Shown: one piece after another, positions 1 through 64,000 of the stretch
How positions within the stretch are numbered: the stretch's first letter is position 1
Layout of the letters: every line of letters starts with the position of its first letter
Assembly: GCA_965221695.1 (NCBI GenBank)
Contig: OZ244905.1
Location: forward strand, 2,701,384 to 2,765,383
DNA length: 64,000 bases
Direction: 5' to 3'
Source of the DNA: Gammaproteobacteria bacterium
GTDB lineage: Bacteria; Pseudomonadota; Gammaproteobacteria; Eutrophobiales; Eutrophobiaceae
Position numbers and translations under genes: made by a program
Notes under the pieces: model-generated
What the model was told of the DNA's origin: nothing
The model's database searches: none
Seen by the model: the letters and a program-made list of their open reading frames with translations, nothing else

Positions 1-1
1 G

Positions 2-403
2 CTGCAGATGGAAACGGAGTTGCGCCCGCAAAAACAGTTGAAACGGCTACGCGCTCGCCTGGCGTTCGATGATACCCCGGTCGAGGGTTACGAGATACAT
101 GCCGGGATCACGCGAGGTAAAGCTCTGCAAAGGCCGGCAGTGCTGTTACCGGACAGGCAGGATGGCGCGATCTCCGAAGACAACAGCATCCTGGGGTGTT
201 ACCTGCATGGCCTGTTCGATGACGACGCGGCTTGTTCAGCTTTACTGCAATGGGCGGGCCTGGAACGGCCACAGGCAACGGATTACCGCGCCATCAGAGA
301 GCAGCAGATCGACCGCCTGGCCGATGTGATAGAAGAAGAGATCGATTTAACAAGATTATTCCCGCTGCCCCATACCATTCCCGCGAAAGCGGGAATCTAC
401 TGA
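2..403 (+). CDS. cobQ: cobyric acid synthase CobQ/CbiP, C-terminal glutamine-amidotransferase part (5'-partial; gene starts upstream of window)
   Basis: Translation contains the CobQ GATase-domain motif region (GYEIHAG...CYLHGLFDDD). The reading frame continues into the REP-like repeat, so the last ~20 codons (..PLPHTIPAKAGIY) are repeat-derived. Confidence 0.7.
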   Translation: MQMETELRPQKQLKRLRARLAFDDTPVEGYEIHAGITRGKALQRPAVLLPDRQDGAISEDNSILGCYLHGLFDDDAACSALLQWAGLERPQATDYRAIREQQIDRLADVIEEEIDLTRLFPLPHTIPAKAGIY

Positions 404-650
404 GACAAGGGGTCGCCCTGCGGGCGACACTGAATTTGACTGGACTCCCGCTTTCGCGGGAGTGGTATGGTGGCGGTGTTCACGGACATGCCCCCTATCC
501 CATTCCCGTGAAAACGGGAATCCAGTGAGACAAAGAGTCGCCTTTCGGGCGACACTGTATTGACTGGACTCCTGCTCTTGGGGGAGTGATACGAGGGAAT
601 GCCTTGGCCTTAGGCAACAGTTACGTGCAATCGGGGCGTTCGGATCACTG
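368..650. repeat. REP-like nested-palindrome element, two tandem copies plus a conserved ~50-bp tail (family 1)
   Basis: Arms ccataccattcccgcgaaagcgggaat / actcccgctttcgcgggagtggtatgg are inverted repeats around a central palindrome gtcgccctgcgggcgac. The same architecture recurs at 11765-11975, 17839-17975 and 24035-24170 (reverse orientation). Confidence 0.8.
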
Positions 651-679
651 AAAAATGGTTTATAATCGCCGCTGTATGC

Positions 680-870
680 AGGTTTCCACCGGGCAGGTCT
701 GCCGGGTGGATTAACGGGAAGCCTGGTGAGCTTTCACAAGTGATTCCAGCACTGCCCCCGCAACGGTGATCAGCCTTGGTCCCGGACGTTACCACTGTGC
801 ATCGCATGGGAAGGTGTTCGGGACGTTGACTGGCGACAGTCAGCGCTGTCAGTCCGGAGACCGACCTGGA
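680..870 (+). ncRNA. cobalamin (adenosylcobalamin) riboswitch in the btuB leader
   Basis: Conserved segments ttaacgggaagcctggtga, gcccccgcaacggtga and accactg...gggaagg, plus the B12 box cagtccggagaccgacc (consensus AGYCMGGAGACCKGCC). Lies between a perfect TATAAT at 661-666 and the btuB start at 995. Confidence 0.7.
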
Positions 871-994
871 TATGCCGGACCGGGACCAGCCCGCGTGACT
901 CACCATCTGGTGTGAAACACGTCTGAAGCCCGGCGCCGTTAATGACATGTTGCGGAGGGCGGCATAGGGCATTCACCTGCTCATTGTTCCCTCT

Positions 995-2854
995 TTGCTG
1001 CTGTCTGAGTTCGAATTCTACGGGAGTGAAGATGTGAACAAAGCAGTTATCCGGGCGCTGCTGGTTTGCGCCGTTCTCTACGGGCCGGTGATCCAGGCAG
1101 CCCAGCAGGAAGAAATTATCGTAACCGGGACGCGCGCGCCCATTGAAGCAAACAGGTTGCCGGCTGCTGTTACCGTGATTGATCGGGCGGAGATCGAGAA
1201 GCGGCAAGTACAGTCCCTGCCTGATCTGTTGCGCGGCATCGCCGGGATAGACGTGGCGGTCAGCGGCGGCTACGGCAAAGCGGCGGCGGTCCGCCTGCGC
1301 GGCACCGAGAACCATCACGCGCTGGTCGTTGTTGATGGCGTCAGGGTTGGCTCGGCAACCCTTGGCTATGCACCCCTTCACCATACCCCCCTGGCGCATG
1401 TGGACCGTATCGAAATCCTGCGCGGTCCCCGTTCCAGTCTCTGGGGGTCTGAGGCGTTGGGCGGCGTGATTCTGATATCCACCCGCAGGGGTTCAGGAGA
1501 AAAGCCCCGTTACAGCCTGGATGCGGGTGGCGGGTCTTACGGCGCCTTCGAAGTTACCGGCGGCGTCAGCGGCGCATACCGGGATTTTGACTACAGCGCT
1601 GCCGTTTCTCGATTTGATACCCGCGGTATCGATGCGAGACAACCTATCAGCGGCCTGTTTGGTGTCGACCAGCCGGATAAAGACGGTTATGACAATCTTT
1701 CCATGCAGTTGCGCGCGGGCTATGAATTCAGCGCTGACGGCAGGATCGAGGCCTTCCTCCTGAGGACGGAAGGTACTACAGAATACGACGGTAACTTCCA
1801 GGATGAGACCGACTACCTGCAACAGGTCGCAGGTGGTTCGCTTTCAATCAGCCCGCTCGAGCGCTGGAACATGTCTTTGCAGTTGTCTGAGTCCCGGGAT
1901 GAAGCAGATAATTTCTCCCCGTCGGGTGGGCGCTCTTCACGCTTCGACAGCCGGCTCCGGCAGTTGTCATGGCAAAACCATATCGCGTTGTTGAATGATA
2001 ATTCATTGACATTCGGTGTGGATTACCGGGAAGACAAGGTCAGCAGTTCCAGCGGCTACGACCGCACCCGTCGAAACAACACTGGCCTGTTCGGACAGTA
2101 CGGCGTGGATTTTCACGGCCACCAGTTACTGGCATCGGTTCGCTGGGACGATGATGGGGTATTTGGCGACAAGACGACAGGGGGAGTGGGTTGGAATTAC
2201 GCCTGGGGTGACGCGCTGCGTGTGTATGCCGCATACGGTACCGCTTACCGGACGCCCACTTTTAATGAGCTGTTTTTTCCTTTTTTCGGTAATCCGGACC
2301 TGCGGCCGGAGACCGCCGATTCCTGGGAAGCGGGACTGGAGGGCCGGCATGCGCGTTTCCGCTGGCATTTGCGGGCGTATCACATGCAGGCGGAGGACCT
2401 CATCGTTACCGTCTGTGACCAGTTTTTCAACTGTGCCCCGGAAAACGCCAACGAGGCTGAAATAACCGGTGTGGAGGGCGAGCTTTACGCGCAATGGAAT
2501 AATTGGGATGCCGTGCTGGCTGTGGAATATCTCGATCCCGAGGATAAAAACACGGGGAACAGGCTGGCACGCCGGGTGAAGCAGCGGTTATCGATTGACC
2601 TCAGACGGGATTTGGGCAGATTCAGCTTCGGCACACGACTGCTTGCCGAAGGGAATCGGTTCGATAATGCCGCCAACACGATCAGGGTCGGCGGGTTCGT
2701 GACGCTGGATTTATCGGCAGAGTACCGTCTAAATGAGCGCCTGACATTACGCGCAAAGGCGGCAAACCTGCTGGACAAGTCGTACCAGACTGTCAATACC
2801 TACAACTCCTTCGATCGGAACTTCTTCTTGTCGTTCCATTATCGAAGCCGATGA
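995..2854 (+). CDS. btuB: TonB-dependent outer-membrane vitamin B12 receptor (BtuB-like)
   Basis: 619-aa product with an N-terminal TonB box/plug (EEIIVTGTRAP...DRIEILRGPRSSLWGSEALGGVILISTRRG). Preceded by the cobalamin riboswitch and located in a cob gene neighbourhood. Confidence 0.75.
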   Translation: MLLSEFEFYGSEDVNKAVIRALLVCAVLYGPVIQAAQQEEIIVTGTRAPIEANRLPAAVTVIDRAEIEKRQVQSLPDLLRGIAGIDVAVSGGYGKAAAVRLRGTENHHALVVVDGVRVGSATLGYAPLHHTPLAHVDRIEILRGPRSSLWGSEALGGVILISTRRGSGEKPRYSLDAGGGSYGAFEVTGGVSGAYRDFDYSAAVSRFDTRGIDARQPISGLFGVDQPDKDGYDNLSMQLRAGYEFSADGRIEAFLLRTEGTTEYDGNFQDETDYLQQVAGGSLSISPLERWNMSLQLSESRDEADNFSPSGGRSSRFDSRLRQLSWQNHIALLNDNSLTFGVDYREDKVSSSSGYDRTRRNNTGLFGQYGVDFHGHQLLASVRWDDDGVFGDKTTGGVGWNYAWGDALRVYAAYGTAYRTPTFNELFFPFFGNPDLRPETADSWEAGLEGRHARFRWHLRAYHMQAEDLIVTVCDQFFNCAPENANEAEITGVEGELYAQWNNWDAVLAVEYLDPEDKNTGNRLARRVKQRLSIDLRRDLGRFSFGTRLLAEGNRFDNAANTIRVGGFVTLDLSAEYRLNERLTLRAKAANLLDKSYQTVNTYNSFDRNFFLSFHYRSR

Positions 2855-2925
2855 ACTGACAAGGGCGCCGGGCGCGCTGGCGCTCTTTCAACCTGGGATT
2901 GCCGCATGAATACTTGGGCAAGCTA

Positions 2926-3110
2926 AGGAACCTCTGGATTAAGTCAGAGTTTCCCTAAGGAAACTCTGAACAAGTCCATCCTGGACTTGTCAGAGTACGG
3001 AAAGCAAAAATGCGATTTTTGTTTTCCTCACAAAATCAATGTCTTACAGTCATTGATATTGACGATACATCCTTGTATCGTAGGAACCTCTGACTTAATC
3101 AGAGGTTCCC
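2926..3110. repeat. MITE-like multi-hairpin element (family 2), full copy with terminal inverted hairpins
   Basis: Five consecutive perfect hairpins: ggaacctctga..tcagaggttcc; ctctgaacaagtccatcctggacttgtcagag; ggaaaacaaaaatgcgatttttgttttcc; caatatcaatg..cattgatattg; gacgataca..tgtatcgtc. Near-identical copies at 22539-22705 (reverse) and 60746-60898. Confidence 0.8.
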
Positions 3111-3211
3111 TAATATTACAAAGAGTTTTGTTGTCCACTGGATTCCTGCTGTTGCGGTAATGGTATAGATTGGCGGACAATATCAGGTTGAATAACCCAT
3201 GAGATTGAAAG

Positions 3212-3817
3212 ATGACCGACAAGACAATCAGCGCTGACGAGCACAAGCAGAAGATGCAGGAGCAGCAACGCCAGGTGCGCGCCAAGATCGCGGCGGCGAA
3301 AACAAGGCGCGGGATCATCCTCTACCTGTACGGCAACGGCAAGGGAAAAAGCAGTTCGGCATTCGGCACCCTGGCCAGAAGCATTGGTCACGGTAAAAAA
3401 GGCGCGGTGGTGCAATTCATCAAGGGTAAATGGAAGACCGGGGAGCAAGCGATTTTCAAACAACTGGGCGTGAAACACCTGGTTATGGCAACTGGGTTTA
3501 CCTGGGACACCCAGGACCGGGAGAAGGACATCGCCGCCGCGGCAGCGGTCTGGAACGACGCGCTCCCGTTGTTCCGGGACCCTGCTTACGATATTGTGGT
3601 CCTCGATGAAATAACCTACATGTTCAAGTATGGCTACCTGCCGGCAGACGCCGTCTGCGAAGTCCTGCTGGCCCGGCCGGAGAAACAGAACGTGATTATC
3701 ACCGGCAGGGACCCGATCCCGGAATTGCTGGAGATTGCCGATACCATCAGCGAGGTCAAGGAAATCCGCCATGCCTTCCACCAGGGCATCAAGGCACAGA
3801 AAGGCATAGAGTATTAA
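3212..3817 (+). CDS. cobO: cob(I)yrinic acid a,c-diamide (cob(I)alamin) adenosyltransferase
   Basis: 201-aa product with the P-loop motif LYLYGNGKGKSSSAFGTLARSIGHGKKGAVVQFIKG, typical of CobO/BtuR/CobA-type ATP:corrinoid adenosyltransferases. Confidence 0.8.
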   Translation: MTDKTISADEHKQKMQEQQRQVRAKIAAAKTRRGIILYLYGNGKGKSSSAFGTLARSIGHGKKGAVVQFIKGKWKTGEQAIFKQLGVKHLVMATGFTWDTQDREKDIAAAAAVWNDALPLFRDPAYDIVVLDEITYMFKYGYLPADAVCEVLLARPEKQNVIITGRDPIPELLEIADTISEVKEIRHAFHQGIKAQKGIEY

Positions 3818-3977
3818 AGAAGCTCTGAACAAGTCCATCCTGGACTTGCCAGAGCACGCACAACAAAAATGCGATTTTGTTGTGCTCACATATTCAATAA
3901 CTTGCAGTCATTGAATATGGCGATACATCCTTGAATCGCAAGAAGCTCTGAACAAGTCCATCCTGGACTTGACAGAG
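3818..3977. repeat. MITE-like family 2 variant copy filling the cobO/recN convergent intergenic region
   Basis: Both ends carry the ctctgaacaagtccatcctggacttg(c/a)cagag hairpin; the interior has the aaaaatgcgatttt and cattgaatatg hairpins. Confidence 0.7.
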
Positions 3978-3982
3978 ATTAC

Positions 3983-5653
3983 TTAACCGGAACCTGCGAG
4001 CATTTCCCGCGCATGATCACGGGACTGTTGCGATATCCTGATGCCGCCCAGCATGCGGGCGATTTCTTCCACCCGTTGTTCATCCGTCAGCACATCGACC
4101 CGGGTTTCAGTGGTTATACTGTCGGAGGTTTTCGTTACCCTGAAGTGGTTATCGCCCTGCGAGGCTACCTGCGGCAAATGGGTAACGCACAGTACCTGCC
4201 GGCGTTCCGCTAAGCTGTGTAACCGGTTGCCGACGATTTCCGCGATCCCGCCGGCAATTCCCGCGTCCACTTCGTCGAAAATCAACGTCGACGCGCCGCT
4301 GTCCCGGTTTGCGCTGACCTGCAGCGCAAGGCCGATGCGCGACAGTTCACCGCCGGAGGCGACTTTTCTCAGCGGTAACAACGCTTGCCCGGGATTGGTG
4401 GAAACGAGGAATTCCACCTGGTTGTTCCCGTTTCTGTGGGGTTTCAGGTCCGCACCCGGGGTGACATTGATTTGAAATCTCCCTTCAGGCATACCCAGGG
4501 TACGTATTCTGTCGCTGATGTCCGTAGCCATGTCTGCCGCGCACCGGCGCCGGCATTCACCCAGTTCATCTGCGGCCGATCGGTATTCCTCCAGCGCCCG
4601 TTGTTGTTCCTGTTCGAGTTCCGCCTGGCGCGTGCGATTGTGCTCCAGCGTACCCAGTTGCTGCGTTATCAATTGCTGGTGCGCGTAAAGCTGTTGCGGC
4701 TGTACCCGGTGTTTGCGGGCCAAATCGTGCAACTTCCCCATGCGTTGTTCCACCTCACCCAGGCGCGCAGGGTCCTGGTCCAGCTTGCCCAGGTAAGAGC
4801 GCAGTTCGTCGCTGGCCTCGGCAATGTGCAGAGACGCATTCTCCAGCAGTCCGGTTATGGTTGCCAGGGTTGAATCGAAGCGTTCCAGGTCAGCGAGATC
4901 CTTTTTGATGTGGTTGATCCTGTCGTTTGCCGACTTTTCGCCGGTATATAATCCGTCCAGGGCCTGTTGTGCCGTTTCCAGCAAGCTGTGCATGTTGACC
5001 AGACGCTTGTAATCATGTTCCAGCCGTTCCACTTCGTTCTCTTCCACTTCAAGCGCCTGCAGTTCCTCCACCTGGTACCTGAGCAGGGATAATCGTTCAC
5101 CTGCATCTCCGTCAGGTTCGGTGAGTGCACGCAAGGCCCTGTCTATTTCGTCCCAGTGTTCGTATGCCCGACTGACCCGCGCCAGGACCTCGTCATAGTC
5201 CCCGAAGCCGTCCAGCAATTCCCTTTGCGCATCTCTTTTCAACAACTTCTGGTGTTCGTGTTGCCCATGGATATCTATCAGCAGCGCGCCGATGTCGCGC
5301 AGTAACTGCAAGGGGACGGGAGTGGTATCGATATAAGCGCGCGAAGGGCCTTCCCTGTTAACCGCCCGGCGCAACAGCAATTCGTTTTCTGCGCAGGTGA
5401 TGGACTGTTCGTCCAGTAATTGCATCAGCGACTCATTTCCACCCACATCGAACAGCGCGCTGATCTCGGCGCGTGCGCACCCGGTTCGTATCACTGTGGT
5501 ATCCGCCCGGTCGCCCAGCACCAGCCCCAGGGCATCGATCAAAATGGATTTGCCGGCGCCGGTCTCGCCGGTAAGCACCGTCAGGCCCTCACAGAACGAC
5601 AGCTCGAGATTTTCAATTACCGCCAGATTGTTAATACAAAGATGTTTCAGCAT
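3983..5653 (-). CDS. recN: DNA repair protein RecN
   Basis: 556-aa product with the N-terminal Walker A motif (LTVLTGETGAGKSILIDALGLVLG), a long coiled-coil, and the C-terminal SMC-like signature and Walker B (LIFDEVDAGIAG). Confidence 0.9.
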   Translation of the reverse strand: MLKHLCINNLAVIENLELSFCEGLTVLTGETGAGKSILIDALGLVLGDRADTTVIRTGCARAEISALFDVGGNESLMQLLDEQSITCAENELLLRRAVNREGPSRAYIDTTPVPLQLLRDIGALLIDIHGQHEHQKLLKRDAQRELLDGFGDYDEVLARVSRAYEHWDEIDRALRALTEPDGDAGERLSLLRYQVEELQALEVEENEVERLEHDYKRLVNMHSLLETAQQALDGLYTGEKSANDRINHIKKDLADLERFDSTLATITGLLENASLHIAEASDELRSYLGKLDQDPARLGEVEQRMGKLHDLARKHRVQPQQLYAHQQLITQQLGTLEHNRTRQAELEQEQQRALEEYRSAADELGECRRRCAADMATDISDRIRTLGMPEGRFQINVTPGADLKPHRNGNNQVEFLVSTNPGQALLPLRKVASGGELSRIGLALQVSANRDSGASTLIFDEVDAGIAGGIAEIVGNRLHSLAERRQVLCVTHLPQVASQGDNHFRVTKTSDSITTETRVDVLTDEQRVEEIARMLGGIRISQQSRDHAREMLAGSG

Positions 5654-5665
5654 CGGGTAACCGGC

Positions 5666-6532
5666 TCAACCCCAATTCAGTTTATCCCTGAGGATCTTGA
5701 AGTGATCATGGTCCGCAGGATGGATCAGCCGTATTTTCTTGTCCTTCTTCTGTATGTTCACCTTGTCGCCGGTAACCAGTTCACAGACGATTTCTCCGTC
5801 GCAGGTCAGGTAAGCGCGATCAATTTGCGGCGTACCGATGATGACTTCCACTACGTTGTTGCCGTCAATGACCACCGGGCGGTTACTCAGGGTATGCGGG
5901 CAGATGGGGACCAGCACCAGCGCGTTCAGCGCGGGATGCAATATCGGGCCTCCACCTGCCAGCGCGTAAGCGGTTGACCCGGTGGGAGAGGAGATGATCA
6001 TGCCGTCGGAACGTTGCCGGTGAAGAAAATTACCGTCAACAAAGGTCTCGAGTTCTATCAGCTTGGCGATATTGCCTTTTTGTATGATGACATCGTTGAA
6101 AGCGTGGCTTTCCATCAGGGTCTTGCTCTGGCTTTCGATTTCGCAGTGTAATTGAAAGCGTTCATCCTCGATGAAGTTACCGCGCAGGATTTCGTCCAGC
6201 CGGCGGACCACCGCATTCGCGGGAATATCTGCCAGGAATCCCAGGCGTCCGCGGTTGATGCCCAGTAACGGCACGTTGTAATCGGCCAACAGGTGAGCGG
6301 CCCGCAACATGGTGCCATCGCCACCTATGGCTATCGCGAGATCGCAGTTCATGCCGAAATATTCCGCATTTCCCTGCGGCAGATTCAGGTTGGGCACCAG
6401 CGTGGTGGAGAACTCATCTAAGATAACTTCCTTTTTATGTTCCTGGAGGTAGTCTATAACTGTCTGTAAAGTATAAATTATTTCAGAAGTGCTATTATTT
6501 GTAATGATAGCTATGGTGTTGAACATGGTCAT
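5666..6532 (-). CDS. nadK: NAD(+) kinase
   Basis: 288-aa product with the GGDGTML and NRGRLGFL motifs. Lies immediately upstream of recN, as in E. coli. Confidence 0.85.
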   Translation of the reverse strand: MTMFNTIAIITNNSTSEIIYTLQTVIDYLQEHKKEVILDEFSTTLVPNLNLPQGNAEYFGMNCDLAIAIGGDGTMLRAAHLLADYNVPLLGINRGRLGFLADIPANAVVRRLDEILRGNFIEDERFQLHCEIESQSKTLMESHAFNDVIIQKGNIAKLIELETFVDGNFLHRQRSDGMIISSPTGSTAYALAGGGPILHPALNALVLVPICPHTLSNRPVVIDGNNVVEVIIGTPQIDRAYLTCDGEIVCELVTGDKVNIQKKDKKIRLIHPADHDHFKILRDKLNWG

Positions 6533-6612
6533 GGTTTATATTGGCCGGTGTCTTGACTCATCATGACTTAGCCGGTGATTTACCCGGTAATTTACCCAGT
6601 AACCGGGCAGGA

Positions 6613-6640
6613 TTTTGCACTGCCATGAATAGAGTGTTAA
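6613..6640 (+). promoter_or_regulatory. degenerate CIRCE-like inverted repeat (HrcA operator) upstream of hrcA
   Basis: ttttgcactg-N9-gagtgttaa resembles the CIRCE element TTAGCACTC-N9-GAGTGCTAA. It sits ~40 bp upstream of the hrcA start. Confidence 0.4.
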
Positions 6641-6678
6641 ATTTTCCATTGAGAAACTTTGCCACATTACACTGAACA

Positions 6679-7737
6679 ATGCCAAAAAATCGTCTGGAAT
6701 CCGTACAGGATTTGAATGAACGCAGTCTGCTTTTGTTCAAATCACTGGTGGAGCATTTCATCCACGATGGTCATCCGGTCGGTTCGCGTACCCTGTCCAG
6801 GGACTCGAACCTGGATCTGAGCCCGGCTACCATCCGCAATGTGATGGCCGACCTGGAGGACATGGGGCTATTGCGTTCTCCCCATACTTCGGCCGGACGC
6901 GTCCCCACGGCGCGCGGCTTCCGCCTGTTCGTTGACAGTCTGCTCAGCGTTGAACAACTGGAAGAACGAACGGTGGAGCGTATGGCGCGGGAGATGGAAG
7001 CGGAAGCCGATCTGCAGCACCTGGTTGTGCGCACGTCAAGCCTGCTGTCCGATATTACCAAGCTGGCCGCTGTGGTCATGCTGCCGCGCGTCAGGCGGAA
7101 TTCGCTCGAACATATCGAATTCATCCCCCTGTCTGAGAATCGAATCCTGGTCATACTGGTGTTGAGTAACAAGGAGATCCAGAACCGGATCATACATACA
7201 GCAAAATCCTACCCGCAATCTGAGTTGCAAAGAACCGCAAACTATCTCAACTCCACCTTTCGCGGCAAGGATCTGGAGACGATTCGCAGCGAGATGCTCA
7301 CCGAGCTGAGAAGGCTTAAGAAAGACGTTAACGATCTGATGCAGACCGCCATCGAAATGGCACAAAAAGCGTTTGTGTCGCCAACCGCGGAGGATGACGT
7401 GGTGATTTCAGGGCATACCAACCTGATGGGAGTGGCGGAACTGGGCGACCTGGAAAAATTGAAACGATTGTTCGAGAGCTTCAACCAGAAACGCGACATT
7501 CTTCACCTGCTGGAGAACGCAATCAGCGCCAAGGGCGTGCAGATATTCATTGGCGAAGAATCCGGCTACGAGGTGCTGGATGATTGCAGTATTGTTACCT
7601 CTCCGTACCAGCGCGAAGGCCAGGTCCTCGGTGTGCTGGGTGTCATCGGGCCCACCCGTATGGATTACGAAAGAGTCATCCCGGTCGTGGATGTGACCGC
7701 AAGAATTCTGGGCTCGGTCTTGAATTCTACGAATTAG
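6679..7737 (+). CDS. hrcA: heat-inducible transcription repressor HrcA
   Basis: 352-aa product with an N-terminal winged-helix region (LNERSLLLFKSLVEHFIHDGHPVGSRTLS) and the HrcA C-terminal domain. First gene of the hrcA-grpE-dnaK-dnaJ cluster. Confidence 0.9.
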   Translation: MPKNRLESVQDLNERSLLLFKSLVEHFIHDGHPVGSRTLSRDSNLDLSPATIRNVMADLEDMGLLRSPHTSAGRVPTARGFRLFVDSLLSVEQLEERTVERMAREMEAEADLQHLVVRTSSLLSDITKLAAVVMLPRVRRNSLEHIEFIPLSENRILVILVLSNKEIQNRIIHTAKSYPQSELQRTANYLNSTFRGKDLETIRSEMLTELRRLKKDVNDLMQTAIEMAQKAFVSPTAEDDVVISGHTNLMGVAELGDLEKLKRLFESFNQKRDILHLLENAISAKGVQIFIGEESGYEVLDDCSIVTSPYQREGQVLGVLGVIGPTRMDYERVIPVVDVTARILGSVLNSTN

Positions 7738-7822
7738 TCCATATCTTCTTCTACGGGTAACAGGGCGCCGGTTGCGCGCGCCCGGAATTCATTATTATCG
7801 ATCAGGACATAATGGTCTAATC

Positions 7823-8443
7823 ATGATGGTTGAAGAAAAACAAAATGCCGGCAACGGGGCAGAGCCTGTAACAAACGGGGGATCTTCCCCGGCTGAAGCA
7901 CGGTCAGAAGAGGAGATAACCGGAGCGGTACCCCTGGGTCAGGAGGAGGCCGGTGACGACCCGGACAAGATTTCTGAAGAGATTGCCGAACTCCAGCAGG
8001 AAAACGAACGGCTGAACCTGGAAGTCCGGGAACATGCCGACAACGCGTTGCGCGCCTCGGCGGAACTGGAGAATATCCGTAAACGCACTGCGCGCGATGT
8101 TGAGAATGCCCATAAGTACGCGCTGGAGCGCTTCCTTAATGAATTACTGCCGGTTATCGACAGTATGGAATTGGGCATGAACGCATCGCAGTCGGCGGAA
8201 GACATCGAGAGTTTGCGCGAAGGGATGGACCTTACCCTGAAGATGCTGCTCGACTGCCTGGAGAAGTTCGGGGTTAAAGCCATTGATCCGGCCGGTGATA
8301 AATTCGACCCCGAGTGGCATGAGGCCGTCTCCATGCAGGAACTGGAGGGCGCTGATTCAGGCAAGGTCATCAGCGTAATGCAAAAAGGCTATGAACTGAA
8401 CGGGCGACTGGTCAGACCGGCGATGGTAGTGGTTGCGAAATAG
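7823..8443 (+). CDS. grpE: nucleotide exchange factor GrpE
   Basis: GrpE coiled-coil and C-terminal domain are present (ELENIRKRTARDVENAHKYALERFLNELLPVID...GYELNGRLVRPAMVVVAK). The start is set at the first in-frame ATG; the ORF-track start at 7772 is a TTG. Confidence 0.85.
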   Translation: MMVEEKQNAGNGAEPVTNGGSSPAEARSEEEITGAVPLGQEEAGDDPDKISEEIAELQQENERLNLEVREHADNALRASAELENIRKRTARDVENAHKYALERFLNELLPVIDSMELGMNASQSAEDIESLREGMDLTLKMLLDCLEKFGVKAIDPAGDKFDPEWHEAVSMQELEGADSGKVISVMQKGYELNGRLVRPAMVVVAK

Positions 8444-8533
8444 TGGGGTCAGATTATGGGGCCTGGGCAATATCAGTTTGGTATTTCTGGCGATTTCAGC
8501 GTTTCACCGAACCTTGCTGTGTCCCGCGTAATC

Positions 8534-8562
8534 CTTGAATTTCGGGGTGATAACCCACACTT
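8534..8562 (+). promoter_or_regulatory. putative sigma-32 (RpoH) heat-shock promoter for dnaK
   Basis: cttgaat-N13-cccacactta matches the sigma-32 consensus CTTGAAA-N13-15-CCCCATNT. Lies ~50 bp upstream of dnaK. Confidence 0.45.
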
Positions 8563-8607
8563 ATATCTCTGGTAAGACAATAAAATTCTGAGCAATATAC
8601 AAGAGGC

Positions 8608-10542
8608 TTGAACATGAGCAAAATTATCGGCATAGACCTGGGCACGACCAATTCCTGCGTTGCCGTTCTGGAAGGCGGCCAGGCCAGGGTTATTGAGAAC
8701 AGCGAAGGCGGCAGAACCACGCCGTCCATCGTCGCATTTTCCGACGACGATGAAGTTCTGGTAGGGCAGTCGGCCAAGCGCCAGGCGGTCACCAACCCCA
8801 ACAACACCTTGTTTGCGGTCAAACGTTTGATCGGCCGGCGCTATGATGACAATGTTGTGCAGAAGGATATCAACATGGTTCCGTATAAAATCGTCAAGGC
8901 TGACAACGGCGATGCCTGGGTTGATGTAAAAGGTAAGAAGATGGCCCCCCCGGAGGTCTCGGCGCGCGTGCTGATGAAAATGAAGCAGACGGCTGAGGAT
9001 TACCTGGGTGAAAAAGTGACCGAGGCGGTGATTACCGTTCCGGCCTATTTCAATGATTCGCAACGCCAGGCGACCAAGGATGCAGGCAAGATCGCGGGGC
9101 TGGAAGTTCGGCGCATCATCAATGAGCCTACGGCCGCGGCGCTGGCCTATGGCATGGACAAGAAACAGGGCGACTCCAGGATTGCCGTCTATGACCTGGG
9201 CGGCGGCACGTTCGATGTATCCATCATTGAAATTGCCGAAGTGGACGGTGAGCACCAGTTCGAAGTACTCTCCACCAACGGCGATACGTTCCTGGGCGGC
9301 GAGGATTTTGACCTGCGTATCATCGATTTTCTGTGCGACGAATTCAAGAAGGACCAGGGTATCGACCTGCACAATGACCCGCTGGCCTTGCAGCGTTTGA
9401 AAGAGGCTGCGGAAAAGGCCAAGATCGAACTGTCATCCAGCCAGCAGACCGATATCAACCTGCCGTATATCACCGCGGATGCCGGCGGTCCGAAGCATCT
9501 CAACATAAAGATGAGCCGTTCCAAACTTGAATCACTGGTGGAAGACCTCGTTGATCGTACCATAGAGCCTTGCCGCGTAGCCCTGGAGGATGCCGGCTAT
9601 GCTGCAGCGGATATCACTGACGTCATCCTGGTAGGCGGACAGACCCGCATGCCCAAGGTACAGGAGAAGGTCAAGCAGTTTTTCAATAAAGAACCGCGCA
9701 AGGATGTCAACCCGGATGAAGCTGTTGCGGTGGGCGCGGCCATCCAGGCCGGTGTACTCGGCGGTGACGTGAAGGATGTGTTGCTGCTCGATGTCACGCC
9801 TCTCTCGCTGGGCATTGAAACTCTGGGCGGCGTGATGACCCGTCTCATCGAGAAGAATACGACGATCCCGACCAAGGCACAGCAAGTGTTCTCCACCGCG
9901 GATGATAACCAGACAGCGGTGACCGTGCACGTGTTGCAGGGCGAGCGCGAGATGGTCGCGGGCAACAAGTCCCTGGGCCGCTTCGACTTGTCGGACATAC
10001 CGCCTGCGCCCCGCGGCATACCCCAGATCGAGGTAACTTTTGATATCGACGCCAACGGCATCATGAATGTTTCGGCCAAGGACAAGGCCACCGGCAAGGA
10101 ACAATCCATCGTTATCAAGGCTTCCAGCGGGTTGTCGGATGAGGAAATCGAGAACATGGTCAAAGACGCGGAAGCCCATGCCGAGGAAGACCGGCAGGCA
10201 AAGGAATTGGTCGAGGCCCGCAACCTGGCGGAGAACCTGGTGCATTCAACGAAAAAATCCATGGAGGAACTGGGCGACAAGGTTGAAGAACAGGAGAAAA
10301 AAGACATCGAATCTGCAATAGCCGAGGTAGAGGAAACCGTTAAAGGGAATGACAAGGAGGCCATAGAGGAGAAAACCCGGAAACTGACCGAGATCGCGGG
10401 CAAACTTGCGGAGCGTGCATACCAGCAGGCCGCAGCGGCGGGCGCCAACGGTGAGGGCAAGCCCGCGGGCACGGATAACGGACCCGGCGATGAAAATGTC
10501 GTCGATGCAGAATTCGAGGAAGTGGATGACAACAAGAAGTAA
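8608..10542 (+). CDS. dnaK: molecular chaperone DnaK (Hsp70)
   Basis: 644-aa product with canonical Hsp70 motifs ([36 protein letters not shown]) and an acidic EEVDDNKK tail. Confidence 0.97.
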
Positions 10543-10553
10543 ATCGGCGAGAA

Positions 10554-11693
10554 ATGCAGGTTATGGCCGCAAAACGAGATTACTATGACGTTCTTGGCGT
10601 ATCAAAAAATGCGTCTGACGCCGATATAAAAAAAGCCTTCCGCCGCCTGGCGATGAAGTACCATCCGGATCGCAATCCGGATGACCAGGAAGCGGAGGAA
10701 AAATTCAAGGAGGCCAAGGAGGCAAATGACATCCTCAGCGACCAGCAGAAACGGGCGGCTTACGACCAGTTTGGCCATGCCGGGGTCAGCACTTCGGCCG
10801 GTGGCGCGGACGGCCAGGGTTTCAGCGGCTTCGGCGATATATTCGACAGTGTGTTCGGAGACATATTCGGCGCGCAAGGACGCGGCGGCCAACGCACCCA
10901 GTCCGGCGCTAACCTCCGTTACGACCTGGAATTGAACCTGGAGGAAGCCATTGCCGGCTCCACCATCAAGATACGGGTACCCAGGCTGATAAGCTGTAAT
11001 GACTGTTCAGGCAGCGGCGCCAAACGGGGATCGAGTCCGTCCCAGTGCCCTACCTGCAACGGCGCCGGACAGATCCGTATGCAACAGGGATTTTTCTCGG
11101 TGCAGCAGACCTGTCCCAAATGCCGCGGCAAAGGAAGCATCATCAATGATCCATGCCGCACGTGCAATGGGCAGGGCAGGGTCCGCGACAGCAAGACTAT
11201 TTCCGTAAAAGTCCCGCCCGGTGTCAATACCGGCGACCGGATACGCCTCACCGGCGAGGGTGAAGCCGGCGAGTACGGCGCCCCACCCGGCGATCTTTAC
11301 GTACATGTCATCGTCAAGGATCACGAGATATTTACCCGCGACGGTTCGGACCTGTACTGTGAAGTGCCAATCAGTTTTGCCGCCGCCGCCCTGGGCCGGG
11401 ATATAGAAATACCCACGCTGGACGGCAAAATCAAACTGCGCATCCCGCCGGAAACCCAGAGCGGCAGGTTGTTCCGCCTGCGCGGCAAGGGCGTGCGCTC
11501 GGTGCGTTCGGCTGCAAGAGGCGACCTGTTATGCCGCGTCGCGGTTGAGACTCCGGTAAACCTGAGCAAACAACAGAAAGACATCCTGGAATCCCTTGAG
11601 GATTCCATGGAGAACGATGAATCACGCTTCCGCCCTAAGGCCAGCAAGTGGTTCGACAGCGTGAAGAAATTTTTCGAAAACGCCAACCGCTGA
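10554..11693 (+). CDS. dnaJ: molecular chaperone DnaJ
   Basis: J-domain ([13 protein letters not shown]), G/F-rich linker, four CxxCxGxG zinc-finger repeats and a C-terminal domain. Confidence 0.95.
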
Positions 11694-11764
11694 CCCGCAT
11701 GCTCAAAGCACTGCATGCCCGGGCAACAGCAGGAGTCCAGTCATATTACAGTGTAGTCCGGAGA

Positions 11765-11975
11765 GCTTACCCATATAGAACGTGGGGCAATCCTTTGTTT
11801 CACCGGTTGAAATAGTTGCCACAGACCAGGGCATTCTCCCGTACCACTCCCGCGAAAGCGGGAGTCCAGTAAAATACTATGTCGCCTGAAAGGCGACCCT
11901 TTGTTCCACCGGCCGGAAAAGCTGTATTCCCACCCAAGCGGGAATCCAGTAAAATAACCGTCTCAAAGAGACACC
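11765..11975. repeat. REP-like nested-palindrome element (family 1)
   Basis: Carries ccgtaccactcccgcgaaagcgggagtccagtaaaat and gtcgcctgaaaggcgac. Lies between dnaJ and dapB. Confidence 0.75.
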
Positions 11976-11985
11976 TTATTCACCC

Positions 11986-12789
11986 ATGATCAAAACAGCA
12001 ATATGCGGCGCCGCGGGCAGGATGGGAAAAACCATCCTGGAAGTTGTCAGCGAGAGCGAAGGGATCACGGCGGGCGCGGCCATTGAACAACGCGGCTCAC
12101 CGGCGCTAGGCCGGGACGCGGGCGAACAGGCCGGCATCGGCAATCTCGGAGTCAGCGTGACCGATGATATCGAAACCGTCCTGGATGACTTCGATGTGCT
12201 GATAGACTTCACCCGGGCCGATGCGGTGCTCAAAAACCTGGAAGTTTGCCGTGCAGGCAATAAAAAAGTGGTGATCGGTACCACCGGCCTGACCGGTGAG
12301 CAACAACAGACACTGCACAGGGCCAGCGAAGATATCGCGATCGTATTTGCCCCCAACATGAGCGTCGGTGTTAACCTGTGTTTCAAACTGACGGAACTGG
12401 CCGCAAGCATAGTCGGTGACAGCACGGATATCGAGATTATAGAAGCTCACCATAACCGCAAAATCGATGCGCCGTCAGGCACTGCGGTGCGCCTGGGAGA
12501 AATCATCGCGGCGCAATTGGGGCGCGACCTGGCAGAATGCGCGGTTTACGGGCGAGAGGGTATTACCGGCCCGCGCGATCGCAAGACCATCGGCTTTGAG
12601 ACCATACGCGCCGGTGATATTGTGGGTGAGCACACCGTTATGTTCGCCGGCGAGGGCGAACGGGTGGAGATCAAGCATGTCGCCGGCAACCGCAAGACAT
12701 TTGCCGGCGGTGCAGTGCGCGCCGCGCAATGGGTCATGAGCAAGAAAACCGGCCTGTACAGTATGCAGGACGTGCTGGGGTTGCATTGA
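11986..12789 (+). CDS. dapB: 4-hydroxy-tetrahydrodipicolinate reductase
   Basis: 267-aa product with an N-terminal Rossmann motif (MIKTAICGAAGRMGKT) and the DapB C-terminal domain (EIIEAHHNRKIDAPSGTA). Confidence 0.9.
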   Translation: MIKTAICGAAGRMGKTILEVVSESEGITAGAAIEQRGSPALGRDAGEQAGIGNLGVSVTDDIETVLDDFDVLIDFTRADAVLKNLEVCRAGNKKVVIGTTGLTGEQQQTLHRASEDIAIVFAPNMSVGVNLCFKLTELAASIVGDSTDIEIIEAHHNRKIDAPSGTAVRLGEIIAAQLGRDLAECAVYGREGITGPRDRKTIGFETIRAGDIVGEHTVMFAGEGERVEIKHVAGNRKTFAGGAVRAAQWVMSKKTGLYSMQDVLGLH

Positions 12790-12791
12790 TT

Positions 12792-13301
12792 ATGCCGATA
12801 GAAGCGCCATTCCGGGCAAACAGGCAACTGATCGTCCCCGAATGGATCGACTACAACGGCCACATGAACGTGACCTACTATGTCCTCGTGTTTGACCGCG
12901 CCACCGACGATTTTTTCGACTTCATGGGGTTGACCGCCGAATACAGGGCCGCCAGCAATCTCTCGGCCTTCACGGCGGAAATGCATGTGAATTATCTCCG
13001 TGAGGTGAAGGAAGGTGACGAAGTATCCGTAACCACCCAATTGCTGGGTTACGATGCCAAACGCTTCCATTATTTTCACCACATGTACCACGCCGAACAA
13101 GGCTACCTGGCCGCCACCAGTGAACTGCTGTGCCTGTTCATGGACATGAACCAGCGACGGGTAACGCAAATTCCACCCCCGATCCAGGACAGACTGGCCG
13201 AAATCAAGCAAAGCCACGCCGCTTTGCCGTTGCCCGAACAGGTCGGCAGCGTGATGCGAGTGAAACCTGCCGCACCAGCCGATAACGCAGATAATCGATA
13301 A
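12792..13301 (+). CDS. hotdog-fold acyl-CoA thioesterase (4HBT/YbgC-like)
   Basis: Motif YNGHMNVTYYVLVFDRATDDFF is typical of 4HBT thioesterases. The start is set at the ATG after the dapB stop. The 3' end of this gene is duplicated at 15560-15649. Confidence 0.6.
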   Translation: MPIEAPFRANRQLIVPEWIDYNGHMNVTYYVLVFDRATDDFFDFMGLTAEYRAASNLSAFTAEMHVNYLREVKEGDEVSVTTQLLGYDAKRFHYFHHMYHAEQGYLAATSELLCLFMDMNQRRVTQIPPPIQDRLAEIKQSHAALPLPEQVGSVMRVKPAAPADNADNR

Positions 13302-13410
13302 GAAACCTGTGAGCTACCTTCAACAGAGGGTATGCACAAGGAATGCGCCATCAACTGTGAGCATATCCAGACGGTTTCCAAAGGTGGATTAAGCGGATGG
13401 TGAATTCTGC
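13221..13410 (+). repeat. direct repeats B1 (13221-13312) + A1 (13317-13410), left boundary of a small island
   Basis: B1 is ~90% identical to 15560-15649 (B2) and A1 is ~90% identical to 15337-15425 (A2), all in the same orientation. The order is B-A here and A-(140 bp)-B at the right side. Confidence 0.8.
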
Positions 13411-13521
13411 ATATATACTGGATTTTTGCGACCTAAGCGCTTAGACTATGATTATACCCCCTGCGGCTTCGACCGCAGGCCGCGGGGCCTCTACGGAGGC
13501 CCCTGCTTTTTTTGGTGAGAA

Positions 13522-14145
13522 ATGCGCACATACATCTATGTCGATGGTTTTAACCTCTACTATGGCGCGCTGAAAGACACGGCCTGGAAGTGGCTGGATC
13601 TGACCGCTCTATTCGAGAAAGTCCTCCAACCCAAACACGACATCCTGGCCATAAAGTACTTCACGGCTCACGTTTCAAGCACGCCTGCGGACCCGTTGAA
13701 ACCACAACGGCAAGAGGCCTATCTGCGCGCACTTCGGCATTTCCGACCTGAAGTCGACGTGTATTTCGGGCATTTTCTGAGTCATAAAGTCAGGGCGCCG
13801 CTTGCACATCCTGTGGGAAAACAGCGTTCTGCCAAAGTAATCCGAACCGAGGAGAAAGGTTCGGATGTTAACCTTGCCGTACACTTGCTAAATGATAGCT
13901 GGTTGAATGTCTATGATTGTGCAGTTGTCGTTAGCAATGATAGCGATATCGCCGAGGCAATGCGCCTTGTGAGGGAGCATCAAGGCAAGAGGATTGGATT
14001 GGTGACACCGGGAACTGGCCGCCCGTCCAGCCAACTCATGTTACACGCGGATTTTGCGAGACACATCCGACCGAATGCTTTGAGACAATCACAACTTCCG
14101 GACCAAATTCCCAACACCAACATCAGAAAGCCAGCGCGCTGGTAG
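13522..14145 (+). CDS. NYN-domain (LabA/PIN-like) predicted nuclease
   Basis: The N-terminus YIYVDGFNLYYG and the acidic residues (SNDSD) match NYN/LabA-like domains. Confidence 0.65.
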   Translation: MRTYIYVDGFNLYYGALKDTAWKWLDLTALFEKVLQPKHDILAIKYFTAHVSSTPADPLKPQRQEAYLRALRHFRPEVDVYFGHFLSHKVRAPLAHPVGKQRSAKVIRTEEKGSDVNLAVHLLNDSWLNVYDCAVVVSNDSDIAEAMRLVREHQGKRIGLVTPGTGRPSSQLMLHADFARHIRPNALRQSQLPDQIPNTNIRKPARW

Positions 14146-14189
14146 GACTATGACATAAGATTCGAGGAACAACCGTTTCAATCAAGAAA

Positions 14190-14330
14190 ATGTCCTCTAA
14201 AGGCCAGATTGTCATCCCTGAGCAAATACGCACGCAAATAGACCTAGAAGCGGGTTTCCAGTTACAGTACGTAGCCTCACCAATGCGCGTTTGCGGGAGA
14301 TTCTATTACAATCACAGTATCAAAGGTTAA
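14190..14330 (+). CDS. small AbrB/MazE/SpoVT-type antitoxin-like ORF (46 aa, possibly truncated)
   Basis: MSSKGQIVIPEQIRTQIDLEAGFQL matches the swapped-hairpin AbrB/MazE/VapB N-terminal motif. Not in the ORF track because it is under 60 aa. No toxin partner follows. Confidence 0.35.
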   Translation: MSSKGQIVIPEQIRTQIDLEAGFQLQYVASPMRVCGRFYYNHSIKG

Positions 14331-14515
14331 ATCCTTAAAGCGGGATTCGCTTACGCCTCCAGATTCTAAGGTTTCCCAAAATTAAGGCTGGATATGGGTG
14401 CCCCAGGACGCTCGTGCTCAGGATACCATGTCATTGAGAAGCACATAACGCTGCAGGGATCGCGTCGAATGTGTATTCCCAAGGGTATTCGAAGGTGTGT
14501 CCTCTGATCACGGCA

Positions 14516-14971
14516 TCAGGTCAATTCTGCGTGGATACTACGCGCGTCCAGAAGTGGCATATCCAACACAGTTTGAACAAAGCCCGGGCCTTTCTCGTGC
14601 TGTTTAAGGTATCGGCGCAAAATGCCAAAGAATGGCGTCTCAAAGGTTTTCTCGACCGTAGTGATATACTCCCGCGCGTCAGGCTTTGCGCGGCTATCGC
14701 CCCTGAAGTTGCCAAACAGCGCTGCGCTGAGGTTGGGATATGCTTTATTGAAATTTGTCACGGCGCCGGGAAATCCCCTGCCAAGGGAGAGTTTTGGTTT
14801 GTTTATCTGCGCCGCATAGTTGTTGACTTGCTTTTCAACTGTATAGGGCGAAATCTTAACTTCGTCTGCCAGAGTGAGAATACGCTCAATTCTCGCTGCG
14901 TTGGTTGATTGCCGGTTGAGAATGGCATAAGCCCGTTTTGCCAATTCATGCGGATACAACAGGTTCGTCAA
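14516..14971 (-). CDS. hypothetical protein
   Basis: 151-aa ORF with a protein-like composition. The overlapping plus-strand ORF (14471-14908) is Cys-rich and looks spurious. No family recognised. Confidence 0.3.
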   Translation of the reverse strand: MTNLLYPHELAKRAYAILNRQSTNAARIERILTLADEVKISPYTVEKQVNNYAAQINKPKLSLGRGFPGAVTNFNKAYPNLSAALFGNFRGDSRAKPDAREYITTVEKTFETPFFGILRRYLKQHEKGPGFVQTVLDMPLLDARSIHAELT

Positions 14972-15073
14972 GTTACCAGTTTACTTGCACCTGACACCAA
15001 TGCGTATAAATTTGACCTAAACTGAATATACTCTTACAGTCTGACCAGACAGATCAGAATTGGGTAGACCGCA

Positions 15074-15379
15074 TTGATAAGAGAAACAAAATGGCAATTA
15101 CAGGAAGCCAAGGCGGACCTGAGTGAGCTGGTAAAGTCCGCTCAGAATAACGGACCGCAACAAATCACTGTACACGGCAAGCCTGCCGCTGTTGTCCTTT
15201 CCTGTTACGACTATACCCGGCTTGCCAGGAGTAAGCCGTCATTCGTCGGTCTGATGCGGCAATCTCCGCTCATAGGCGTAGACCTGCAACTTGAGCGGGA
15301 CCAATCGCTGGCACGCGAACAAACCCTGTGTACTATCTTCAACAGAGGGTATGCCGAAGGAATGCGCCATCAACTCTGA
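15074..15379 (+). CDS. Phd/YefM-family type II antitoxin-like protein (orphan)
   Basis: WQLQEAKADLSELVKSAQNNGPQQITVHGKPAAVVLSCYDYTRL matches the Phd/YefM N-terminal fold. The C-terminal ~20 codons run into repeat A2, and no Doc/YoeB/ParE-like toxin follows. Confidence 0.55.
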   Translation: MIRETKWQLQEAKADLSELVKSAQNNGPQQITVHGKPAAVVLSCYDYTRLARSKPSFVGLMRQSPLIGVDLQLERDQSLAREQTLCTIFNRGYAEGMRHQL

Positions 15380-15649
15380 TCACATCCAGACGGTTTCCAA
15401 AGGTAGATTAATCGGATGGTAAATTATTATCACGCTATACACCTGGAAGAAAAACACCGCAAAGGTTACGAATTACAGCCTGTGGGTAATAACGAGTTCG
15501 CTATGTGGGAAGCAGAACAGGATTGGGGAGACAGTTTAACAAGGGAAAGCCAAGCAGAGTTGCCGTTGCCCAAACAAGTCGGCAGCGTGATGCAAGTTAA
15601 ACCTGCCGCACCAGCCGATAACGCAGATAATCGATAAGAAACCTGTGAT
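15337..15649 (+). repeat. direct repeats A2 (15337-15425) and B2 (15560-15649), right boundary of a small island
   Basis: Counterparts of A1/B1 at 13221-13410. B2 reproduces the last ~25 codons and stop of the thioesterase gene. Confidence 0.8.
15416..15637 (+). pseudogene. chimeric small ORF: unrelated N-terminus fused to a duplicated thioesterase C-terminal tail
   Basis: The product ends ..LPLPKQVGSVMQVKPAAPADNADNR, nearly identical to the thioesterase C-terminus ..LPLPEQVGSVMRVKPAAPADNADNR. Confidence 0.3.
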
Positions 15650-15723
15650 GATTAAGTATTTCTGAGATTCCAACTGTCACTTTTCACTTGTTCGGAATAT
15701 CCGGAGATTGCTATACTTTCTAC

Positions 15724-15963
15724 ATGTCTTATCATGAACGAATTACGGTGGAACCAGGCAAACGGGGAGGCAAACCCTGTATTCGAAGGTTGCGAATTAC
15801 TGTCAATGACGTACTGGAATATCTTGCTTCCGGAATGACAGAGCAAGAAATCCTAGCTGATTTTCCTGATTTAGAACCAGAAGATATCAAAGCATGTTTG
15901 GCATTTGCTGCCGAGCGAAAACGGAAATTCGTATTGGCGCAAAAAAGTGAAACTGCTTGTTGA
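15724..15963 (+). CDS. DUF433-family protein (putative antitoxin)
   Basis: MSYHERITVEPGKRGGKPCIRRLRITVNDVLEYLASGMTEQEILADFPDLEPEDIKACLAFAA is the DUF433 signature. Its 3' end overlaps the next gene by 17 nt. Confidence 0.65.
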   Translation: MSYHERITVEPGKRGGKPCIRRLRITVNDVLEYLASGMTEQEILADFPDLEPEDIKACLAFAAERKRKFVLAQKSETAC

Positions 15964-16279
15964 CGAAAACCTGTCACCCCGTCTAACTGGCTTTCTTTCG
16001 ACCAACTTTCCCGGTTCCGCACATGTGCGCGATGTTGGACTGGCCAGAGCCGATGATGAAACTATCTGGGCCTATGCGAAAAACCATGGATTTGTAATTG
16101 TTTCCAAGGGTTCGGATTTTTTCCTCAAAGCAGTCAAGTCAATGCCTCATCCCAAACTGATTTGGATTCAACGTGGTAACTGTAGTACGAGGGAAGTAAG
16201 GACTCTGTTTGAAGATTACCTGCCTGTTCTTCAAAGCTTTGAAAAAAGTACGGATGTATCCTTTCTTAAAATGGTATGA
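15947..16279 (+). CDS. DUF5615-family PIN-like protein (putative toxin partner of DUF433)
   Basis: (V)KLLVDENLSPRL...HVRDVGLARADDETIWAYAKNHGFVIVSKGSDF matches DUF5615 (Mut7-C/PIN-like). The start is set at a GTG that overlaps the DUF433 stop. Confidence 0.6.
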   Translation: MKLLVDENLSPRLTGFLSTNFPGSAHVRDVGLARADDETIWAYAKNHGFVIVSKGSDFFLKAVKSMPHPKLIWIQRGNCSTREVRTLFEDYLPVLQSFEKSTDVSFLKMV

Positions 16280-16281
16280 CT

Positions 16282-16626
16282 TCAACGGTTGATATCATGC
16301 CTGGCTTCAAACTCAGCTGTGAACTCATCAAGTGGCCGGCCTTGTTCAGACAGGGCATGTCTGATAATCCGCACGCTCTCGGCATAGTTTGCCAATACCG
16401 CTATTTTTTCGTAGGTTTCAGAATCCTGGACTACCACAGCAGCGTTGCCATTGACCGTTAGAAGCTCTGGACGTTTGCTTTTGTTCGGTCGTGTAATATG
16501 CGTCGCCGGTTTCCGGCTGAAGTCAGTGACCGATTGTTGTTCAAACGTGAGCGGAGATTTCGTGTAGGCTTCTGCCACTGGAGATCCTCGGTACGCAGGC
16601 AAAAAAAAGCCGCCAAGGTTGCGCAT
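16282..16626 (-). CDS. Phd/YefM-family antitoxin-like protein (ORF probably N-terminally over-extended; orphan)
   Basis: ..ELLTVNGNAAVVVQDSETYEKIAVLANYAESVRIIRHALSEQGRPLDEF matches the YefM core. No YoeB/ParE toxin on either side. Confidence 0.5.
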   Translation of the reverse strand: MRNLGGFFLPAYRGSPVAEAYTKSPLTFEQQSVTDFSRKPATHITRPNKSKRPELLTVNGNAAVVVQDSETYEKIAVLANYAESVRIIRHALSEQGRPLDEFTAEFEARHDINR

Positions 16627-17142
16627 TGTTAAGAGGCGTGACGGCTATGTTACTCATATTATAGTTCCTGCTGGAAACAGATTCAAGAGAGAGATAGTGT
16701 TTTCCATATTAGCGGGAGATTCTGTTAGCAACAAATTGATTTGTCCGCTTTTGTAACAAATCAATTCCTCTTTTATCTTTACACTGACACCGTCAAGATG
16801 TTAGCGGGAGCTTCTTGTAAATCCCTGATATGGTTGTTAAAGTATTTTGCATGGAAAAATTGATCGAAAGAATAAAACTAGGTCTTGAGAAAGGGCATTA
16901 TTCACGCGAAGAACAAGTATGGGGTAGTGGCGCCGAAGTGGAATTTGAAATACCTACACGCACTTAGAGTTCAACAGCCAGTTGACACAGTCGGCTAACC
17001 TGACAAAAAAGCAAACCAACCGTTATCGGTTGAAAAACTAATCTCTGGTTTAGACAGTTGTGAAACCACAATGGAGGGATCGTTGTCCGAGACCGAATGA
17101 ATCATAACGTGGAATACAAGCCGTTTGACAGCGCGTAAAGAA

Positions 17143-17781
17143 ATGACTCCCGGACAACAATTTGTCGAAGCATTGAGCGAACTCGATTTTGAGAATACGT
17201 TTAACCCTTATTCGGATCAATGTTTTGTTCACGACCTGGATGGTGCGCCAGTCTTTCGGTCACACGCATTGCAGGCTATGCTGGATGCGGCAACTGAGCA
17301 GGAAATTGATTCCCTCTGGATTGGGAGAGACCTTGGCTATCGTGGAGGCAGGCGGACTGGATTGGCCCTGACAGATGACGCCCATATTCAGGCCCATGCC
17401 AAACGCTGGAAGCTGTCGATTCAACGGCCAACAAAAGGCGCTCCGGTTACTGAACAAACAGCAGCGGTAACCTGGCGCGTGCTTGCGCAAATTGAATTAT
17501 CCGTTTTCCTGTGGAATGTCTTCCCACTGCATCCTCATGAACCCGATAATCCTTTCAGTAATCGCTCGCATAACGCGCGCGAACGCAGGGCCGGGGAAGA
17601 ATTTCTCTCTGAGCTTATCCTGCTTCTGAAGCCTCGTCGGCTTGTTGCAATCGGCAATGACGCGGCGCAGACGGTAAACCGTCTGAGACATGGGCATGAA
17701 GCCATCAAAATACGGCATCCTGGCCATGGTGGACAAACCCGGTTCCTTGACCAAGTCAGCGCGCTGTACAACCTGCACTGA
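17143..17781 (+). CDS. uracil-DNA glycosylase-superfamily-like protein (tentative)
   Basis: The motif arrangement (GRDLGYRGGRRTG; FPLHPHEPDNPFSNRSHN; RHPGHGG near the C-terminus) resembles the UDG-fold motifs A and B. Assignment made by eye only. Confidence 0.35.
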   Translation: MTPGQQFVEALSELDFENTFNPYSDQCFVHDLDGAPVFRSHALQAMLDAATEQEIDSLWIGRDLGYRGGRRTGLALTDDAHIQAHAKRWKLSIQRPTKGAPVTEQTAAVTWRVLAQIELSVFLWNVFPLHPHEPDNPFSNRSHNARERRAGEEFLSELILLLKPRRLVAIGNDAAQTVNRLRHGHEAIKIRHPGHGGQTRFLDQVSALYNLH

Positions 17782-17838
17782 GATTTTGCTGATATATGCT
17801 GTGTAAATTTTACTAACTGTCCTGCACCCCGAACATTC

Positions 17839-17975
17839 CGGTACGTACAGGAATTCAGTGAAACAAAGGGTCGCCCTCCGGGCGACACAGAATTTGACTG
17901 GACTCCCGCTTTCGCGGGAGTGGTACGGGGGAATACCTTGTTCTGTGCCAACAGTTACATGTAATCGGGGTGTGC
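17839..17975. repeat. REP-like nested-palindrome element with tail (family 1)
   Basis: gggtcgccctccgggcgac centre, actcccgctttcgcgggagtggtacgg arm and the conserved tail ..ccaacagttacatgtaatcgggg. Confidence 0.75.
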
Positions 17976-18124
17976 AGAGAGCTGATCATAAGGGTTTAGA
18001 GTTTGCAAACAACGTCTCGGATGAGATGACGTAATCAGGTCATGCCTGCTGGCGGTTTCTCCACATAACCGGCAGGGTTGCGACGGCGGGCCAGTAGTTT
18101 GTCAATTTCCCAGCGGGCGGCTGG

Positions 18125-21100
18125 TTAGACATCGGTGAGGCAGGTAGTCACTCCATTCAATTGTTTTGCGACCGGCAAGCCGTTTTTGAACAATATCCTG
18201 TTGGTATGCAAGGCCGGGATGCGGTCGCCGGGCAATATCACGCCTACCAGGTTCAGCGGATCGGTGGCGGAGATGACGACTGGAGGCAGCTCCTGCGTGG
18301 CGTTTTTCTGTTTCCTCAACAAGGCAATCGCCTCCGGTCGGGCAAATTGTTCGCCGGAGCAGCCTTCGACAAAATAACCGCCACGGATCTCGCCTCGCGC
18401 CTCCATGCGCCGGCACATATACAGCAGCTCTCTCCACGGCGGTAAGTCGGGTTCGCGTTCCAGTACCTTGCGGAACAGCACACCATAACGCTTCAGCAGG
18501 GTATCGACAACCGCGCTCAGCGTGTTTTCGTCCGTGCCCGGCCAGGCGCGCTGTTCCGGGGTTTCGGGGTCTTCCGTTGAACTGACAATGGCCGACCAGC
18601 GCCCTGCGGCATCGACGCTGTTCATGCTCGACGCTCGCCGGCGTCGCCTCCCATGGCCGTAGCCGGGGCGCTTGCTCTCCGGTGTGATCAGTGCCCGGAG
18701 CCCTGCGTAGCTGTCTGAGGTGACGGCGCCGCCAGCGGCCAGTTCAGCCAGCGCCGTTTCCACCTGGGTGCGCAGTAAACCGGTCTGTTGCGCCAGGTCC
18801 ATGAAAAATGATGCGCCCTGGCGCCGCAGGGTGTCCAGGGTTTTTGCTGCTGCGGACGATAACTTCCTGCCCTGGATCGCATCCGGCAGCAGAAGTTTCT
18901 GCCACAGGTCAAGGCGTTCACGGTCCAGCAGGGTGATGGGCGTGTTCCTCAGCAATACCGCTTTGCCCGCAGACATTTCATCCGCTGCAGCCCTGTGCCT
19001 GGCAGAACGCAGGCGCGACCAGACGATGCGGCCACTACTGCACAAGCGGTCCAGGGCCGCGCTGGAGTAGTCGTTCAGGCGGGCAGGCAGGATATCCTTT
19101 TCCCACGCAGCCGCGGCAATGGCGTAACCCTCCAGTTTTTCCAGCGCCGCCAGCAGCGCGGCGTCACCCTCGGGTCGTATTTCACCCATACCGTGCCACG
19201 CAAACAGGAAACGCATATAGCCGGCGGCTGTTACCGGTTTGATTTCCTGCCGTAACGATTGAATGGTATAGCGGTGCATCCTGGCGAGCAGGCCGCGCTC
19301 GCACCACTCTGTCTCCACGGCGTCAGGGCTGTACCGGCCCTGCATCGCATAGCCCTCGTTCTGCAATGCCAGCAGGGACGCGTTAACCTCGGTGGCGCTT
19401 GCGTCAAACAGTTCAGCCAACTCGGCTTCGGTCACGGGTCCGCAGCATTCGAGCCGGGCGCGCACAAGTTCGATCAGCGCGGACTCTCTGGCAGGTCTTC
19501 CTGTACCAAGGGCTGCCTCTGGCGGCATCTCGGATAACTGGATTTTTGCTTCCGCCGTGATGGCGGCAGAGGAGCGCCGGGATGGTGGGGAGGCAGCAGT
19601 ATCGATAGAAGAAGCAGGCGCTGGGGGCAAGCCGGCAGCCGCAGTGGTTGGCCCGCCGGCATATACTGCCTGAGCCTGGGGAAGCCGTTCGGCGCAAACC
19701 CATAGGGTCTGTTTGCCGGCGCGCAGCACGGTTGCGCGTTTCTCCTCCATAAGCCGAGGCAACCAGGGGCGACCGTCTGCCAGCGCCGGGTTATCGCCGC
19801 TGCCTTCGCGTGCACTCATCACGCCGGTAAGCATCAGCGCATCATGCAGTTCATCTGCGTCACGGAATGCCGGCCAGGCTTCACTGCGTACCTGGGCGAT
19901 GGCTTCCGGACTCAAGCGGGCAAGGTTTGCGGCGTCGGCCGGGTCCAGGAAGCGCCTGGCAATGACCGCGTTGGTGCGGCGTTCTTCCGCCGGCGCATCA
20001 TCCAGGAATGCATACGGCCGGGCGTTCAGGATTTCCTGTGCCAGCGGAGAGGGCCCGCCCAGGTCGCGGCAATGGAAGCGGATCCGGCCGTTCTCGTATG
20101 CCCGAAGAATTTCTTCCAGTCCGGCAATGTCCATCAGGTCGTTCAGGCAGTCGTTGACGGTCTGTTCTACCAGCGGATGCCGTGGTATTTCCCTTTCTCC
20201 GATGAGATTGTCCTGGCAGGCCAGTTGGTCGGGGAAGACCACCGCCATCAGGTCCTCGGCATCGCTGCGCTGGAACTGTGCGGGCACTTTCTGCCCGCCG
20301 CTGTTGCGCCTGACGGCCAGGGCCGTGGTGGCATTCCAGCGCCAGTGTGTGGGGAACATCGGCGTCGCCAGCAGCGCCTGGGTGACCGCGTCCCTGACGC
20401 TCGCGGAATTAAGGTAGCGGGTCACATCCTCCAGGGGAAAGCTGTGGATCGCGCCCAGGGATATGACAATGCTGTCGTCCAGGGCTGCGGCCTGCAACTC
20501 AAAATTGAACTGCCGGCAGAAGCGCTTGCGCAGGCCCAGGCCCCAGGCGCGGTTGATGCGGGAGCCGTAAGGGCTGTGCAGCACCAGGTGCTGGTCTCCT
20601 GCCTCGTCAAAAAAGCGCTCGAACACGACATCCTGCCGGGTCGGGACGCGTCCCAGGGCGGCGCGCGCGCCGGCCAGGTGATCGGTCAACTGGCGTGCAG
20701 CCGCCTCGTTCAGATTTAATTCGCCAACCAGCCAGTGATATGCGGTATCCCCGCCCTGCGCCAGTTTTTCATCCATGACGCTGCGCAGGCGTGAGACCGC
20801 ACGACTCAGTTCATCGGACCGGCCCGGCGCCTCGCCGAACCAGAACGGAATGTTCGGAGGCTGGCCTTGTGCGTCCGCAACCCGCACTTTGCTCTGTTCG
20901 ACCTTGAGGATGCGATACGAGGTATTGCCCAGTTGGAAGATGTCGCCAGGCAGGCTCTCGAATGCAAAATCTTCGTTCAATGTCCCGATAAAATGGCCCT
21001 CCGGTTCCAACACCACATCGTAATCGAACTGGTCCGGTATCACCCCGCCGTTGGTAACGGCAGTCAGCCTCGCGCTCTTCCTGGGCCGGATGCGCTTGTT

Positions 21101-22516
21101 GACGCTGTCATGGTGGATGTACCGGCTGCGCCGGCCGCGGCGCGTGGAAAACCCCTGCGCCAGCATGCCCAATACCTCCGTGAATTTCTGCCGCGTCAGT
21201 TCCCGGTACGGGTAAGCGTGCGTCACTTGCCGGAACAATTCATCTTCCTGCAACTCCGCGCAGGCAGCCTCCGCGACCAGGTGCTGCGCGAGCACATCCA
21301 GGTGGCCCTCAGGTATGGCGAGCCGGTCCAGCTCGTCACGCCGCGCCGCGTCCAGCAACGCCGCGCATTCCACCAGGTCATCCCGGCTCAGCGGGAACAG
21401 TCGTCCCTTTGGAGTCGCACCCAGGTGGTGGCCGGAACGTCCAACCCGTTGCAGGAACACGGCAATGGATCGGGGCGAGCCAAGCTGGCACACCAGGTCC
21501 ACATCTCCGATGTCGATGCCCAGTTCCAGCGATGCAGTCGCGACCAGCGCCTTGAGTTCTCCCCGTTTCAGCCGTTGTTCCGCATTCAGGCGATGTTCTT
21601 TTGCCAGGCTGCCGTGATGGGCGGTCACATTTTCTTCACCTACCCGTTCCGCCAGCGCGCGCGCGGCCCGTTCGGCCAGGCGGCGGGTATTGACGAAGAT
21701 CAGCGTGGTCCTGTGCTGCCCAATCAGGTCAGCCAGCCGAGCGTACAATTCCAGCCATACCTCGCCGGCCATCACGGCTTCCAAGGGTGAGTCGGTAAGC
21801 GCCAGCGCGATGTCCATACGCCTGGCATGGCCGCGATCCAGGATGTTGCACTGTTGCTCCCGGTTACCGATCAGGAACCGGGCAATCTCTTCTATCGGCC
21901 GTTGAGTCGCAGACAGGCCGATACGCGCGAACGGGCGTCCGGTGAGCGCCTCCAGCCGTTCCAGTGAAAGCGCCAGGTGCGCCCCCCGTTTGTTTGGCGC
22001 CAGGGCATGAATCTCGTCAATGATCACGTTGCGCACGGTTTGCAGCATATTTCTACCGGAACTGCTGGTGAGCAGGATATAAAGGGATTCCGGGGTGGTG
22101 ACCAGGATATGGGGTGGCGTGCGCCGCATACGCTCGCGCGCTGCCTGCGTGGTATCACCGGTTCGCACCAGGGCGCGGATGTCCGCCGTCGCCAAGCCCT
22201 GTGCCTGCATCCTGTCGCGGATGCCTTGCAGCGGTCCCTGCAGGTTCTTCTGTATATCGTTGGACAAGGCCTTCAGAGGAGAGACATACAGGATATACGT
22301 CTCATCAGCAAGCCGGCCGGCCACAGCTTCCCGCACCAGGTCGTCAATGGCCGCGAGGAACGCGGCCAAGGTCTTGCCGCTACCGGTCGGGGCGGCAATC
22401 AGGGCATGTTTGCCCTGTTTTATCGCAGGCCAGGCGTCCTCCTGTACCGGCGTCGGTCCGGCAAATTCACTGTTAAACCAGGACGCGGTCACCGGGTGAA
22501 AAATATCGGTTGACAT
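18125..22516 (-). CDS. lhr: Lhr-like large ATP-dependent (DEAD/DEAH-box) helicase
   Basis: 1463-aa product with an N-terminal superfamily-2 helicase core (LIAAPTGSGKTLAAFL; DEIH; QRVGRSGH) followed by a long Lhr-type C-terminal extension. Confidence 0.85.
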   Translation of the reverse strand: MSTDIFHPVTASWFNSEFAGPTPVQEDAWPAIKQGKHALIAAPTGSGKTLAAFLAAIDDLVREAVAGRLADETYILYVSPLKALSNDIQKNLQGPLQGIRDRMQAQGLATADIRALVRTGDTTQAARERMRRTPPHILVTTPESLYILLTSSSGRNMLQTVRNVIIDEIHALAPNKRGAHLALSLERLEALTGRPFARIGLSATQRPIEEIARFLIGNREQQCNILDRGHARRMDIALALTDSPLEAVMAGEVWLELYARLADLIGQHRTTLIFVNTRRLAERAARALAERVGEENVTAHHGSLAKEHRLNAEQRLKRGELKALVATASLELGIDIGDVDLVCQLGSPRSIAVFLQRVGRSGHHLGATPKGRLFPLSRDDLVECAALLDAARRDELDRLAIPEGHLDVLAQHLVAEAACAELQEDELFRQVTHAYPYRELTRQKFTEVLGMLAQGFSTRRGRRSRYIHHDSVNKRIRPRKSARLTAVTNGGVIPDQFDYDVVLEPEGHFIGTLNEDFAFESLPGDIFQLGNTSYRILKVEQSKVRVADAQGQPPNIPFWFGEAPGRSDELSRAVSRLRSVMDEKLAQGGDTAYHWLVGELNLNEAAARQLTDHLAGARAALGRVPTRQDVVFERFFDEAGDQHLVLHSPYGSRINRAWGLGLRKRFCRQFNFELQAAALDDSIVISLGAIHSFPLEDVTRYLNSASVRDAVTQALLATPMFPTHWRWNATTALAVRRNSGGQKVPAQFQRSDAEDLMAVVFPDQLACQDNLIGEREIPRHPLVEQTVNDCLNDLMDIAGLEEILRAYENGRIRFHCRDLGGPSPLAQEILNARPYAFLDDAPAEERRTNAVIARRFLDPADAANLARLSPEAIAQVRSEAWPAFRDADELHDALMLTGVMSAREGSGDNPALADGRPWLPRLMEEKRATVLRAGKQTLWVCAERLPQAQAVYAGGPTTAAAGLPPAPASSIDTAASPPSRRSSAAITAEAKIQLSEMPPEAALGTGRPARESALIELVRARLECCGPVTEAELAELFDASATEVNASLLALQNEGYAMQGRYSPDAVETEWCERGLLARMHRYTIQSLRQEIKPVTAAGYMRFLFAWHGMGEIRPEGDAALLAALEKLEGYAIAAAAWEKDILPARLNDYSSAALDRLCSSGRIVWSRLRSARHRAAADEMSAGKAVLLRNTPITLLDRERLDLWQKLLLPDAIQGRKLSSAAAKTLDTLRRQGASFFMDLAQQTGLLRTQVETALAELAAGGAVTSDSYAGLRALITPESKRPGYGHGRRRRRASSMNSVDAAGRWSAIVSSTEDPETPEQRAWPGTDENTLSAVVDTLLKRYGVLFRKVLEREPDLPPWRELLYMCRRMEARGEIRGGYFVEGCSGEQFARPEAIALLRKQKNATQELPPVVISATDPLNLVGVILPGDRIPALHTNRILFKNGLPVAKQLNGVTTCLTDV

Positions 22517-22538
22517 AAGAGAACAGTTTATCCGAAAC

Positions 22539-22705
22539 TTAAGGAACCTCTGATTAAGTCAGAGGTTCCTACGATACAAGGATGTATCGTCAATATCAAT
22601 GACTGTAAGGCATTGATATTGTGAGGAAAACAAAAATCGCATTTTTGTTTTCCGTACTCTGACAAGTCCTGGATGGACTTGTTCAGAGTTTTCTTAAGTT
22701 CCAGG
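22539..22705. repeat. MITE-like multi-hairpin element (family 2), reverse orientation
   Basis: Reverse complement of the 2926-3110 and 60746-60898 copies. Lies directly upstream of the lhr start. Confidence 0.8.
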
Positions 22706-22845
22706 GGGACGGATTTCAAGCATGCCCTGTATGTTGTAAACAGTACGCCGTCCCTGTACATCAAACAGAAACTTAAAAAATTGCCCAAAGGCAGGCTTAA
22801 GCGCAAACATAAGGGCTTGCCGTTGGCAGCGTGAGGATACCTTGA

Positions 22846-23244
22846 ATGAGCGAAGAGCTGCTGACACATAAAGGCGGCTGCCATTGCGGCGCGGTGAAGT
22901 TCGAGGTGGATGCCCCCGCTGCGATCACCGTGATGGACTGTAACTGCTCCATCTGCCGGATGAGCGGCTACTTGCACCTGCAGGTCCCGAGGTCGCGCTT
23001 CCGGCTGCTGCGAGGCAAGGATGCGCTGTCGACCTACACTTTCAATACCGGTGTCGCGCAACACTATTTCTGCGGCGCTTGCGGCGTCAAGTCATTCTAC
23101 GTGCCGCGCTCATTCCCCGAGGGCTACAGCGTCAACCTCAACTGCCTCGACCGGTCACAGGTAATAAACGTTACGGTGGAAAAGTTTGACGGTGACAACT
23201 GGGAAGCGGCATATAACAGAAAAAAACACACGCCGGTTGATTAA
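22846..23244 (+). CDS. GFA-family protein (glutathione-dependent formaldehyde-activating enzyme / CENP-V-like zinc protein)
   Basis: GGCHCGAV...CNCSICR...CGACG cysteine pattern is typical of the GFA family. Confidence 0.7.
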   Translation: MSEELLTHKGGCHCGAVKFEVDAPAAITVMDCNCSICRMSGYLHLQVPRSRFRLLRGKDALSTYTFNTGVAQHYFCGACGVKSFYVPRSFPEGYSVNLNCLDRSQVINVTVEKFDGDNWEAAYNRKKHTPVD

Positions 23245-23276
23245 GAGAACCTCTGAGATTAAGTCAGAGGTTCCTG
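23245..23276. terminator. solo family-2 hairpin acting as a putative bidirectional terminator between convergent genes
   Basis: gagaacctctgagattaagtcagaggttcctg, with a perfect 10-bp stem. It starts 1 nt after the GFA stop and contains the stop codon of the minus-strand MocA-like gene. Confidence 0.4.
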
Positions 23277-23866
23277 AGCTTCTCCAGGTCGGCGGGCACA
23301 TCAAGGTCAAATTCGGCTTCGGCAAGAGGGAGTGTGCTGACCCGGTCGGCGTTGTTTTTCAGCATTAATTTTGCCCCAGTATCGCCTTTCAGCGCCAGCA
23401 ATTGCGGGTAAAACTCTGCGGGAATGATGGCCGGTGTGCCGATGACGCCGGCGTAGCGGGCGGCTGCTATATCGGACGGGCTGGCAAGCCAAAGGTTGAG
23501 CAGGCTGTTCAGGTGCTGCTGAGTAACCAGCGCCTGGTCGCACAAGGTAATCATCACGGCCGGACAGTCCGGCTCAAGACTGCGCACTCCTGCTTGAACA
23601 GAGGATGCCAGCCCCTGGCGCCAATCCTTGTTGAGCGCTATGTTGACTCCCAGGTCGTCGACAGCTTGTGCGACGGCCTCCGAGTTGGCGCCGACGACCA
23701 CATTGATCCGGCCGGGCGCGAACAGCGCCAGGAGCTTGTTCACGGCAAGCCGCACCAGGCTGGAACCCTTTATTTCAACCAGTTGTTTACACTGGCCGTA
23801 CCTGCTTGAACCTCCCGCCGCCAGAACTACCGCGGCCGCATTTTGCTCCAGGTTTGACGTCTTCAC
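23264..23866 (-). CDS. MobA-like NTP-transferase domain protein (MocA/molybdenum-cofactor cytidylyltransferase-like)
   Basis: N-terminal AAVVLAAGGSSRYGQCKQL glycine-rich nucleotidyltransferase motif. Confidence 0.55.
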   Translation of the reverse strand: MKTSNLEQNAAAVVLAAGGSSRYGQCKQLVEIKGSSLVRLAVNKLLALFAPGRINVVVGANSEAVAQAVDDLGVNIALNKDWRQGLASSVQAGVRSLEPDCPAVMITLCDQALVTQQHLNSLLNLWLASPSDIAAARYAGVIGTPAIIPAEFYPQLLALKGDTGAKLMLKNNADRVSTLPLAEAEFDLDVPADLEKLRNL

Positions 23867-24034
23867 GGTTTCAGCCTCTACTGGACTCGCTTAAGGTTAA
23901 TTTGCAAGCGCTGTGCCGGAAAGTTATTGGTGTTAAGCTTACATTGCGCTCCCAGGCTAATGCCGCGCTATGCAGGCCGGAAGCCGACCTCAGCCGTCAG
24001 AGCCAGTGCGGGGAGGCTCAGCGGTGGTAGGCGT

Positions 24035-24170
24035 CAGTATAGCACAGGCCAAGGTATTGCCCCGTACCACTCCCGCAACAGCGGGAGTCCAGTCAAATAA
24101 GTGTCGCCCGCAGGGCGACTCATCTGTTTACTGGATTCCCGTTTTCACGGGAATGGTACGGAGCGCACGT
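24035..24170. repeat. REP-like nested-palindrome element (family 1), reverse orientation
   Basis: Tail ggccaaggtattgcccc precedes ccgtaccactcccgcaacagcgggagtccagtcaaat, gtcgcccgcagggcgac and ggattcccgttttcacgggaatggtacgg. Confidence 0.75.
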
Positions 24171-24343
24171 CAGTTAGTAAAACGTACACAAAAAACCAAT
24201 CGACACCGAAGCCCTTGATTTAGTACACTGTACCATGTTGGTAGACGGGAGTAATCGGAAGATTGCTCCCGTTTTATATGTGTATTGCTATAGCCTGAAT
24301 TTTCTATCAGTTGATGCGAAGTTCGGGTGAATGGAGGAATTTG

Positions 24344-25474
24344 TTGGGTCATACGGCTTTACTTGCGCTGGCGGATGGCAGTCTCTTCTACGGCGATTCC
24401 ATCGGCGTTGACGGTGCGGCCGTGGGGGAAGTGGTGTTCAATACCTCAATGACGGGCTACCAGGAGATTCTGACGGACCCATCCTACTGCCGCCAAATCA
24501 TTACGTTTACCCAACCGCAGATCGGCAATGTGGGCGTCAATTCGGAAGATATGGAGTCCGCCCGGGTATACGCGTCCGGCATGATCATCAAGCAGGCGCC
24601 CTATCTGCCGAGCAACTGGCGCAACGAGCAATCCCTCACCGACTACCTGGTTGCCAACGAAGTCGTCGCTATTGCGAATATCGATACCCGGCGCCTGACC
24701 CGGCTGTTGCGGGACCAGGGCGCACAAAGCGGTTGCATTGTAGCCGGCGAGCGGCCGGAGGCCGAGCGCGCGCTGGCGCTGGCCCGGGACTTCCCCGGAC
24801 TCAAAGGCATGGACCTCGCCCGTGAAGTCACGACTGCGCAAAACTACCGCTGGCAAGAGGGTGTCTGGTCGTTGGGAGAAGGCCACCGGCGACCGGAGAC
24901 GGCGCGCAAGAAAAAGGTTGTCGCCTATGATTTCGGTGTGAAAAAGAACATCTTGCGCATTCTCTGCGACCTGGGCTGTGAACTGGACGTGGCGCCGGCG
25001 ACCACGAGCGCGCAACAGACGTTGTCCAGTGCGCCTGACGGCGTATTTTTATCCAACGGTCCCGGCGACCCCGAGCCTTGTGATTATGCGATAAACGCGA
25101 TCAGGGAGATTGTGGACGCGGGAATCCCCACCTTCGGTATTTGCCTGGGACACCAGTTGCTGGGGTTGGCCTGCGGCGCGGAAACGGTGAAAATGAAGTT
25201 CGGCCATCATGGCGGTAACCACCCGGTGCAGGAACTGGCGACCGGCAGGGTGATGATCACCAGCCAGAACCACGGTTTTACCGTTGCGGAAGATTCCATC
25301 CCGGACACTTTGACGGTCACGCACCGGTCATTGTTCGACGATACGGTACAGGGCATCCATCACCGGGAACTCCCGGCGTTCGGTTTCCAGGGCCACCCTG
25401 AAGCCAGCCCCGGTCCCCATGACCTCAAGCCGTTGTTCGACCACTTCATGGACCTGATGGAAGCAAACAAATGA
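24344..25474 (+). CDS. carA: carbamoyl-phosphate synthase small (glutaminase) subunit
   Basis: CarA N-terminal domain plus a class-I GATase triad region (GICLGHQLL). Start set at the TTG five nt after a ggagga Shine-Dalgarno sequence; ORF-track start is 24311. Confidence 0.9.
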
Positions 25475-25505
25475 AATCGCTGTGTCCTCTGTGGCTGACA
25501 GATAC

Positions 25506-28715
<3,210 letters not shown>

Positions 28716-28722
28716 CAACAAA

Positions 28723-29199
28723 ATGAACAGAATGCCAATGACAGCTATAGGCGCCGAGCGTTTACGCCGCCAGTTGCACACATTGAAAACGGTAGAGCGC
28801 CCCGGAATCATCCAGTCCCTGGCGGAGGCCAGGGCGCATGGAGACCTTAGCGAAAATGCCGAATATCATGCCGCGCGCGAACGTCAGAGTTTTATTGAAG
28901 GTCGCATCGCGACCATAGAAGAGGCGCTAGCCGTCGCGGAAATCATTGACGTGACGAAAATCGACGCGGACGGTAAAATCGTTTTCGGCGCAACGGCAGA
29001 ATTACTTAATCTTGATACAGAACAAGAAGCCCGTTACCAGATTGTGGGGGAGATGGAAGCGGATATTGACCAGGGACTGCTGTCCGTAAATGCCCCGATA
29101 GCCCGGGCCATGATTGGCAAGGAAGAGGGTGATATCATTCAGGTCGATGCGCCTGGAGGTGTGGTCGAATACGAGATCCTGTCGGTTGCGTATATTTGA
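28723..29199 (+). CDS. greA: transcription elongation factor GreA
   Basis: [34 protein letters not shown] coiled-coil and the FKBP-like C-terminal domain. Start chosen by alignment to the GreA N-terminus. Confidence 0.9.
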
Positions 29200-29215
29200 C
29201 GTCACAGGGACGGTA

Positions 29216-29234
29216 TGCGGCGCGCTTCCCGCGC
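29216..29234 (+). terminator. putative intrinsic terminator after greA
   Basis: ggcgcgcttcccgcgcgct GC-rich hairpin followed by an A/T-rich stretch (taataatg). Confidence 0.35.
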
Positions 29235-29251
29235 GCTAATAATGTCGAGAT

Positions 29252-29866
29252 ATGTCTAAAAGTTCCAAACGCTGGCTGCAGGAACATAACCGGGATAGGT
29301 ACGTTAACCTGGCCCGGAGCCGGCGACTGCGTTCTCGCGCGGTGTTCAAACTTGAGGAGTTGGACCGGCGTCACAGACTGTTCCGCCCGGGACAGACGGT
29401 GCTTGACCTGGGCGCGGCGCCGGGTAGCTGGTCAGCCTACGTGGCTGAAAAGGTTAGGCCCGACGGCAAAGTCATCGCGGTCGACTTGCTGGCGATGCGG
29501 CCTATTGCCGATGTGATCTTCCTGCAAGCTGACCTGAGCAATGCAGCCAACCTGCAGAATTGTATCGCCCGGCTGAGCGAATACCGCGTTGACCTTGTAA
29601 TTTCTGATATGGCCCCCAATTTATCAGGCATAGCTGCCGCGGATCAGGCCAACAGTCTGAAACTGGCGGAAACCGCTCTCCGAATAGCCTGTTCGGCGCT
29701 GCGCGGTAACGGGCATTTTCTGGTCAAGCTGTTTCAAGGAGCTGACAGCGACGCATTCAGAAAGCAATTGACGGAGAAATTTGCTAAAGTATCAGTGAGC
29801 AAGCCGAAGGCGTCGAGGACGAACTCCAGTGAGGTATACATCCTGGCAAAAGGTTATGAGGTTTAA
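29252..29866 (+). CDS. rlmE: 23S rRNA (uridine2552-2'-O)-methyltransferase RlmE (FtsJ)
   Basis: SSKRWLQEHNRDRYV..RSRAVFKLEELD..VLDLGAAPGSWS SAM-binding motif. Confidence 0.9.
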   Translation: MSKSSKRWLQEHNRDRYVNLARSRRLRSRAVFKLEELDRRHRLFRPGQTVLDLGAAPGSWSAYVAEKVRPDGKVIAVDLLAMRPIADVIFLQADLSNAANLQNCIARLSEYRVDLVISDMAPNLSGIAAADQANSLKLAETALRIACSALRGNGHFLVKLFQGADSDAFRKQLTEKFAKVSVSKPKASRTNSSEVYILAKGYEV

Positions 29867-29984
29867 GAAAGCTTTGAACAAGTCCATCGTTGATCTGTCA
29901 GGTGATGCAAACAATGTAAGTGATAGGATGTATGCTGGCAGGCGCTCGTCCGTTTGTTGAGATAAAGCTCAGGCATAAGGCGTT

Positions 29985-31910
29985 ATGATAAAAAGTATAT
30001 TATTGTGGGTAGTCATCGCCCTGGTCATGATGATGGTATTTCAGAATTTTGGGGCCCGGCCCATCGATACCACCATTCCCTATTCGCAGTTTATTCTGGA
30101 TGTAAAAACAGGCAAAGTGCTCTCCGTCATTATCGAGGGCAACACCATCTCCGGCAACCTGGCGGATGGGTCCCGGTTCAACACGTACAGTCCGGAAACC
30201 AGCAATGATGCCCTGATTGGCACCCTGCTGGATAATAACGTGGAGGTGCTGGGCGCCGAGCCCAATAAGAATTCGTTTTGGGCGCACGCTTTTATCTCCT
30301 GGTTTCCTATCTTACTGTTACTGGGCATTTGGATTTACTTCATGCGCCAGATGCAGGGTGGCGGCGGCCGCGGCGCGCTATCGTTTGGCAAGAGCCGGGC
30401 GCGACTGTTGAATGAAGACCAGGTGAAGATTACATTTAACGATGTTGCCGGCGTTGAGGAGGCGAAAGAAGAAGTCGTCGAGCTGGTTGAATTCCTGCGC
30501 GATCCGGGCAAGTTCCAGAAACTGGGAGGTAAGATTCCACGGGGCGTATTGATGGTAGGCTCACCGGGCACAGGCAAGACCCTACTGGCGAAAGCGATAG
30601 CCGGTGAGGCGCAGGTTCCGTTTTTTACCATTTCCGGTTCGGATTTCGTGGAAATGTTCGTCGGCGTAGGCGCCTCGAGGGTGCGCGACATGTTTGAACA
30701 GGCGAAAAAACACGCGCCCTGTATCATCTTCATTGATGAAATCGATGCGGTAGGACGCCACCGCGGCGCTGGTCTTGGCGGCGGTCATGATGAACGTGAA
30801 CAGACACTCAACCAGCTTCTGGTTGAAATGGATGGGTTTGAAGGCAACGAAGGCATTATCGTCATAGCCGCGACCAACCGGCCCGATGTGCTGGATCCGG
30901 CTTTGCTGCGCCCTGGGCGGTTTGACCGGCAAGTGGTCGTCCCATTGCCGGATATCCGGGGGCGTGAACAGATTCTCAAGGTGCATTTGCGCAAGGTCGC
31001 ATTAGCCGATGATGTTGATCCCTCTATCATCGCGCGCGGCACGCCCGGGTTTTCCGGAGCGGACCTGGCCAACCTGATTAACGAAGCGGCGCTGTTCGCG
31101 GCGCGGGCCAACAAGGAACAGGTTGACATGGAGGAGTTTGAACGGGCTAAGGATAAGGTGATGATGGGCGCCGAGCGGCGTTCCATGGTGATGACTGATG
31201 AGGAAAAGAAACTCACTGCCTACCACGAAGCTGGTCATGCCATTGTCGGACGGCTTGTTCCCAATCATGATCCAGTCTACAAGGTTACTATTATTCCGCG
31301 CGGACGCGCCCTGGGTGTCACCATGTTCCTGCCGGAACAGGACAGGTTGAGCTATTCCCGAGAGTTTTTGCAGAGCCAAATCTGTTCCCTGTTCGGCGGC
31401 CGTATCGCCGAGAGCCTGATTTTCGGAGAAGATGCCGTCACAACAGGGGCGAGCAACGATATAGAGCGCGCCACGCTGCTGGCAAGAAACATGGTAACCA
31501 AATGGGGGCTGTCCGAAAAAATGGGACCGCTCGCCTACCAGGAGGATGAAGGAGAAGTCTTCCTGGGACATTCCGTGACCAAGCACTCAACTGTTTCCGC
31601 TGCCACACAGAATGATATTGACGCAGAGGTAAGGCGCATCATTGATTTGAACTATCAGCGCGCAAAAGAGTTGCTTGAAGCAAACATGGAGAAGCTGCAC
31701 ATGATGGCGGAGGCCCTGGTCAAGTATGAAACCATCGATACCGGTCAGATTGACAGCATCATGGAAGGCAAGGAGCCCGGACCGCCGGCTGATTGGCGCA
31801 ATAATCATAAGACGCGTGGCACACAGTCCGGACCTGATGAAACACAGCAGAAAACCGATGATGAGCCAGTTGAAGGCCCTGCCATGGACGGGCCGGCCCG
31901 TCCAGCCTGA
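29985..31910 (+). CDS. ftsH: ATP-dependent zinc metalloprotease FtsH
   Basis: Two N-terminal TM helices, the AAA+ module ([18 protein letters not shown]; [11 protein letters not shown]) and the HEAGH zinc motif. Confidence 0.97.
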
Positions 31911-31979
31911 AGTATAACCTCTCAGCCACGGAACAGGTTGTCCCGGGTTTTCTTGCCGCCAGCAACAATTCTCTATCGT

Positions 31980-33317
31980 ATGCAGGTTAATTCACGCAAA
32001 TACTTCGGCACCGACGGCATTCGCGGCAAGGTGGGCGAGGAACCCGTCACGCCCGATTTTGTCATGAAATTGGGCTGGGCTATTGGCAAGGCGCTGCATA
32101 AAAACAACGCAGGGCCCATTCTTATCGGCAAAGATACTCGGGTGTCCGGTTATATGTTTGAATCGGCGCTGGAAGCGGGACTGTCTGCCGCAGGCGTTGA
32201 TATTCGCCTGCTTGGCCCAACGCCGACGCCGGCCGTAGCCTACCTGACAAAAAATACCCGCGCCGAGGCAGGTATAGTGATCAGCGCTTCCCACAACCCC
32301 TATTTTGACAATGGCATCAAGATCTTTTCCAGAAACGGCAGGAAACTGCCGGATGCTGTCGAATTATTGATAGAAGAGCATCTGGCGAGTTCCATTGAGG
32401 TTGTGGAACCGAACAAGCTGGGCAAGGCGCGCCGGATTACGGACGCGGCGCGCAGGTATATAGAGTACTGCAAAAGCAGGATCGACTGTGACCTGAACGG
32501 TATTCGTATGGTGGTCGATTGCGCTAACGGCGCAGCCTACAGGATTGCGCCCAAGGTGTTTGAGGAATTGGGCGCCACGGTCAATGCGATAGGTGTGGAA
32601 CCGGATGGCTTAAATATAAACAACGGCTGCGGCGCCACCAAACCGGCAGTTTTGCAACAGACCGTGCTGGAATGCCAGGCGGATGTCGGCATCTCGCTGG
32701 ATGGTGATGGCGACCGCTTGATTATGGTCGATCATAAGGGCCAACTGGTGGATGGCGACGAGTTGCTCTACATCATTGCAAATCACCAACGAAAGACGCT
32801 CAATGGGGGCGTTGTGGGCACGCAGATGAGCAACCTGGGACTGGAGCAAGCGCTGAGGGATATGGGATTTGAGTTTTACCGGTCGCAGGTGGGAGACCGA
32901 TATGTCGCGGAAATGCTGGATGAAAAAAATCTGACGCTGGGAGGTGAACAATCGGGCCATATCGTAAACAGGAATTTTTCGGATACGGGTGATGGCATCA
33001 TTTCCGCGCTACAAGTATTGAAAGCTATGTTGGACACCGGAGAGAATTTGTGTGCCTTAAAAAGTGGCATGAAAAAATTTCCACAGGCGTTATTGAATAT
33101 AGTCCTGCGCAAACCTGTGCGGCTTCAGGATTATCCGGAGATCGACGGCATGGTGAGAGAAGTTGAAAAACAGCTCGATGACCTGGGACGGGTGTTGTTG
33201 CGCTGTTCGGGTACCGAGCCTGTGTTGCGGGTAATGGTGGAAGGCCGGGATGCCGGTAAAGTGCACAAGCTGACGCGCAAACTGGCCGGGGACATTGATG
33301 AGTTGATCAGTGGTTAA
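31980..33317 (+). CDS. glmM: phosphoglucosamine mutase
   Basis: KYFGTDGIRGKVGE at the N-terminus and the active-site loop SASHNP. Start chosen by alignment; ORF-track start is 31938. Confidence 0.9.
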   Translation: MQVNSRKYFGTDGIRGKVGEEPVTPDFVMKLGWAIGKALHKNNAGPILIGKDTRVSGYMFESALEAGLSAAGVDIRLLGPTPTPAVAYLTKNTRAEAGIVISASHNPYFDNGIKIFSRNGRKLPDAVELLIEEHLASSIEVVEPNKLGKARRITDAARRYIEYCKSRIDCDLNGIRMVVDCANGAAYRIAPKVFEELGATVNAIGVEPDGLNINNGCGATKPAVLQQTVLECQADVGISLDGDGDRLIMVDHKGQLVDGDELLYIIANHQRKTLNGGVVGTQMSNLGLEQALRDMGFEFYRSQVGDRYVAEMLDEKNLTLGGEQSGHIVNRNFSDTGDGIISALQVLKAMLDTGENLCALKSGMKKFPQALLNIVLRKPVRLQDYPEIDGMVREVEKQLDDLGRVLLRCSGTEPVLRVMVEGRDAGKVHKLTRKLAGDIDELISG

Positions 33318-34911
33318 AGAGAACCGGCAGAAACGCATACTGGTAGCCGACAGGATTTCGCCTGAAGGCAAGGAATTCCTTGACGGCCAGGAGAATTTCA
33401 TCACAGATCATATCACCGGACTTGATGAGGCCGGGTTATGTGAGAAAATCGGCGCGTACCATGCGGTAATCGTGCGCAGCGCCACGACGATATCGGCGCC
33501 AGTCCTGGACGCGGCCGGCAGGCTTGAAGTAATCGGCAGGGCCGGCATTGGTGTCGATAATATTGACGTCAACCATGCCACGGGCAAAGGCGTTGTGGTG
33601 CTCAACACCCCGGACGCGAACGTAACGACAACGGCGGAACTGACGTTGGCGCATCTTTTTTCCCTGAGTCGAAACCTGCCCCAGGCCGACTCTTCAGTGA
33701 AAGCAGGAGAATGGAAGCGCGCCCGCTTCATGGGTGTGGAACTGAGCGGCAAGACCCTGGGCATCATCGGCTACGGGCATATCGGCAGGATTGTGGCAGC
33801 CAAGGCGCTGGCCCTGGAAATGCTGGTAATCGCCCATGATCCGTTTGTTACCGAAGAAAAGTTTCTCGCCGACGGCGTTACCGGCGTCGGTCTCGATGAA
33901 CTGCTCAGCGAGGCGGATTTTGTCAGCGTGCATTGCCCGTTGAATGACAAGACCCGTAACATCATCAATGCCGACCGGCTCAAGACAATGAAACGCGGCG
34001 CGCGGCTGATCAACTGCGCCCGCGGCGGGCTCGTCGACGAAACCGCGTTATATGAAGCGCTCAAGAGCGGGCAATTGTCCGGCGCGGCGCTGGATGTATT
34101 TTCCCGCGAGCCTCCGGATGGTTCTCCCCTGTTGGAACTCGATAACGTATTGCTGACGCCGCACCTTGGCGCATCGACCCGGGAAGCACAGGCTGCGGCC
34201 GGCATCGAGATAGCACAGCAGGTCAGCATTTACCTGAAGACCGGTGAACCCATTAACGCGATCAACCTGCCGGCGGTATCATCGGAGGAACTGGTGAAGC
34301 TGCAGCCGTACATGGCGCTGGCGAGACGCCTGGGAAACCTGCTCGGTCTTATGATTCCGGACTCCATACACCGGCTGGAAGTGTCCCTGTTTGGCGAAGC
34401 CGCAGAGCGGGACATGAGCAGCATCGCCACGGAGGGGTTGGTGGGGTTATTGGGTGTCCATATGTCAACCGAGGTAAACCGGGTGAACGCAAAACATATC
34501 GCCGAGCAACAGGGTTTGAGCCTGGTGGAGGCCCGTGGTGGCGAACATCCGGATTACCATTCAGCGGTCAGCCTTTCGGTGCATAACGGTGAAGGCGAAA
34601 CGCGGGTTGTCGGGACACTGTTCCAAAGAAGATACCCGCGCCTGATCAGGATCAACGATTACGAGATAGAAGCCGTGCTGGAAGGACACCTGCTGGTTAC
34701 CAGGCATAATGATCAACCCGGCGTGATCGCCGCCATCAGCAACCTGCTGGCAGGTGAAAAGATCAACATTTCGCGTATGCAACTGGGGATCGTATCCGGC
34801 AGCGACAAAGCGGTCGCGGTGATTGGCGTGTCGACCCCGCTGAACAATGAACTGATGAAGGAACTGGCTCAAATCGAGGCGATAAACAAGGTGATACAGG
34901 TCAGCCTGTAA
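33310..34911 (+). CDS. serA: D-3-phosphoglycerate dehydrogenase (long form with C-terminal ASB/ACT domains)
   Basis: 2-hydroxyacid dehydrogenase NAD-binding motif (GIIGYGHIGRIVA), the catalytic H/E region and a ~130-aa C-terminal regulatory extension. GTG start overlaps the glmM stop. Confidence 0.85.
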   Translation: MVKENRQKRILVADRISPEGKEFLDGQENFITDHITGLDEAGLCEKIGAYHAVIVRSATTISAPVLDAAGRLEVIGRAGIGVDNIDVNHATGKGVVVLNTPDANVTTTAELTLAHLFSLSRNLPQADSSVKAGEWKRARFMGVELSGKTLGIIGYGHIGRIVAAKALALEMLVIAHDPFVTEEKFLADGVTGVGLDELLSEADFVSVHCPLNDKTRNIINADRLKTMKRGARLINCARGGLVDETALYEALKSGQLSGAALDVFSREPPDGSPLLELDNVLLTPHLGASTREAQAAAGIEIAQQVSIYLKTGEPINAINLPAVSSEELVKLQPYMALARRLGNLLGLMIPDSIHRLEVSLFGEAAERDMSSIATEGLVGLLGVHMSTEVNRVNAKHIAEQQGLSLVEARGGEHPDYHSAVSLSVHNGEGETRVVGTLFQRRYPRLIRINDYEIEAVLEGHLLVTRHNDQPGVIAAISNLLAGEKINISRMQLGIVSGSDKAVAVIGVSTPLNNELMKELAQIEAINKVIQVSL

Positions 34912-34921
34912 ATTCCCAATA

Positions 34922-36166
34922 ATGTTAATCAAGGCTTTCAGAGGTTATCGCCCCGACAGGGACAGGGTTGCCAGGGTTGCATCAAGACCGTATGACGTGA
35001 TCACAACGGAAGAAGCCAGGGAGGAAGCAGCCGGCAACCCGTATTCCTTCCTGAACATCGTCAAACCGGAGATCGGTTATCCCGCCGGCACAGAACCCGG
35101 TGACCCGGAAATGTACCGTGCCGCGGCGGCAAACTTCCAAGCCTTGGTCGATAGCGGGACATTTGTCCGGGATGAACAGGAATGCCTGTATATCTATGAA
35201 CTAAGTGTGAACCGGCGTCCGAGGACGGGCATTGTCGCCGCCGCCGCTGTGGACGATTACCTGGACGGCCGTATCAGGAAACACGAATTGACCCGGTTTG
35301 ACAAGGAGGCGGACCGGGCGAACCATATTCGTACAACAATGCTCAACGTGGAGCCGGTGATGTTTGCCTATCGCGATGACCGGCGAATGGGCGATCTTGT
35401 AGATTCAATCAAATCGGGGCAACCGGAGTACGACTTCGTTGACGAGGACTCGGTGCAGCACAGGTTCTGGATCGTCAATGAGCCTGGGACCGTTGCTGCG
35501 ATTATCCGCGCATTTGCCGGCATCCCCGCAACTTACGTGGCTGACGGTCACCACCGCACCGCTGCTGCCGCGATCGTCAGCCAGCAACTGGACAGTGAAG
35601 GCCAAAAGAGCAATGCGGATCAGGGACATCATTTCTTTCTGGCTGTACATTTTCCCGACAGCGAACTGGAAATTCTCGATTACAACCGGCTGGTCACCGA
35701 CCTCAACGCTCTTGAACAAGATGAATTCCTGCGCGAGTTGGGGCTGGCGTTCGTAGTTGAGAGGACTGGAGGGCGGCCCGTAAGACCGAAGCAACCCGGC
35801 GTCATGGGCATGTACCTCGCAGGCAGTTGGTACCGCCTGAGCGCGCGGCCCGGTACGTATAATCCCGATGATGTGATGTCGGCGCTGGGCGTCAGCATCC
35901 TGTCCGACCTGATCCTGGCGCCCATACTGGGCATTCACGACCAGAGGACCGACCCGCGCATAATCTATGTCGGTGGCGTGAGCGGCACAGAGAAGCTCCA
36001 GGAGAGGGTGGACAGCGGCGAAATGGCTGTTGCCTTCACTCTGCACCCGGTATCGATACAGGAACTGATGGCCATCGCTGACTCCGGCAGGATTATGCCA
36101 CCCAAGGCCACCTGGTTTGAACCGAAACTGCGCAGCGGCCTTGTAGTCTACAGTCTTAAGGACTAA
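34922..36166 (+). CDS. DUF1015-family protein
   Basis: ADGHHRTAAA motif and overall length and architecture typical of DUF1015. Commonly encoded next to serA. Confidence 0.65.
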   Translation: MLIKAFRGYRPDRDRVARVASRPYDVITTEEAREEAAGNPYSFLNIVKPEIGYPAGTEPGDPEMYRAAAANFQALVDSGTFVRDEQECLYIYELSVNRRPRTGIVAAAAVDDYLDGRIRKHELTRFDKEADRANHIRTTMLNVEPVMFAYRDDRRMGDLVDSIKSGQPEYDFVDEDSVQHRFWIVNEPGTVAAIIRAFAGIPATYVADGHHRTAAAAIVSQQLDSEGQKSNADQGHHFFLAVHFPDSELEILDYNRLVTDLNALEQDEFLRELGLAFVVERTGGRPVRPKQPGVMGMYLAGSWYRLSARPGTYNPDDVMSALGVSILSDLILAPILGIHDQRTDPRIIYVGGVSGTEKLQERVDSGEMAVAFTLHPVSIQELMAIADSGRIMPPKATWFEPKLRSGLVVYSLKD

Positions 36167-36260
36167 TTCCGCAGCTTTGCCAACCGTTCTATGCGGTTGC
36201 CCTGCGCAGCGATGCAGGGATAATGTGCTGTACCGCATAATCAGCTACAATAACCAGCCC

Positions 36261-36347
36261 GGAGAGGTGCCAGAGTGGTTGAATGGGGCAGACTCGAAAT
36301 CTGTTGTACGCGTCAGCGTACCGTGGGTTCGAATCCCACCCTCTCCG
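36261..36347 (+). tRNA. tRNA-Ser (anticodon CGA)
   Basis: Folds by eye into a cloverleaf: acceptor ggagagg/cctctcc, 3-bp D stem, anticodon loop ctCGAaa, long variable arm gtacgcgtcagcgtac and T-arm cgtgggttcgaatcccac. CCA is not encoded. Confidence 0.85.
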
Positions 36348-36701
36348 TAACATTCATGCCACAGGCGCATCTGGCGCCTGTGGCATGAATGTTGATGCAA
36401 TGGGGTTCGAACCCACGGTAATTAAATACGGGTTCGACAAATTCGCTGGGAGCGAATTTGAACAGCGTAGCTGGCCCCGGAGGGGCAAACTACATGGATG
36501 TAGTTTGTAATCCCACCCTCTCCGTAACATTCATGGCACAGGCGCTTCTGTCGCCTGTGCCATGAATGTTGATGCAATGGGGTTCGAACCCACGGTAATT
36601 AAATACGGGTTCGACAAATTCGCTGGGAGCGAATTTGAACAGCGTAGCTGGCCCCGGAGGGGCAAACTACATGGATGTAGTTTGTAATCCCACCCTCTCC
36701 G
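36348..36701 (+). repeat. two tandem 177-bp direct repeats, each ending in a 17-nt copy of the tRNA-Ser 3' end (att-like)
   Basis: Units 36348-36524 and 36525-36701 each contain a perfect 13-14 bp stem hairpin (catgccacaggcgc..gcgcctgtggcatg vs catggcacaggcg..cgcctgtgccatg, with compensatory gcc<->ggc changes), a gggttcgaaccc palindrome and a terminal aatcccaccctctccg. Confidence 0.85.
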
Positions 36702-36705
36702 CCAT

Positions 36706-37896
36706 CTAATAGTCCGGTAAAGTCCGGAGTCTTCCAAGCGCTTCAATGAAATGTGCTAGTGACAGGATGGTTGTGTCCTGGCTGCCGGGGAATGTATCTT
36801 CGCCAGTGTAAACAACAAATTTCTGTTTTACCTTTAAGTCTTCACAGGCCATGTGAAAGCCTTTTTTCAAGGTTGGAGTTCGGCTTGCTTTGATCTCAAC
36901 GGCCCAGTATTCATCAAGACCAAACTCAATTACCAAATCAATTTCTGCCCCAGCAGATGTGCGATAGAAAAACGGATGAGCGCTTGAAGGTAAGGCGTTA
37001 ATAATGGTCTCAATGACAAACCCCTCCCAGCTTTTTCCGAATATAGGATGCCCCAACAAAGCTTCATAATTCGGAATTTGCAGCAAGGCATGCACAAGAC
37101 CGCTATCGCGTACATAGGTACGTGGTGATTTCACCAGCCGTTTTTTGACGTTCCCATGCCAAGGCTCTAGCCTGCGAACCAATAACAAATCAACCATGAG
37201 GTCCAGATATCGACTAACGGTGACACTCTCTACGCCAAGAGAGCTTGCGAGTTTTGACGCGTTCAGTAGTTCACCTTGTGTATGGGCAAGCATGGTCCAA
37301 AAGCGCATCAAGGTCGTTGCTGGAATTCTTGGTCCTAGCTGAGGGATGTCTCGTTCCAGATAGGTGCGAATAAAATTCTGCCGCCACTGGTGACTGGCCG
37401 CATCATCTTCAGCGGCATAGCTGTCGGGAAACCCACCACGTATCCAGAGCTTTTGTAAGGGCTCTCCGGATGTTTCTTCAATTTCAAAAAGGTTTAAGCC
37501 AGTCAGTTCAGAGTAATGAATGCGGCCAGCAAGGCTCTCAGAGCTTTGTTTTAGCAACTCATTGGTTGCCGATCCTAAAACAAGAAAGCGTCCGTTTCCG
37601 CGCCCCTCACGACGTCTGGCATCAATGATTCCGCGCAGTGACATAAACAAATCAGGGTAGCGTTGGACCTCATCGAGAATGACCAGCTTATCTGCATGTA
37701 GTTCTAGATAGTGGGCAGGGTCTTTGAGCTTTTGGAAATCCTCTGGGTTCTCGAGATCCAAATAAACAGATGGTTGCCCTTTGGCGATCTCATGGGCAAG
37801 CGTTGTCTTGCCAATCTGGCGCGGGCCAAGAATGGCAACAGCCGGATTTTGACTGAGACTTTTGATGATTTTCTGTGTAAGCTCTCTTTCATACAT
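36706..37896 (-). CDS. AAA+ ATPase, DUF4143-containing (COG1373-like)
   Basis: Walker A AILGPRQIGKTTLA, Walker B LVILDEVQ and a C-terminal DUF4143-like region. Start set at MYERELTQ (ORF-track start is 37971). Confidence 0.65.
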   Translation of the reverse strand: MYERELTQKIIKSLSQNPAVAILGPRQIGKTTLAHEIAKGQPSVYLDLENPEDFQKLKDPAHYLELHADKLVILDEVQRYPDLFMSLRGIIDARRREGRGNGRFLVLGSATNELLKQSSESLAGRIHYSELTGLNLFEIEETSGEPLQKLWIRGGFPDSYAAEDDAASHQWRQNFIRTYLERDIPQLGPRIPATTLMRFWTMLAHTQGELLNASKLASSLGVESVTVSRYLDLMVDLLLVRRLEPWHGNVKKRLVKSPRTYVRDSGLVHALLQIPNYEALLGHPIFGKSWEGFVIETIINALPSSAHPFFYRTSAGAEIDLVIEFGLDEYWAVEIKASRTPTLKKGFHMACEDLKVKQKFVVYTGEDTFPGSQDTTILSLAHFIEALGRLRTLPDY

Positions 37897-38276
37897 GCTA
37901 GCAATACTAACACAAAATATTAAATATGCAAGGTAAATGTTTTTGTGGTGATCTGTTTCCAATGAAGGCAAAGCGGGATTAGAACCCGCGATACGGTACC
38001 GTGTTCACAACAAAAACCGGCGCTTGGCGAGGAAGGTGTACAGGCGGGTGGTGAACAAGTCGCCGGTACGGCGAACTTTGCGAGGCACAAACCTCTTATC
38101 ACCCAATGTAATTCGGTTTGTATAGTCCGCAACATCCGTAATTGGTTTTGAAAATCCTGTGTCTATGGACAACCCCCCCATACTTGATTAGCATAAGTCA
38201 TAAGGAGGACCTATCGTGAACGTTGATTTCGTGACAAAGCGCCAGTCTGACAATCTCATGCAAATGCCGACCATCC

Positions 38277-38684
38277 ATGTCCAGGATTCGTTGTTATAGT
38301 ATCGGTCGAGACCCCTCCGCATCCATCGTACTGCGTCATGAGACGGTGTCGCGCAGGCATGCAGAGTTGATTCCCGTATCCGGCGGGCAGGTATACGTCA
38401 CGGATTGCGCCAGCGCCTGCGGGACTTTCATCGATAAGGGCAGGCGCTGGGAGAGGCTTACCCAGGATTTCGTCGGCGCAGGCGGCAGGGTGCGTTTCGG
38501 CGAGGTTGAGGTCAGCGTGCAGAGTCTGCTGGCGGACATTGCCCGCTTGCCTGCCGGCGGTGGAACGGGTCCCGGCGGTTCGGCGGAGCCCGGCGGTACC
38601 CCAGGCGCCGATAAGAAGAAACATGTGGATGCCGGCCGCGGGGTCATGCGCGACCCGGAAACGGGCGAGCCGATTCCCATGTAA
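38277..38684 (+). CDS. FHA-domain protein (small, cytoplasmic; Pro/Gly-rich tail)
   Basis: YSIGRDPSASIVLRHETVSRRHAEL....GTFI is an FHA core (G-R...S-R-xH...NG-T). First gene of the 8-gene cluster. Confidence 0.7.
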   Translation: MSRIRCYSIGRDPSASIVLRHETVSRRHAELIPVSGGQVYVTDCASACGTFIDKGRRWERLTQDFVGAGGRVRFGEVEVSVQSLLADIARLPAGGGTGPGGSAEPGGTPGADKKKHVDAGRGVMRDPETGEPIPM

Positions 38685-38699
38685 TCGGACAGACAGACC

Positions 38700-39473
38700 A
38701 TGAACCAGAGAATGAGGATATTCATAGGGGCGCTGGGCGCGGGCGTGATCTTCATCGGCCTGCTCAGCCTGTTTTTCTCCGAAGGTTTCTTCGCCGACTT
38801 CCTGCTGGACCGGAATTCGAAGTTCATGCCCTACCCGGTCACGATACAGAATATCATGTGGCTGGTGTTCTTCATCGGGGCGGGAGAATTGCTGTCGCGC
38901 TACCTGCAGACGGACCGGGAAATCAGCCAGATCCGCCTGGGACTGTTGCCGGAGGACAGCACAACCCTATTGCGCAAGCAAGATCTGGGCGGCGTGTACC
39001 AGCGCGTCAAGGAAACCATGCACCCGGCGCCGGGCGCTGCGGAGGATTCCTATTTCCTGCAACGCCTGCTGTCCCGTTGTATCCTGCAGTTCCAGGTCAG
39101 CGGCGCCATTGATAAGGCAAACAACATGTTCAACTCCAGCCTGGAGTTGTTCCAGCACGAGGTCGAGCTGAGGTACAATGCCATTCGCTATATCGTCTGG
39201 CTGATCCCGACCCTGGGGTTCATCGGCACCGTGGTCGGCATCGCGCTGGCGCTCAGCAACGCCGGCAGCGTCGACAACTTCCAGGACCCCACCTTGCTGA
39301 AACAGCTTACCCAGAGTCTCGGCGTAGCGTTCTTTACCACCTTGCTGGCCTTGCTGCAATCCGCGGCGCTGATGTTCGCGCTGCATGTCGTACAAGGACA
39401 GGAGGAAGCGTCGCTGAACCGGATAGGGCAGTATTGCCTGGATAACCTGATTAACCGGTTGTACGAGACTTGA
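38700..39473 (+). CDS. MotA/TolQ/ExbB-family proton-channel subunit
   Basis: Topology TM1 - ~130-aa cytoplasmic domain - TM2/TM3, with the family-typical IVWLIPTLGFIGTVVGIALAL and GVAFFTTLLALLQSAALMF helices. Confidence 0.7.
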   Translation: MNQRMRIFIGALGAGVIFIGLLSLFFSEGFFADFLLDRNSKFMPYPVTIQNIMWLVFFIGAGELLSRYLQTDREISQIRLGLLPEDSTTLLRKQDLGGVYQRVKETMHPAPGAAEDSYFLQRLLSRCILQFQVSGAIDKANNMFNSSLELFQHEVELRYNAIRYIVWLIPTLGFIGTVVGIALALSNAGSVDNFQDPTLLKQLTQSLGVAFFTTLLALLQSAALMFALHVVQGQEEASLNRIGQYCLDNLINRLYET

Positions 39474-39493
39474 TGGGGGTCGCCTGCGCGAGA

Positions 39494-39517
39494 CAAATCG
39501 GCAGGACAGCCGATTTG
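39494..39517 (+). terminator. hairpin after the MotA-like gene (possible terminator/attenuator)
   Basis: caaatcggc-aggaca-gccgatttg, perfect 9-bp stem. No U-tract follows. Confidence 0.3.
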
Positions 39518-39652
39518 CGCAGCGACTGCTGCCCGCAGGGTTGTATCCAGGGAAGGATGCAATGAGTGACGGAAGGAGAGAGGAATGACGGGTGGGTTCA
39601 AGAATGACGGTTAAGGGGCGAAGGGAGGTGTCGGCAAGTGGGTGTCGGCAAG

Positions 39653-39680
39653 TTGAACGCAGGGTGGTTTTCTGTTAAAT
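39653..39680 (+). promoter_or_regulatory. putative sigma-70 promoter for the second transcription unit of the cluster
   Basis: ttgaac-N16-ttaaat. Preceded by a direct repeat gtgtcggcaagtgg/gtgtcggcaagttg at 39628-39655. Confidence 0.3.
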
Positions 39681-39715
39681 TTTCATCAACCGCAACACCA
39701 GAAGGGGAGGACATC

Positions 39716-40375
39716 ATGCCGGTAAAACGCGATGCGGACGGGAACATCATAAAGGAACAGACAAGAACTACCGGAGTGGGTGATCCGGTGTTGCCGACCT
39801 TGGGGCGCTCCACTGTCGGCGCCACGGTCGGCCCCGGCAGGTCTCCCGAGACCAACCCCGGCCAGTCATCGGGTTATGAGGCCCAGACGGTGCTGGCAGG
39901 TTCGCCCCGTGTCGCGGAAGGGGAAGCCAGGACCCGGATCTACCGGCCCGGCAGGACGGGGCGGCAACAGCCGGAGACACCGGCTCCAGGTACGGGCGCT
40001 GAGGACGCGACGTCCTCTGCCATGGACGACCCGCCCGTAGGCTGGCTGGTCGTCGTCAGTGGGCCGGGACAGGGGAACTACATGGCCGTCGGCAACGGTT
40101 CGAATTCAGTCGGACGCGATGAGCGCGAGCGAGTGCGCGTGGATTTCGGTGACGAGTTGATCTCCCGCAGCGACCATTCAACGATCACCTACGATCCCAG
40201 GGGTAAGAAGTTTTACCTGCAGCACGGCGCCGGAAAAAACCTCACTTACCTGGAAGGCAAACCTGTCCTGGCGCCGACCGAACTGCCCGGGTTTTCCCGG
40301 ATCACGATTGGGAACACCGAATTGCTGTTCATCCCGCTCTGTTGCGATCAGTTTGACTGGGACGACTACACGTAA
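39716..40375 (+). CDS. FHA-domain protein (disordered Pro/Gly-rich N-terminus, C-terminal FHA)
   Basis: GWLVVVSGPGQGNYMAVGNGSNSVGRDERERVRVDFGDELISRSDHSTITYDPRGKKFYLQHGAGKNLTYLEGKPV is an FHA core. ATG start lies 6 nt after gaaggggagg; ORF-track start is GTG 39638. Confidence 0.7.
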   Translation: MPVKRDADGNIIKEQTRTTGVGDPVLPTLGRSTVGATVGPGRSPETNPGQSSGYEAQTVLAGSPRVAEGEARTRIYRPGRTGRQQPETPAPGTGAEDATSSAMDDPPVGWLVVVSGPGQGNYMAVGNGSNSVGRDERERVRVDFGDELISRSDHSTITYDPRGKKFYLQHGAGKNLTYLEGKPVLAPTELPGFSRITIGNTELLFIPLCCDQFDWDDYT

Positions 40376-40384
40376 CAGGTCGTT

Positions 40385-41368
40385 ATGAATGCCCTCAAGC
40401 AGTGGGTGTCGGGAGAGCAGATCCAGGGAGACCGAAATTACCAGGAAGACTATTTCTCGCTCAGCCTGCTTTCCCAGGGCCGGGAACCTCCGGATGAAGA
40501 CTGCCTGCTGCTCGTGCTGGCCGACGGCATGGGCGGACATGCCGGCGGCGCCGTTGCCAGCGAGACGGTAGTCAAGGCATTCCAGGAGGGCTTCAACCGC
40601 GATGCAACCGGGATCGCAGAGCGTTTCAGCGCCGGCATCGACACCGCCAACAACGCCGTCAGGGAAAAACAACAGGCCGATCCGGAACTGTCCGAGATGG
40701 GTTGCACCCTGGTGGCCGCGCTGGTGGTCGGGTCGACCCTTTACTGGACCAGCGTCGGCGATTCCATACTGTGGCTGTGCCGGCAGGGACATTTGCAGAG
40801 ATTGAATGCGGACCATTCCATGAAACCGCTGTTGCTGGACCTGGTCGAATTGGGCAGGATGACCGAAGAAGAGGCGCTGAGCGATTACCGGATCAACCAG
40901 CTACGCTCGGCCATTTTCGGCGAGGAGGTTCAGCTGATTGACATGAACGCGGACGGTTTCCAACTGGAGAGTGGTGATCTCGTTTTACTGGCCAGCGACG
41001 GCCTGGAAACCCTGTCCGGGCAAAGCATGACAGATGTCATCGAGGCCCGCGCGGACGATGCCGATGAGATAGTGAACGCCCTGCTTGACGCAGTTGCCAT
41101 GGCGGGGGTGCGCGGGCAGGACAATACTACGGCGCTGGCGTACCGGGTCGGCCAGGGGCATGATTCACTGCACGGCGTACTGGCGGGCATCAGCACAGAT
41201 GACAAGGATGCCGTATTCGAGCAGCAAGTGAAACCCTCCCGAACCTGCGAGTTGCGCCCGGCACAGGAACAGGAAGCGCCGGCAAAGCGGCCCGGCATCT
41301 TCGCCCGAGCCATACATGCCTTCTCCGGTAGACCGGCGCGTCAAGACACTCGTGACGGGAAGCAATGA
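40385..41368 (+). CDS. PP2C-family Ser/Thr protein phosphatase
   Basis: LLVLADGMGGHAGGAVAS, MGCTLVAALV, YWTSVGDSILWL and LLASDGL are canonical PP2C/PPM motifs including the metal-binding Asp residues. Confidence 0.8.
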   Translation: MNALKQWVSGEQIQGDRNYQEDYFSLSLLSQGREPPDEDCLLLVLADGMGGHAGGAVASETVVKAFQEGFNRDATGIAERFSAGIDTANNAVREKQQADPELSEMGCTLVAALVVGSTLYWTSVGDSILWLCRQGHLQRLNADHSMKPLLLDLVELGRMTEEEALSDYRINQLRSAIFGEEVQLIDMNADGFQLESGDLVLLASDGLETLSGQSMTDVIEARADDADEIVNALLDAVAMAGVRGQDNTTALAYRVGQGHDSLHGVLAGISTDDKDAVFEQQVKPSRTCELRPAQEQEAPAKRPGIFARAIHAFSGRPARQDTRDGKQ

Positions 41369-43104
41369 CAGCAATACGAGCATTGATGTTGTGTGCGCTT
41401 CTGGTGTACCTGCCGGCAGGCAACAGCCAGACGACCGGTGATGACGCAGAAGCGCCGGCTGTTTCCTCTGCCACTGCACCCGCTGTGCCTGCTGATACGC
41501 CCGTGACAACGGAGGACCCAGCGCAAATAGCCGCCCCCTCAGCGGATACAGCCACGGCGATTGCCGCGGTTGTGCAGGTTCCCGAACCCGTAGATTTCAG
41601 TGCGGTGCGGCCCCACCTGGTGGTCATAAGAGAAGGGATGGACGCCGCCGCACGTCGCACGCCGGGATTCAGCATCAGCGACCAGGGCCATATCCTGACT
41701 TATTCCGGAGAATTACGCGCCCGGGAGTACTACCTTGTCTCGGTTGCAGGCGGTCAGGTCTTTACTGCTGCGCTGCTTGATGAAGATGAAGACACCGGCC
41801 TCATGCTACTGAGGATCGCAGGAGAAGGGCACGGCCTCACCGCCCTGAAGTTTGCCAGAACGACGCTGGAAGCCGCGGTGCCGCTCTATGCAGTACGGTT
41901 CGACCCGGTGCGGGCGGAGCCGTTCGTGCCCGTTCCCGGCACGGTCACGCGGTTGCCTGCAACGGATGAGGAGACACCGGCAATCGTGCATAATGCCCTG
42001 TTCAATACGGCGGCCGCCGGGACGCCCTTGTTCAACCGTTGTTACCAGGCGGTCGGTGTCAGCGTGCTGCAAAGGAAGGGCTTCCCGCCGAGAACTCTCG
42101 ATCCCCAACAACAGGGTAGCGCCATCTCCCTGGCGGCCTACTCGTTGAGCGTGATCCTGGCGTCGGCCAACCTGACCCTGCCCATCGCTGAGGCGGAGTG
42201 CCAGAGTGCGGAGGAGGAGGCGCGACTGCGGCTGGAACAACTTCAGCAGGAAAAAGAGGCGGAGCGGGCAAATGCCGAAGCCCTGGCCCTTGCCGCCGCG
42301 GAGGAAGCGCTGCGCAGGGAGGCGGTAATGAACCTGGAGCGGGAAGCAGCGCAACAGCAGCTTGAACAGGCGCGCCAAGAGAAAGAAGCGGCCCTGCAGG
42401 CGGAGCGGGCAAGTGCCGAAGCCGATAAGCGCCGTTTGGAAGAAGAAGCGCAGCAACAACTTGAACAGGCGCAGCAGGAGAAGGAACAGGCCCTGCAGGC
42501 ACAACAGCAGGAGAATGAACAGGCTCTGCAGGTGGAGCGGCAGGAGACCGAACAGGCCCGGCGGGAAGCCCGGCAGGCGACGCATACGGGGAAACAGATC
42601 CTGCTGTTATCGCTAGCGGTCGTCTTCGTCCTGGCGCTGGTCTTCTTCCTGGTCCTGCGCGCCAGGCGTAAACACCTGCAACGCGTGGAACAGGAAAAAC
42701 AGCAGTTCGCCCAGGACCTGGACAGGGCAGAGGCAGACCTGTCAGACGCCTCCGAGAGGGAGCAGCTACGCGCCGGCGCCCCCGACGTGTTTATCGAGGG
42801 TGTCACGCCGCAGAACGAGCGCATCGCCCTGAAAATACCCGGCGCCTCACTGGTCAAACCCTCAGGTGTCACGGTAGGCAGGAGTCCCTCCGAATCCGAG
42901 TTCGTCATCAATCACGAACAGGTCTCCCGCCGCCATTTCCGCCTCATGCTGGTGTCTGGGCAGGTGATGATCGAAGATATGGGCTCGACCAATGGGACCG
43001 TCGTGAACGGCGTGCCCCTCAGTCCCGGCGCCCGGCAGACGCTGGGCGACGGCAGCCGCATGCAGGTCGGGCGCGTGACGATGACGGTGCGGATAGGTCT
43101 CTGA
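41365..43104 (+). CDS. bitopic membrane protein: signal peptide - degenerate trypsin-like (pseudo-protease) periplasmic domain - long coiled-coil - TM - cytoplasmic C-terminal FHA domain
   Basis: Periplasmic part resembles the S1 fold (GHILTYSG..; DTGLMLLRI; AAAGTPLFN in place of GNSGGPL), with the catalytic His and Ser replaced. EQARQEKEAALQAERASAEADKRRLEEEAQQQLEQAQQEKEQALQ heptad region, TM ILLLSLAVVFVLALVFFLVL, then FHA (VGRSPSESEFVINHEQVSRRHFRL..GSTNGTVVNG). Confidence 0.6.
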   Translation: MTAIRALMLCALLVYLPAGNSQTTGDDAEAPAVSSATAPAVPADTPVTTEDPAQIAAPSADTATAIAAVVQVPEPVDFSAVRPHLVVIREGMDAAARRTPGFSISDQGHILTYSGELRAREYYLVSVAGGQVFTAALLDEDEDTGLMLLRIAGEGHGLTALKFARTTLEAAVPLYAVRFDPVRAEPFVPVPGTVTRLPATDEETPAIVHNALFNTAAAGTPLFNRCYQAVGVSVLQRKGFPPRTLDPQQQGSAISLAAYSLSVILASANLTLPIAEAECQSAEEEARLRLEQLQQEKEAERANAEALALAAAEEALRREAVMNLEREAAQQQLEQARQEKEAALQAERASAEADKRRLEEEAQQQLEQAQQEKEQALQAQQQENEQALQVERQETEQARREARQATHTGKQILLLSLAVVFVLALVFFLVLRARRKHLQRVEQEKQQFAQDLDRAEADLSDASEREQLRAGAPDVFIEGVTPQNERIALKIPGASLVKPSGVTVGRSPSESEFVINHEQVSRRHFRLMLVSGQVMIEDMGSTNGTVVNGVPLSPGARQTLGDGSRMQVGRVTMTVRIGL

Positions 43105-43818
43105 ATGAACCGTTCATTGTGGTGCGGTTTGATATTTCTCAGCCTCTGGGGTCTGAGTTACCAGGGTGGCGCGGATATTGATGACCAGGAAGAACATTTC
43201 AGGGAGGAGCAGGGGGCGCAACAGGATCAGGAAGCCGCGCGACGGGAACGCAAGCGTGCCCGACAGGCAGAACAGGAGGCGCTCCGGCAACAGGAAGCGG
43301 CGCGCCAGCGCGTGGTTCAGCAAAATCTGTTCGTAACCTTGCTGGCTCTGTTGACCCTGCTGGCCTTGATACTGGCCTTGAGAAAACCCCGGCAGGCCAT
43401 TGTTTGGGCCGCCGGCCACGCAATCGAACCACTCAGTCGGCGCTTCAAACCGGCAGGGCGCTTGCCCGCGCCGGGCGCAGCCCGCGCCGGGACGGCAAAC
43501 GTCGTACTTACGGGCTTTGACAGCCGGGGCAAACCGGTGAATATCCCGTTGCCGGAGGAGGAACTGGATCGGAAACGGGGCGGTTTCACCCTGGGGCGCC
43601 ATCACCTGCTGGTCGATACGGCGCTGGACGATGACCGGATATCGAAGCGCCATGCCCGGTTCACCCGCAACGGTCACGGCTATTTTATCGAAGACCTCAA
43701 TTCGAGAAACGGCACTGTGATCAACGGTGAGCAACCCTGCGCGCCGTTCAAACCCATGCGAATCAGGCCCGGCGACACGGTGCGGCTAGGCGGCATGGAG
43801 TTGCTCGTATCGGCCTGA
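43105..43818 (+). CDS. bitopic membrane protein: signal peptide - periplasmic coiled-coil - TM - cytoplasmic C-terminal FHA domain
   Basis: N-terminal hydrophobic leader, charged coiled-coil (EQGAQQDQEAARRERKRARQAEQEALRQQEAARQ), TM FVTLLALLTLLALILAL, then FHA (LGRHHLLVDTALDDDRISKRHARF..NSRNGTVING). The start codon abuts the previous stop. Confidence 0.6.
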   Translation: MNRSLWCGLIFLSLWGLSYQGGADIDDQEEHFREEQGAQQDQEAARRERKRARQAEQEALRQQEAARQRVVQQNLFVTLLALLTLLALILALRKPRQAIVWAAGHAIEPLSRRFKPAGRLPAPGAARAGTANVVLTGFDSRGKPVNIPLPEEELDRKRGGFTLGRHHLLVDTALDDDRISKRHARFTRNGHGYFIEDLNSRNGTVINGEQPCAPFKPMRIRPGDTVRLGGMELLVSA

Positions 43819-43831
43819 TTCGGAAGCGCCC

Positions 43832-44635
43832 GTGAGGCTACGCAGCAAGGAGATCAATGTCTTCAACATGTCCGCGCTGGACCTGTTCGCCTCCGCGCTG
43901 GGTGCGTTTATCCTTATTTCCGTGGTCTTGTTTCCCTATTTTCCCAACACCGGCGATTCCCAGGAACGGGTGGACGAGGTCAAGGCGCAACTGGCTGAGG
44001 CCAATGCGCGATTGGAGGAAACCAGCGCCGAACTGGAGCAGGTCCGCGCCCGGTTGAACCCCGCCCTGGAACAAGAACTGCAGGTCGCACGAGAACAACT
44101 CGGCGCGTGCCAGGCCCGACTCCGGGAGGCAGAGGCCGCGCTAAACGCCTGCCAGGTTGAACAGCGAGAAGTTGCATCATTGGATTCCGCGCTGGGCGCC
44201 TGCGAGAACCGCAACCGGCAGATGCAACAGGAACTGCAATCCTGCGAGAATGAATTGCGCAAGAAATTCGTGCTGGTCGTGATCAGCTGGGGCACGCCGG
44301 ACGATATCGACCTGCACGTGATCGATCCGCAAGGCCGGGAGTTCTTCTACGGGCGCAAACACATCCCCGGTTCCCTGGCAAAACTGGAAGAGGACAACAC
44401 CAGAGGTCCCGGCAATGAGATCTGGCTGCACCCGGCCGCGGAGCCGGGCGCCTACGAGGTTTACTACAAATATTACGATGGATCAACCGGCAACGTGCAG
44501 GTGCGCGGCGCGGCGCTGACGCCCCGCGGCAGGACGGAGTTGCCGGACATCACTCTGCGGTACGTGGGTGAGAAGCCCCTGGTGGCAACCATTTTCGTCA
44601 ATGAGGATGGCAACGCTGAGGTGAGGGCATGGTAA
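43832..44635 (+). CDS. ExbD/TolR/MotB-like membrane anchor fused to a coiled-coil and an unknown beta-rich C-terminal domain
   Basis: N-terminus KEINVFNMSALDLFASALGAFILISVVLF matches the TolR/ExbD TM signature (E-I-N-x-x-P/N-x-x-D-V/L), including the conserved protonatable Asp. Followed by a ~110-aa coiled-coil and a ~120-aa domain (..DIDLHVIDPQGREFFYG..GAYEVYYKYYDGSTGN..). Confidence 0.5.
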   Translation: MRLRSKEINVFNMSALDLFASALGAFILISVVLFPYFPNTGDSQERVDEVKAQLAEANARLEETSAELEQVRARLNPALEQELQVAREQLGACQARLREAEAALNACQVEQREVASLDSALGACENRNRQMQQELQSCENELRKKFVLVVISWGTPDDIDLHVIDPQGREFFYGRKHIPGSLAKLEEDNTRGPGNEIWLHPAAEPGAYEVYYKYYDGSTGNVQVRGAALTPRGRTELPDITLRYVGEKPLVATIFVNEDGNAEVRAW

Positions 44636-44661
44636 CGCGGCGGGAGGGGAATTTTCCGCAT

Positions 44662-44693
44662 TGACACGATTTCCCAGGCCCCCTTAGAATACG
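44662..44693 (+). promoter_or_regulatory. putative sigma-70 promoter for the kinase gene, followed by a hairpin
   Basis: ttgaca-N18-tagaat. A ccggtgaca..tgtcaccgg hairpin lies at 44700-44730, inside the 130-bp gap before the kinase start. Confidence 0.35.
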
Positions 44694-44766
44694 GTTTAAC
44701 CGGTGACACAATTTAATTCTGTCACCGGATTTACGGGGCAAACATAACAAACAAAGACGGCCTTCC

Positions 44767-47373
44767 ATGAACTCCGACCACCTGCATGCCCTACCGCCCG
44801 GCACGCGCCTTGAAGAATTTCGGCTGGAGGCGCAGGTGGGCGCCGGCGGGTTCAGCATCACCTATCGGGCCTATGACGAATTACTGGACAAGGTGGTGGC
44901 CGTCAAGGAATACCTGCCGCGGGATTTCGCCACCCGCACCGCCGGCAATACAGTGGCGCCCATATCCGATGCGGACGCCCGGGATTACCAGTGGGGCCTG
45001 ACCCGGTTCCTGGACGAGGCCCGCACGCTGGCCAGGTTCGACCATCCGCATCTCAACAAGGTGCGTCGTTTCTTCGAGGCCAACGGCACGGCCTACATGG
45101 CGCTGGAGCATATCCATGGCGAGACCCTGGCTACCCGGTTAAGCCGCGAGCGGCGCTTGCCGGAAACGGACCTGCTGCGCCTGCTGGAGGAAGTGTTATC
45201 GGGACTTGCTGTGATTCACGAGGCTGGCTACGTGCACCGGGACATCAAACCGGGCAACCTGATGCTGCGCGAGGAAGACGACAGCATAGTGCTGCTGGAC
45301 TTCGGCGCCGCGCGCCAGGCAGTGGGCCAGAGTTCCAAGTCAATCACCAGCATCCTGACACCGGGCTATGCCCCGATAGAGCAGTACGAAAGCAAAGCGG
45401 ACGCCGTCGGACCGTGGAGTGATATCTATGCATTGGGGATGGTGGCGTACAAGTGCATCAGCGGCGCGGGTGACGGGGAGTTGCCCGATGCCGTGACCCG
45501 GGCCCGCTCCCAACGCAAAGGGGGTAAGGACCTGGCGATGGCGGCGGAGGTGGGCCAGAGCAGGTACAGTGCGAAGCTGCTGGCGGCGATAGACTGGGCC
45601 ATCGAGGTGGATGAGGAGTCCCGGCCGCAGGGGGTGGGTGAGTGGAGTGAGGCGCTGGTGGGGAGCGGGAGCAAGCAACGAGCCGCCAAACCGGCGCCTA
45701 ATACAACGGCACGGTCTGCAAAGGCTCCGGCCACCGAGCGCCAGGGTATGAATTGGTACAGCATGGCCCTGACCGCGGTGATAGTGGTGTTACTGGGAGC
45801 GAGCGCCTGGCAGGGCTGGCGGCTGTATCAGGGGATGCCCGGGCTTGGCGTAGACGGCGCCGCCACGGCAGTTGAGTCGCAGGCAAACGCACAGGGCAAA
45901 GCAGAGTTAGCAGCAGAACCCTATGCACAAACACCAACGGTAACGCCAGAACAAGGCTCCGGGCCTGACGCGCCCACACTGGCCGCGCCGGTTGAGGAAG
46001 ACGAAGTCGCCCGGCTGCTGGCTGCAGCCGAAGCCGACTTGGAGGCAAGACGCCTGACCAGTCCGCAGGGGAACAACGCCTGGGAGAAGTACCGGCGGGT
46101 ATTGGGTTTATCCTCCGCGCACCCCGAGGCCATAGCGGGGATGGAGCGGGTGATCGGGAGTTACATGGACCTGTTCGGCGCTGTTCTGGAGCAGGAGGAT
46201 TTTGACCAGGCGGAGGGGTATCTCTCACGCATCCGCGACCTGCACCCGGATTCGCCACTCTTGTTGACGGGGAAAGAACGTTTGGAACAAGCCCGGCAGG
46301 CTCATGTCGAGCGGTTGGCGGAAGAAGAGCGCCTGCGCCAGGCCGAGGAAGCGGCGCGCCAGGCGGAACAGGAGCGCCAGCGAATAGCACAGGAAATCGA
46401 GAGACACTGGCAGTCCTTTGAGACGGCAATGCAGCAAGACAAATTGGACCGGGCGGAAGACAGTCTCAACCTCGTGCGGGAGTTGGACTCGGACGCGCCG
46501 GGGTTAGCGGATGCGGAACGACGCCTGTCACAGGCGCGGGAAGCATCCCGGCAGAAGGCGCTGCAGTATGCCGGTGAGATGGTCTCCATCCCTGCCGGCA
46601 GTTTCCGCATGGGGGACCTGACAGGCGCTGACGCTGAGAAACCGGTCCACAGTGTGCGAGTCGCGGCCTTCAGCATGGGCAAGTATGAGGTAACGGTGGG
46701 CCAGTTCCAGCGGTTTGTGGAGGCGACGGGGTACCTCACGGATGCGGAGCGTTATACGGACGGCAAAGCAGGTTGTTCTGTCTATACAACAAAAAGATGG
46801 AAGTACACCGAGGGCAAGAGTTGGCGCAATCCGGGGTTTTCAGTCGGAGACAAGCACCCGGTGGTGTGCGTGAACTGGAATGATGTGCAGGCGTTCGTGA
46901 AGTGGCTGAACGGCAATACCGATGGGGATTTCCGCTTGCCGACCGAGGCGGAGTGGGAGTATGCGGTGCGCGCCGGGAGCAGTACGAAGTATCATTTCGG
47001 CAATGATGAGTCACAACTGTGCCGGTTTGCCAGCCATGCGGACAGCGGGACGGATATTGATTGGAAAAACAAGTCCTGCTCGGACGGTGTGGGCGAACGC
47101 ACCGCCGAAGTGGGCCGTTACCAGCCGAACAGTTTCGGGCTGTATGACATGCACGGCAATGTCTGGGAGTGGGTGACAGATTGCTGGAATGAGAGTTATG
47201 TGGGCGCCCCGACAGACGGTAGCGCCTGGACGAATGGGGACTGCAGCCGGCGCGTCATTCGGGGCGGGGCCTGGGACAGCTCACCGTGGAACCTGCGTTC
47301 CGCGCACCGTTACGGGAGCTCCCGTTCGAATCACAGCTCTTATCTGGGCTTTCGCTTGGCCCGGGACAACTGA
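44767..47373 (+). CDS. transmembrane Ser/Thr protein kinase with periplasmic coiled-coil region and C-terminal FGE/SUMF1 (formylglycine-generating enzyme-like) domain
   Basis: Hanks kinase motifs (VAVKEY; HRDIKPGNLML; LLDFGAAR; TPGYAPIEQ), TM ALTAVIVVLLGASAW and the FGE-sulfatase fold signature (MGKYEVTVGQFQRFV; FRLPTEAEWEYAVRAG; YDMHGNVWEWVTDCW; RVIRGGAWDS). Confidence 0.85.
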   Translation: MNSDHLHALPPGTRLEEFRLEAQVGAGGFSITYRAYDELLDKVVAVKEYLPRDFATRTAGNTVAPISDADARDYQWGLTRFLDEARTLARFDHPHLNKVRRFFEANGTAYMALEHIHGETLATRLSRERRLPETDLLRLLEEVLSGLAVIHEAGYVHRDIKPGNLMLREEDDSIVLLDFGAARQAVGQSSKSITSILTPGYAPIEQYESKADAVGPWSDIYALGMVAYKCISGAGDGELPDAVTRARSQRKGGKDLAMAAEVGQSRYSAKLLAAIDWAIEVDEESRPQGVGEWSEALVGSGSKQRAAKPAPNTTARSAKAPATERQGMNWYSMALTAVIVVLLGASAWQGWRLYQGMPGLGVDGAATAVESQANAQGKAELAAEPYAQTPTVTPEQGSGPDAPTLAAPVEEDEVARLLAAAEADLEARRLTSPQGNNAWEKYRRVLGLSSAHPEAIAGMERVIGSYMDLFGAVLEQEDFDQAEGYLSRIRDLHPDSPLLLTGKERLEQARQAHVERLAEEERLRQAEEAARQAEQERQRIAQEIERHWQSFETAMQQDKLDRAEDSLNLVRELDSDAPGLADAERRLSQAREASRQKALQYAGEMVSIPAGSFRMGDLTGADAEKPVHSVRVAAFSMGKYEVTVGQFQRFVEATGYLTDAERYTDGKAGCSVYTTKRWKYTEGKSWRNPGFSVGDKHPVVCVNWNDVQAFVKWLNGNTDGDFRLPTEAEWEYAVRAGSSTKYHFGNDESQLCRFASHADSGTDIDWKNKSCSDGVGERTAEVGRYQPNSFGLYDMHGNVWEWVTDCWNESYVGAPTDGSAWTNGDCSRRVIRGGAWDSSPWNLRSAHRYGSSRSNHSSYLGFRLARDN

Positions 47374-47463
47374 AACGAAGGCATTATAAAGACTCTATAC
47401 ACAGGACTATCCGGCTGGATTCCCTTTTCCCCTTCTATCTCATCGGCAATCGCCTGGCGAACT

Positions 47464-49089
47464 TCACCGCATCGATTTTTGCAGTACCGAGAAGTTTCTT
47501 ACCCAAGGCTCTAGTTTGCGTATTTCATCGGGCAAATCATCTATAGCTCTTTCGGCAAGCTCATAGTCATGGTACAGACCATAAAACACGCGATAGTAAG
47601 TTATCTGCTCGATCTCGATCCTGATATAGGCAATCTGCTGTGTCAGGTTATTCTGTTTGAGGAAATTTAGCACACGTTCTTCACTGGAAAAGCTGGCCAG
47701 TTGCAAAGTGTAGTGATACGGAGATTGTGCGGCGACCCAGTCTTCCCGCCTGATAGCGGTCTCACCGGCGTCAGAGGCATCCTCGCCAGCCAACTCATCT
47801 TCATCGGAAATGACCTCGCTGGTGGTCGCAACCAGATCGGAAATGGCCTCTGGTACAGCCGCAATGTATTCCGCTGTCGCTGGTACAGGGCTGGTGTCCG
47901 CGGTCTCTGCAACAGTCTCCGGCGTTTCCTCCTCCGCGGCGTTCAGCGCGATCTCGGCGGTGTCCTCATCCGTCTGAGCAGCTACGATGGTCGGCGTTTC
48001 TTCGACAGCAGGCGCTGTGTCTTCTGCTTCAGTTGCCTCAGCAGCAGTTTGAGCAAGGCTGGTCTCCGCGGTCTCTGCAACGATCTCCGGCGCTTCCTTC
48101 TCCGCATCGAACAGTGCGGTCTCGGCTGTGTCTTCGTCCGACTGAGCGGCTATGGTCGGCGCTTCCTCCTGCGTGACGCTCAGTGCGGTCTCGGCAGCGT
48201 CCTCATCCGGCTGAGCAGCTATAATCGGTGTTTCCTCGACGGCAGGTACCGTATCTTCTTCAGTTGCCTGCGCAAAGGGTTCTGTTGTTTCCTGCATTGC
48301 AGGCGCTTGCGATACGGTCGTGTCCTCTTCAATATCGACATAAGCAAGTCTTTGTAAGCTTTCTTCTGCCTGTTGCAGACCCCCGGCGGCCGCGCGTTGA
48401 TACCATTTTTTCGCCTCCACCAGGTCCTTTTCTACCGCGTAACCATTTTCATAGTACACGCCCATGTTGAATTGCGCCTGTGGGACATCGGCGTCAGCGG
48501 CTTTTCTGAACCAGAGTAGCGCTACATCATAGTCCTGGTCGACGCTGTAACCGAAGGCGTACATGACAGCCAGGCTGTATTGCGCATTTCCGTTTCCCTG
48601 CTCTGCTGCTTGGCGGAAAAGCCGGGTGGCTGTTTCATAATCCCGGGTAATCTGCTCACTGCCGTTGAAGTACAAAAGGCCAAGGTTGAACAGCGCATCC
48701 GATTGCCCGGCCGCCGCGGCCAGCTTCCACCATTGCATGACTTTAGACGGGTCTTTTGTGACACCATCACCGTGCAAGTACTTGACGCCGAGCTCGAATT
48801 GGGCGTCGGGGTGCCCTTGATCCGCCGCAAGCAAGTACCATTTTACTGCTTCGGCAGAATCTGCGTTAACGCCATGGCCATAGTCATACATGAGGCCAAG
48901 CATTCTTTGCGCATCCGAGTTGCCGTCCTCAGCCAGTGGTTGCAGTATTTCGTAGGCTTTTTCGTAGTCTTTGGCCAGGTAGGCCTGTCTCGCCGTTTCA
49001 AAAGATTGCGCCAGCACAGGGCCGGAAAATACCAACCCCAATAACAGGAAAGGAATTAACTTGGTCAGCATAAACCGTATCTTTGACAT
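47464..49089 (-). CDS. secreted Sel1-repeat (SLR) protein with acidic tandem-repeat linker and C-terminal SPOR (septal peptidoglycan-binding) domain
   Basis: Signal peptide, then >=6 Sel1-like repeats (A..W..AA.QG...AQ..LG.MY..G.GV..D), a D/E/T/A-rich repetitive region and a C-terminal SPOR-like fold (YTLQLASFSSEERVLNFLKQNNL...YYRVFYGLYHDYELAERA). Confidence 0.65.
   Translation of the reverse strand: MSKIRFMLTKLIPFLLLGLVFSGPVLAQSFETARQAYLAKDYEKAYEILQPLAEDGNSDAQRMLGLMYDYGHGVNADSAEAVKWYLLAADQGHPDAQFELGVKYLHGDGVTKDPSKVMQWWKLAAAAGQSDALFNLGLLYFNGSEQITRDYETATRLFRQAAEQGNGNAQYSLAVMYAFGYSVDQDYDVALLWFRKAADADVPQAQFNMGVYYENGYAVEKDLVEAKKWYQRAAAGGLQQAEESLQRLAYVDIEEDTTVSQAPAMQETTEPFAQATEEDTVPAVEETPIIAAQPDEDAAETALSVTQEEAPTIAAQSDEDTAETALFDAEKEAPEIVAETAETSLAQTAAEATEAEDTAPAVEETPTIVAAQTDEDTAEIALNAAEEETPETVAETADTSPVPATAEYIAAVPEAISDLVATTSEVISDEDELAGEDASDAGETAIRREDWVAAQSPYHYTLQLASFSSEERVLNFLKQNNLTQQIAYIRIEIEQITYYRVFYGLYHDYELAERAIDDLPDEIRKLEPWVRNFSVLQKSMR
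47890..48280. repeat. intragenic imperfect tandem DNA repeats (~170-215 bp units with sub-repeats) encoding the acidic linker of the Sel1-SPOR protein
   Basis: Recurring gcggtctcggc(a/t)g(c/t)gtcctcatccg(g/t)ctgagcagcta..atggtcggcg(c/t)ttc blocks. Translated repeats are DEDTAETAL..EAPEIVAETAETS. Confidence 0.6.
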
Positions 49090-49261
49090 TGTTTATCTCA
49101 CAGTCATTCTACCTGCTTCACCATTATGGCAAGGATTTTATAACACGCTACAACAGGTGAATACGTTGCATAGCATATCATTTCTTAGAATAAATGACAC
49201 TCTCGTCAGGACTGAAAAATATTCAATCCGTTGAATACCTGACAGCCTCCAAACTCAAATA

Positions 49262-49313
49262 CTGGGAGCGCGGGCGTTCCGCCCGCAGGCAGGCGAGACG
49301 CCCGCGCTCCCAG
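49262..49313 (-). terminator. strong hairpin immediately downstream of the minus-strand enolase-superfamily gene
   Basis: ctgggagcgcgggcg ... cgcccgcgctcccag, perfect 15-bp stem. A T-rich run follows on the minus strand (tatttgagttt). Confidence 0.5.
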
Positions 49314-49314
49314 G

Positions 49315-50520
49315 CTAGGCCTTGGAAACCCGCACGCTGGCATCGTCCCGTTTGTGCAGGTCCGGCAGCAGGTCAATACCGATCCCCGGGTCCGGGTCCA
49401 GCGTGACCATGCCGTTTTCCACGACCGGCAGTTTGGTCGTCACGTCCTTGTACCAGCCGGTGTACAAGGCCCGGACCGATTCCTGGAATATCGCGTTAAC
49501 CGCGTTAAGCGACAGGTGTACGGATGCCGCCCATACCACGGGGCCGGTGCAGTCGTGCGGCGCCACCGGAAGTCCGTAAACCTCGGCCAGGCTGGCAATG
49601 TGTTTGGCTTCGGTTATGCCGCCGACCCAGCCGATATCCGGCATCGCAAAATCGGTGGCGCGCTGCTCAAACAGGTCCCGATAACCCCAGCGCGTTGCCA
49701 CCGTCTCACTCGCACAAACAGGGATGGATGCGCGCGCGCGAAACTCGGCCAGGTTTTCCAGGCTGTCCGACTTCACGGGGTCTTCAATGAAATAAGGCTG
49801 GTACGGTTCCAGCGCATGGGAAATAGCGATTGCGGTGGTCAGGTTCCAGAGCGAGTGGCACTCGACCATGATGTCCATCCGGTCGCCCGCGGCGGCGCGG
49901 ATTTTCTCAAATGGCTCCAACGCCGCGTCAAGTTCCGCGGCGCTTATTCTGTTGCCCAGGTTGCGTTCTGCGGCGAAGTCGAAAGGCCAGATTTTCATCG
50001 CGCTAATGCCTTCCTCCAGCAGGCTGAGCGCCAGTTCGTCAGCGCGGTTCAGGAACGCGTCCAGGTCTTCATAGGGTCCGTGTTCCGTGCCTATGCCCCA
50101 GTTCGATGTCTTCTGCCCTTCGGTGGAACGGATGTAGGTATAACCGGCGCAGGTATTGTAAACCCGGATGGCATCCCGCGACCTGCCGCCCAGCAAGTCA
50201 TACAGCGGCTGTCCTGTAAGCCGGCCCCAGAGGTCCCATAGCGCCATGTCAATCGCGGACAGCGCCCGCATCTCTGCGCCCGTGCTTCTGAAGCCCAGGT
50301 AGCCCCGCAGTTGCTTCCAGTGCAAGTCCCGTTGCAACGGGTTTTTCCCCAGCAGGTATGGCGCAATGGTTTCGTGGATATGCGCCTCGACGGACTCGGC
50401 GCCCAGAAAAGTCTCGCCCAGGCCGTAGACGCCCTGGTCCGAATGTACCTTGACCCAGACCAGGTTGCCGTAGGAACTGAGGCGCAGGGTTTCTATGCGG
50501 GTAATTGTGATGTTGTTCAT
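49315..50520 (-). CDS. mandelate racemase/muconate lactonizing enzyme-family protein (enolase superfamily, acid-sugar dehydratase-like)
   Basis: N-terminal capping domain (ITRIETLRL..GLGET) and barrel motifs (AIDMALWDLWGRLTGQPLYDLLGG; metal-ligand D/E positions) typical of MR-subgroup dehydratases. Confidence 0.75.
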   Translation of the reverse strand: MNNITITRIETLRLSSYGNLVWVKVHSDQGVYGLGETFLGAESVEAHIHETIAPYLLGKNPLQRDLHWKQLRGYLGFRSTGAEMRALSAIDMALWDLWGRLTGQPLYDLLGGRSRDAIRVYNTCAGYTYIRSTEGQKTSNWGIGTEHGPYEDLDAFLNRADELALSLLEEGISAMKIWPFDFAAERNLGNRISAAELDAALEPFEKIRAAAGDRMDIMVECHSLWNLTTAIAISHALEPYQPYFIEDPVKSDSLENLAEFRARASIPVCASETVATRWGYRDLFEQRATDFAMPDIGWVGGITEAKHIASLAEVYGLPVAPHDCTGPVVWAASVHLSLNAVNAIFQESVRALYTGWYKDVTTKLPVVENGMVTLDPDPGIGIDLLPDLHKRDDASVRVSKA

Positions 50521-50676
50521 AGCGTCGGGTTTCCTTTAATTCAGGTAGGGACGGTTTTACGCGCTCTGACAAGTCCAGGATGGACGTGTTCAGAGTTTCC
50601 CAAAATCATAAAATGTTGACATAGATTACAAAAACACGGCATTATCTGCTTACTATTTTATGGGGGTGTTATAAAA

Positions 50677-52950
50677 ATGAAAAATTTCTTTCATTGTACA
50701 TTGCTGTTGCTATTCTTCAGTTCCAGTATCTCCTCTGCCGCCGTCCTTGAAGAAATCATCGTCACCGCCACCAAGCGTGAGGAAAGTTTACAGGATGTGC
50801 CGGTATCCGTATCGGTTATGGACGGCGTGGCGCTGGACAACGCTTCGATAAACAGTCTTGATGAACTGACATTGCGCATGCCATCGGTGATGATGACCGA
50901 AGCTCAGGCGGCAACCAATATTTTTATCCGCGGCGTCGGTTCGGGGCAGAACTACGGTTTTGAACAGTCCGTCGGCATGTTCATAGACGGCGCCTATTTC
51001 AGTCGCAGCCGCGCCTTTCGCAACCCCTTCTTTGATGTGCAACGTGTGGAAGTCCTTAAGGGCCCGCAGACCGTGCTGTTCGGCAAGAATGTCGTTGCCG
51101 GCGCGTTCAATATTGAAACCCGGCGTCCGACCGAGGAATGGGAAAACAGTATCAGCGCCTACTGGGATCCGGAGTATGACGGCAAGGAGTTCACTGCAGT
51201 CGTATCCGGTCCGCTCAGCGACAACGTGGGTATTCGTCTCGCCGGCAAATACTACGATGTCGATGGCTATATCGAAAATTCGCTCCCCGGTGTGCCCGAC
51301 CCGTACCAACGCGAGCATTATCTCATCCGCGGCACCATCCAGTGGGATATCACTCCTGATTTCAGCGCTACCCTGAAAGGGGAATTCGGCGCCTATGACG
51401 TGACCGGCGGTTACCATACCCAGCCGCAGTTCCTGTCGGCCAATCACCTGGCGCTGACGCAGGCCAATGACCCGCAGGCGGAAGCTGCATTCGATTACCG
51501 GGTCTCCATCCCGGCGCCCCCGGGCGATCCGTTTTTTGACGGTCTGTTCAATGATACCAACATGGAAAATGTGACCCTGACCCTGGACTGGAACGCCGGC
51601 GGTCACCAGGTTAAGTCCATCACCAGCTATGTCGCCTTCGATTTTGAGGCATTGACCAATAATGATCACACCAACCTCAGGATAGTTGCCGGACCGCAAC
51701 GGCAGGATTCGGAGACCATCTCTCAGGAGCTCCGCATCACCTCGCCGCAGGACCAGTTCATCGAATATATTATTGGGGCCTATTATGCCGATGATAAATA
51801 TCGAACCCGTCTGCAAGCGTCTCTTGACCTGGGTCAGTCCGCATTGGCCGCGGTATTTCCCATCGTGCGCCTCGGCAGGAACCAGCAGACCCGGCAGGAT
51901 GGCGAGACCTGGGCGGTATTCGGCGAGGCCACGATGAATTTCACGGACCGGGTGCGCTTGATCCTGGGCGCCCGTTATACGGAGGACCGCAAAACGGCTG
52001 ACAAACGGCTCTGGTATTCCGATGTGTCTACATTGGACAATGCCGTGCCGGATCCGGCCATCGCTGCAATCTATAACGGCGTTATCGGTGTGGAACATGA
52101 CCTCCGGGGCGTGAAACGCAAGACCGATGACGTCCCATTTGCCGTGACCGGTGAATTTGATGCAAGTGATGACCTGATGGTCTATGTAACCTATAGAGAA
52201 GGGTTCAAGGCCGGCGGGTTTGATGAGGACTTTAATTCCGGCGTGTTCTCGGAATATGAATTTGAAGACGAGCAGGTGGAGTCGTTTGCATACGGCGCCA
52301 AGATGACACTGGCGGACGGCAGGGCGTATATCAATGCCGAATATTTCCACTCGGAATACAGCAACCTACAGGTCTCAACCTTCTCCGTCGCCAGTTTCCT
52401 GGTAGGCAATGCAGCCTCGGCCACCACCCAGGGGCTGGATGTAGACGCACGTTGGCTGGTCACGGATCAATTCAGTGTAGGCGGCGCGTTTGTCTGGTTG
52501 GACGCCGAATACGATAACTACGAATCCGGCCCCTGCTTGCTTGACGCTGCCGGCAACGAAATCGCGGACTTTTGTGACCTGTCGGGTCGCCCGCTGCAAT
52601 ACGCGCCTGATATCGAATTCAATATCTACGCGGATCTGGTCGTGCCTGTCTACCAGGGCTGGGAACTTGGGCTGACCGGCGATCTCACCTATTCGGATGA
52701 CTTCTACCTGGCAGGCGATCTCGATCCGGACTATGTGCAGGAAGACTATGCCAAGCTCAATGCCACCCTGAGCCTGGCCTCACCCGACGGCAGGTACCGC
52801 TTTTCTGTCATCGGCAAGAATCTGACCGACAAGCAGACTTCGCACCAGCAGAATGATATTCCGCTGGCAGGTTTGTATGGCGGCAAGGCCGGTTCGGCAT
52901 TCTCCGACCCGCCGCGCGTCGTCGCACTGCAGGCAGAGGTTAAATTCTGA
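50677..52950 (+). CDS. TonB-dependent outer-membrane receptor
   Basis: Signal peptide, TonB box/plug (EEIIVTATKREESLQDVPVSVSVM) and a C-terminal beta-barrel ending in the canonical terminal Phe (..LQAEVKF). Confidence 0.85.
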   Translation: MKNFFHCTLLLLFFSSSISSAAVLEEIIVTATKREESLQDVPVSVSVMDGVALDNASINSLDELTLRMPSVMMTEAQAATNIFIRGVGSGQNYGFEQSVGMFIDGAYFSRSRAFRNPFFDVQRVEVLKGPQTVLFGKNVVAGAFNIETRRPTEEWENSISAYWDPEYDGKEFTAVVSGPLSDNVGIRLAGKYYDVDGYIENSLPGVPDPYQREHYLIRGTIQWDITPDFSATLKGEFGAYDVTGGYHTQPQFLSANHLALTQANDPQAEAAFDYRVSIPAPPGDPFFDGLFNDTNMENVTLTLDWNAGGHQVKSITSYVAFDFEALTNNDHTNLRIVAGPQRQDSETISQELRITSPQDQFIEYIIGAYYADDKYRTRLQASLDLGQSALAAVFPIVRLGRNQQTRQDGETWAVFGEATMNFTDRVRLILGARYTEDRKTADKRLWYSDVSTLDNAVPDPAIAAIYNGVIGVEHDLRGVKRKTDDVPFAVTGEFDASDDLMVYVTYREGFKAGGFDEDFNSGVFSEYEFEDEQVESFAYGAKMTLADGRAYINAEYFHSEYSNLQVSTFSVASFLVGNAASATTQGLDVDARWLVTDQFSVGGAFVWLDAEYDNYESGPCLLDAAGNEIADFCDLSGRPLQYAPDIEFNIYADLVVPVYQGWELGLTGDLTYSDDFYLAGDLDPDYVQEDYAKLNATLSLASPDGRYRFSVIGKNLTDKQTSHQQNDIPLAGLYGGKAGSAFSDPPRVVALQAEVKF

Positions 52951-53008
52951 CTTGCATAATCGGTAACTGCCCGGCGAAAGAGCGGCTGGTACGGTTCCTC
53001 TTTTGGTG

Positions 53009-54784
53009 ATGCGAACCGGTTGCAAAGCGGGAACGCCTTTTTACAGCACGCTGTTGGTCGTGGCGATGCTGTCAGTTATTGTGCCCGGGGCGCCTGCGCG
53101 TGATACCAGCCTGTACTGGGGTGACACCCATTTACACACGAACAACTCACCCGACGCATCGCTGAACGGCAACATTCGCATTGGTCCGGAAGAGGCGTTC
53201 CGTTTCGCCCGCGGCGAAGCCGTCGAAGGCCACAGCGGCGCACCGGCAAAACTGGAAAGGCCGCTGGACTTTCTGGTGGTAAGTGACCATGCTGAATATC
53301 TCGGCTTGCTGCCGAGAATACGCGATGGCGATACGCTGGTATTGAAAAATGCTGTGACCCGGCGCTGGCGCGACATGATAGACAGCGGTGATGGGGAACA
53401 GACCTGGAAAGCGATGTTTGAAGTCCTGGAGGACATTGAGACGAACAACCCGAGTTTCGATGATACGGATATAAGGCATTCCACCTGGGGGCGCTTTATC
53501 GAACTTGCCGACAGATATAACGAACCGGGCAGGTTTACCGCATTCATCGGTTTTGAGTGGACCTCGATGCCGGACGGGAACAACCTGCACAGGGTGGTCA
53601 TTTTCCGGGACGGCGCCGCAAAGGCAGGAACGGTATTGCCGTTCTCGGCGTTTGACGGCGATGACCCGGAACAACTCTGGGCGTTCCTGGAGAATTACGA
53701 GACGGACACGGGGGGCAGGGCGCTTGCCATTCCCCACAACGGTAATATGAGCAACGGTCGCATGTTCCCGGAAACAGACTTCGAGGGTAGACCGATCGAC
53801 GGGGATTACGCTCGCGCCAGGTCCCGCTGGGAACCCCTGTATGAAGTCACCCAGATCAAGGGTGACGCGGAGACACATCCGCAATTATCTCCCCGGGACC
53901 TTTTTGCCGATTTCGAGAACTGGGACAGGGGCAACATCACTGCAACAGCGCTGAAACAGACCGGGATGCTCAAGGCCGAATATGCGCGCGCGGCGCTGCA
54001 GACGGGCCTGGGACTCGAACGGCAGGTCGGCGCCAATCCGTACCGTTTCGGACTGATCGGCAGTTCGGATGCGCATACCGGATTTGCCGCCGTGGCTGAG
54101 CGGAACTTCTGGGGCAAGTTTTCCGTGTACGAGCCTGGTTTGCACCGCCTGACACACCACTCGGTTGTGAAGGGCAGGCAGGGGAAGACATACGATATCT
54201 GGGCTTACGAGATGGTTGCCTCGGGTTATGCCGCGGTCTGGGCAACGGAAAATACCCGCGCCGCGCTGTTCGATGCCATGCAACGCAGAGAAGTTTACGC
54301 CACCACCGGCTCGCGTATCAGGCTACAGTATTTTGCGGGCTGGGATTTCCTGCCCGAGGATGCAAACGGCGACGATTTTGCCGCCAATGGTTATCGAAAC
54401 GGCGTGCCCATGGGCGGCACACTGAGCGCCGCCCCGGCAAACTCCGGGCCGGCGTTCATCATCAATGCGCTCAAGGACCCGGCCGGCGTTTCGCTTGAAC
54501 GGGTCCAGGTCATCAAGGGATGGGTCGATGAAAATGGAGACACTCATGAAATCATCCATGATGCAGCCGTTGCGGAAAACGGCGCAGTCGGTTTCCACAC
54601 CTATTGGCAAGACCCGGATTTTGATCCCCGGCAGCATGCCTTTTATTACCTGAGGGTCCTTGAGATACCCAAACCCCGCTGGACGACACTGGAGGCTCGG
54701 CGGCTGAATACGGCTCTGCCGGAACAGGTACCTGCGCAGATACAGGACAGGGCATACAGCAGTCCCGTCTGGTACAGTCCGTGA
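53009..54784 (+). CDS. secreted DUF3604-like protein (putative PHP/metal-dependent hydrolase-like)
   Basis: Signal peptide then YWGDTHLHTNNSPDA (H-x-H metal motif close to the mature N-terminus) and a ~590-aa length typical of DUF3604. Family assignment from memory of the motif only. Confidence 0.4.
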   Translation: MRTGCKAGTPFYSTLLVVAMLSVIVPGAPARDTSLYWGDTHLHTNNSPDASLNGNIRIGPEEAFRFARGEAVEGHSGAPAKLERPLDFLVVSDHAEYLGLLPRIRDGDTLVLKNAVTRRWRDMIDSGDGEQTWKAMFEVLEDIETNNPSFDDTDIRHSTWGRFIELADRYNEPGRFTAFIGFEWTSMPDGNNLHRVVIFRDGAAKAGTVLPFSAFDGDDPEQLWAFLENYETDTGGRALAIPHNGNMSNGRMFPETDFEGRPIDGDYARARSRWEPLYEVTQIKGDAETHPQLSPRDLFADFENWDRGNITATALKQTGMLKAEYARAALQTGLGLERQVGANPYRFGLIGSSDAHTGFAAVAERNFWGKFSVYEPGLHRLTHHSVVKGRQGKTYDIWAYEMVASGYAAVWATENTRAALFDAMQRREVYATTGSRIRLQYFAGWDFLPEDANGDDFAANGYRNGVPMGGTLSAAPANSGPAFIINALKDPAGVSLERVQVIKGWVDENGDTHEIIHDAAVAENGAVGFHTYWQDPDFDPRQHAFYYLRVLEIPKPRWTTLEARRLNTALPEQVPAQIQDRAYSSPVWYSP

Positions 54785-56997
54785 TGCCGAAGAATGCCGA
54801 TAAATTCAGGCATTGTCCCGGTCTCCTCCTGTGTTTGTGCATAGCCCTGACGGCCTGTGCCGAACCGGATGTTCCCGCGGATGGCGTGCTGACCGCGACC
54901 AACGGGGAAGCGGAGTTTGGTCAGATCGATGACGAGCGCATACTGAACCATGCGGATGACCCCGACAACTGGCTGGCCCATGGGCGTGATTACAGTGAGA
55001 AGCGGTTTTCACCTCTCAGTGAGATAAACAAGTCCAATGTATCCGGACTGGGTCTGGCGTGGGCGCTCGATATGGGCACGAACCGGGCGCAGGAGGCAAC
55101 GCCCATCGTCGTGGACGATACACTTTTTCTCACCAGCGCCTGGAGCCGCGTGTTCGCCATTGATGCCCGCACGGGTTCAATACGCTGGAAATACGATCCG
55201 CAAGTGCCCGGCGCCTGGTCGCGGCGCGCCTGTTGCGACGTGGTCAACCGCGGCGTTGCCGTATACCGCGGGCGCGTCTATGTGGGCAGTCTTGACGGTC
55301 GCCTGATAGCTTTGGACGCGGCGACCGGCGCAGAGGTTTGGCAAGTGGACACGCTCATCGATCGGGACCGGTTTTACACCATCACCGGCGCGCCTCGGGC
55401 CGCCCGCGGCAAAGTTTACATTGGCAATGGCGGCGCAGAGTTCGGCGTGAGGGGATATGTGTCGGCCTACGATGCGGATACGGGCAAACTTGCGTGGCGT
55501 TTTTATACCGTTCCCGGCGATCCTTCGCAACCCTACGAACATCCCGAACTGGAACTGGCCGTTGCCACCTGGAGTGGTAATGAATGGTGGAAATACGGAG
55601 GCGGCGGGACAGTATGGAATTCGATCGTGTACGACGCCGAATTCAATCATCTTTATATCGGCGTCGGTAACGGTTCCCCCTGGGCGCGCGCGATACGCTC
55701 ACCGGGCGGCGGCGACAACCTGTTTCTGTCCTCAATCGTAGCCCTGGATGCCGACAGCGGCAGGATGAAATGGTATTACCAGACCACACCGGCGGATAAC
55801 TGGGACTATACCGCGGTGCAGGACATGGCCCTGGCGGAGCTGGAAGTCGGCGGGGAACTGCGCAAGGTATTGTTGCAGGCGCCGAAGAACGGGTTTTTCT
55901 ACGTGCTTGATCGCAGTGACGGTGAATTGCTGCGCGCGCACCCATACAGCGCAGTGAACTGGGCAACCCATGTCGACCTGGAAACCGGGCGGCCCGTGGA
56001 AAACCCTGATCTGGATTATCTCGAACAGGAAAAATGGGTGCTGCCGGGTTCCGCAGGCGCCCATGGCTGGCAGGCCATGTCCGTCGATGAAATGAGCGGC
56101 CTGGTGTATATCCCCACCCAGGAAAGTCCTCTTATCTTTGCCATGGCCGATGAATGGAAACAGAGCGGGCGCTTCGAGAGAAACCCCGGCAGATGGAATA
56201 TCGGCCTTGAGGTCGGGCGCCTGGCGCAGTTGTTTGTTGATAATGTTGCGACCCAACCGGCGCCGGCAGGCGCGCTGAAGGCATTCGACCCCATCAGTGG
56301 AGAGACCCGCTGGGAGGTGCGCAATCCCTATTACTGGAACGGCGGGGTACTGGCCACACAGGGCGGCCTGGTATTCCAGGGGGATGCCAACGGTGTCTTG
56401 TCTGCCTACGACAAGGAAAACGGCGACAGCTTATGGCAGTTCAATACCTGGACATCCATACTTGCGCCGCCGGTCACCTACAGCATCGACGGCACGCAAT
56501 ATGTTGCGTTGCTGACCGGTGGCGGCGGCGCCGACCTGTTCGGCGGCGAAGCGGACACGGCTACGAGCAAATACGGGAACAGGGGACAACTGCTGGCATT
56601 TCGCCTCGGTGGAGATGCGCTGCTGCCCGAACCCGAGCCGTTGGACAAGCGCATACCGGAACAGCCCGCGGTAACGGTGGACAGCATGGTGATTGCGCAG
56701 GGAGAACTGCTGTATAACAACTTCTGCGCCACGTGCCATGGCCTGTTGGCGCGCTCGGGTGGGTCTATCCCTGACCTGAGACTGATGTCCGACCAAAGCC
56801 ATGCCCTGTTCCATGATATCGTCAGTGATGGGATCCTGTCCGCGAACGGCATGGCGGGATTCGGGGATATCCTGACTACGGCTGAAGTTGAAAAAATTCA
56901 CCACTATGTGCGCGCGCGGGCCTCGGAAGACAGGGCCGTGGCAACAGGCGATAAGCAACAGGCGACACTGACCTGGCTGTCGCCGCCGGAAGAGTAA
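54784..56997 (+). CDS. PQQ-dependent dehydrogenase, quinohemoprotein type (8-bladed propeller + C-terminal cytochrome c domain), lipoprotein signal
   Basis: Lipobox LTAC, PQQ-ADH family sequence (DPDNWLAHGRDYSEKRFSPLSEIN..W...tryptophan-docking repeats) and a C-terminal CATCHG haem-binding motif. Confidence 0.8.
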   Translation: MPKNADKFRHCPGLLLCLCIALTACAEPDVPADGVLTATNGEAEFGQIDDERILNHADDPDNWLAHGRDYSEKRFSPLSEINKSNVSGLGLAWALDMGTNRAQEATPIVVDDTLFLTSAWSRVFAIDARTGSIRWKYDPQVPGAWSRRACCDVVNRGVAVYRGRVYVGSLDGRLIALDAATGAEVWQVDTLIDRDRFYTITGAPRAARGKVYIGNGGAEFGVRGYVSAYDADTGKLAWRFYTVPGDPSQPYEHPELELAVATWSGNEWWKYGGGGTVWNSIVYDAEFNHLYIGVGNGSPWARAIRSPGGGDNLFLSSIVALDADSGRMKWYYQTTPADNWDYTAVQDMALAELEVGGELRKVLLQAPKNGFFYVLDRSDGELLRAHPYSAVNWATHVDLETGRPVENPDLDYLEQEKWVLPGSAGAHGWQAMSVDEMSGLVYIPTQESPLIFAMADEWKQSGRFERNPGRWNIGLEVGRLAQLFVDNVATQPAPAGALKAFDPISGETRWEVRNPYYWNGGVLATQGGLVFQGDANGVLSAYDKENGDSLWQFNTWTSILAPPVTYSIDGTQYVALLTGGGGADLFGGEADTATSKYGNRGQLLAFRLGGDALLPEPEPLDKRIPEQPAVTVDSMVIAQGELLYNNFCATCHGLLARSGGSIPDLRLMSDQSHALFHDIVSDGILSANGMAGFGDILTTAEVEKIHHYVRARASEDRAVATGDKQQATLTWLSPPEE

Positions 56998-57001
56998 TAC
57001 C

Positions 57002-58126
57002 ATGCAGATAACAGATGTGCGCCTGCGCCGTTTACGGGTCATCGAGGAAGTGGGGACGGTGCAACTGGCCTGGAGTCCGGGCGATCAGATGCTGATCCAA
57101 AAAGGGGGCGGCGGTTTTGTTGAAGTTCTGACTGATGAAGGTATTGCCGGAATTGGTCCGGAGGTGGATGACCGCTTCATCCCGGTGTTGAAGAAGATAC
57201 TCATCGGCAGGGACCCCATGGAAGTGGAAAAGCTCAGCGCGATGCTGGAGTATTACCTTCAGGCAGGGACCCATTACCAACATGTGGCCGGAGTGGATAT
57301 CGCGCTGTGGGATATCGTGGGCAAGGCCAGGGGCTTGCCCCTGTATAAACTATGGGGCGGAAGTAAGGATCGTATTGTGCCCTATGCCGCAATGATCATG
57401 TTGTCCACGCCTGAGGAAAGGGCGGATATGGCGCGCCGGCTCAGGGATCAGGGCTGGCAGGCAATAAAGCTGCGTCTGCACCATGAGACCATGGCGGAAG
57501 ATATCCGCACGGTGGCCAAGGTCAGGGACGCAGTGGGCAGCGATATGCGCATCATGGTGGATGCCAACCAGGCACAATCCAAGGGTGACTGGCAACCGGG
57601 GGTGAGATGGGACTACCGGCGCGCGTACGACACCGCGCTGGAATTGCAACAGCTTGACTGCGTATGGCTGGAGGAGCCCAGGCCGCGCTATGCATTCGAG
57701 GAGCTGGCCAGGCTGAATGATTCGGTGGAGATAGACCTGGCAGGCGGTGAAAATGCCGCTGTCCTTTACGAGTTTCAACAGATGTGCGAACTGGGCGCCT
57801 ACAGCATATTGCAACCGGAATGCCTGGTATTGACCGGGATCACCGAAACCCTGAAGGTGGGGGAGATTGCAAAAAAATACGGCAAACAGGTTGCCCCCCA
57901 TAACGGCTACGTGAAACTCGGGTTGATCGCCCATATGCACATGGTGGCAAGCTGGCCGCACGCACCGTACCTGGAGCTGATCCACGACCCACCCGTCGGC
58001 GATTACCGCAATTTTTTTGCGTTGATGGATAATCCACCCCTGGTTGATGAACACGGGTGCATGACCGTACCGTCAGCGCCCGGCCTCGGCGTGGATATAG
58101 CCCCGGACCTGATCATCCCTGACTGA
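57002..58126 (+). CDS. mandelate racemase/muconate lactonizing enzyme-family protein (enolase superfamily)
   Basis: VDIALWDIVGKARGLPLYKLWGG and barrel-domain metal ligands. Second MR/MLE paralogue in the island. Confidence 0.75.
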   Translation: MQITDVRLRRLRVIEEVGTVQLAWSPGDQMLIQKGGGGFVEVLTDEGIAGIGPEVDDRFIPVLKKILIGRDPMEVEKLSAMLEYYLQAGTHYQHVAGVDIALWDIVGKARGLPLYKLWGGSKDRIVPYAAMIMLSTPEERADMARRLRDQGWQAIKLRLHHETMAEDIRTVAKVRDAVGSDMRIMVDANQAQSKGDWQPGVRWDYRRAYDTALELQQLDCVWLEEPRPRYAFEELARLNDSVEIDLAGGENAAVLYEFQQMCELGAYSILQPECLVLTGITETLKVGEIAKKYGKQVAPHNGYVKLGLIAHMHMVASWPHAPYLELIHDPPVGDYRNFFALMDNPPLVDEHGCMTVPSAPGLGVDIAPDLIIPD

Positions 58127-58277
58127 GCAACCCCTGTCCTGATCGCCGGTCGTGATCCCAAACAAGGGGACCTCTGATTAAGTCTCAGAGTTTCCCAAGA
58201 TATCTATTCAGGGACCCTGTTCAACAATTTGTGTTACTCTGCGGTGAAATAAAAGCGAATAACATCGGGAGAACCCT

Positions 58278-59387
58278 ATGCACGTACATGCACTGGCGGC
58301 CGTTGCGCGGTCGCCCGAGGCGCCGTTTGATTTTCGCGAAATGGAACTGCTGCCACCGCGCAGTAACGAAGTACAGGTCAGGATTGCGGCGACCGGTATC
58401 TGCCATACGGATATTGCAGTCAAAGAACAGGCATTTCCATTGCCCTTGCCCATGGTGCTGGGCCATGAAGGCGCCGGGGTTGTCGAGGCGGTAGGTGAAG
58501 AAGTCACCCATCTACAGGTCGGGGACCATGTCGTGTTATGTGGCGATTCCTGTGGTAGGTGCGGTAATTGCCACCAGGGGTTGCCGTTTTACTGCCGCGA
58601 ATTCCCGGAGCGCAACCTGAGTGGCCTGCGCACTGACGGCAGCACCAGCCTGGTGTGCGATGGAGAGCCGATGCGGGGACGGTTTGTCGCCCAGTCGTCA
58701 TTTTCCACCCGGGTGATCGGCGCCGCAAGAGGCGCAATAAAAGTCCCCGGCGATTTACCCCTTGAATTGTTGGGGCCGCTGGGCTGTGGACTTGCCACCG
58801 GCGTGGGCACGGTGATGAATGCGCTGCGTCCGAGCGCCGGTTCAAGTATCGCGATTTTCGGCGCCGGAACCGTAGGGCTTGCCGCGGTGATGGGCGCGCG
58901 CCTTTCGGGTTGTACCTGCATAATCGTTACCGACATCCGGCCCGCGCGGCTTGAAATGGCGCGCGAACTGGGCGCGACCCATGTGCTTGATGCCGGTACG
59001 GAGGATGTGGTTGACGCGATCCATTCCATTACCGGCGGCGGCGCCAATTATGCGGTCGAATGCACGGGTGTACCCGAAGTCGTTATCCAGTCGGTCAACT
59101 GCCTTGCCCCGCCCGGCTGGTGTGCGCAGGTTGGGGTGACGCCTGCCGCCGCCACCGTGCCCCTGGAAATGGACCAGGTGATTTTCGGGCGCGGCCTGCG
59201 CGGTGTGGTGATGGGCGAAGCGAATGTGCAGGTCTTTGTACCGTTCCTGGCCGACCTGTTCAGGCAGGGGCGGCTCCCCTATGACCGCTTCGTCAAGTTC
59301 TATGACTTTGCCGATATCGACCGGGCAGTACATGACAGCGCCGTCACCGGCGAGGTGATCAAGCCGATCCTGCGCATGCCGGAATAG
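58278..59387 (+). CDS. zinc-dependent alcohol dehydrogenase (MDR superfamily)
   Basis: GICHTDIAVKE..GHEGAGVVEAVG catalytic zinc site, structural-zinc Cys cluster (CGDSCGRCGNCHQG) and GAGTVGLAAV Rossmann motif. Confidence 0.85.
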   Translation: MHVHALAAVARSPEAPFDFREMELLPPRSNEVQVRIAATGICHTDIAVKEQAFPLPLPMVLGHEGAGVVEAVGEEVTHLQVGDHVVLCGDSCGRCGNCHQGLPFYCREFPERNLSGLRTDGSTSLVCDGEPMRGRFVAQSSFSTRVIGAARGAIKVPGDLPLELLGPLGCGLATGVGTVMNALRPSAGSSIAIFGAGTVGLAAVMGARLSGCTCIIVTDIRPARLEMARELGATHVLDAGTEDVVDAIHSITGGGANYAVECTGVPEVVIQSVNCLAPPGWCAQVGVTPAAATVPLEMDQVIFGRGLRGVVMGEANVQVFVPFLADLFRQGRLPYDRFVKFYDFADIDRAVHDSAVTGEVIKPILRMPE

Positions 59388-59433
59388 GTTAGTCCCTTTT
59401 CCTTTTAATTCTGATTATGTTCAGAGCAAAGCC

Positions 59434-60747
59434 GTGGCGTCAAGACAAGGCTCAGTCCGCAGTCCGGTGAATAGTCTGAATCCCTCCCTGCGGGAATACT
59501 GGCCCCGGCGTTACACGCTGACCGGCCTGGCGGTTATCGCGATGTTCATCTGCTACATGGACCGGGTGAACATTTCCATTGCCATCATACCGATGGCTGA
59601 CGACATGGGTTGGCAGCCGGAACAACAGGGCATGGTATTGTCGTCTTTTTTTCTCGGTTACCTGTTAACCCAGGTCCTCGGTGGCCGCCTGGCGGATCGC
59701 CATGGCGGCAAGCTTGTGCTGGGAGTTGCGGTACTGGTCTGGTCGTTGTTCACGTTTGTCACACCCGTAGCTGCAATGGCCGGTTTCGGCGCACTGCTCC
59801 TGGCGCGTATCGGTATGGGCGCAGGCGAAGGCGTGGCGTTGCCGGCCGTTTACAGTCTCTACGGTCGCTGGTTGCCGCGTCATGAGTTTTCCCGCGCCAT
59901 TGGCGCTACCTTTTCTGCGATGACCCTGGGGATTGTTTTCGGCATGGCAGCCACGCCCTGGATCATCGTCAATTTCGGTTGGCACTGGGCATTTTATTCA
60001 TTCGGTCTCGCCGGTTTTGCCTGGTTCATCTTCTGGCACAAAAGCGCTGCGTCGCATCCTGACCTGCATTCGGGTATCAGCGAGCAAGAGCGCGCGCTGA
60101 TACGCAGGGATGCGGCGCCGGTCACGGCAACACAGGCGCCGCCCTGGGGCCAGTTGTTAACCACACCGGCCGTCTGGGCTATCATCGTGGCCCATTTCTG
60201 TTCCAACTGGGGTGTGTACGTGCTGCTGGCGTGGATGCCCACCTATATCAACAAGGGGTTGCAGGTTGATTTCAATGCGGTGGGCTTGTATGCAATGATC
60301 CCCTACATCGCCGCCTTCCTGTTCTTTAACATAGCCGGCGCGCTCGCAGACAGACTGGCCATGCGTGGTTGGGAGACAATAAAAATCCGCAAGTTGATGC
60401 AAGTCATCGGTTTTGGCGGACCGGCGCTGATCCTGATGTTCGTCGGTAATGTCGATAATGCAGAAGCCGCGATTGCATTGATGACACTGGCCAATATTTT
60501 TATAGCCTTCAATGCGGGCGCTTTCATCGTCAACCACCTGGACATAGCCCCGAAATACGCCGGCGTTTTGATGGGCCTGTCGAACACGGCAGGCACAATA
60601 CCGGGTATCATAGGCGTTTATGTCAGCGGAATGATACTGGGGCTGACTGGTTCGTGGACGCTGGTGTTTCAGCTCGCAGCGCTGGTATACCTGCTGGGGC
60701 TGGTATTCTACCTGGCGTTCGCATCGGGCAAACGCCTGTTTGATTAG
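59434..60747 (+). CDS. MFS transporter, anion:cation symporter (ACS) family (hexuronate/aldonate-type)
   Basis: 12 predicted TM segments and the ACS-type signature ..YMDRVNISIAI.. near TM1. Confidence 0.7.
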   Translation: MASRQGSVRSPVNSLNPSLREYWPRRYTLTGLAVIAMFICYMDRVNISIAIIPMADDMGWQPEQQGMVLSSFFLGYLLTQVLGGRLADRHGGKLVLGVAVLVWSLFTFVTPVAAMAGFGALLLARIGMGAGEGVALPAVYSLYGRWLPRHEFSRAIGATFSAMTLGIVFGMAATPWIIVNFGWHWAFYSFGLAGFAWFIFWHKSAASHPDLHSGISEQERALIRRDAAPVTATQAPPWGQLLTTPAVWAIIVAHFCSNWGVYVLLAWMPTYINKGLQVDFNAVGLYAMIPYIAAFLFFNIAGALADRLAMRGWETIKIRKLMQVIGFGGPALILMFVGNVDNAEAAIALMTLANIFIAFNAGAFIVNHLDIAPKYAGVLMGLSNTAGTIPGIIGVYVSGMILGLTGSWTLVFQLAALVYLLGLVFYLAFASGKRLFD

Positions 60748-60898
60748 GGAAACTCTGAACAAGTCCATCCTGGACTTGTCAGAGTACGGAAAACAAAAAT
60801 GCGATTTTTGTTTTCCTCACAATATCAATGCCTTACAGACATTGATATTGACGATACATCCTTGTATCGTAGGAACCTCTGACTTAATCAGAGGTTCC
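60746..60898. repeat. MITE-like multi-hairpin element (family 2) between the MFS transporter and the MBL hydrolase
   Basis: Same orientation and ~95% identity to 2926-3110. It starts at the MFS stop codon. Confidence 0.8.
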
Positions 60899-60917
60899 TT
60901 AGTTTTGGAGACAACTT

Positions 60918-61778
60918 ATGCAATGGCAAATAGGCAAGGTAAAAATAACCCGTGTGGTTGAGTTGGTCGTCAGCGGAGACAACGAATTTGTGTTGCCGGA
61001 CGCGCAAAACGAAAAGTGCCTGGCATACGACTGGATGCAGCCGCACTTCATGGATGAAAAAGGGTTTCTTCTTTTCAGCGTGCATGGTCTGATTGTCGAT
61101 ACCGGCGCCCACAAGGTCATGGTCGACACCTGTATCGGCAATGACAAGCAGTTGGCGGTTCCCACCTGGAATAATATGCAGACGAACTTTCTGGAAGACA
61201 TGAAGGCCGCCGGGTATGCGCGGGAGGATATCGATACGGTGCTGTGCACGCATCTTCACGTCGACCATGTGGGTTGGAATACCATGCTGGTGGACGGTAA
61301 ATGGACGCCAACCTTCAACAACGCCCGCTACCTGGTGGCGAAATCAGAGTGGGAGCACTGGGATGCCCATGAGGAGGAGATTGAGATAGGCCCGGTCATG
61401 CAGCAGTCCGTCCGGCCTGTAGTAGAGGCGGGGTTGATGGAACTGGTTGATCAGGATTACAGGGTCTGTCCCGAAATTAGACTGATACCGACACCCGGCC
61501 ATACTCCGGGTCATGTGAGCGTGCTGATCTCGTCCGAAGACAACCAGGCGCTGATTACCGGCGATTTTATCCACCACCCGGTACAGATGACACGGCCTGA
61601 TTGGTGCAGTTCGGCAGATTCCGACTCCGCGCAAGGCCTGCTCACCAGGAAGGAGATCCTGGAACGGTATGCCGCCACCGAGGTCCTGATTATCGGCAGC
61701 CATTTCCCCACACCGACCGCCGGTTATATCAAGCCCATGAGTAACGGTGATAATTACTGGCTGGACGTGAATGATTGA
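60918..61778 (+). CDS. MBL-fold metallo-hydrolase
   Basis: THLHVDHVGWN (HxHxDH) motif and downstream His/Asp ligands (TPGHTPGH). Confidence 0.75.
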   Translation: MQWQIGKVKITRVVELVVSGDNEFVLPDAQNEKCLAYDWMQPHFMDEKGFLLFSVHGLIVDTGAHKVMVDTCIGNDKQLAVPTWNNMQTNFLEDMKAAGYAREDIDTVLCTHLHVDHVGWNTMLVDGKWTPTFNNARYLVAKSEWEHWDAHEEEIEIGPVMQQSVRPVVEAGLMELVDQDYRVCPEIRLIPTPGHTPGHVSVLISSEDNQALITGDFIHHPVQMTRPDWCSSADSDSAQGLLTRKEILERYAATEVLIIGSHFPTPTAGYIKPMSNGDNYWLDVND

Positions 61779-61790
61779 CCGGAGTTTCTT

Positions 61791-62969
61791 ATGACCCGTA
61801 TCAAGTCGGTGGCCCTGACGGAATTTGAGTTTGGCGTGGACAACATAGGGCTGGAGACCGCGGCTGCCGGTGTCGGCAACATGGCCTATGTCAAGGGCAA
61901 CCGGTTCAAGGCCAGGCGCTGGGCCGTAAGCATCAGCGCCGACGAAGGCGCAACAGGTGAATATGTGACCAACTGGGTGGGAACGCCGTCATCGTTCGGC
62001 CAGGCATCCATGCTGGCGCCGTTGCTCGTCGGGCGTGACCCCGAACACAGGGAACAGATCTACAACGACCTGAAATGGGAAATACGGGCCTATGACCACA
62101 TGGGGCACGGCCCATTGGATATTGCCTTGTGGGACCTGGCAGGCAAGCTCCACGGCGTATCCATCAAGAGCATGCTTGGCGGCTACCGTGACAGGTTGCC
62201 GGTCTACGCGAGCACCTACGGGGGCCAGGAAAGCCCGGGCGGGTTGCACACGCCGGCGGATTTTGCCGACTATGCCGAACACTGCCTCGCTGCCGGTTTC
62301 CACGGCTTCAAGATCCACGGCTGGCGCAACAGCATACTGGCGCGTGAGATGGAAAACCTGCGCGGCGTGCGGGACAGGGTGGGAGATGATTACCCGGTGA
62401 TGATTGATCCGGCCTGCATGCTGGAAACCTGGATGGATGCCCTGGAACTGGGCAGGGTAGCCGACGAGGTCGGTTGCCTCTGGTATGAAGACCCCTACAA
62501 GGACGCGTCGGTCTCCGCGTTCGCGCACAGCCGCCTGCGGGAAAAACTGAAAACGCCGTTACTGGTCAGCGAGCATGTGCGCGGCCTGGAACAGAAAGCG
62601 TCCTTTCTGGTCAACGGCGGGTGCGACATGATCCATGCAGACCCGGAATACGATATGGGCATCACGGGCGTAATGAAAATAGCCCATTTCTGCGAAGCCA
62701 TGGGACTGGATGTGCAGATTCATGCTGTCGGCCCCGCCCATCGCCTGTGCATGTCGGCGATGCGCAACACCCTGATGTATGAAATGGCGCTGGTCGGCCC
62801 GGACATGCCCAACATCGTAGCGCCGGTATATACCTGTGGCTACTCGGATCGGGCGGAGGACCTGCCCGCCGACGGATTTCTGCCCGTTCCCGACGGCCCC
62901 GGCCTGGGCGTCAGCTATGACTGGGACTATATAAATGCCCACCAGACCAGGCGCCTGGTGTTTGAGTAA
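61791..62969 (+). CDS. mandelate racemase/muconate lactonizing enzyme-family protein (enolase superfamily)
   Basis: DIALWDLAGKLHGVSIKSMLGG and barrel metal ligands. Third MR/MLE paralogue. Confidence 0.75.
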   Translation: MTRIKSVALTEFEFGVDNIGLETAAAGVGNMAYVKGNRFKARRWAVSISADEGATGEYVTNWVGTPSSFGQASMLAPLLVGRDPEHREQIYNDLKWEIRAYDHMGHGPLDIALWDLAGKLHGVSIKSMLGGYRDRLPVYASTYGGQESPGGLHTPADFADYAEHCLAAGFHGFKIHGWRNSILAREMENLRGVRDRVGDDYPVMIDPACMLETWMDALELGRVADEVGCLWYEDPYKDASVSAFAHSRLREKLKTPLLVSEHVRGLEQKASFLVNGGCDMIHADPEYDMGITGVMKIAHFCEAMGLDVQIHAVGPAHRLCMSAMRNTLMYEMALVGPDMPNIVAPVYTCGYSDRAEDLPADGFLPVPDGPGLGVSYDWDYINAHQTRRLVFE

Positions 62970-63067
62970 CGGAGGTCAGCAGGCAAAGACCCAGGGCAGG
63001 CCGGCAGCAATCCGGAAACAGCGAACCGCCGGTTGAACCTCAGAAGCCCCCTGGTCCGGTCTCGCTT

Positions 63068-64000
63068 TTACCAGTTATAACCGACTTCAACGCCATAGGT
63101 GCGCGGCGGTCCTTGCATCTGATGGGCAAATCCCAGGGCCGAAATAATATCCTGGCCGGAGGACATGTACTTTGCGTTAGTGAGATTCATGACCCACACC
63201 GCTGCGTCCCAGTTGCCGTTATCCTGTTGGAAACTAAGACGCCCGTTCAGTAGGAAGTAGCCGTCTTCTTCCAGGATCAGGCGGTTGTTGGGTTCCAGGA
63301 AATGCTCGTCGACATACTTGAAGTCAGCCTGGAGGTAAGGACGAACTCCTCCCATCATGGGCAACTCGTAACGCGCTCTCCCATTGAAGGACCAGTCGGG
63401 CGCGTTGGTAATTTCATTACCCTTGATGGTTGAGGCTGGTCCGCCTGCCAACGAAGACAGGACCACATCGGTCTTGACGATCTCGTTATCCAGCCAGCTT
63501 AAGCCGACATCAATATAGAGCCGGTCAGTCATCAGCCATTGCAGAGAACCCTCGGCCCCGAAGATTTCCACATCGCCGGCGTTCTGTAGGCGGGCGCTCA
63601 CCTCGGTACCGCGCACGAAGGTAGCCTGGTACCCTTCAAAGTCATAGAAGAATCCGCTGCCGTTGAACTGCATGCGTCCGTCCAGCAAGGTCCACTTGAA
63701 GCCGCCCTCGTAGGCTCGCAGGGATTCGACGCCGAACGGCTGCAACGACGGCTGGGAAAAAATTACCGCGCCGGAATACCCACCACTGCGGAAACCTTCG
63801 CTGACTGATATATACCACATCATATCGTCGGTCGGGCTGTATTTGAGTGCGACACGGAAGTCCACGTTTTCCTCTTCCTGTTTGTTGTCGAAATCCAAGG
63901 GGCCGCCAGGCATAAACCCGTCGCAAGTGCCGCCTGCTGTAATAGGCAAGGCTGACAATGGACAAGGTGTGAAACCGGGAGTTGTCAGGGAAGTAAAAGC
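63068..64000 (-). CDS. TonB-dependent receptor, C-terminal beta-barrel part (5'-partial; continues beyond window end)
   Basis: Ends with the canonical C-terminal aromatic strand ..TYGVEVGYNW. Beta-barrel strand periodicity is visible. The reading frame runs off the window edge. Confidence 0.65.
   Translation of the reverse strand, partial: AFTSLTTPGFTPCPLSALPITAGGTCDGFMPGGPLDFDNKQEEENVDFRVALKYSPTDDMMWYISVSEGFRSGGYSGAVIFSQPSLQPFGVESLRAYEGGFKWTLLDGRMQFNGSGFFYDFEGYQATFVRGTEVSARLQNAGDVEIFGAEGSLQWLMTDRLYIDVGLSWLDNEIVKTDVVLSSLAGGPASTIKGNEITNAPDWSFNGRARYELPMMGGVRPYLQADFKYVDEHFLEPNNRLILEEDGYFLLNGRLSFQQDNGNWDAAVWVMNLTNAKYMSSGQDIISALGFAHQMQGPPRTYGVEVGYNW

Follow-up and report, generated by a model that had tools for sequence, protein, structure and literature searches.

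Two adjacent genes in the 64-kb window (the whole stretch of DNA that we analyzed) encode the proteins P579 and P237, which are what is left of a conserved pair made up of a pseudo-protease and an active protease. P237 is the active S1-TM-FHA paralogue minus its protease domain, and P579 is the dead member of the pair. An earlier note on this DNA had described both proteins and missed two points: the pairing itself, and the conserved eight-gene module to which both genes belong.

Gene cluster and related loci

The coordinates of the two open reading frames (Table 1) agree with those given earlier, and both proposed junctions can be read in the sequence: the stop codon of the PP2C gene overlaps the start of P579 in an ATGA (GCAATGACAGC), and the start of P237 abuts the P579 stop in a TGAATG.

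Table 1. Features of the cluster and of P579 (positions in the window; domain positions in residues).
Feature	Position	Strand	Description
Small soluble FHA protein, 135 aa	38277..38684	+	Pfam FHA 7-74, E 3e-13; first gene of the cluster
MotA/ExbB/TolQ-like three-TM protein, 257 aa	38700..39473	+	Pfam MotA_ExbB, E 1e-10
Soluble FHA protein, 245 aa as ORF	39638..40375	+	Pfam FHA 157-225, E 4e-6; N-terminal half disordered
PP2C Ser/Thr phosphatase, 327 aa	40385..41368	+	Pfam PP2C_2 and PP2C; overlaps P579 gene
P579, 579 aa	41365..43104	+	Leader, A/P/T-rich linker, dead HtrA-like S1 domain, charged stalk, TM helix, FHA
P579 leader, 1-22	41365..41430	+	N-terminal hydrophobic; predicted Sec signal or anchor
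P579 HtrA/DegS-fold domain, 76-282	41590..42210	+	AF2, Foldseek, family profile; triad absent
P579 stalk, 283-410 (128 aa)	42211..42594	+	E/A/Q/R-rich, proline-free
P579 TM helix, 412-430	42598..42654	+	KD 3.33, strongest hydrophobic segment; then RARRKH
P579 FHA domain, 496-579	42850..43101	+	Pfam FHA 502-569, E 2e-16; PDB FHA matches to 6e-9
P237, 237 aa	43105..43818	+	Leader 1-23, charged helix 24-73, TM 74-92, RKPR, linker, FHA 162-229
P267	43832..44635	+	N-in TM helix, Cys-containing periplasmic coiled coil, YfaP/TerD-like beta-sandwich
Hanks-type Ser/Thr kinase, 868 aa	44767..47373	+	Pfam Pkinase E 2e-31; FGE-sulfatase E 1e-67

The recurring module comprises a small FHA protein, a MotA/ExbB-like protein, a further FHA protein, a PP2C phosphatase, the S1-TM-FHA pair, a Hanks kinase, and a conserved N-TM protein whose head is either YfaP/TerD-like or vWA. 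The PP2C, small FHA, MotA/ExbB, P267-like and kinase genes recur in eight related loci. In L002, L007, L009, L010, and L011 the cluster begins with an orthologue of the small FHA gene, and the MotA/ExbB-like gene is present in eight of the nine related loci, missing only from L005, where the P267-like gene is missing too. A vWA protein joins the PP2C and kinase in L002, L006, L008, and L009; the window has the TerD-like/YfaP-like beta-sandwich. The locus on Rhizobium leguminosarum pRlBT01d encodes a 500-aa leader-X-TM-FHA protein in place of the S1 versions. A literature search found no published description of this kinase/phosphatase FHA module; the cluster is conserved in proteobacteria yet unstudied.

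Catalytic motifs are kept in both signaling enzymes. The kinase translation shows VAVK, HRD, and DFG, and its kinase domain (19-234) is followed by a TM helix (~330-348), a periplasmic helical region, and an FGE-sulfatase-like domain of the C-type-lectin fold (603-866). The phosphatase matches the NCBIfam Stp1/IreP family at E 7e-41, below the equivalog cut-off. The MotA/ExbB-like protein has TM segments at 7-25, 165-183, and 209-227. The 245-aa FHA frame probably starts at an internal ATG at 39716, because an MPxxxDxDGNI N-terminus is kept in the L002 and L005 orthologues.

The protease-like head of P579

The S1 fold that had been proposed for the periplasmic module of P579 is borne out by an AF2 model, Foldseek matches, and a family profile, all of which agree. 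Residues 81-290 were modeled with pLDDT 92.9 and pTM 0.89; the top Foldseek matches in the PDB were Deg1, DegS, and HtrA1 (E 3e-11 to 8e-10, TM ~0.7); and a profile of 31 family members matched HTRA1 (4e-26), DegS (4e-23), and DegP (7e-20). Pfam Trypsin_2 on residues 101-232 scored 28.4 bits, barely over its gathering score of 27.6.

The head is catalytically dead, as had been claimed from the replacement of His and Ser, and the loss goes further: all three catalytic residues are gone, not two. When P579 is aligned to active HtrA references with mafft, the His, Asp, and Ser columns hold G115, G145, and A218. The motif D-x-[AG]-L-[LM]-[KR]-I given earlier implies a retained catalytic Asp, but its D143 lies two residues upstream of the catalytic position. 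Three other residues of the head (H209, C226, and C279) are invariant. The check for an intact triad in orthologues that the earlier note had suggested shows catalytic loss to be conserved in them and in a wider family. The architecture of leader, S1-like domain, TM, and FHA occurs in at least 51 clusters (50% identity representatives), and among 51 representatives the Ser is retained in 1, the His in 7, and the Asp in 12.

The dN/dS ratio is 0.17-0.35 across every P579 segment (0.17-0.23 for the protease-fold domain; 0.18 for the stalk against L010) and 0.19 for P237. Both genes are under purifying selection (dN/dS ~0.2).

P237 and the protease pair

Five related loci (L002, L005, L007, L008, and L009) encode a Ser-less protein and, immediately after it, a paralogue with intact H, D, and S and a TM-FHA portion. 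Residues 18-237 of P237 align to 236-445 of the 445-aa protein of L002 (43% identity, E 5e-54). The N-terminal half of that L002 protein is occupied by an S1 domain in which H, D, and S are all intact; P237 corresponds to the C-terminal half and is a protease-deleted derivative of the active paralogue. The L010 orthologue of P237 (412 aa) is likewise without a protease domain. Our search covered the 64-kb window, and an active partner protease could sit elsewhere in the genome.

Topology, FHA domains, and stalks

P579 and P237 are predicted to be type-I bitopic proteins, in each of which a single TM helix connects the periplasmic part to a C-terminal FHA domain in the cytoplasm. This out-to-in topology, put forward earlier, is supported by heuristics: the leaders, the positive-inside rule, two Cys of the head that never vary, canonical leaders of the AxA type in relatives, and partners (the kinase and PP2C) that are cytoplasmic. 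Both proteins have an N-terminal hydrophobic leader. That of P579 (KD 1.72 over residues 1-19, then an acidic stretch) is itself without a clean AxA site; leaders of first-of-pair relatives end in ANA, GLA, AYA, ALA, or AMA. Six K/R fall within 15 residues after the P579 TM helix, and in P237 the strongest hydrophobic segment is likewise the one followed by the basic motif. The two Cys of the head and one His are invariant across members only 20-25% identical, which, with the presence of leaders, suggests a periplasmic location of the P579 head.

Canonical phosphothreonine (pThr)-contact residues are present in the FHA domains of P579 (R506, S521, H524, and N543) and P237 (R165, S180, H183, and N202; Pfam E 3e-17). 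The P579 FHA also matches Pfam Yop-YscD_cpl at 40.8 bits (cut-off 33.2).

The claim that the charged regions are heptad coiled coils did not hold. The 3.5-residue hydrophobic periodicity was matched by 31% of shuffles for P579 283-410 and 26% for P237 24-73; in contrast, 0/2000 shuffles reach the heptad signal of P267, which is strongly periodic. The stalks are ~76% E/A/Q/R and proline-free, and hold 14 i/i+4 opposite-charge pairs versus 8.9 +/- 2.5. Composition, absence of proline, and pair enrichment therefore fit a charged helical stalk; a coiled coil is unproven. As a single continuous helix, the P579 stalk would be ~19 nm long; a 33-aa repeat lies within it (42343-42401 and 42442-42500). 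The charged helix of P237 is much shorter (50 aa, ~7.5 nm).

P267

The N-in TM helix of P267 (267 aa) bears an invariant Asp (SALDLFASALGAF), and the protein is a candidate partner of the MotA/ExbB-like protein. Its AF2 model (pLDDT 90.5) resembles TerD-like 2qz7 and 2qng (TM ~0.63), and its sequence is 36% identical to E. coli YfaP (E 3e-6). Neither Pfam ExbD nor hhalign against TolR revealed ExbD/TolR homology.

Discussion

The P579 head has the two-barrel chymotrypsin fold of HtrA (S1C) proteases, especially DegS, and is clearly homologous to them in sequence. DegS is likewise periplasmic and tethered to the inner membrane and serves as a signaling device rather than a bulk protease. Unlike DegS, P579 is without catalytic His, Asp, and Ser and without a PDZ domain, its anchor is C-terminal rather than N-terminal to the protease domain, and it adds a charged stalk of 128 aa and an FHA domain in the cytoplasm. 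Where DegS cleaves RseA, P579 would be expected to signal by phospho-dependent docking.

Cytoplasmic FHA folds on single-pass membrane proteins with a periplasmic part also occur in YscD/PrgH of type III and EssC of type VII secretion systems. Their FHA is N-terminal (type II), and the order in P579 and P237 is reversed. The name EssB in the earlier comparison is a slip for EssC: the type VII protein with N-terminal FHA domains is EssC, and EssB carries a pseudokinase domain. YscD-type FHA domains are without the pThr-binding residues, whereas those of P579 and P237 retain them. No secretion-system genes were found near the cluster.

The order of a TM helix and then a C-terminal FHA has a precedent. 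FhaB/FipA (Rv0019c, Mycobacterium tuberculosis, NF049868) has a TM helix, a linker, and a C-terminal cytoplasmic FHA, and sits beside Hanks kinases and PP2C; P579 413-573 aligns to positions 6-156 of the 158-position model (56 bits, equivalog cut-off 125). FipA is phosphorylated by PknA, and the interaction needs the FipA FHA domain (PMC3989709). FhaB/FipA differs in being essentially without an extracytoplasmic domain, with no protease head, stalk, or MotA-like neighbor, and in its actinobacterial host, where the gene lies in a cell-division/peptidoglycan-synthesis operon with rodA and pbpA.

The type VI secretion pathway (PpkA, PppA, Fha/TagH, and TssL) likewise combines a Gram-negative membrane Hanks kinase bearing a periplasmic sensor with a PP2C. 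There, in a precedent for pThr-dependent docking (PMC3953482), PpkA phosphorylates a membrane protein, and FHA proteins dock on its pThr and trigger assembly of an envelope machine. P237 matches TagH (TIGR03354) weakly, at 38 bits. In the window, the FHA proteins P579 and P237 are themselves bitopic with periplasmic modules, and type VI genes turned up neither in the ORF listings of the related loci nor in Pfam scans, which covered the cluster plus ten flanking ORFs.

We put at about even chances a reading in which P579 and P237 are membrane-spanning arms of an envelope signaling module, run by the Hanks kinase and PP2C, that forms a phosphothreonine-gated complex. A periplasmic cue would be sensed by the FGE-sulfatase-like ectodomain of the kinase, which would phosphorylate cluster proteins at threonines of their cytoplasmic segments. 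Both arms, through their FHA domains, and the two soluble FHA proteins would dock on those phosphothreonines and so assemble or rearrange an inner-membrane complex, which PP2C would reset. The complex probably includes the MotA/ExbB-like channel and its single-TM partner P267, as suggested by gene neighborhood, joint absence from one locus, and one weak PADLOC match.

An envelope-surveillance or anti-phage conflict system is an unlikely alternative: a Zorya-like MotA/MotB-type stator and a defense-type kinase would detect invasion at the envelope, the FHA arms would relay or execute the response, and the dead protease would either sense an invader protein or lure it as a decoy. Among PADLOC models, the MotA/ExbB-like protein matches ZorA2 (E 7.5e-6), P267 residues 6-70 match ZorB1 (MotB; E 3.8e-4), and the kinase matches PD-T4-6 and mad6 (E 1e-45 to 1e-42), but the kinase matches reflect the generic Hanks fold only, and P579 and P237 match no PADLOC model. 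There is no ZorC, ZorD, ZorE, nuclease, or other effector, and no ZorA tail or OmpA-like peptidoglycan-binding domain. Toxin-antitoxin genes, transposases, Fic, and a DGR bAvd with an FGE ORF flank related loci; the window cluster, however, sits among housekeeping genes (carB, ftsH, a phosphoglucosamine-mutase-like gene, and serA), and its MR_MLE neighbor recurs in L007 and L008, which suggests a stable chromosomal position. FGE-sulfatase domains have been discussed as invader-binding sensors (PMC7159879), and vWA + PP2C + Ser/Thr kinase (TerY-P) triads are reported as stand-alone defense systems and described as phosphorylation-dependent switches (PMC10542128). The cluster resembles TerY-P in combining PP2C and kinase with a vWA (relatives) or TerD-like (window) module. 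It differs in that this module follows a conserved TM helix and is predicted to lie in the periplasm; in a kinase with an FGE-sulfatase ectodomain rather than a zinc ribbon or OB fold; and in adding four FHA proteins, the MotA/ExbB-like protein, and S1-like heads.

Similarly improbable, in our estimate, is an energized envelope machine for outer-membrane/cell-wall maintenance or transport, in which the MotA/ExbB-like protein and P267 would form a proton-driven stator and P579 and P237 would be TonB/TolA-like, periplasm-spanning arms gated by phosphothreonine/FHA docking. As in Zorya ZorA/ZorB, MotAB, ExbBD, and TolQR, a MotA/ExbB-family protein is accompanied by a single-TM protein whose membrane Asp is invariant; here the latter is extremely conserved, and the two genes occur in nearly all related loci and are jointly missing from L005. 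Four other genes separate them, however, and the lack of detectable ExbD/TolR homology in P267 counts against a stator. P579 is laid out like TolA/TonB (cytoplasmic end, TM, proline-free charged helix of ~19 nm, and globular head), but its polypeptide polarity is opposite, no SHLS-type TM motif, TonB_C, or TolA_III domain was found, and the P237 stalk is far shorter. Weak NCBIfam matches point to Myxococcus GltG, an FHA + TM protein that works with a TolQR-like motor.

That both proteins are simply decaying, P579 as a dead protease and P237 as a truncated paralogue with function gone, is already disfavored and in our view highly improbable. In its favor, all three catalytic residues are lost, the second gene's protease domain is deleted, and truncated or frameshifted copies occur on some metagenome contigs (P0002-P0005, L003, L004, and L011). 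Against it, dN/dS stays at ~0.2 from the dead domain through stalk and TM to the FHA; the window, L001, and L010 have intact ORFs; at least 50 divergent clusters keep Ser-less heads with the invariant H, C, and C; and the FHA pThr residues are intact.

In the phosphothreonine-gated signaling module that we favor, the dead protease head, for which the earlier note had suggested a peptide- or peptidoglycan-sensing role, would be held up to ~19 nm off the membrane, as a non-catalytic peptide/protein-binding module or as the regulatory partner of a protease. At canonical loci the dead head would pair with its active paralogue, a pairing that we propose because HtrA proteases work as oligomers. In the lineage of the window, the proteolysis of the pair would have been lost, and a binding or scaffolding role alone may be left.

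A cluster of FHA, phosphatase and kinase genes

Using Pfam and NCBIfam models, we identified eight closely spaced + strand genes at 38277-47373, including adjacent genes for two proteins that combine a TM helix with a C-terminal FHA domain, P579 (579 aa) and P237 (237 aa). The earlier note had described tight junctions around these genes, and both proved exact: the PP2C phosphatase gene and the P579 gene share an ATGA overlap (GCAATGACAGC), and the TGA of P579 lies directly against the ATG of P237 (CTCTGAATGAAC). A contig from a Gammaproteobacteria MAG (CBDCSC010000001.1) matches the window at 97-98% protein identity.

Features of the cluster and of the surrounding DNA
Feature	Position	Strand	Size	Remark
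Gene 1, FHA protein		+	135 aa	Pfam/NCBIfam
Gene 2, MotA257, MotA/ExbB-family protein	38700-39473	+	257 aa	E 1e-10
Gene 3, protein with C-terminal FHA domain	39638-40375	+	245 aa	Pfam/NCBIfam
Gene 4, PP2C phosphatase	40385-41368	+	327 aa	Stp1-like, E 7e-41
Gene 5, P579	41365-43104	+	579 aa	
Gene 6, P237	43105-43818	+	237 aa	
Gene 7, P267	43832-44635	+	267 aa	without Pfam domain
Gene 8, Hanks-type Ser/Thr kinase	44767-47373	+	868 aa	C-terminal FGE-sulfatase domain
Sigma-70-like promoter match	44661-44690			
Sel1-repeat protein with SPOR domain	47464-49089	-		convergent neighbor
Repeat in acidic linker of Sel1/SPOR protein	47886-48230			family D2
Tandem repeat	36323-36676		177-nt unit	family D3
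Dispersed intergenic repeat	2949-3117, 3813-3951, 29862-29927, 60738-60906		66-169 nt	families D1, D5, D6
Hairpin element	351-407, 11820-11876, 24043-24099			family D9

The listed start of the 245-aa FHA ORF is a GTG at 39638. Its orthologues at two related loci in other genomes (L002, 8261; L005, 13347) begin with the sequence MPxxxDxDGNI, which is conserved and maps in the window to an internal ATG at 39716. We speculate that the conserved Thr-containing N-terminus of this protein could be a GarA-like phospho-switch peptide. The 131 nt that precede the kinase gene contain a sigma-70-like match (TTGACA, 18-nt spacer, TAGAAT; 11/12), so the kinase may be transcribed from a promoter of its own; promoter-like sites are no more numerous in the region than expected by chance.

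We note several repeats near the cluster and elsewhere in the window. The protein encoded by the convergent neighbor combines Sel1 repeats with a SPOR domain at its C-terminus, a type that binds septal peptidoglycan, and its acidic linker is internally repeated. Just upstream of the cluster, in the gap between DUF1015 and AAA_14/DUF4143 genes, a 177-nt unit occurs twice in tandem (95% identity). A dispersed intergenic repeat (81-96% identity) resembles a REP or MITE element, and another repeated element carries the hairpin CCCGCGAAAGCGGGA. A diversity-generating retroelement acting on the FGE-sulfatase domain of the kinase was considered and rejected for this locus, as the window holds no template-repeat-like copy of the 3' end of that domain. 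Just downstream of the orthologous cluster at locus L010 (17051-17951) are a small FGE-sulfatase ORF and a gene for bAvd, an accessory protein of diversity-generating retroelements.

The P579 head has an HtrA-type fold without a catalytic triad

P579 begins with a hydrophobic leader (residues 1-19) and an Ala/Pro/Thr-rich linker (residues 22-75) whose length differs among close orthologues, followed by a globular domain, the head. The S1 fold that the earlier note had assigned to this domain was borne out. Alone, the head scored just above the gathering score of Pfam Trypsin_2 (28.4 vs 27.6 bits) and matched MucD, HhoA, HtrA1, and DegS in the PDB weakly (E 0.025-0.9); a 31-member family profile matched HTRA1 (E 4e-26), DegS (E 4e-23), and DegP (E 7e-20). 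For an AlphaFold2 model of residues 81-290 (pLDDT 92.9, pTM 0.89), the top Foldseek matches in the PDB were Deg1, DegS, and HtrA1 (E 3e-11 to 8e-10, probability 1.0, TM ~0.7). Since the model, the Foldseek matches, and the profile matches are all of HtrA type, we set aside the reading that the domain lacks an S1 fold. Of the features that define HtrA/S1C proteases, the head has both the chymotrypsin-like double beta-barrel and the HtrA-type sequence homology.

The His-Asp-Ser triad of these proteases (TNxHV, D-x-A-L-L-K, and GNSGGP) is absent from P579. In a mafft alignment with active HtrA-type references, GYIVTNxHV reads GHILTYSGEL (His replaced by G115), D(I/L)A(L/V)LKI reads (DT)GLMLLRI (Asp replaced by G145), and GNSGGPL reads AAAGTPL (Ser replaced by A218). 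Loss of His and Ser had been recognized before, with Asp treated as kept; the Asp column holds glycine as well, and D143 lies two residues upstream of it. PDZ domains, one or two of which follow the protease domain in HtrA/S1C proteins, gave no Pfam match in P579 at E up to 0.1; after the head come a charged stalk, a TM helix, and then the FHA domain. Based on modeled fold and homology, we regard the head as an HtrA derivative.

Close relatives of P579 are rare: a word-index search found nine matches among 5.8 billion clusters, and in an exhaustive search eight representatives reached E < 1e-30. When the best 150 exhaustive matches were taken at 50% identity, 50 representatives had the order leader, S1-like domain, TM helix (at ~330-420), and C-terminal FHA domain. 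In the 51 sequences formed by these representatives and P579, the catalytic Ser is kept in one, His in seven, and Asp in 12, and the sole intact member, P0119, is the second gene of a pair. Source names in the family, where there are any, read 'FHA domain-containing protein'. A word-index profile search with a diverse family alignment returned mostly ordinary HtrA/PepD proteases and few new family members, and the S1-like head had no match among plasmid sequences.

FHA domains, topology, and stalks

The FHA domains of P579 (residues 496-579) and P237 score 60.6 and 63.1 bits against PF00498, for which the curated cut-off is 20.7. The residues that contact phosphothreonine (pThr), namely the Arg of GR, the Ser and His of SxxH, and the Asn of NG, correspond to R506, S521, H524, and N543 in P579 and to R165, S180, H183, and N202 in P237, so that both domains keep the canonical contact residues. 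The kinase and PP2C motifs of the cluster are also intact.

The earlier note had proposed a periplasmic part and a cytoplasmic C-terminal FHA domain for both proteins, and this predicted topology agrees with four observations. First, both have an N-terminal hydrophobic leader, and the leaders of relatives are classical, ending in ANA, GLA, AYA, ALA, or AMA. Second, a basic cluster follows the TM helix; in P579 the strongest hydrophobic helix is at residues 412-430 (KD 3.33), followed by RARRKH and a linker of ~65 residues to the FHA domain. Third, the only invariant head residues across members just 20-25% identical are H209, C226, and C279, and the conserved Cys pair fits an oxidizing compartment. 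Fourth, the phosphothreonine read by FHA domains is the product of ATP-dependent kinases, and the kinase domain and PP2C of the cluster are leaderless. We also considered lipoprotein signals and rejected them, as neither LMLC nor SLWC in the leaders fits a lipobox by eye.

The stalk of P579 is 128 residues long, 76% E/A/Q/R, and free of proline. A heptad coiled coil had been suggested for the stalks of both proteins, and the periodicity was not significant: period-3.5 hydrophobicity power was matched by 31% of shuffles for P579 283-410 (35% for the best 28-residue window) and by 26% for P237 24-73. The coil of P267 (residues 40-146) exceeded all 2000 shuffles. Opposite-charge pairs at i/i+4 numbered 14 in the P579 stalk, against 8.9 ± 2.5 expected. 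Because the period-3.5 signal does not stand out from shuffles and these pairs are enriched, we describe the P579 stalk as charged and helix-prone, possibly a single alpha-helix, rather than as an established coiled coil. Stalks formed by one continuous helix would measure ~19 nm in P579 and ~7.5 nm in P237.

P237 resembles an active paralogue without its protease domain

At five related loci (L002, L005, L007, L008, and L009), a gene lacking the catalytic Ser is directly followed by an active paralogue that keeps TNxHV, DLA(L/V), and GNSGGP and continues into a TM helix and an FHA domain. Residues 18-237 of P237 align with residues 236-445 of the 445-aa active paralogue of L002 (43% identity, E 5e-54), and the leaders are alike (MNRSLWC and MKHRVWC). 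Based on this alignment to the C-terminal half and on the similar leaders, we interpret P237 as the partner with the active protease after a clean loss of the protease domain. In the L010 orthologue of P237 (412 aa), the protease domain is likewise missing, and a long helical region of repetitive sequence takes its place. No S1-like ORF besides P579 was found within the 64-kb window.

Both genes are under purifying selection. Compared with the 77%-identical L010 orthologue, P579 gave dN/dS values (Nei-Gojobori) of 0.23 for the head, 0.18 for the stalk, 0.21 for the TM helix and linker, and 0.35 for the FHA domain, and P237 gave 0.19. Because these values range from 0.18 to 0.35, we consider the two genes to be maintained and not decaying.

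At three other loci (L003 and L004, 10001-11020; L011, 10001-11452) we observed truncated or frameshifted dead-protease copies without a TM helix or FHA domain, in clusters interrupted by toxin-antitoxin genes (HicA, RelE, and TacA, among others). These broken copies may be artifacts of assembling the repetitive DNA that codes for the stalk, or the genes may truly have decayed.

A conserved module and the P267 family

A common gene set in broadly similar order is present in the window and at L002, L006, L007, L008, L009, L010, and L011; in L006 and L008 the arrangement departs from this, and the L008 and L009 contigs stop before the cluster is complete. The set comprises a small FHA protein, a MotA/ExbB protein, an FHA protein of ~220-240 aa, a PP2C phosphatase, one or two S1-TM-FHA genes, a P267-type protein with the N-terminus (K/R)xx(K/R)EINxFSMSALDLFASALGAFILI..LFPYFPN, and a Hanks kinase whose C-terminal domain varies (FGE-sulfatase, ankyrin, or other).

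In 30 sequences of P267-type proteins with differing C-terminal domains, 12 positions of the N-terminal TM helix, Asp17 among them, do not vary. The family is very large (941 matches) and has no Pfam model and no source names; Pfam gave nothing for the N-terminal 60 residues or the C-terminal domain of P267, even at E up to 10. The periplasmic coiled coil of P267 carries four spaced Cys residues. Its C-terminal domain was modeled as a beta-sandwich (AlphaFold2 pLDDT 90.5) with TerD-like 2qz7 and 2qng as best Foldseek matches (TM 0.62-0.64, E 2e-3 to 8e-3), and this domain shares 36% identity with E. coli YfaP over ~90 residues (E 3e-6).

Plasmid pRlBT01d of Rhizobium leguminosarum BT01, an alphaproteobacterium in culture, encodes a related module (record 152158-176889). 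PP2C, FHA, MotA/ExbB, and P267-like genes are joined there by ORFs of 180 and 1610 aa without Pfam match, a leader-X-TM-FHA protein of 500 aa, and two kinases that carry PDZ or PDZ+PAN domains. Judged by eye, the leader-X-TM-FHA protein possibly has vWA-like motifs in its head.

Discussion

The observation made in the earlier note is real, and richer than described there. The domains are of known kinds, and the known kind behind the module is FHA/Hanks-kinase envelope signaling; the arrangement and the conserved module appear uncharacterized. P579 and P237 resemble FhaB/FipA in architecture only (a TM helix and a C-terminal FHA domain), scoring 56.3 and 52.1 bits against NF049868, far below its cut-off of 125. 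YscD/PrgH proteins of type III secretion begin with an FHA-like domain, which precedes a TM helix and the periplasmic domains that build the ring, an order reversed in P579 and P237. Against TagH/Fha of type VI secretion (TIGR03354, cut-off 120 bits), P237 scores 38.1 bits. No type III or type VI secretion families were found among the scanned ORFs of the cluster and its flanks, and P579 and P237 differ from YscD-, EssC-, and TagH-type proteins in both domain order and genomic context. A literature search on FHA, trypsin, MotA/ExbB, PP2C, FGE-sulfatase, vWA, and DUF2135 themes found no published description of the cluster, which is weak evidence because subscription journals were mostly outside its scope. 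Only systems on related themes came up, namely the TerY-P triad and an operon of Deinococcus with the composition vWA-STK-FHA-PP2C (bioRxiv 10.64898/2026.01.23.701218).

We propose a general scheme, which we consider about evenly balanced between right and wrong. With its periplasmic FGE-sulfatase-like domain as the sensor, the kinase would mark cytoplasmic segments of cluster proteins with pThr; the FHA domains of the two arms (P579 and P237) and of the two soluble FHA proteins would dock on these marks, and an inner-membrane complex would be assembled or reconfigured, to be reset by the PP2C. The dead P579 head would be a non-catalytic binding or regulatory module, which at canonical loci probably works with the active paralogue and in the lineage of the window would work without proteolysis by the pair. 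Signaling may run in either direction.

Two alternatives overlap with this scheme in their parts. The first, a conflict system of the Zorya or TerY-P kind, we think unlikely. PADLOC matched residues 6-70 of P267 to ZorB1 (MotB; E 3.8e-4) and MotA257 to ZorA2 (E 7.5e-6), but these matches are weak, partial, and confined to TM regions. Zorya is defined by a long C-terminal tail on ZorA, a peptidoglycan-binding domain on ZorB, and effector genes, whereas MotA257 is tailless, P267 has a TerD/YfaP-like domain, and PADLOC found no match to ZorC, ZorD, or ZorE. The TerY-P triad combines a vWA protein (TerY) with a PP2C and a Ser/Thr kinase; the window has the latter two, but its corresponding gene carries the TerD/YfaP-like domain, with vWA as the C-terminal domain of P267-type proteins at L002 (second copy), L006, L008, and L009.

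The second alternative, a PMF-energized machine of the Tol/TonB kind gated by phosphorylation, seems similarly improbable to us. MotA_ExbB and P267-like genes co-occur and are co-absent across related loci, both being missing from L005. The invariant Asp in the highly conserved TM helix of P267 and the match to ZorB1 also speak for an ExbD/TolR/MotB-type stator partner. Against it, P267 did not match Pfam ExbD, and hhalign of the P267 family with E. coli TolR was negative, a comparison of low sensitivity based on a single TolR sequence. A stator pair of the MotA-like protein and P267 is a lead, not a result. We likewise hold it doubtful that the cluster is a new envelope machine, in which the MotA/ExbB-like protein and the Asp-bearing P267 form a proton-channel stator, coupled through pThr and FHA domains to periplasm-spanning arms with HtrA-like heads. 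If true, the heads would canonically be one dead and one active, and the Hanks kinase and PP2C would gate an energized periplasmic proteolytic or surveillance device, a phospho-regulated analogue of Tol/TonB or Zorya systems. Simple gene decay is very improbable, as the dN/dS values and the conservation of P579 and P237 led us to reject a pseudogene reading.

To our knowledge, the mechanism of Hanks-kinase/PP2C/FHA signaling in Gram-negative bacteria is understood in few cases, mainly in the control of type VI secretion. The module recurs in Gamma- and Alphaproteobacteria, with FHA readers built into single-pass membrane proteins. The heads of these proteins in the periplasm are interchangeable and may be HtrA-like and active, HtrA-like and dead, possibly vWA-like, or missing altogether. 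Threonine phosphorylation in the cytoplasm would thereby be connected, directly and physically, to a (pseudo)protease in the periplasm, and the conserved dead/active protease pair would be a naturally occurring example of regulation by a pseudoenzyme in the bacterial envelope. Two families of the module, the P267 family and its MotA/ExbB-like partner, are very conserved and have no functional annotation, and the version in the cultured and genetically tractable Rhizobium leguminosarum (pRlBT01d) makes these hypotheses testable.

Follow-up and report, generated by a model that had tools for sequence, protein, structure and literature searches.

In the 64,000-nucleotide stretch of DNA analysed here (the window), the protein encoded at 43832-44635, our target, is probably the B-type subunit, i.e., the dimeric, pore-inserted part, of a non-canonical ion motor of the MotA/ExbB type, with the protein encoded at 38700-39473 as its A subunit. 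Assembly of the two proteins into one motor is what we infer, and we read the target as a DUF2135-headed variant residing in a cassette of FHA, PP2C and kinase genes. The preliminary description of this locus had proposed the Asp-bearing membrane anchor as the partner of the MotA-like protein. This idea is strongly supported by genomic context, namely two-way co-occurrence, adjacency in related loci and the lack of a canonical B subunit gene, whereas three other elements of that description need correction: similarity of the helix to ExbD/TolR, a head domain of unknown kind, and the distance between both genes, which is specific to this lineage. The genes and the parts of the target are arranged as follows.

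38277..38684, + strand: small cytoplasmic FHA protein of 135 aa, ending 15 nt before the MotA-like gene (Pfam FHA 3e-13)
38700..39473, + strand: MotA/ExbB/TolQ-family protein of 257 aa, the presumed pentameric A subunit (PF01618 1.1e-10)
39638..40375, + strand: FHA protein of 245 aa with a long Thr/Ser/Pro-rich N-terminal region (Pfam FHA 4e-6, residues 157-225)
40385..41368, + strand: PP2C-type Ser/Thr phosphatase of 327 aa (PP2C_2 2.7e-13)
41365..43104, + strand: TM-FHA protein of 579 aa (Trypsin_2 3e-6, FHA 2e-16, membrane-segment scan)
43105..43818, + strand: shorter TM-FHA paralogue of 237 aa (FHA 3e-17, membrane-segment scan)
43832..43939, + strand: target residues 1-36, basic cytoplasmic tail and single membrane helix with the invariant Asp17, ...EINIFSMSALDLFASALGAFILI... 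(alignment, AlphaFold2, membrane-segment scan)
43961..44257, + strand: target residues 44-142, an extended heptad-rich helical stalk carrying Cys93, 107, 124 and 138 (AlphaFold2)
44270..44635, + strand: head of the target (residues 147-267, plus stop codon), a beta-sandwich of the YfaP/DUF2135 family (model, BLASTP, hhalign)
44767..47373, + strand: Ser/Thr kinase-FGE-sulfatase protein of 868 aa (Pkinase 1.7e-31, FGE-sulfatase 1.1e-67, membrane-segment scan)

Pfam confirmed the gene order given earlier, with an FHA gene, a PP2C gene and two TM-FHA genes between the MotA-like gene and the target. Counterparts of the 245-aa FHA protein are conserved in related loci, and the phosphatase matches the NCBIfam model Stp1/IreP at 7e-41, a score below that model's cut-off. 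The longer TM-FHA protein is composed of a signal peptide, a periplasmic trypsin-like domain, an E/Q/A-rich helical region, a membrane helix (412-430) and a cytoplasmic FHA domain. Its shorter paralogue has an N-terminal hydrophobic segment, an E/Q-rich region, a membrane helix (74-92) and a cytoplasmic FHA domain, and counterparts elsewhere comprise about 440-540 aa with a trypsin domain (e.g., in loci L001 and L004). Downstream of the target, the kinase domain is followed by a membrane helix (330-348), a periplasmic TPR/helical region and an FGE-sulfatase (C-type-lectin-fold) domain; genes of this kind also occur in related loci, often as tandem arrays.

ORF analysis of the window identified the target as a real open reading frame of 267 aa with a GTG start. 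The start at 43832 is supported by the basic tail, which is kept as M-K/R-x-R-S-K/R-E-I-N in homologues of several phyla; a weak GGAAG lies 6-10 nt upstream. A hydropathy scan revealed a single membrane segment (residues 11-29), flanked by the basic tail MRLRSKE and by an acidic stretch after the helix, and the protein is oriented N-in with this one helix in the membrane. In the AlphaFold2 model, a helix (11-36) is followed by two more (44-114 and 119-142) and by a beta-sandwich (147-266). ORF analysis and model thus bear out the layout described before, a helix with Asp, a heptad-rich segment and a domain of about 120 aa. In the face of 941 homologues at E<=1e-3 and a conserved operon, this architecture is not a product of chance.

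The N-terminal module is the best-conserved part of the protein in at least six phyla. It is near-identical between phyla, while stalk and head vary, and it heads 1084 clusters at 50% identity, essentially always as residues 1-47. All 42 of the 42 aligned homologues have Asp17 (nt 43880-43882), and so does each full-length ORF of the family in 79 species-representative loci. Asp17 lies 10 residues past the last charged residue of the tail and 18 ahead of Pro35. Verified ZorB, MotB and TolR sequences show a comparable placement, in the cytoplasm-proximal third of the helix, and the earlier expectation of a conserved Asp at this position proved correct. Paralogues with the same module carry vWA heads, which match Pfam VWA families at 1e-5 to 3e-11, and among the best 150 clusters with the module of the target 84 are headed in this way. 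More than 1000 protein clusters share this N-terminal module and join it to a DUF2135-type head or, in most cases, to a vWA head.

Relationship of this helix to known B subunits is a separate matter. The preliminary description had seen a TolR/ExbD helix signature in the first 45 or so residues and had named failure of profile alignment as the result that would speak against it; formally this is the result obtained, as no profile method recovered the signature. Its second statement, that the protein possesses neither an ExbD/TolR periplasmic domain nor an OmpA-like peptidoglycan-binding domain, agrees with Pfam and NCBIfam, which report no ExbD (PF02472), MotB_plug or OmpA domain in the target. 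Pfam likewise detected no ExbD and no MotB_plug in the isolated N-terminal 47-53 residues or in 20 homologous N-termini, and whole-protein scans of the target with Pfam, NCBIfam and PADLOC returned coiled-coil noise only. PDB sequence searches with full-length, head-domain and N-terminal profiles gave nothing relevant; the N-terminal profile matched insect Orco helices only (E about 0.5). The N-terminal HMM of the family, applied with filters off to 9215 sequences that included six known B-subunit N-termini, placed ZorB 11th (E 11), MotB 36th, ExbD 185th and TolR 531st, none of them significantly. In hhalign against small alignments of known B helices (P = 0.2), Asp17 fell on the Asp of MotB in the MotB/ZorB alignment with a score that is not significant, and the ExbD/TolR alignment gave no significant score and left the Asp unaligned. 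Of the PADLOC models, the N-terminal 47 residues matched just one, ZorB1, at its N-terminal helix; 17 of 20 members did so, with E about 2e-3. These profile comparisons do not statistically establish the helix as a homologue of a known B subunit and give a weak ZorB/MotB signal only.

The MotA-like protein, the presumed A subunit, clears the Pfam threshold with 41.7 bits against PF01618 (cut-off 22.9) and retains two motifs, IPTLGFIGTVVG in TM3 and AFFTTLLAL in TM4. In 15 diverse members, P170, T171, G173, G176, T177, G180, F211 and T214 are invariant. The family profile has 12 PDB matches, every one of them to MotA, PomA, TolQ or ZorA over TM3-TM4.

Co-occurrence was assessed in both directions. 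Starting from the target, a gene of this MotA-like clade was found within 10 kb in 68 of 84 loci, 67 times on the same strand, and in 13 species-representative loci it lies directly upstream of the target at a distance of 9-80 nt. For the reverse direction, 80 metagenome loci were picked by their MotA-like gene only. The N-terminal module of the target is present in 58 of them, the remaining 22 all being truncated contigs; 58 of 58 loci with enough flank contain it, and it is missing from none that has 7 kb or more on each side. Among 72,556 plasmids, a full-length target and a member of the MotA-like clade occur once each, in the same Rhizobium leguminosarum record and 51 nt apart. In R. leguminosarum BT01 the system is located on pRlBT01d at 163.4-164.9 kb. 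A canonical ExbD, TolR or MotB gene was identified neither in the window nor in 164 loci, and the phage collection yielded no homologue of the target. Many loci show the arrangement FHA-MotA-T-FHA-T, where T denotes a target-type gene. The gap of four genes emphasized in the preliminary description is real in this genome, but it is not a property of the family, since A and B genes follow each other directly in about 39 related loci; it is a local, lineage-specific rearrangement.

A different reading assigns the target to the kinase/FHA pathway as a periplasmic co-receptor or scaffold anchored in the membrane, with the Asp serving a helix-helix contact and the MotA-like protein acting independently. 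Signalling parts do dominate the operon (four FHA domains, PP2C and kinase), the homology of the target to B subunits is not significant, and orphan copies without a nearby MotA-like gene exist, for example in SAR86 MAGs. In at least four genomes (L020, L021, L023, L024) the orphan copy has no system gene within 10 kb of available sequence, which in L020 amounts to only 3.3 kb upstream; the same applies to L029, L030, L067 and L083 on shorter or truncated contigs. Against this, the MotA-like gene is the tightest and most frequent neighbour of the target, and in the minimal set FHA-MotA-target(-FHA-target) the trypsin-FHA proteins, and in many cases the kinase, are absent from the sequenced stretch. 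By inspection, neither of the two TM-FHA proteins has a basic residue in its membrane helix with which the Asp could pair. Furthermore, we know of no precedent for a MotA/ExbB-family protein without a B partner, and one acting alone would be the first. We therefore consider the scaffold role unlikely.

The target might also act outside the MotA-like pentamer as a force transducer or accessory in the style of TolA/TonB, the true B subunit being a housekeeping TolR/ExbD encoded elsewhere. It does share the three-part layout of TolA/TonB with membrane helix, long linker or stalk and globular head, and PMC12204202 describes one vWA family of TolA/TonB type. By inspection, though, its helix MSALDLFASALGAFILISVVLF contains no His and no SHLS motif, the feature as defined in that paper, and has the invariant Asp instead. 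The MotA-like clade is, moreover, distant from TolQ/ExbB (E 0.1-0.6 against PDB chains), which makes the sharing of a housekeeping TolR unlikely, and no tolR/exbD gene stands beside it in the 164 loci. Taken together, we regard a transducer role as quite improbable. That the gene merely encodes an unrelated DUF2135 periplasmic protein whose hydrophobic helix carries an Asp by chance is hardly credible: weak, unreliable profile matches are indeed typical of short membrane helices, but conservation of the module across phyla and in more than 1000 clusters and two-way synteny with the MotA-like clade contradict it.

Returning to the B-subunit reading, the periplasmic parts of the target can be described as follows. 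The cysteines of the stalk (Cys93, 107, 124 and 138) are conserved in 69-100% of 42 sequences, although the length of the stalk differs among homologues. Spaced 14/17/14, they are consistent with a single heptad position in each helix segment, which suits a parallel periplasmic dimer. We propose that two stalks pair in parallel, probably locked by disulfides; about 100 residues, if they form one continuous helix, would place both heads some 15 nm deep in the periplasm.

The C-terminal domain, previously called unknown, belongs to the YfaP/DUF2135 family. It matches E. coli YfaP in BLASTP at 6e-14 (36% identity over 94 residues) and in hhalign with 97.7% (E 1.6e-12, 88 columns), and tblastn found records annotated yfaP or DUF2135 at 3e-6. 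Judged by sequence comparison, the head is homologous to YfaP, a DUF2135 protein. Pfam gave no match of the head to PF09906 above the gathering score; 6 of 23 homologues match this model (best E-value 0.0021), which has 48 positions only and spans the C-terminal half of the shared region, and E. coli YfaP itself matches at 2.3e-18. Modelled alone, the head reaches a pLDDT of 88, and DDxDLHVxDP and LEEDNxxGPGNEIWLHP are its conserved motifs. In E. coli, the yfaP gene adjoins yfaQ and an alpha-2-macroglobulin gene (yfaS operon). As far as examined, YfaP has neither a fusion to a transpore helix or coiled coil nor a linkage to MotA-like genes, whereas the target has both. The top two full-length PDB matches of the head in Foldseek are the TerD-family structures 2qz7 and 2qng (E 1.7e-3 and 4.3e-3, TM 0.68 and 0.67). 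This likeness concerns the fold only; hhalign did not support kinship to TerD in sequence (P = 0.12, different register), and a correspondence of DNxxGxG with the Ca-binding GDNxTGEG...DDE motifs of TerD, seen by eye, was not reproduced.

The following mechanism is proposed. Two target helices would be enclosed by five copies of the MotA-like protein, where Asp17 would take up protons beside the conserved Thr177 and Thr213/214 of that protein. Proton flow would then turn target dimer and pentamer relative to each other, while the heads may bind an envelope partner or ligand. Kinase, PP2C and FHA proteins could switch the motor on and off or read its state, with phospho-threonine binding on the cytoplasmic face as the putative route of this control or readout. 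Along this line, a small FHA gene directly precedes 103 of the 131 MotA-like genes with enough upstream sequence to judge, which together with the linkage to FHA, PP2C and kinase genes suggests phospho-regulation of an ion-driven motor. Candidates for the output are envelope surveillance or defence, force transduction, and adhesion.

Among known systems, the closest description is found in PMC12204202 (Mol Biol Evol 2025), which proposes TPH-vWA proteins encoded beside tolQ-like genes as motor B subunits and presents AF3 models with tolQ-like pentamers, in which an Asp pair lies in a ring of Thr residues; published models of this kind are limited to the vWA-headed class. As described there, TPH-vWA proteins share with the target one N-terminal 'transpore' helix that bears a conserved Asp, a tolQ/motA-like gene alongside without tolR/exbD, and the proposed role as dimeric partner of a pentamer; our FHA-MotA-T-FHA-T loci match the 'heterologous pairs' of the same account. 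The vWA-headed relatives of the target appear, by description, to be this published class. In contrast to the TPH-vWA proteins, the target has a YfaP/DUF2135 head instead of a vWA head, is single-copy, and lies four genes away from the MotA-like gene. FHA, PP2C and kinase genes are found near the target; the accessible text does not name them for TPH-vWA.

Zorya ZorAB is likewise a non-flagellar motor of the 5:2 type, as is proposed here. PADLOC matched the MotA-like protein best to ZorA2 (7.5e-6) and gave ZorB1 at 3.8e-4, in both cases over membrane helices only and far below family level, and reported no other Zorya component in the window, neither ZorC nor ZorD. The target does not have the peptidoglycan-binding domain of ZorB, the A subunit is without the long ZorA tail, and the long helical element belongs to the B subunit and the periplasm here but to the A subunit and the cytoplasm in Zorya. 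With MotAB/PomAB, ExbBD and TolQR the system has in common a PF01618 A subunit with conserved TM3/TM4 motifs and an N-in, single-helix partner with its Asp in the cytoplasm-proximal third. It differs from them by stalk and DUF2135 head in place of ExbD, MotB_plug or OmpA domains and, in this genome, by genes that are not adjacent.

Two further systems resemble the surroundings of the target. The Agl-Glt machinery of Myxococcus (AglRQS with GltG/GltJ) also combines a TolQ/MotA-type motor with membrane-anchored FHA proteins, and FHA domains in the window show weak domain-level matches to GltG (NCBIfam). AglQ and AglS are TolR-type subunits, and GltG and GltJ carry TonB-like C-terminal domains; the Glt components are not present here. 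Actinobacterial fhaA-fhaB-pstP-...-pknA-pknB operons unite FHA, PP2C and membrane Ser/Thr kinase genes as well, and the FHA domains of the window match NCBIfam FhaB/FipA below its cut-off. To our knowledge, these operons contain no MotA-like motor. Their pknA-pknB-type kinases have PASTA sensors, in contrast to the FGE-sulfatase sensor of the kinase in the window.

MotA/ExbB-type motors power flagella, TonB-dependent uptake, Tol-Pal, gliding and Zorya defence, and the B subunit decides what each of them pulls on. The B-type helix of this family can be treated as a portable unit with different periplasmic heads; more than 1000 clusters share the module. No description of a MotA-like motor together with an FHA/PP2C/FGE-sulfatase/DUF2135 cassette was found in the searchable literature, nor did that literature link a YfaP/DUF2135 head to a motor; PMC7159879 treats vWA/FGE-sulfatase conflict systems, not MotA. 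The findings provide a functional context for DUF2135, a family without assigned role in E. coli.

A wider reading, which we offer tentatively and consider possible though doubtful, sees here a widespread class of proton-driven rotary motors built into a Ser/Thr kinase/PP2C/FHA circuit. Exchangeable DUF2135 or vWA heads would bind ligands on a disulfide-locked stalk in a Zorya-like envelope surveillance or defence, kinase-FGE-sulfatase arrays would sense periplasmic ligands, and phospho-threonine/FHA binding would gate or read the motor. If true, it would be the first motor of the MotA/ExbB family under eukaryote-like protein phosphorylation. Direct testing is possible since cultured strains carry the system, namely Rhizobium leguminosarum BT01, Hansschlegelia beijingensis DSM 25481, Nitrincola alkalisediminis JCM 19317, and Thiomicrospira microaerophila ASL8-2.

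The open reading frame at 43832-44635 (+) starts with GTG, encodes 267 aa and is the seventh of eight genes in one same-strand operon, with coordinates and neighbour order as given in the preliminary description. Its start is credible, as homologues of several phyla begin alike with the conserved basic tail M-K/R-x-R-S-K/R-E-I-N-I-F; a weak GGAAG is located 6-10 nt 5' of it. The window originates from an uncultured gammaproteobacterial MAG and has a 99% identical counterpart in locus L006 (contig CBDCSC010000001.1).

Genes of the operon (window coordinates, strand, product)
38277-38684, +, gene 1, small FHA protein
38700-39473, +, gene 2, MotA_ExbB-family protein (PF01618, 1.1e-10, exceeding the curated cut-off)
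39638-40375, +, gene 3, FHA protein with Thr/Ser/Pro-rich N-terminus
40385-41368, +, gene 4, PP2C phosphatase
41365-43104, +, gene 5, signal peptide, trypsin-like domain, membrane helix and FHA domain
43105-43818, +, gene 6, shorter TM-FHA paralogue, 237 aa
43832-44635, +, gene 7, the protein under study
44767-47373, +, gene 8, Ser/Thr kinase with a single membrane helix and a periplasmic FGE-sulfatase domain

Most likely, gene 7 encodes a B-type subunit that works in a MotA/ExbB-type motor together with the MotA-like protein of gene 2 as A subunit. This reading is based on its topology, an invariant Asp, an exclusive two-way linkage with the MotA-like clade, the lack of any other B candidate, and swappable heads.

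In an AlphaFold2 model built from 42 homologues, residues 1-10 are a basic tail without order, followed by a helix (11-36), a short conserved PYFPNTGDS, two further helices (44-114 and 119-142) and a beta-sandwich (147-266). A hydropathy scan finds a single membrane segment, residues 11-29. Since the tail before the helix is basic and acidic residues follow it, the topology is N-in, C-out, with stalk and head on the periplasmic side. All 42 aligned sequences share Asp17 (nt 43880-43882), which is also kept in every full-length family ORF of 79 species-representative loci. The stalk carries Cys93, Cys107, Cys124 and Cys138, conserved in 69-100% of homologues; due to their spacing of 14/17/14, those of one predicted helix segment share a heptad position. 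Such a pattern fits interchain disulfides, and we infer a parallel periplasmic dimer that can be disulfide-locked.

The C-terminal domain, previously called unknown, is by sequence comparison of the YfaP/DUF2135 type. BLASTP against E. coli YfaP, whose gene adjoins alpha-2-macroglobulin and yfaQ, gives an E-value of 6e-14 with 36% identity over 94 residues, and an hhalign comparison of YfaP with the family alignment reaches a probability of 97.7% (E 1.6e-12, 88 columns). Along this line, tblastn against plasmid records retrieves, at about 3e-6, genes annotated as 'YfaP family protein' or 'DUF2135 domain-containing protein'. A Pfam scan of the window protein did not match PF09906, and only 6 of 23 homologues match it weakly (best E-value 0.0021), because this 48-position model, which YfaP itself matches at 2.3e-18, is confined to the C-terminal half of the region in common. 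Modelled in isolation, the head reaches pLDDT 88 and pTM 0.84. Its best matches among solved structures are TerD-family chains (TM 0.68); profile comparison with TerD was not significant, and therefore only a resemblance in fold is claimed. The conserved acidic, glycine-rich loop LEEDNxxGPGNE might, speculatively, bind a metal or ligand.

Linkage to the MotA-like gene was studied in both directions. For the forward test, one genome per species was scanned, which yielded 359 loci from Gamma- and Alphaproteobacteria, Binatia, Latescibacterota, Acidobacteriota, Phycisphaerales and Campylobacterales; ORFs were called in 84 of these and searched with the eight proteins of the window. Of the 84 loci, 68 have the MotA-like gene at a distance of no more than 10 kb, and in 67 it is encoded on the same strand. 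In 13 loci it is directly 5' with a gap of 9-80 nt, the canonical A-then-B layout, and Latescibacterota show the order target-FHA-MotA. The four intervening genes seen in the window are one of several arrangements, and the weight formerly placed on non-adjacency is not justified, while the proposed partnership of a B-type protein with the MotA-like protein stands. For the reverse test, 80 metagenome loci were chosen by the MotA-like gene alone: 58 contain the N-terminal module, the other 22 are all truncated contigs, and wherever both flanks measure at least 7 kb, the module is present. Homologues of ExbD, TolR or MotB are absent from the window and from all 164 loci. Among 72,556 plasmid records, the full-length protein and the MotA-like clade occur once each, 51 nt apart on the same Rhizobium leguminosarum BT01 replicon.

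This replicon, pRlBT01d (NZ_CP125637.1, locus L166 at about 157.0-174.8 kb), is conjugative, 1.33 Mb in size and from a cultured strain. It encodes PP2C-FHA-MotA-target with a DUF2135 head, next to divergently encoded kinase, FHA and second PP2C genes, and is a possible experimental model.

The MotA-like proteins form a distinct, well conserved clade with invariant P170, T171, G173, G176, T177 and G180 in TM3, F211 and T214 in TM4, and a common C-terminal motif GQYCLDNLINRLYE. All 12 PDB chains matched by their profile are MotA, PomA, TolQ or ZorA, across TM3-TM4.

Orphan copies of the target gene in L020, L021, L023 and L024 are without a MotA-like, FHA, PP2C or kinase gene in the available sequence up to 10 kb away (L020 with 3.3 kb of upstream sequence only). 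L029, L030, L067 and L083 likewise lack system genes nearby, on shorter or truncated contigs. The orphans have an intact N-terminal module and are surrounded by housekeeping genes, by eye lactate permease and L-lactate dehydrogenase in L021, a SAR86 MAG.

The preliminary description had also read an ExbD/TolR signature in the helix, to be judged by profile alignment, and this part does not hold. Pfam ExbD and MotB_plug give no match to the whole protein, to its N-terminus alone or to the N-termini of 20 homologues, and no B subunit was found in the PDB profile search. An HMM from 78 unique family N-termini, run with filters off against 9215 sequences, ranks ZorB (8qyd_F) 11th (E 11), E. coli MotB 36th, ExbD 185th and TolR 531st. 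In hhalign, Asp17 falls on the MotB Asp in the comparison with MotB/ZorB (P = 0.2), and the Asp is left unaligned against ExbD/TolR. The sole positive signal comes from PADLOC, where the N-terminal 47 residues match one of 5027 models, the ZorB1 N-terminal helix (residues 6-34 on profile positions 12-40, 17/20 members, E about 2e-3). By these profile searches, homology of the helix to known B subunits is not established; such resemblance as exists is nearer to MotB/ZorB than to ExbD/TolR. The Asp itself is at the expected position, within the third of the helix closest to the cytoplasm, in agreement with verified TolR, MotB and ZorB sequences.

Proteins with the N-terminal module form a superfamily whose heads are exchangeable. 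When the 47-residue module was run in a full HMMER search against 1.84 billion representative proteins, 1084 clusters were retrieved at E<=1e-3, 465 of them at E<=1e-10. Among the best 150 of the 1084, it occupies residues 1-47 in nearly all, and the heads are vWA in 84, of the window type in 36, and fragments in 29. Six vWA examples were verified by Pfam (1e-5 to 3e-11, DxSGS-type MIDAS motifs), and the commonest vWA arrangement is FHA-MotA-T-FHA-T, T being the module-bearing gene. In L009, DUF2135-headed (10001-10771) and vWA-headed (10888-11742) copies stand in tandem with identical first 43 residues, which points to a recent head exchange or gene conversion; the pair may form a mixed dimer within one motor.

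PMC12204202 (Mol Biol Evol 2025), in the sections considered here, describes membrane-tethered vWA proteins, encoded with a tolQ-like gene, mainly in heterologous pairs and without a tolR/exbD gene alongside; AlphaFold3 puts their N-terminal transpore helix, which has a conserved Asp, in the pentamer inside a ring of Thr residues. As every listed feature matches our vWA-headed majority class, we take both, by that published description, to be the same superfamily. This kind of B subunit has recently been proposed with vWA heads; new is a probable transpore-helix B subunit with DUF2135 in place of the vWA head, inside a Ser/Thr-phosphorylation cassette. Section 8 and term searches of that paper gave no mention of a DUF2135 head or of FHA, PP2C or kinase genes, and literature searches found no other description of an FHA/PP2C/kinase motor cassette. 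The finding widens the repertoire of ion-driven motors and is testable in cultured strains.

A TolA/TonB-like peripheral transducer is disfavoured, as the helix lacks both a His and an SHLS motif and carries the Asp, and a tolR/exbD gene is linked in none of the 164 loci. Likewise disfavoured is a signalling co-receptor that has nothing to do with the motor: minimal FHA-MotA-target loci exist, and the MotA-family protein would be left partnerless. Chance resemblance is excluded by conservation and synteny.

As a B subunit, the protein would form a dimer within a MotA-like pentamer (5:2), with Asp17 protonated beside T177 and T213/214, and dimer and pentamer would rotate relative to each other. 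A disulfide-locked dimeric stalk would carry two DUF2135 heads ~15 nm into the periplasm if its 100 residues form a continuous helix. Because of gene linkage, the motor might be controlled or read out by phospho-threonine signalling: a small FHA gene is directly 5' of 103 of 131 MotA-like genes, and most loci also have PP2C and kinase-FGE-sulfatase genes. The kinases are frequently arrayed in tandem, three to five in a row, which suggests a diversified sensor repertoire.

Tandem kinase/FGE-sulfatase arrays following the cassette (coordinates within each compared locus)
L008, 10810-20815
L025, 10806-19037
L028, 11628-19785
L064, 10825-16941
L073, 12864-20227

A role in envelope surveillance or defence is compatible with the exchangeable heads, with the sensor-kinase arrays and with the presence, in some organisms, of several systems in one genome. 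Against this reading, PADLOC recognises no known defence system, and the gene was found in no phage of the collection searched. Two separate whole-system copies occur in some genomes: L022 and L036 (OZ241358.1), L014 and L046 (OZ244744.1, about 30 kb apart), and L075 and L079 (OZ244561.1).

In the 41365-43104 protein, the periplasmic trypsin-like domain by eye reads FNTAAAGTPLFN in place of the expected GNSGGPL; it seems to have no catalytic serine and may be a binding module, not a protease. The 43105-43818 protein is a shortened form of a ~440-540-aa paralogue which in most related loci also has a periplasmic trypsin domain (e.g., 465 aa in L001). Just 5' of the operon are tRNA-Ser(CGA) (36260-36348) and a 421-aa ORF on the opposite strand, by eye AAA-ATPase-like (36706-37971, -). 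G+C is 0.59-0.625 in the operon and 0.49 in the 36-38 kb stretch, which could be an island boundary; no integrase was seen. Directly 3' of the operon, 47464-49089 (-) encodes a 541-aa protein on the opposite strand with, by eye, a signal peptide, Sel1-like repeats, an acidic low-complexity region and a SPOR-like C-terminus.
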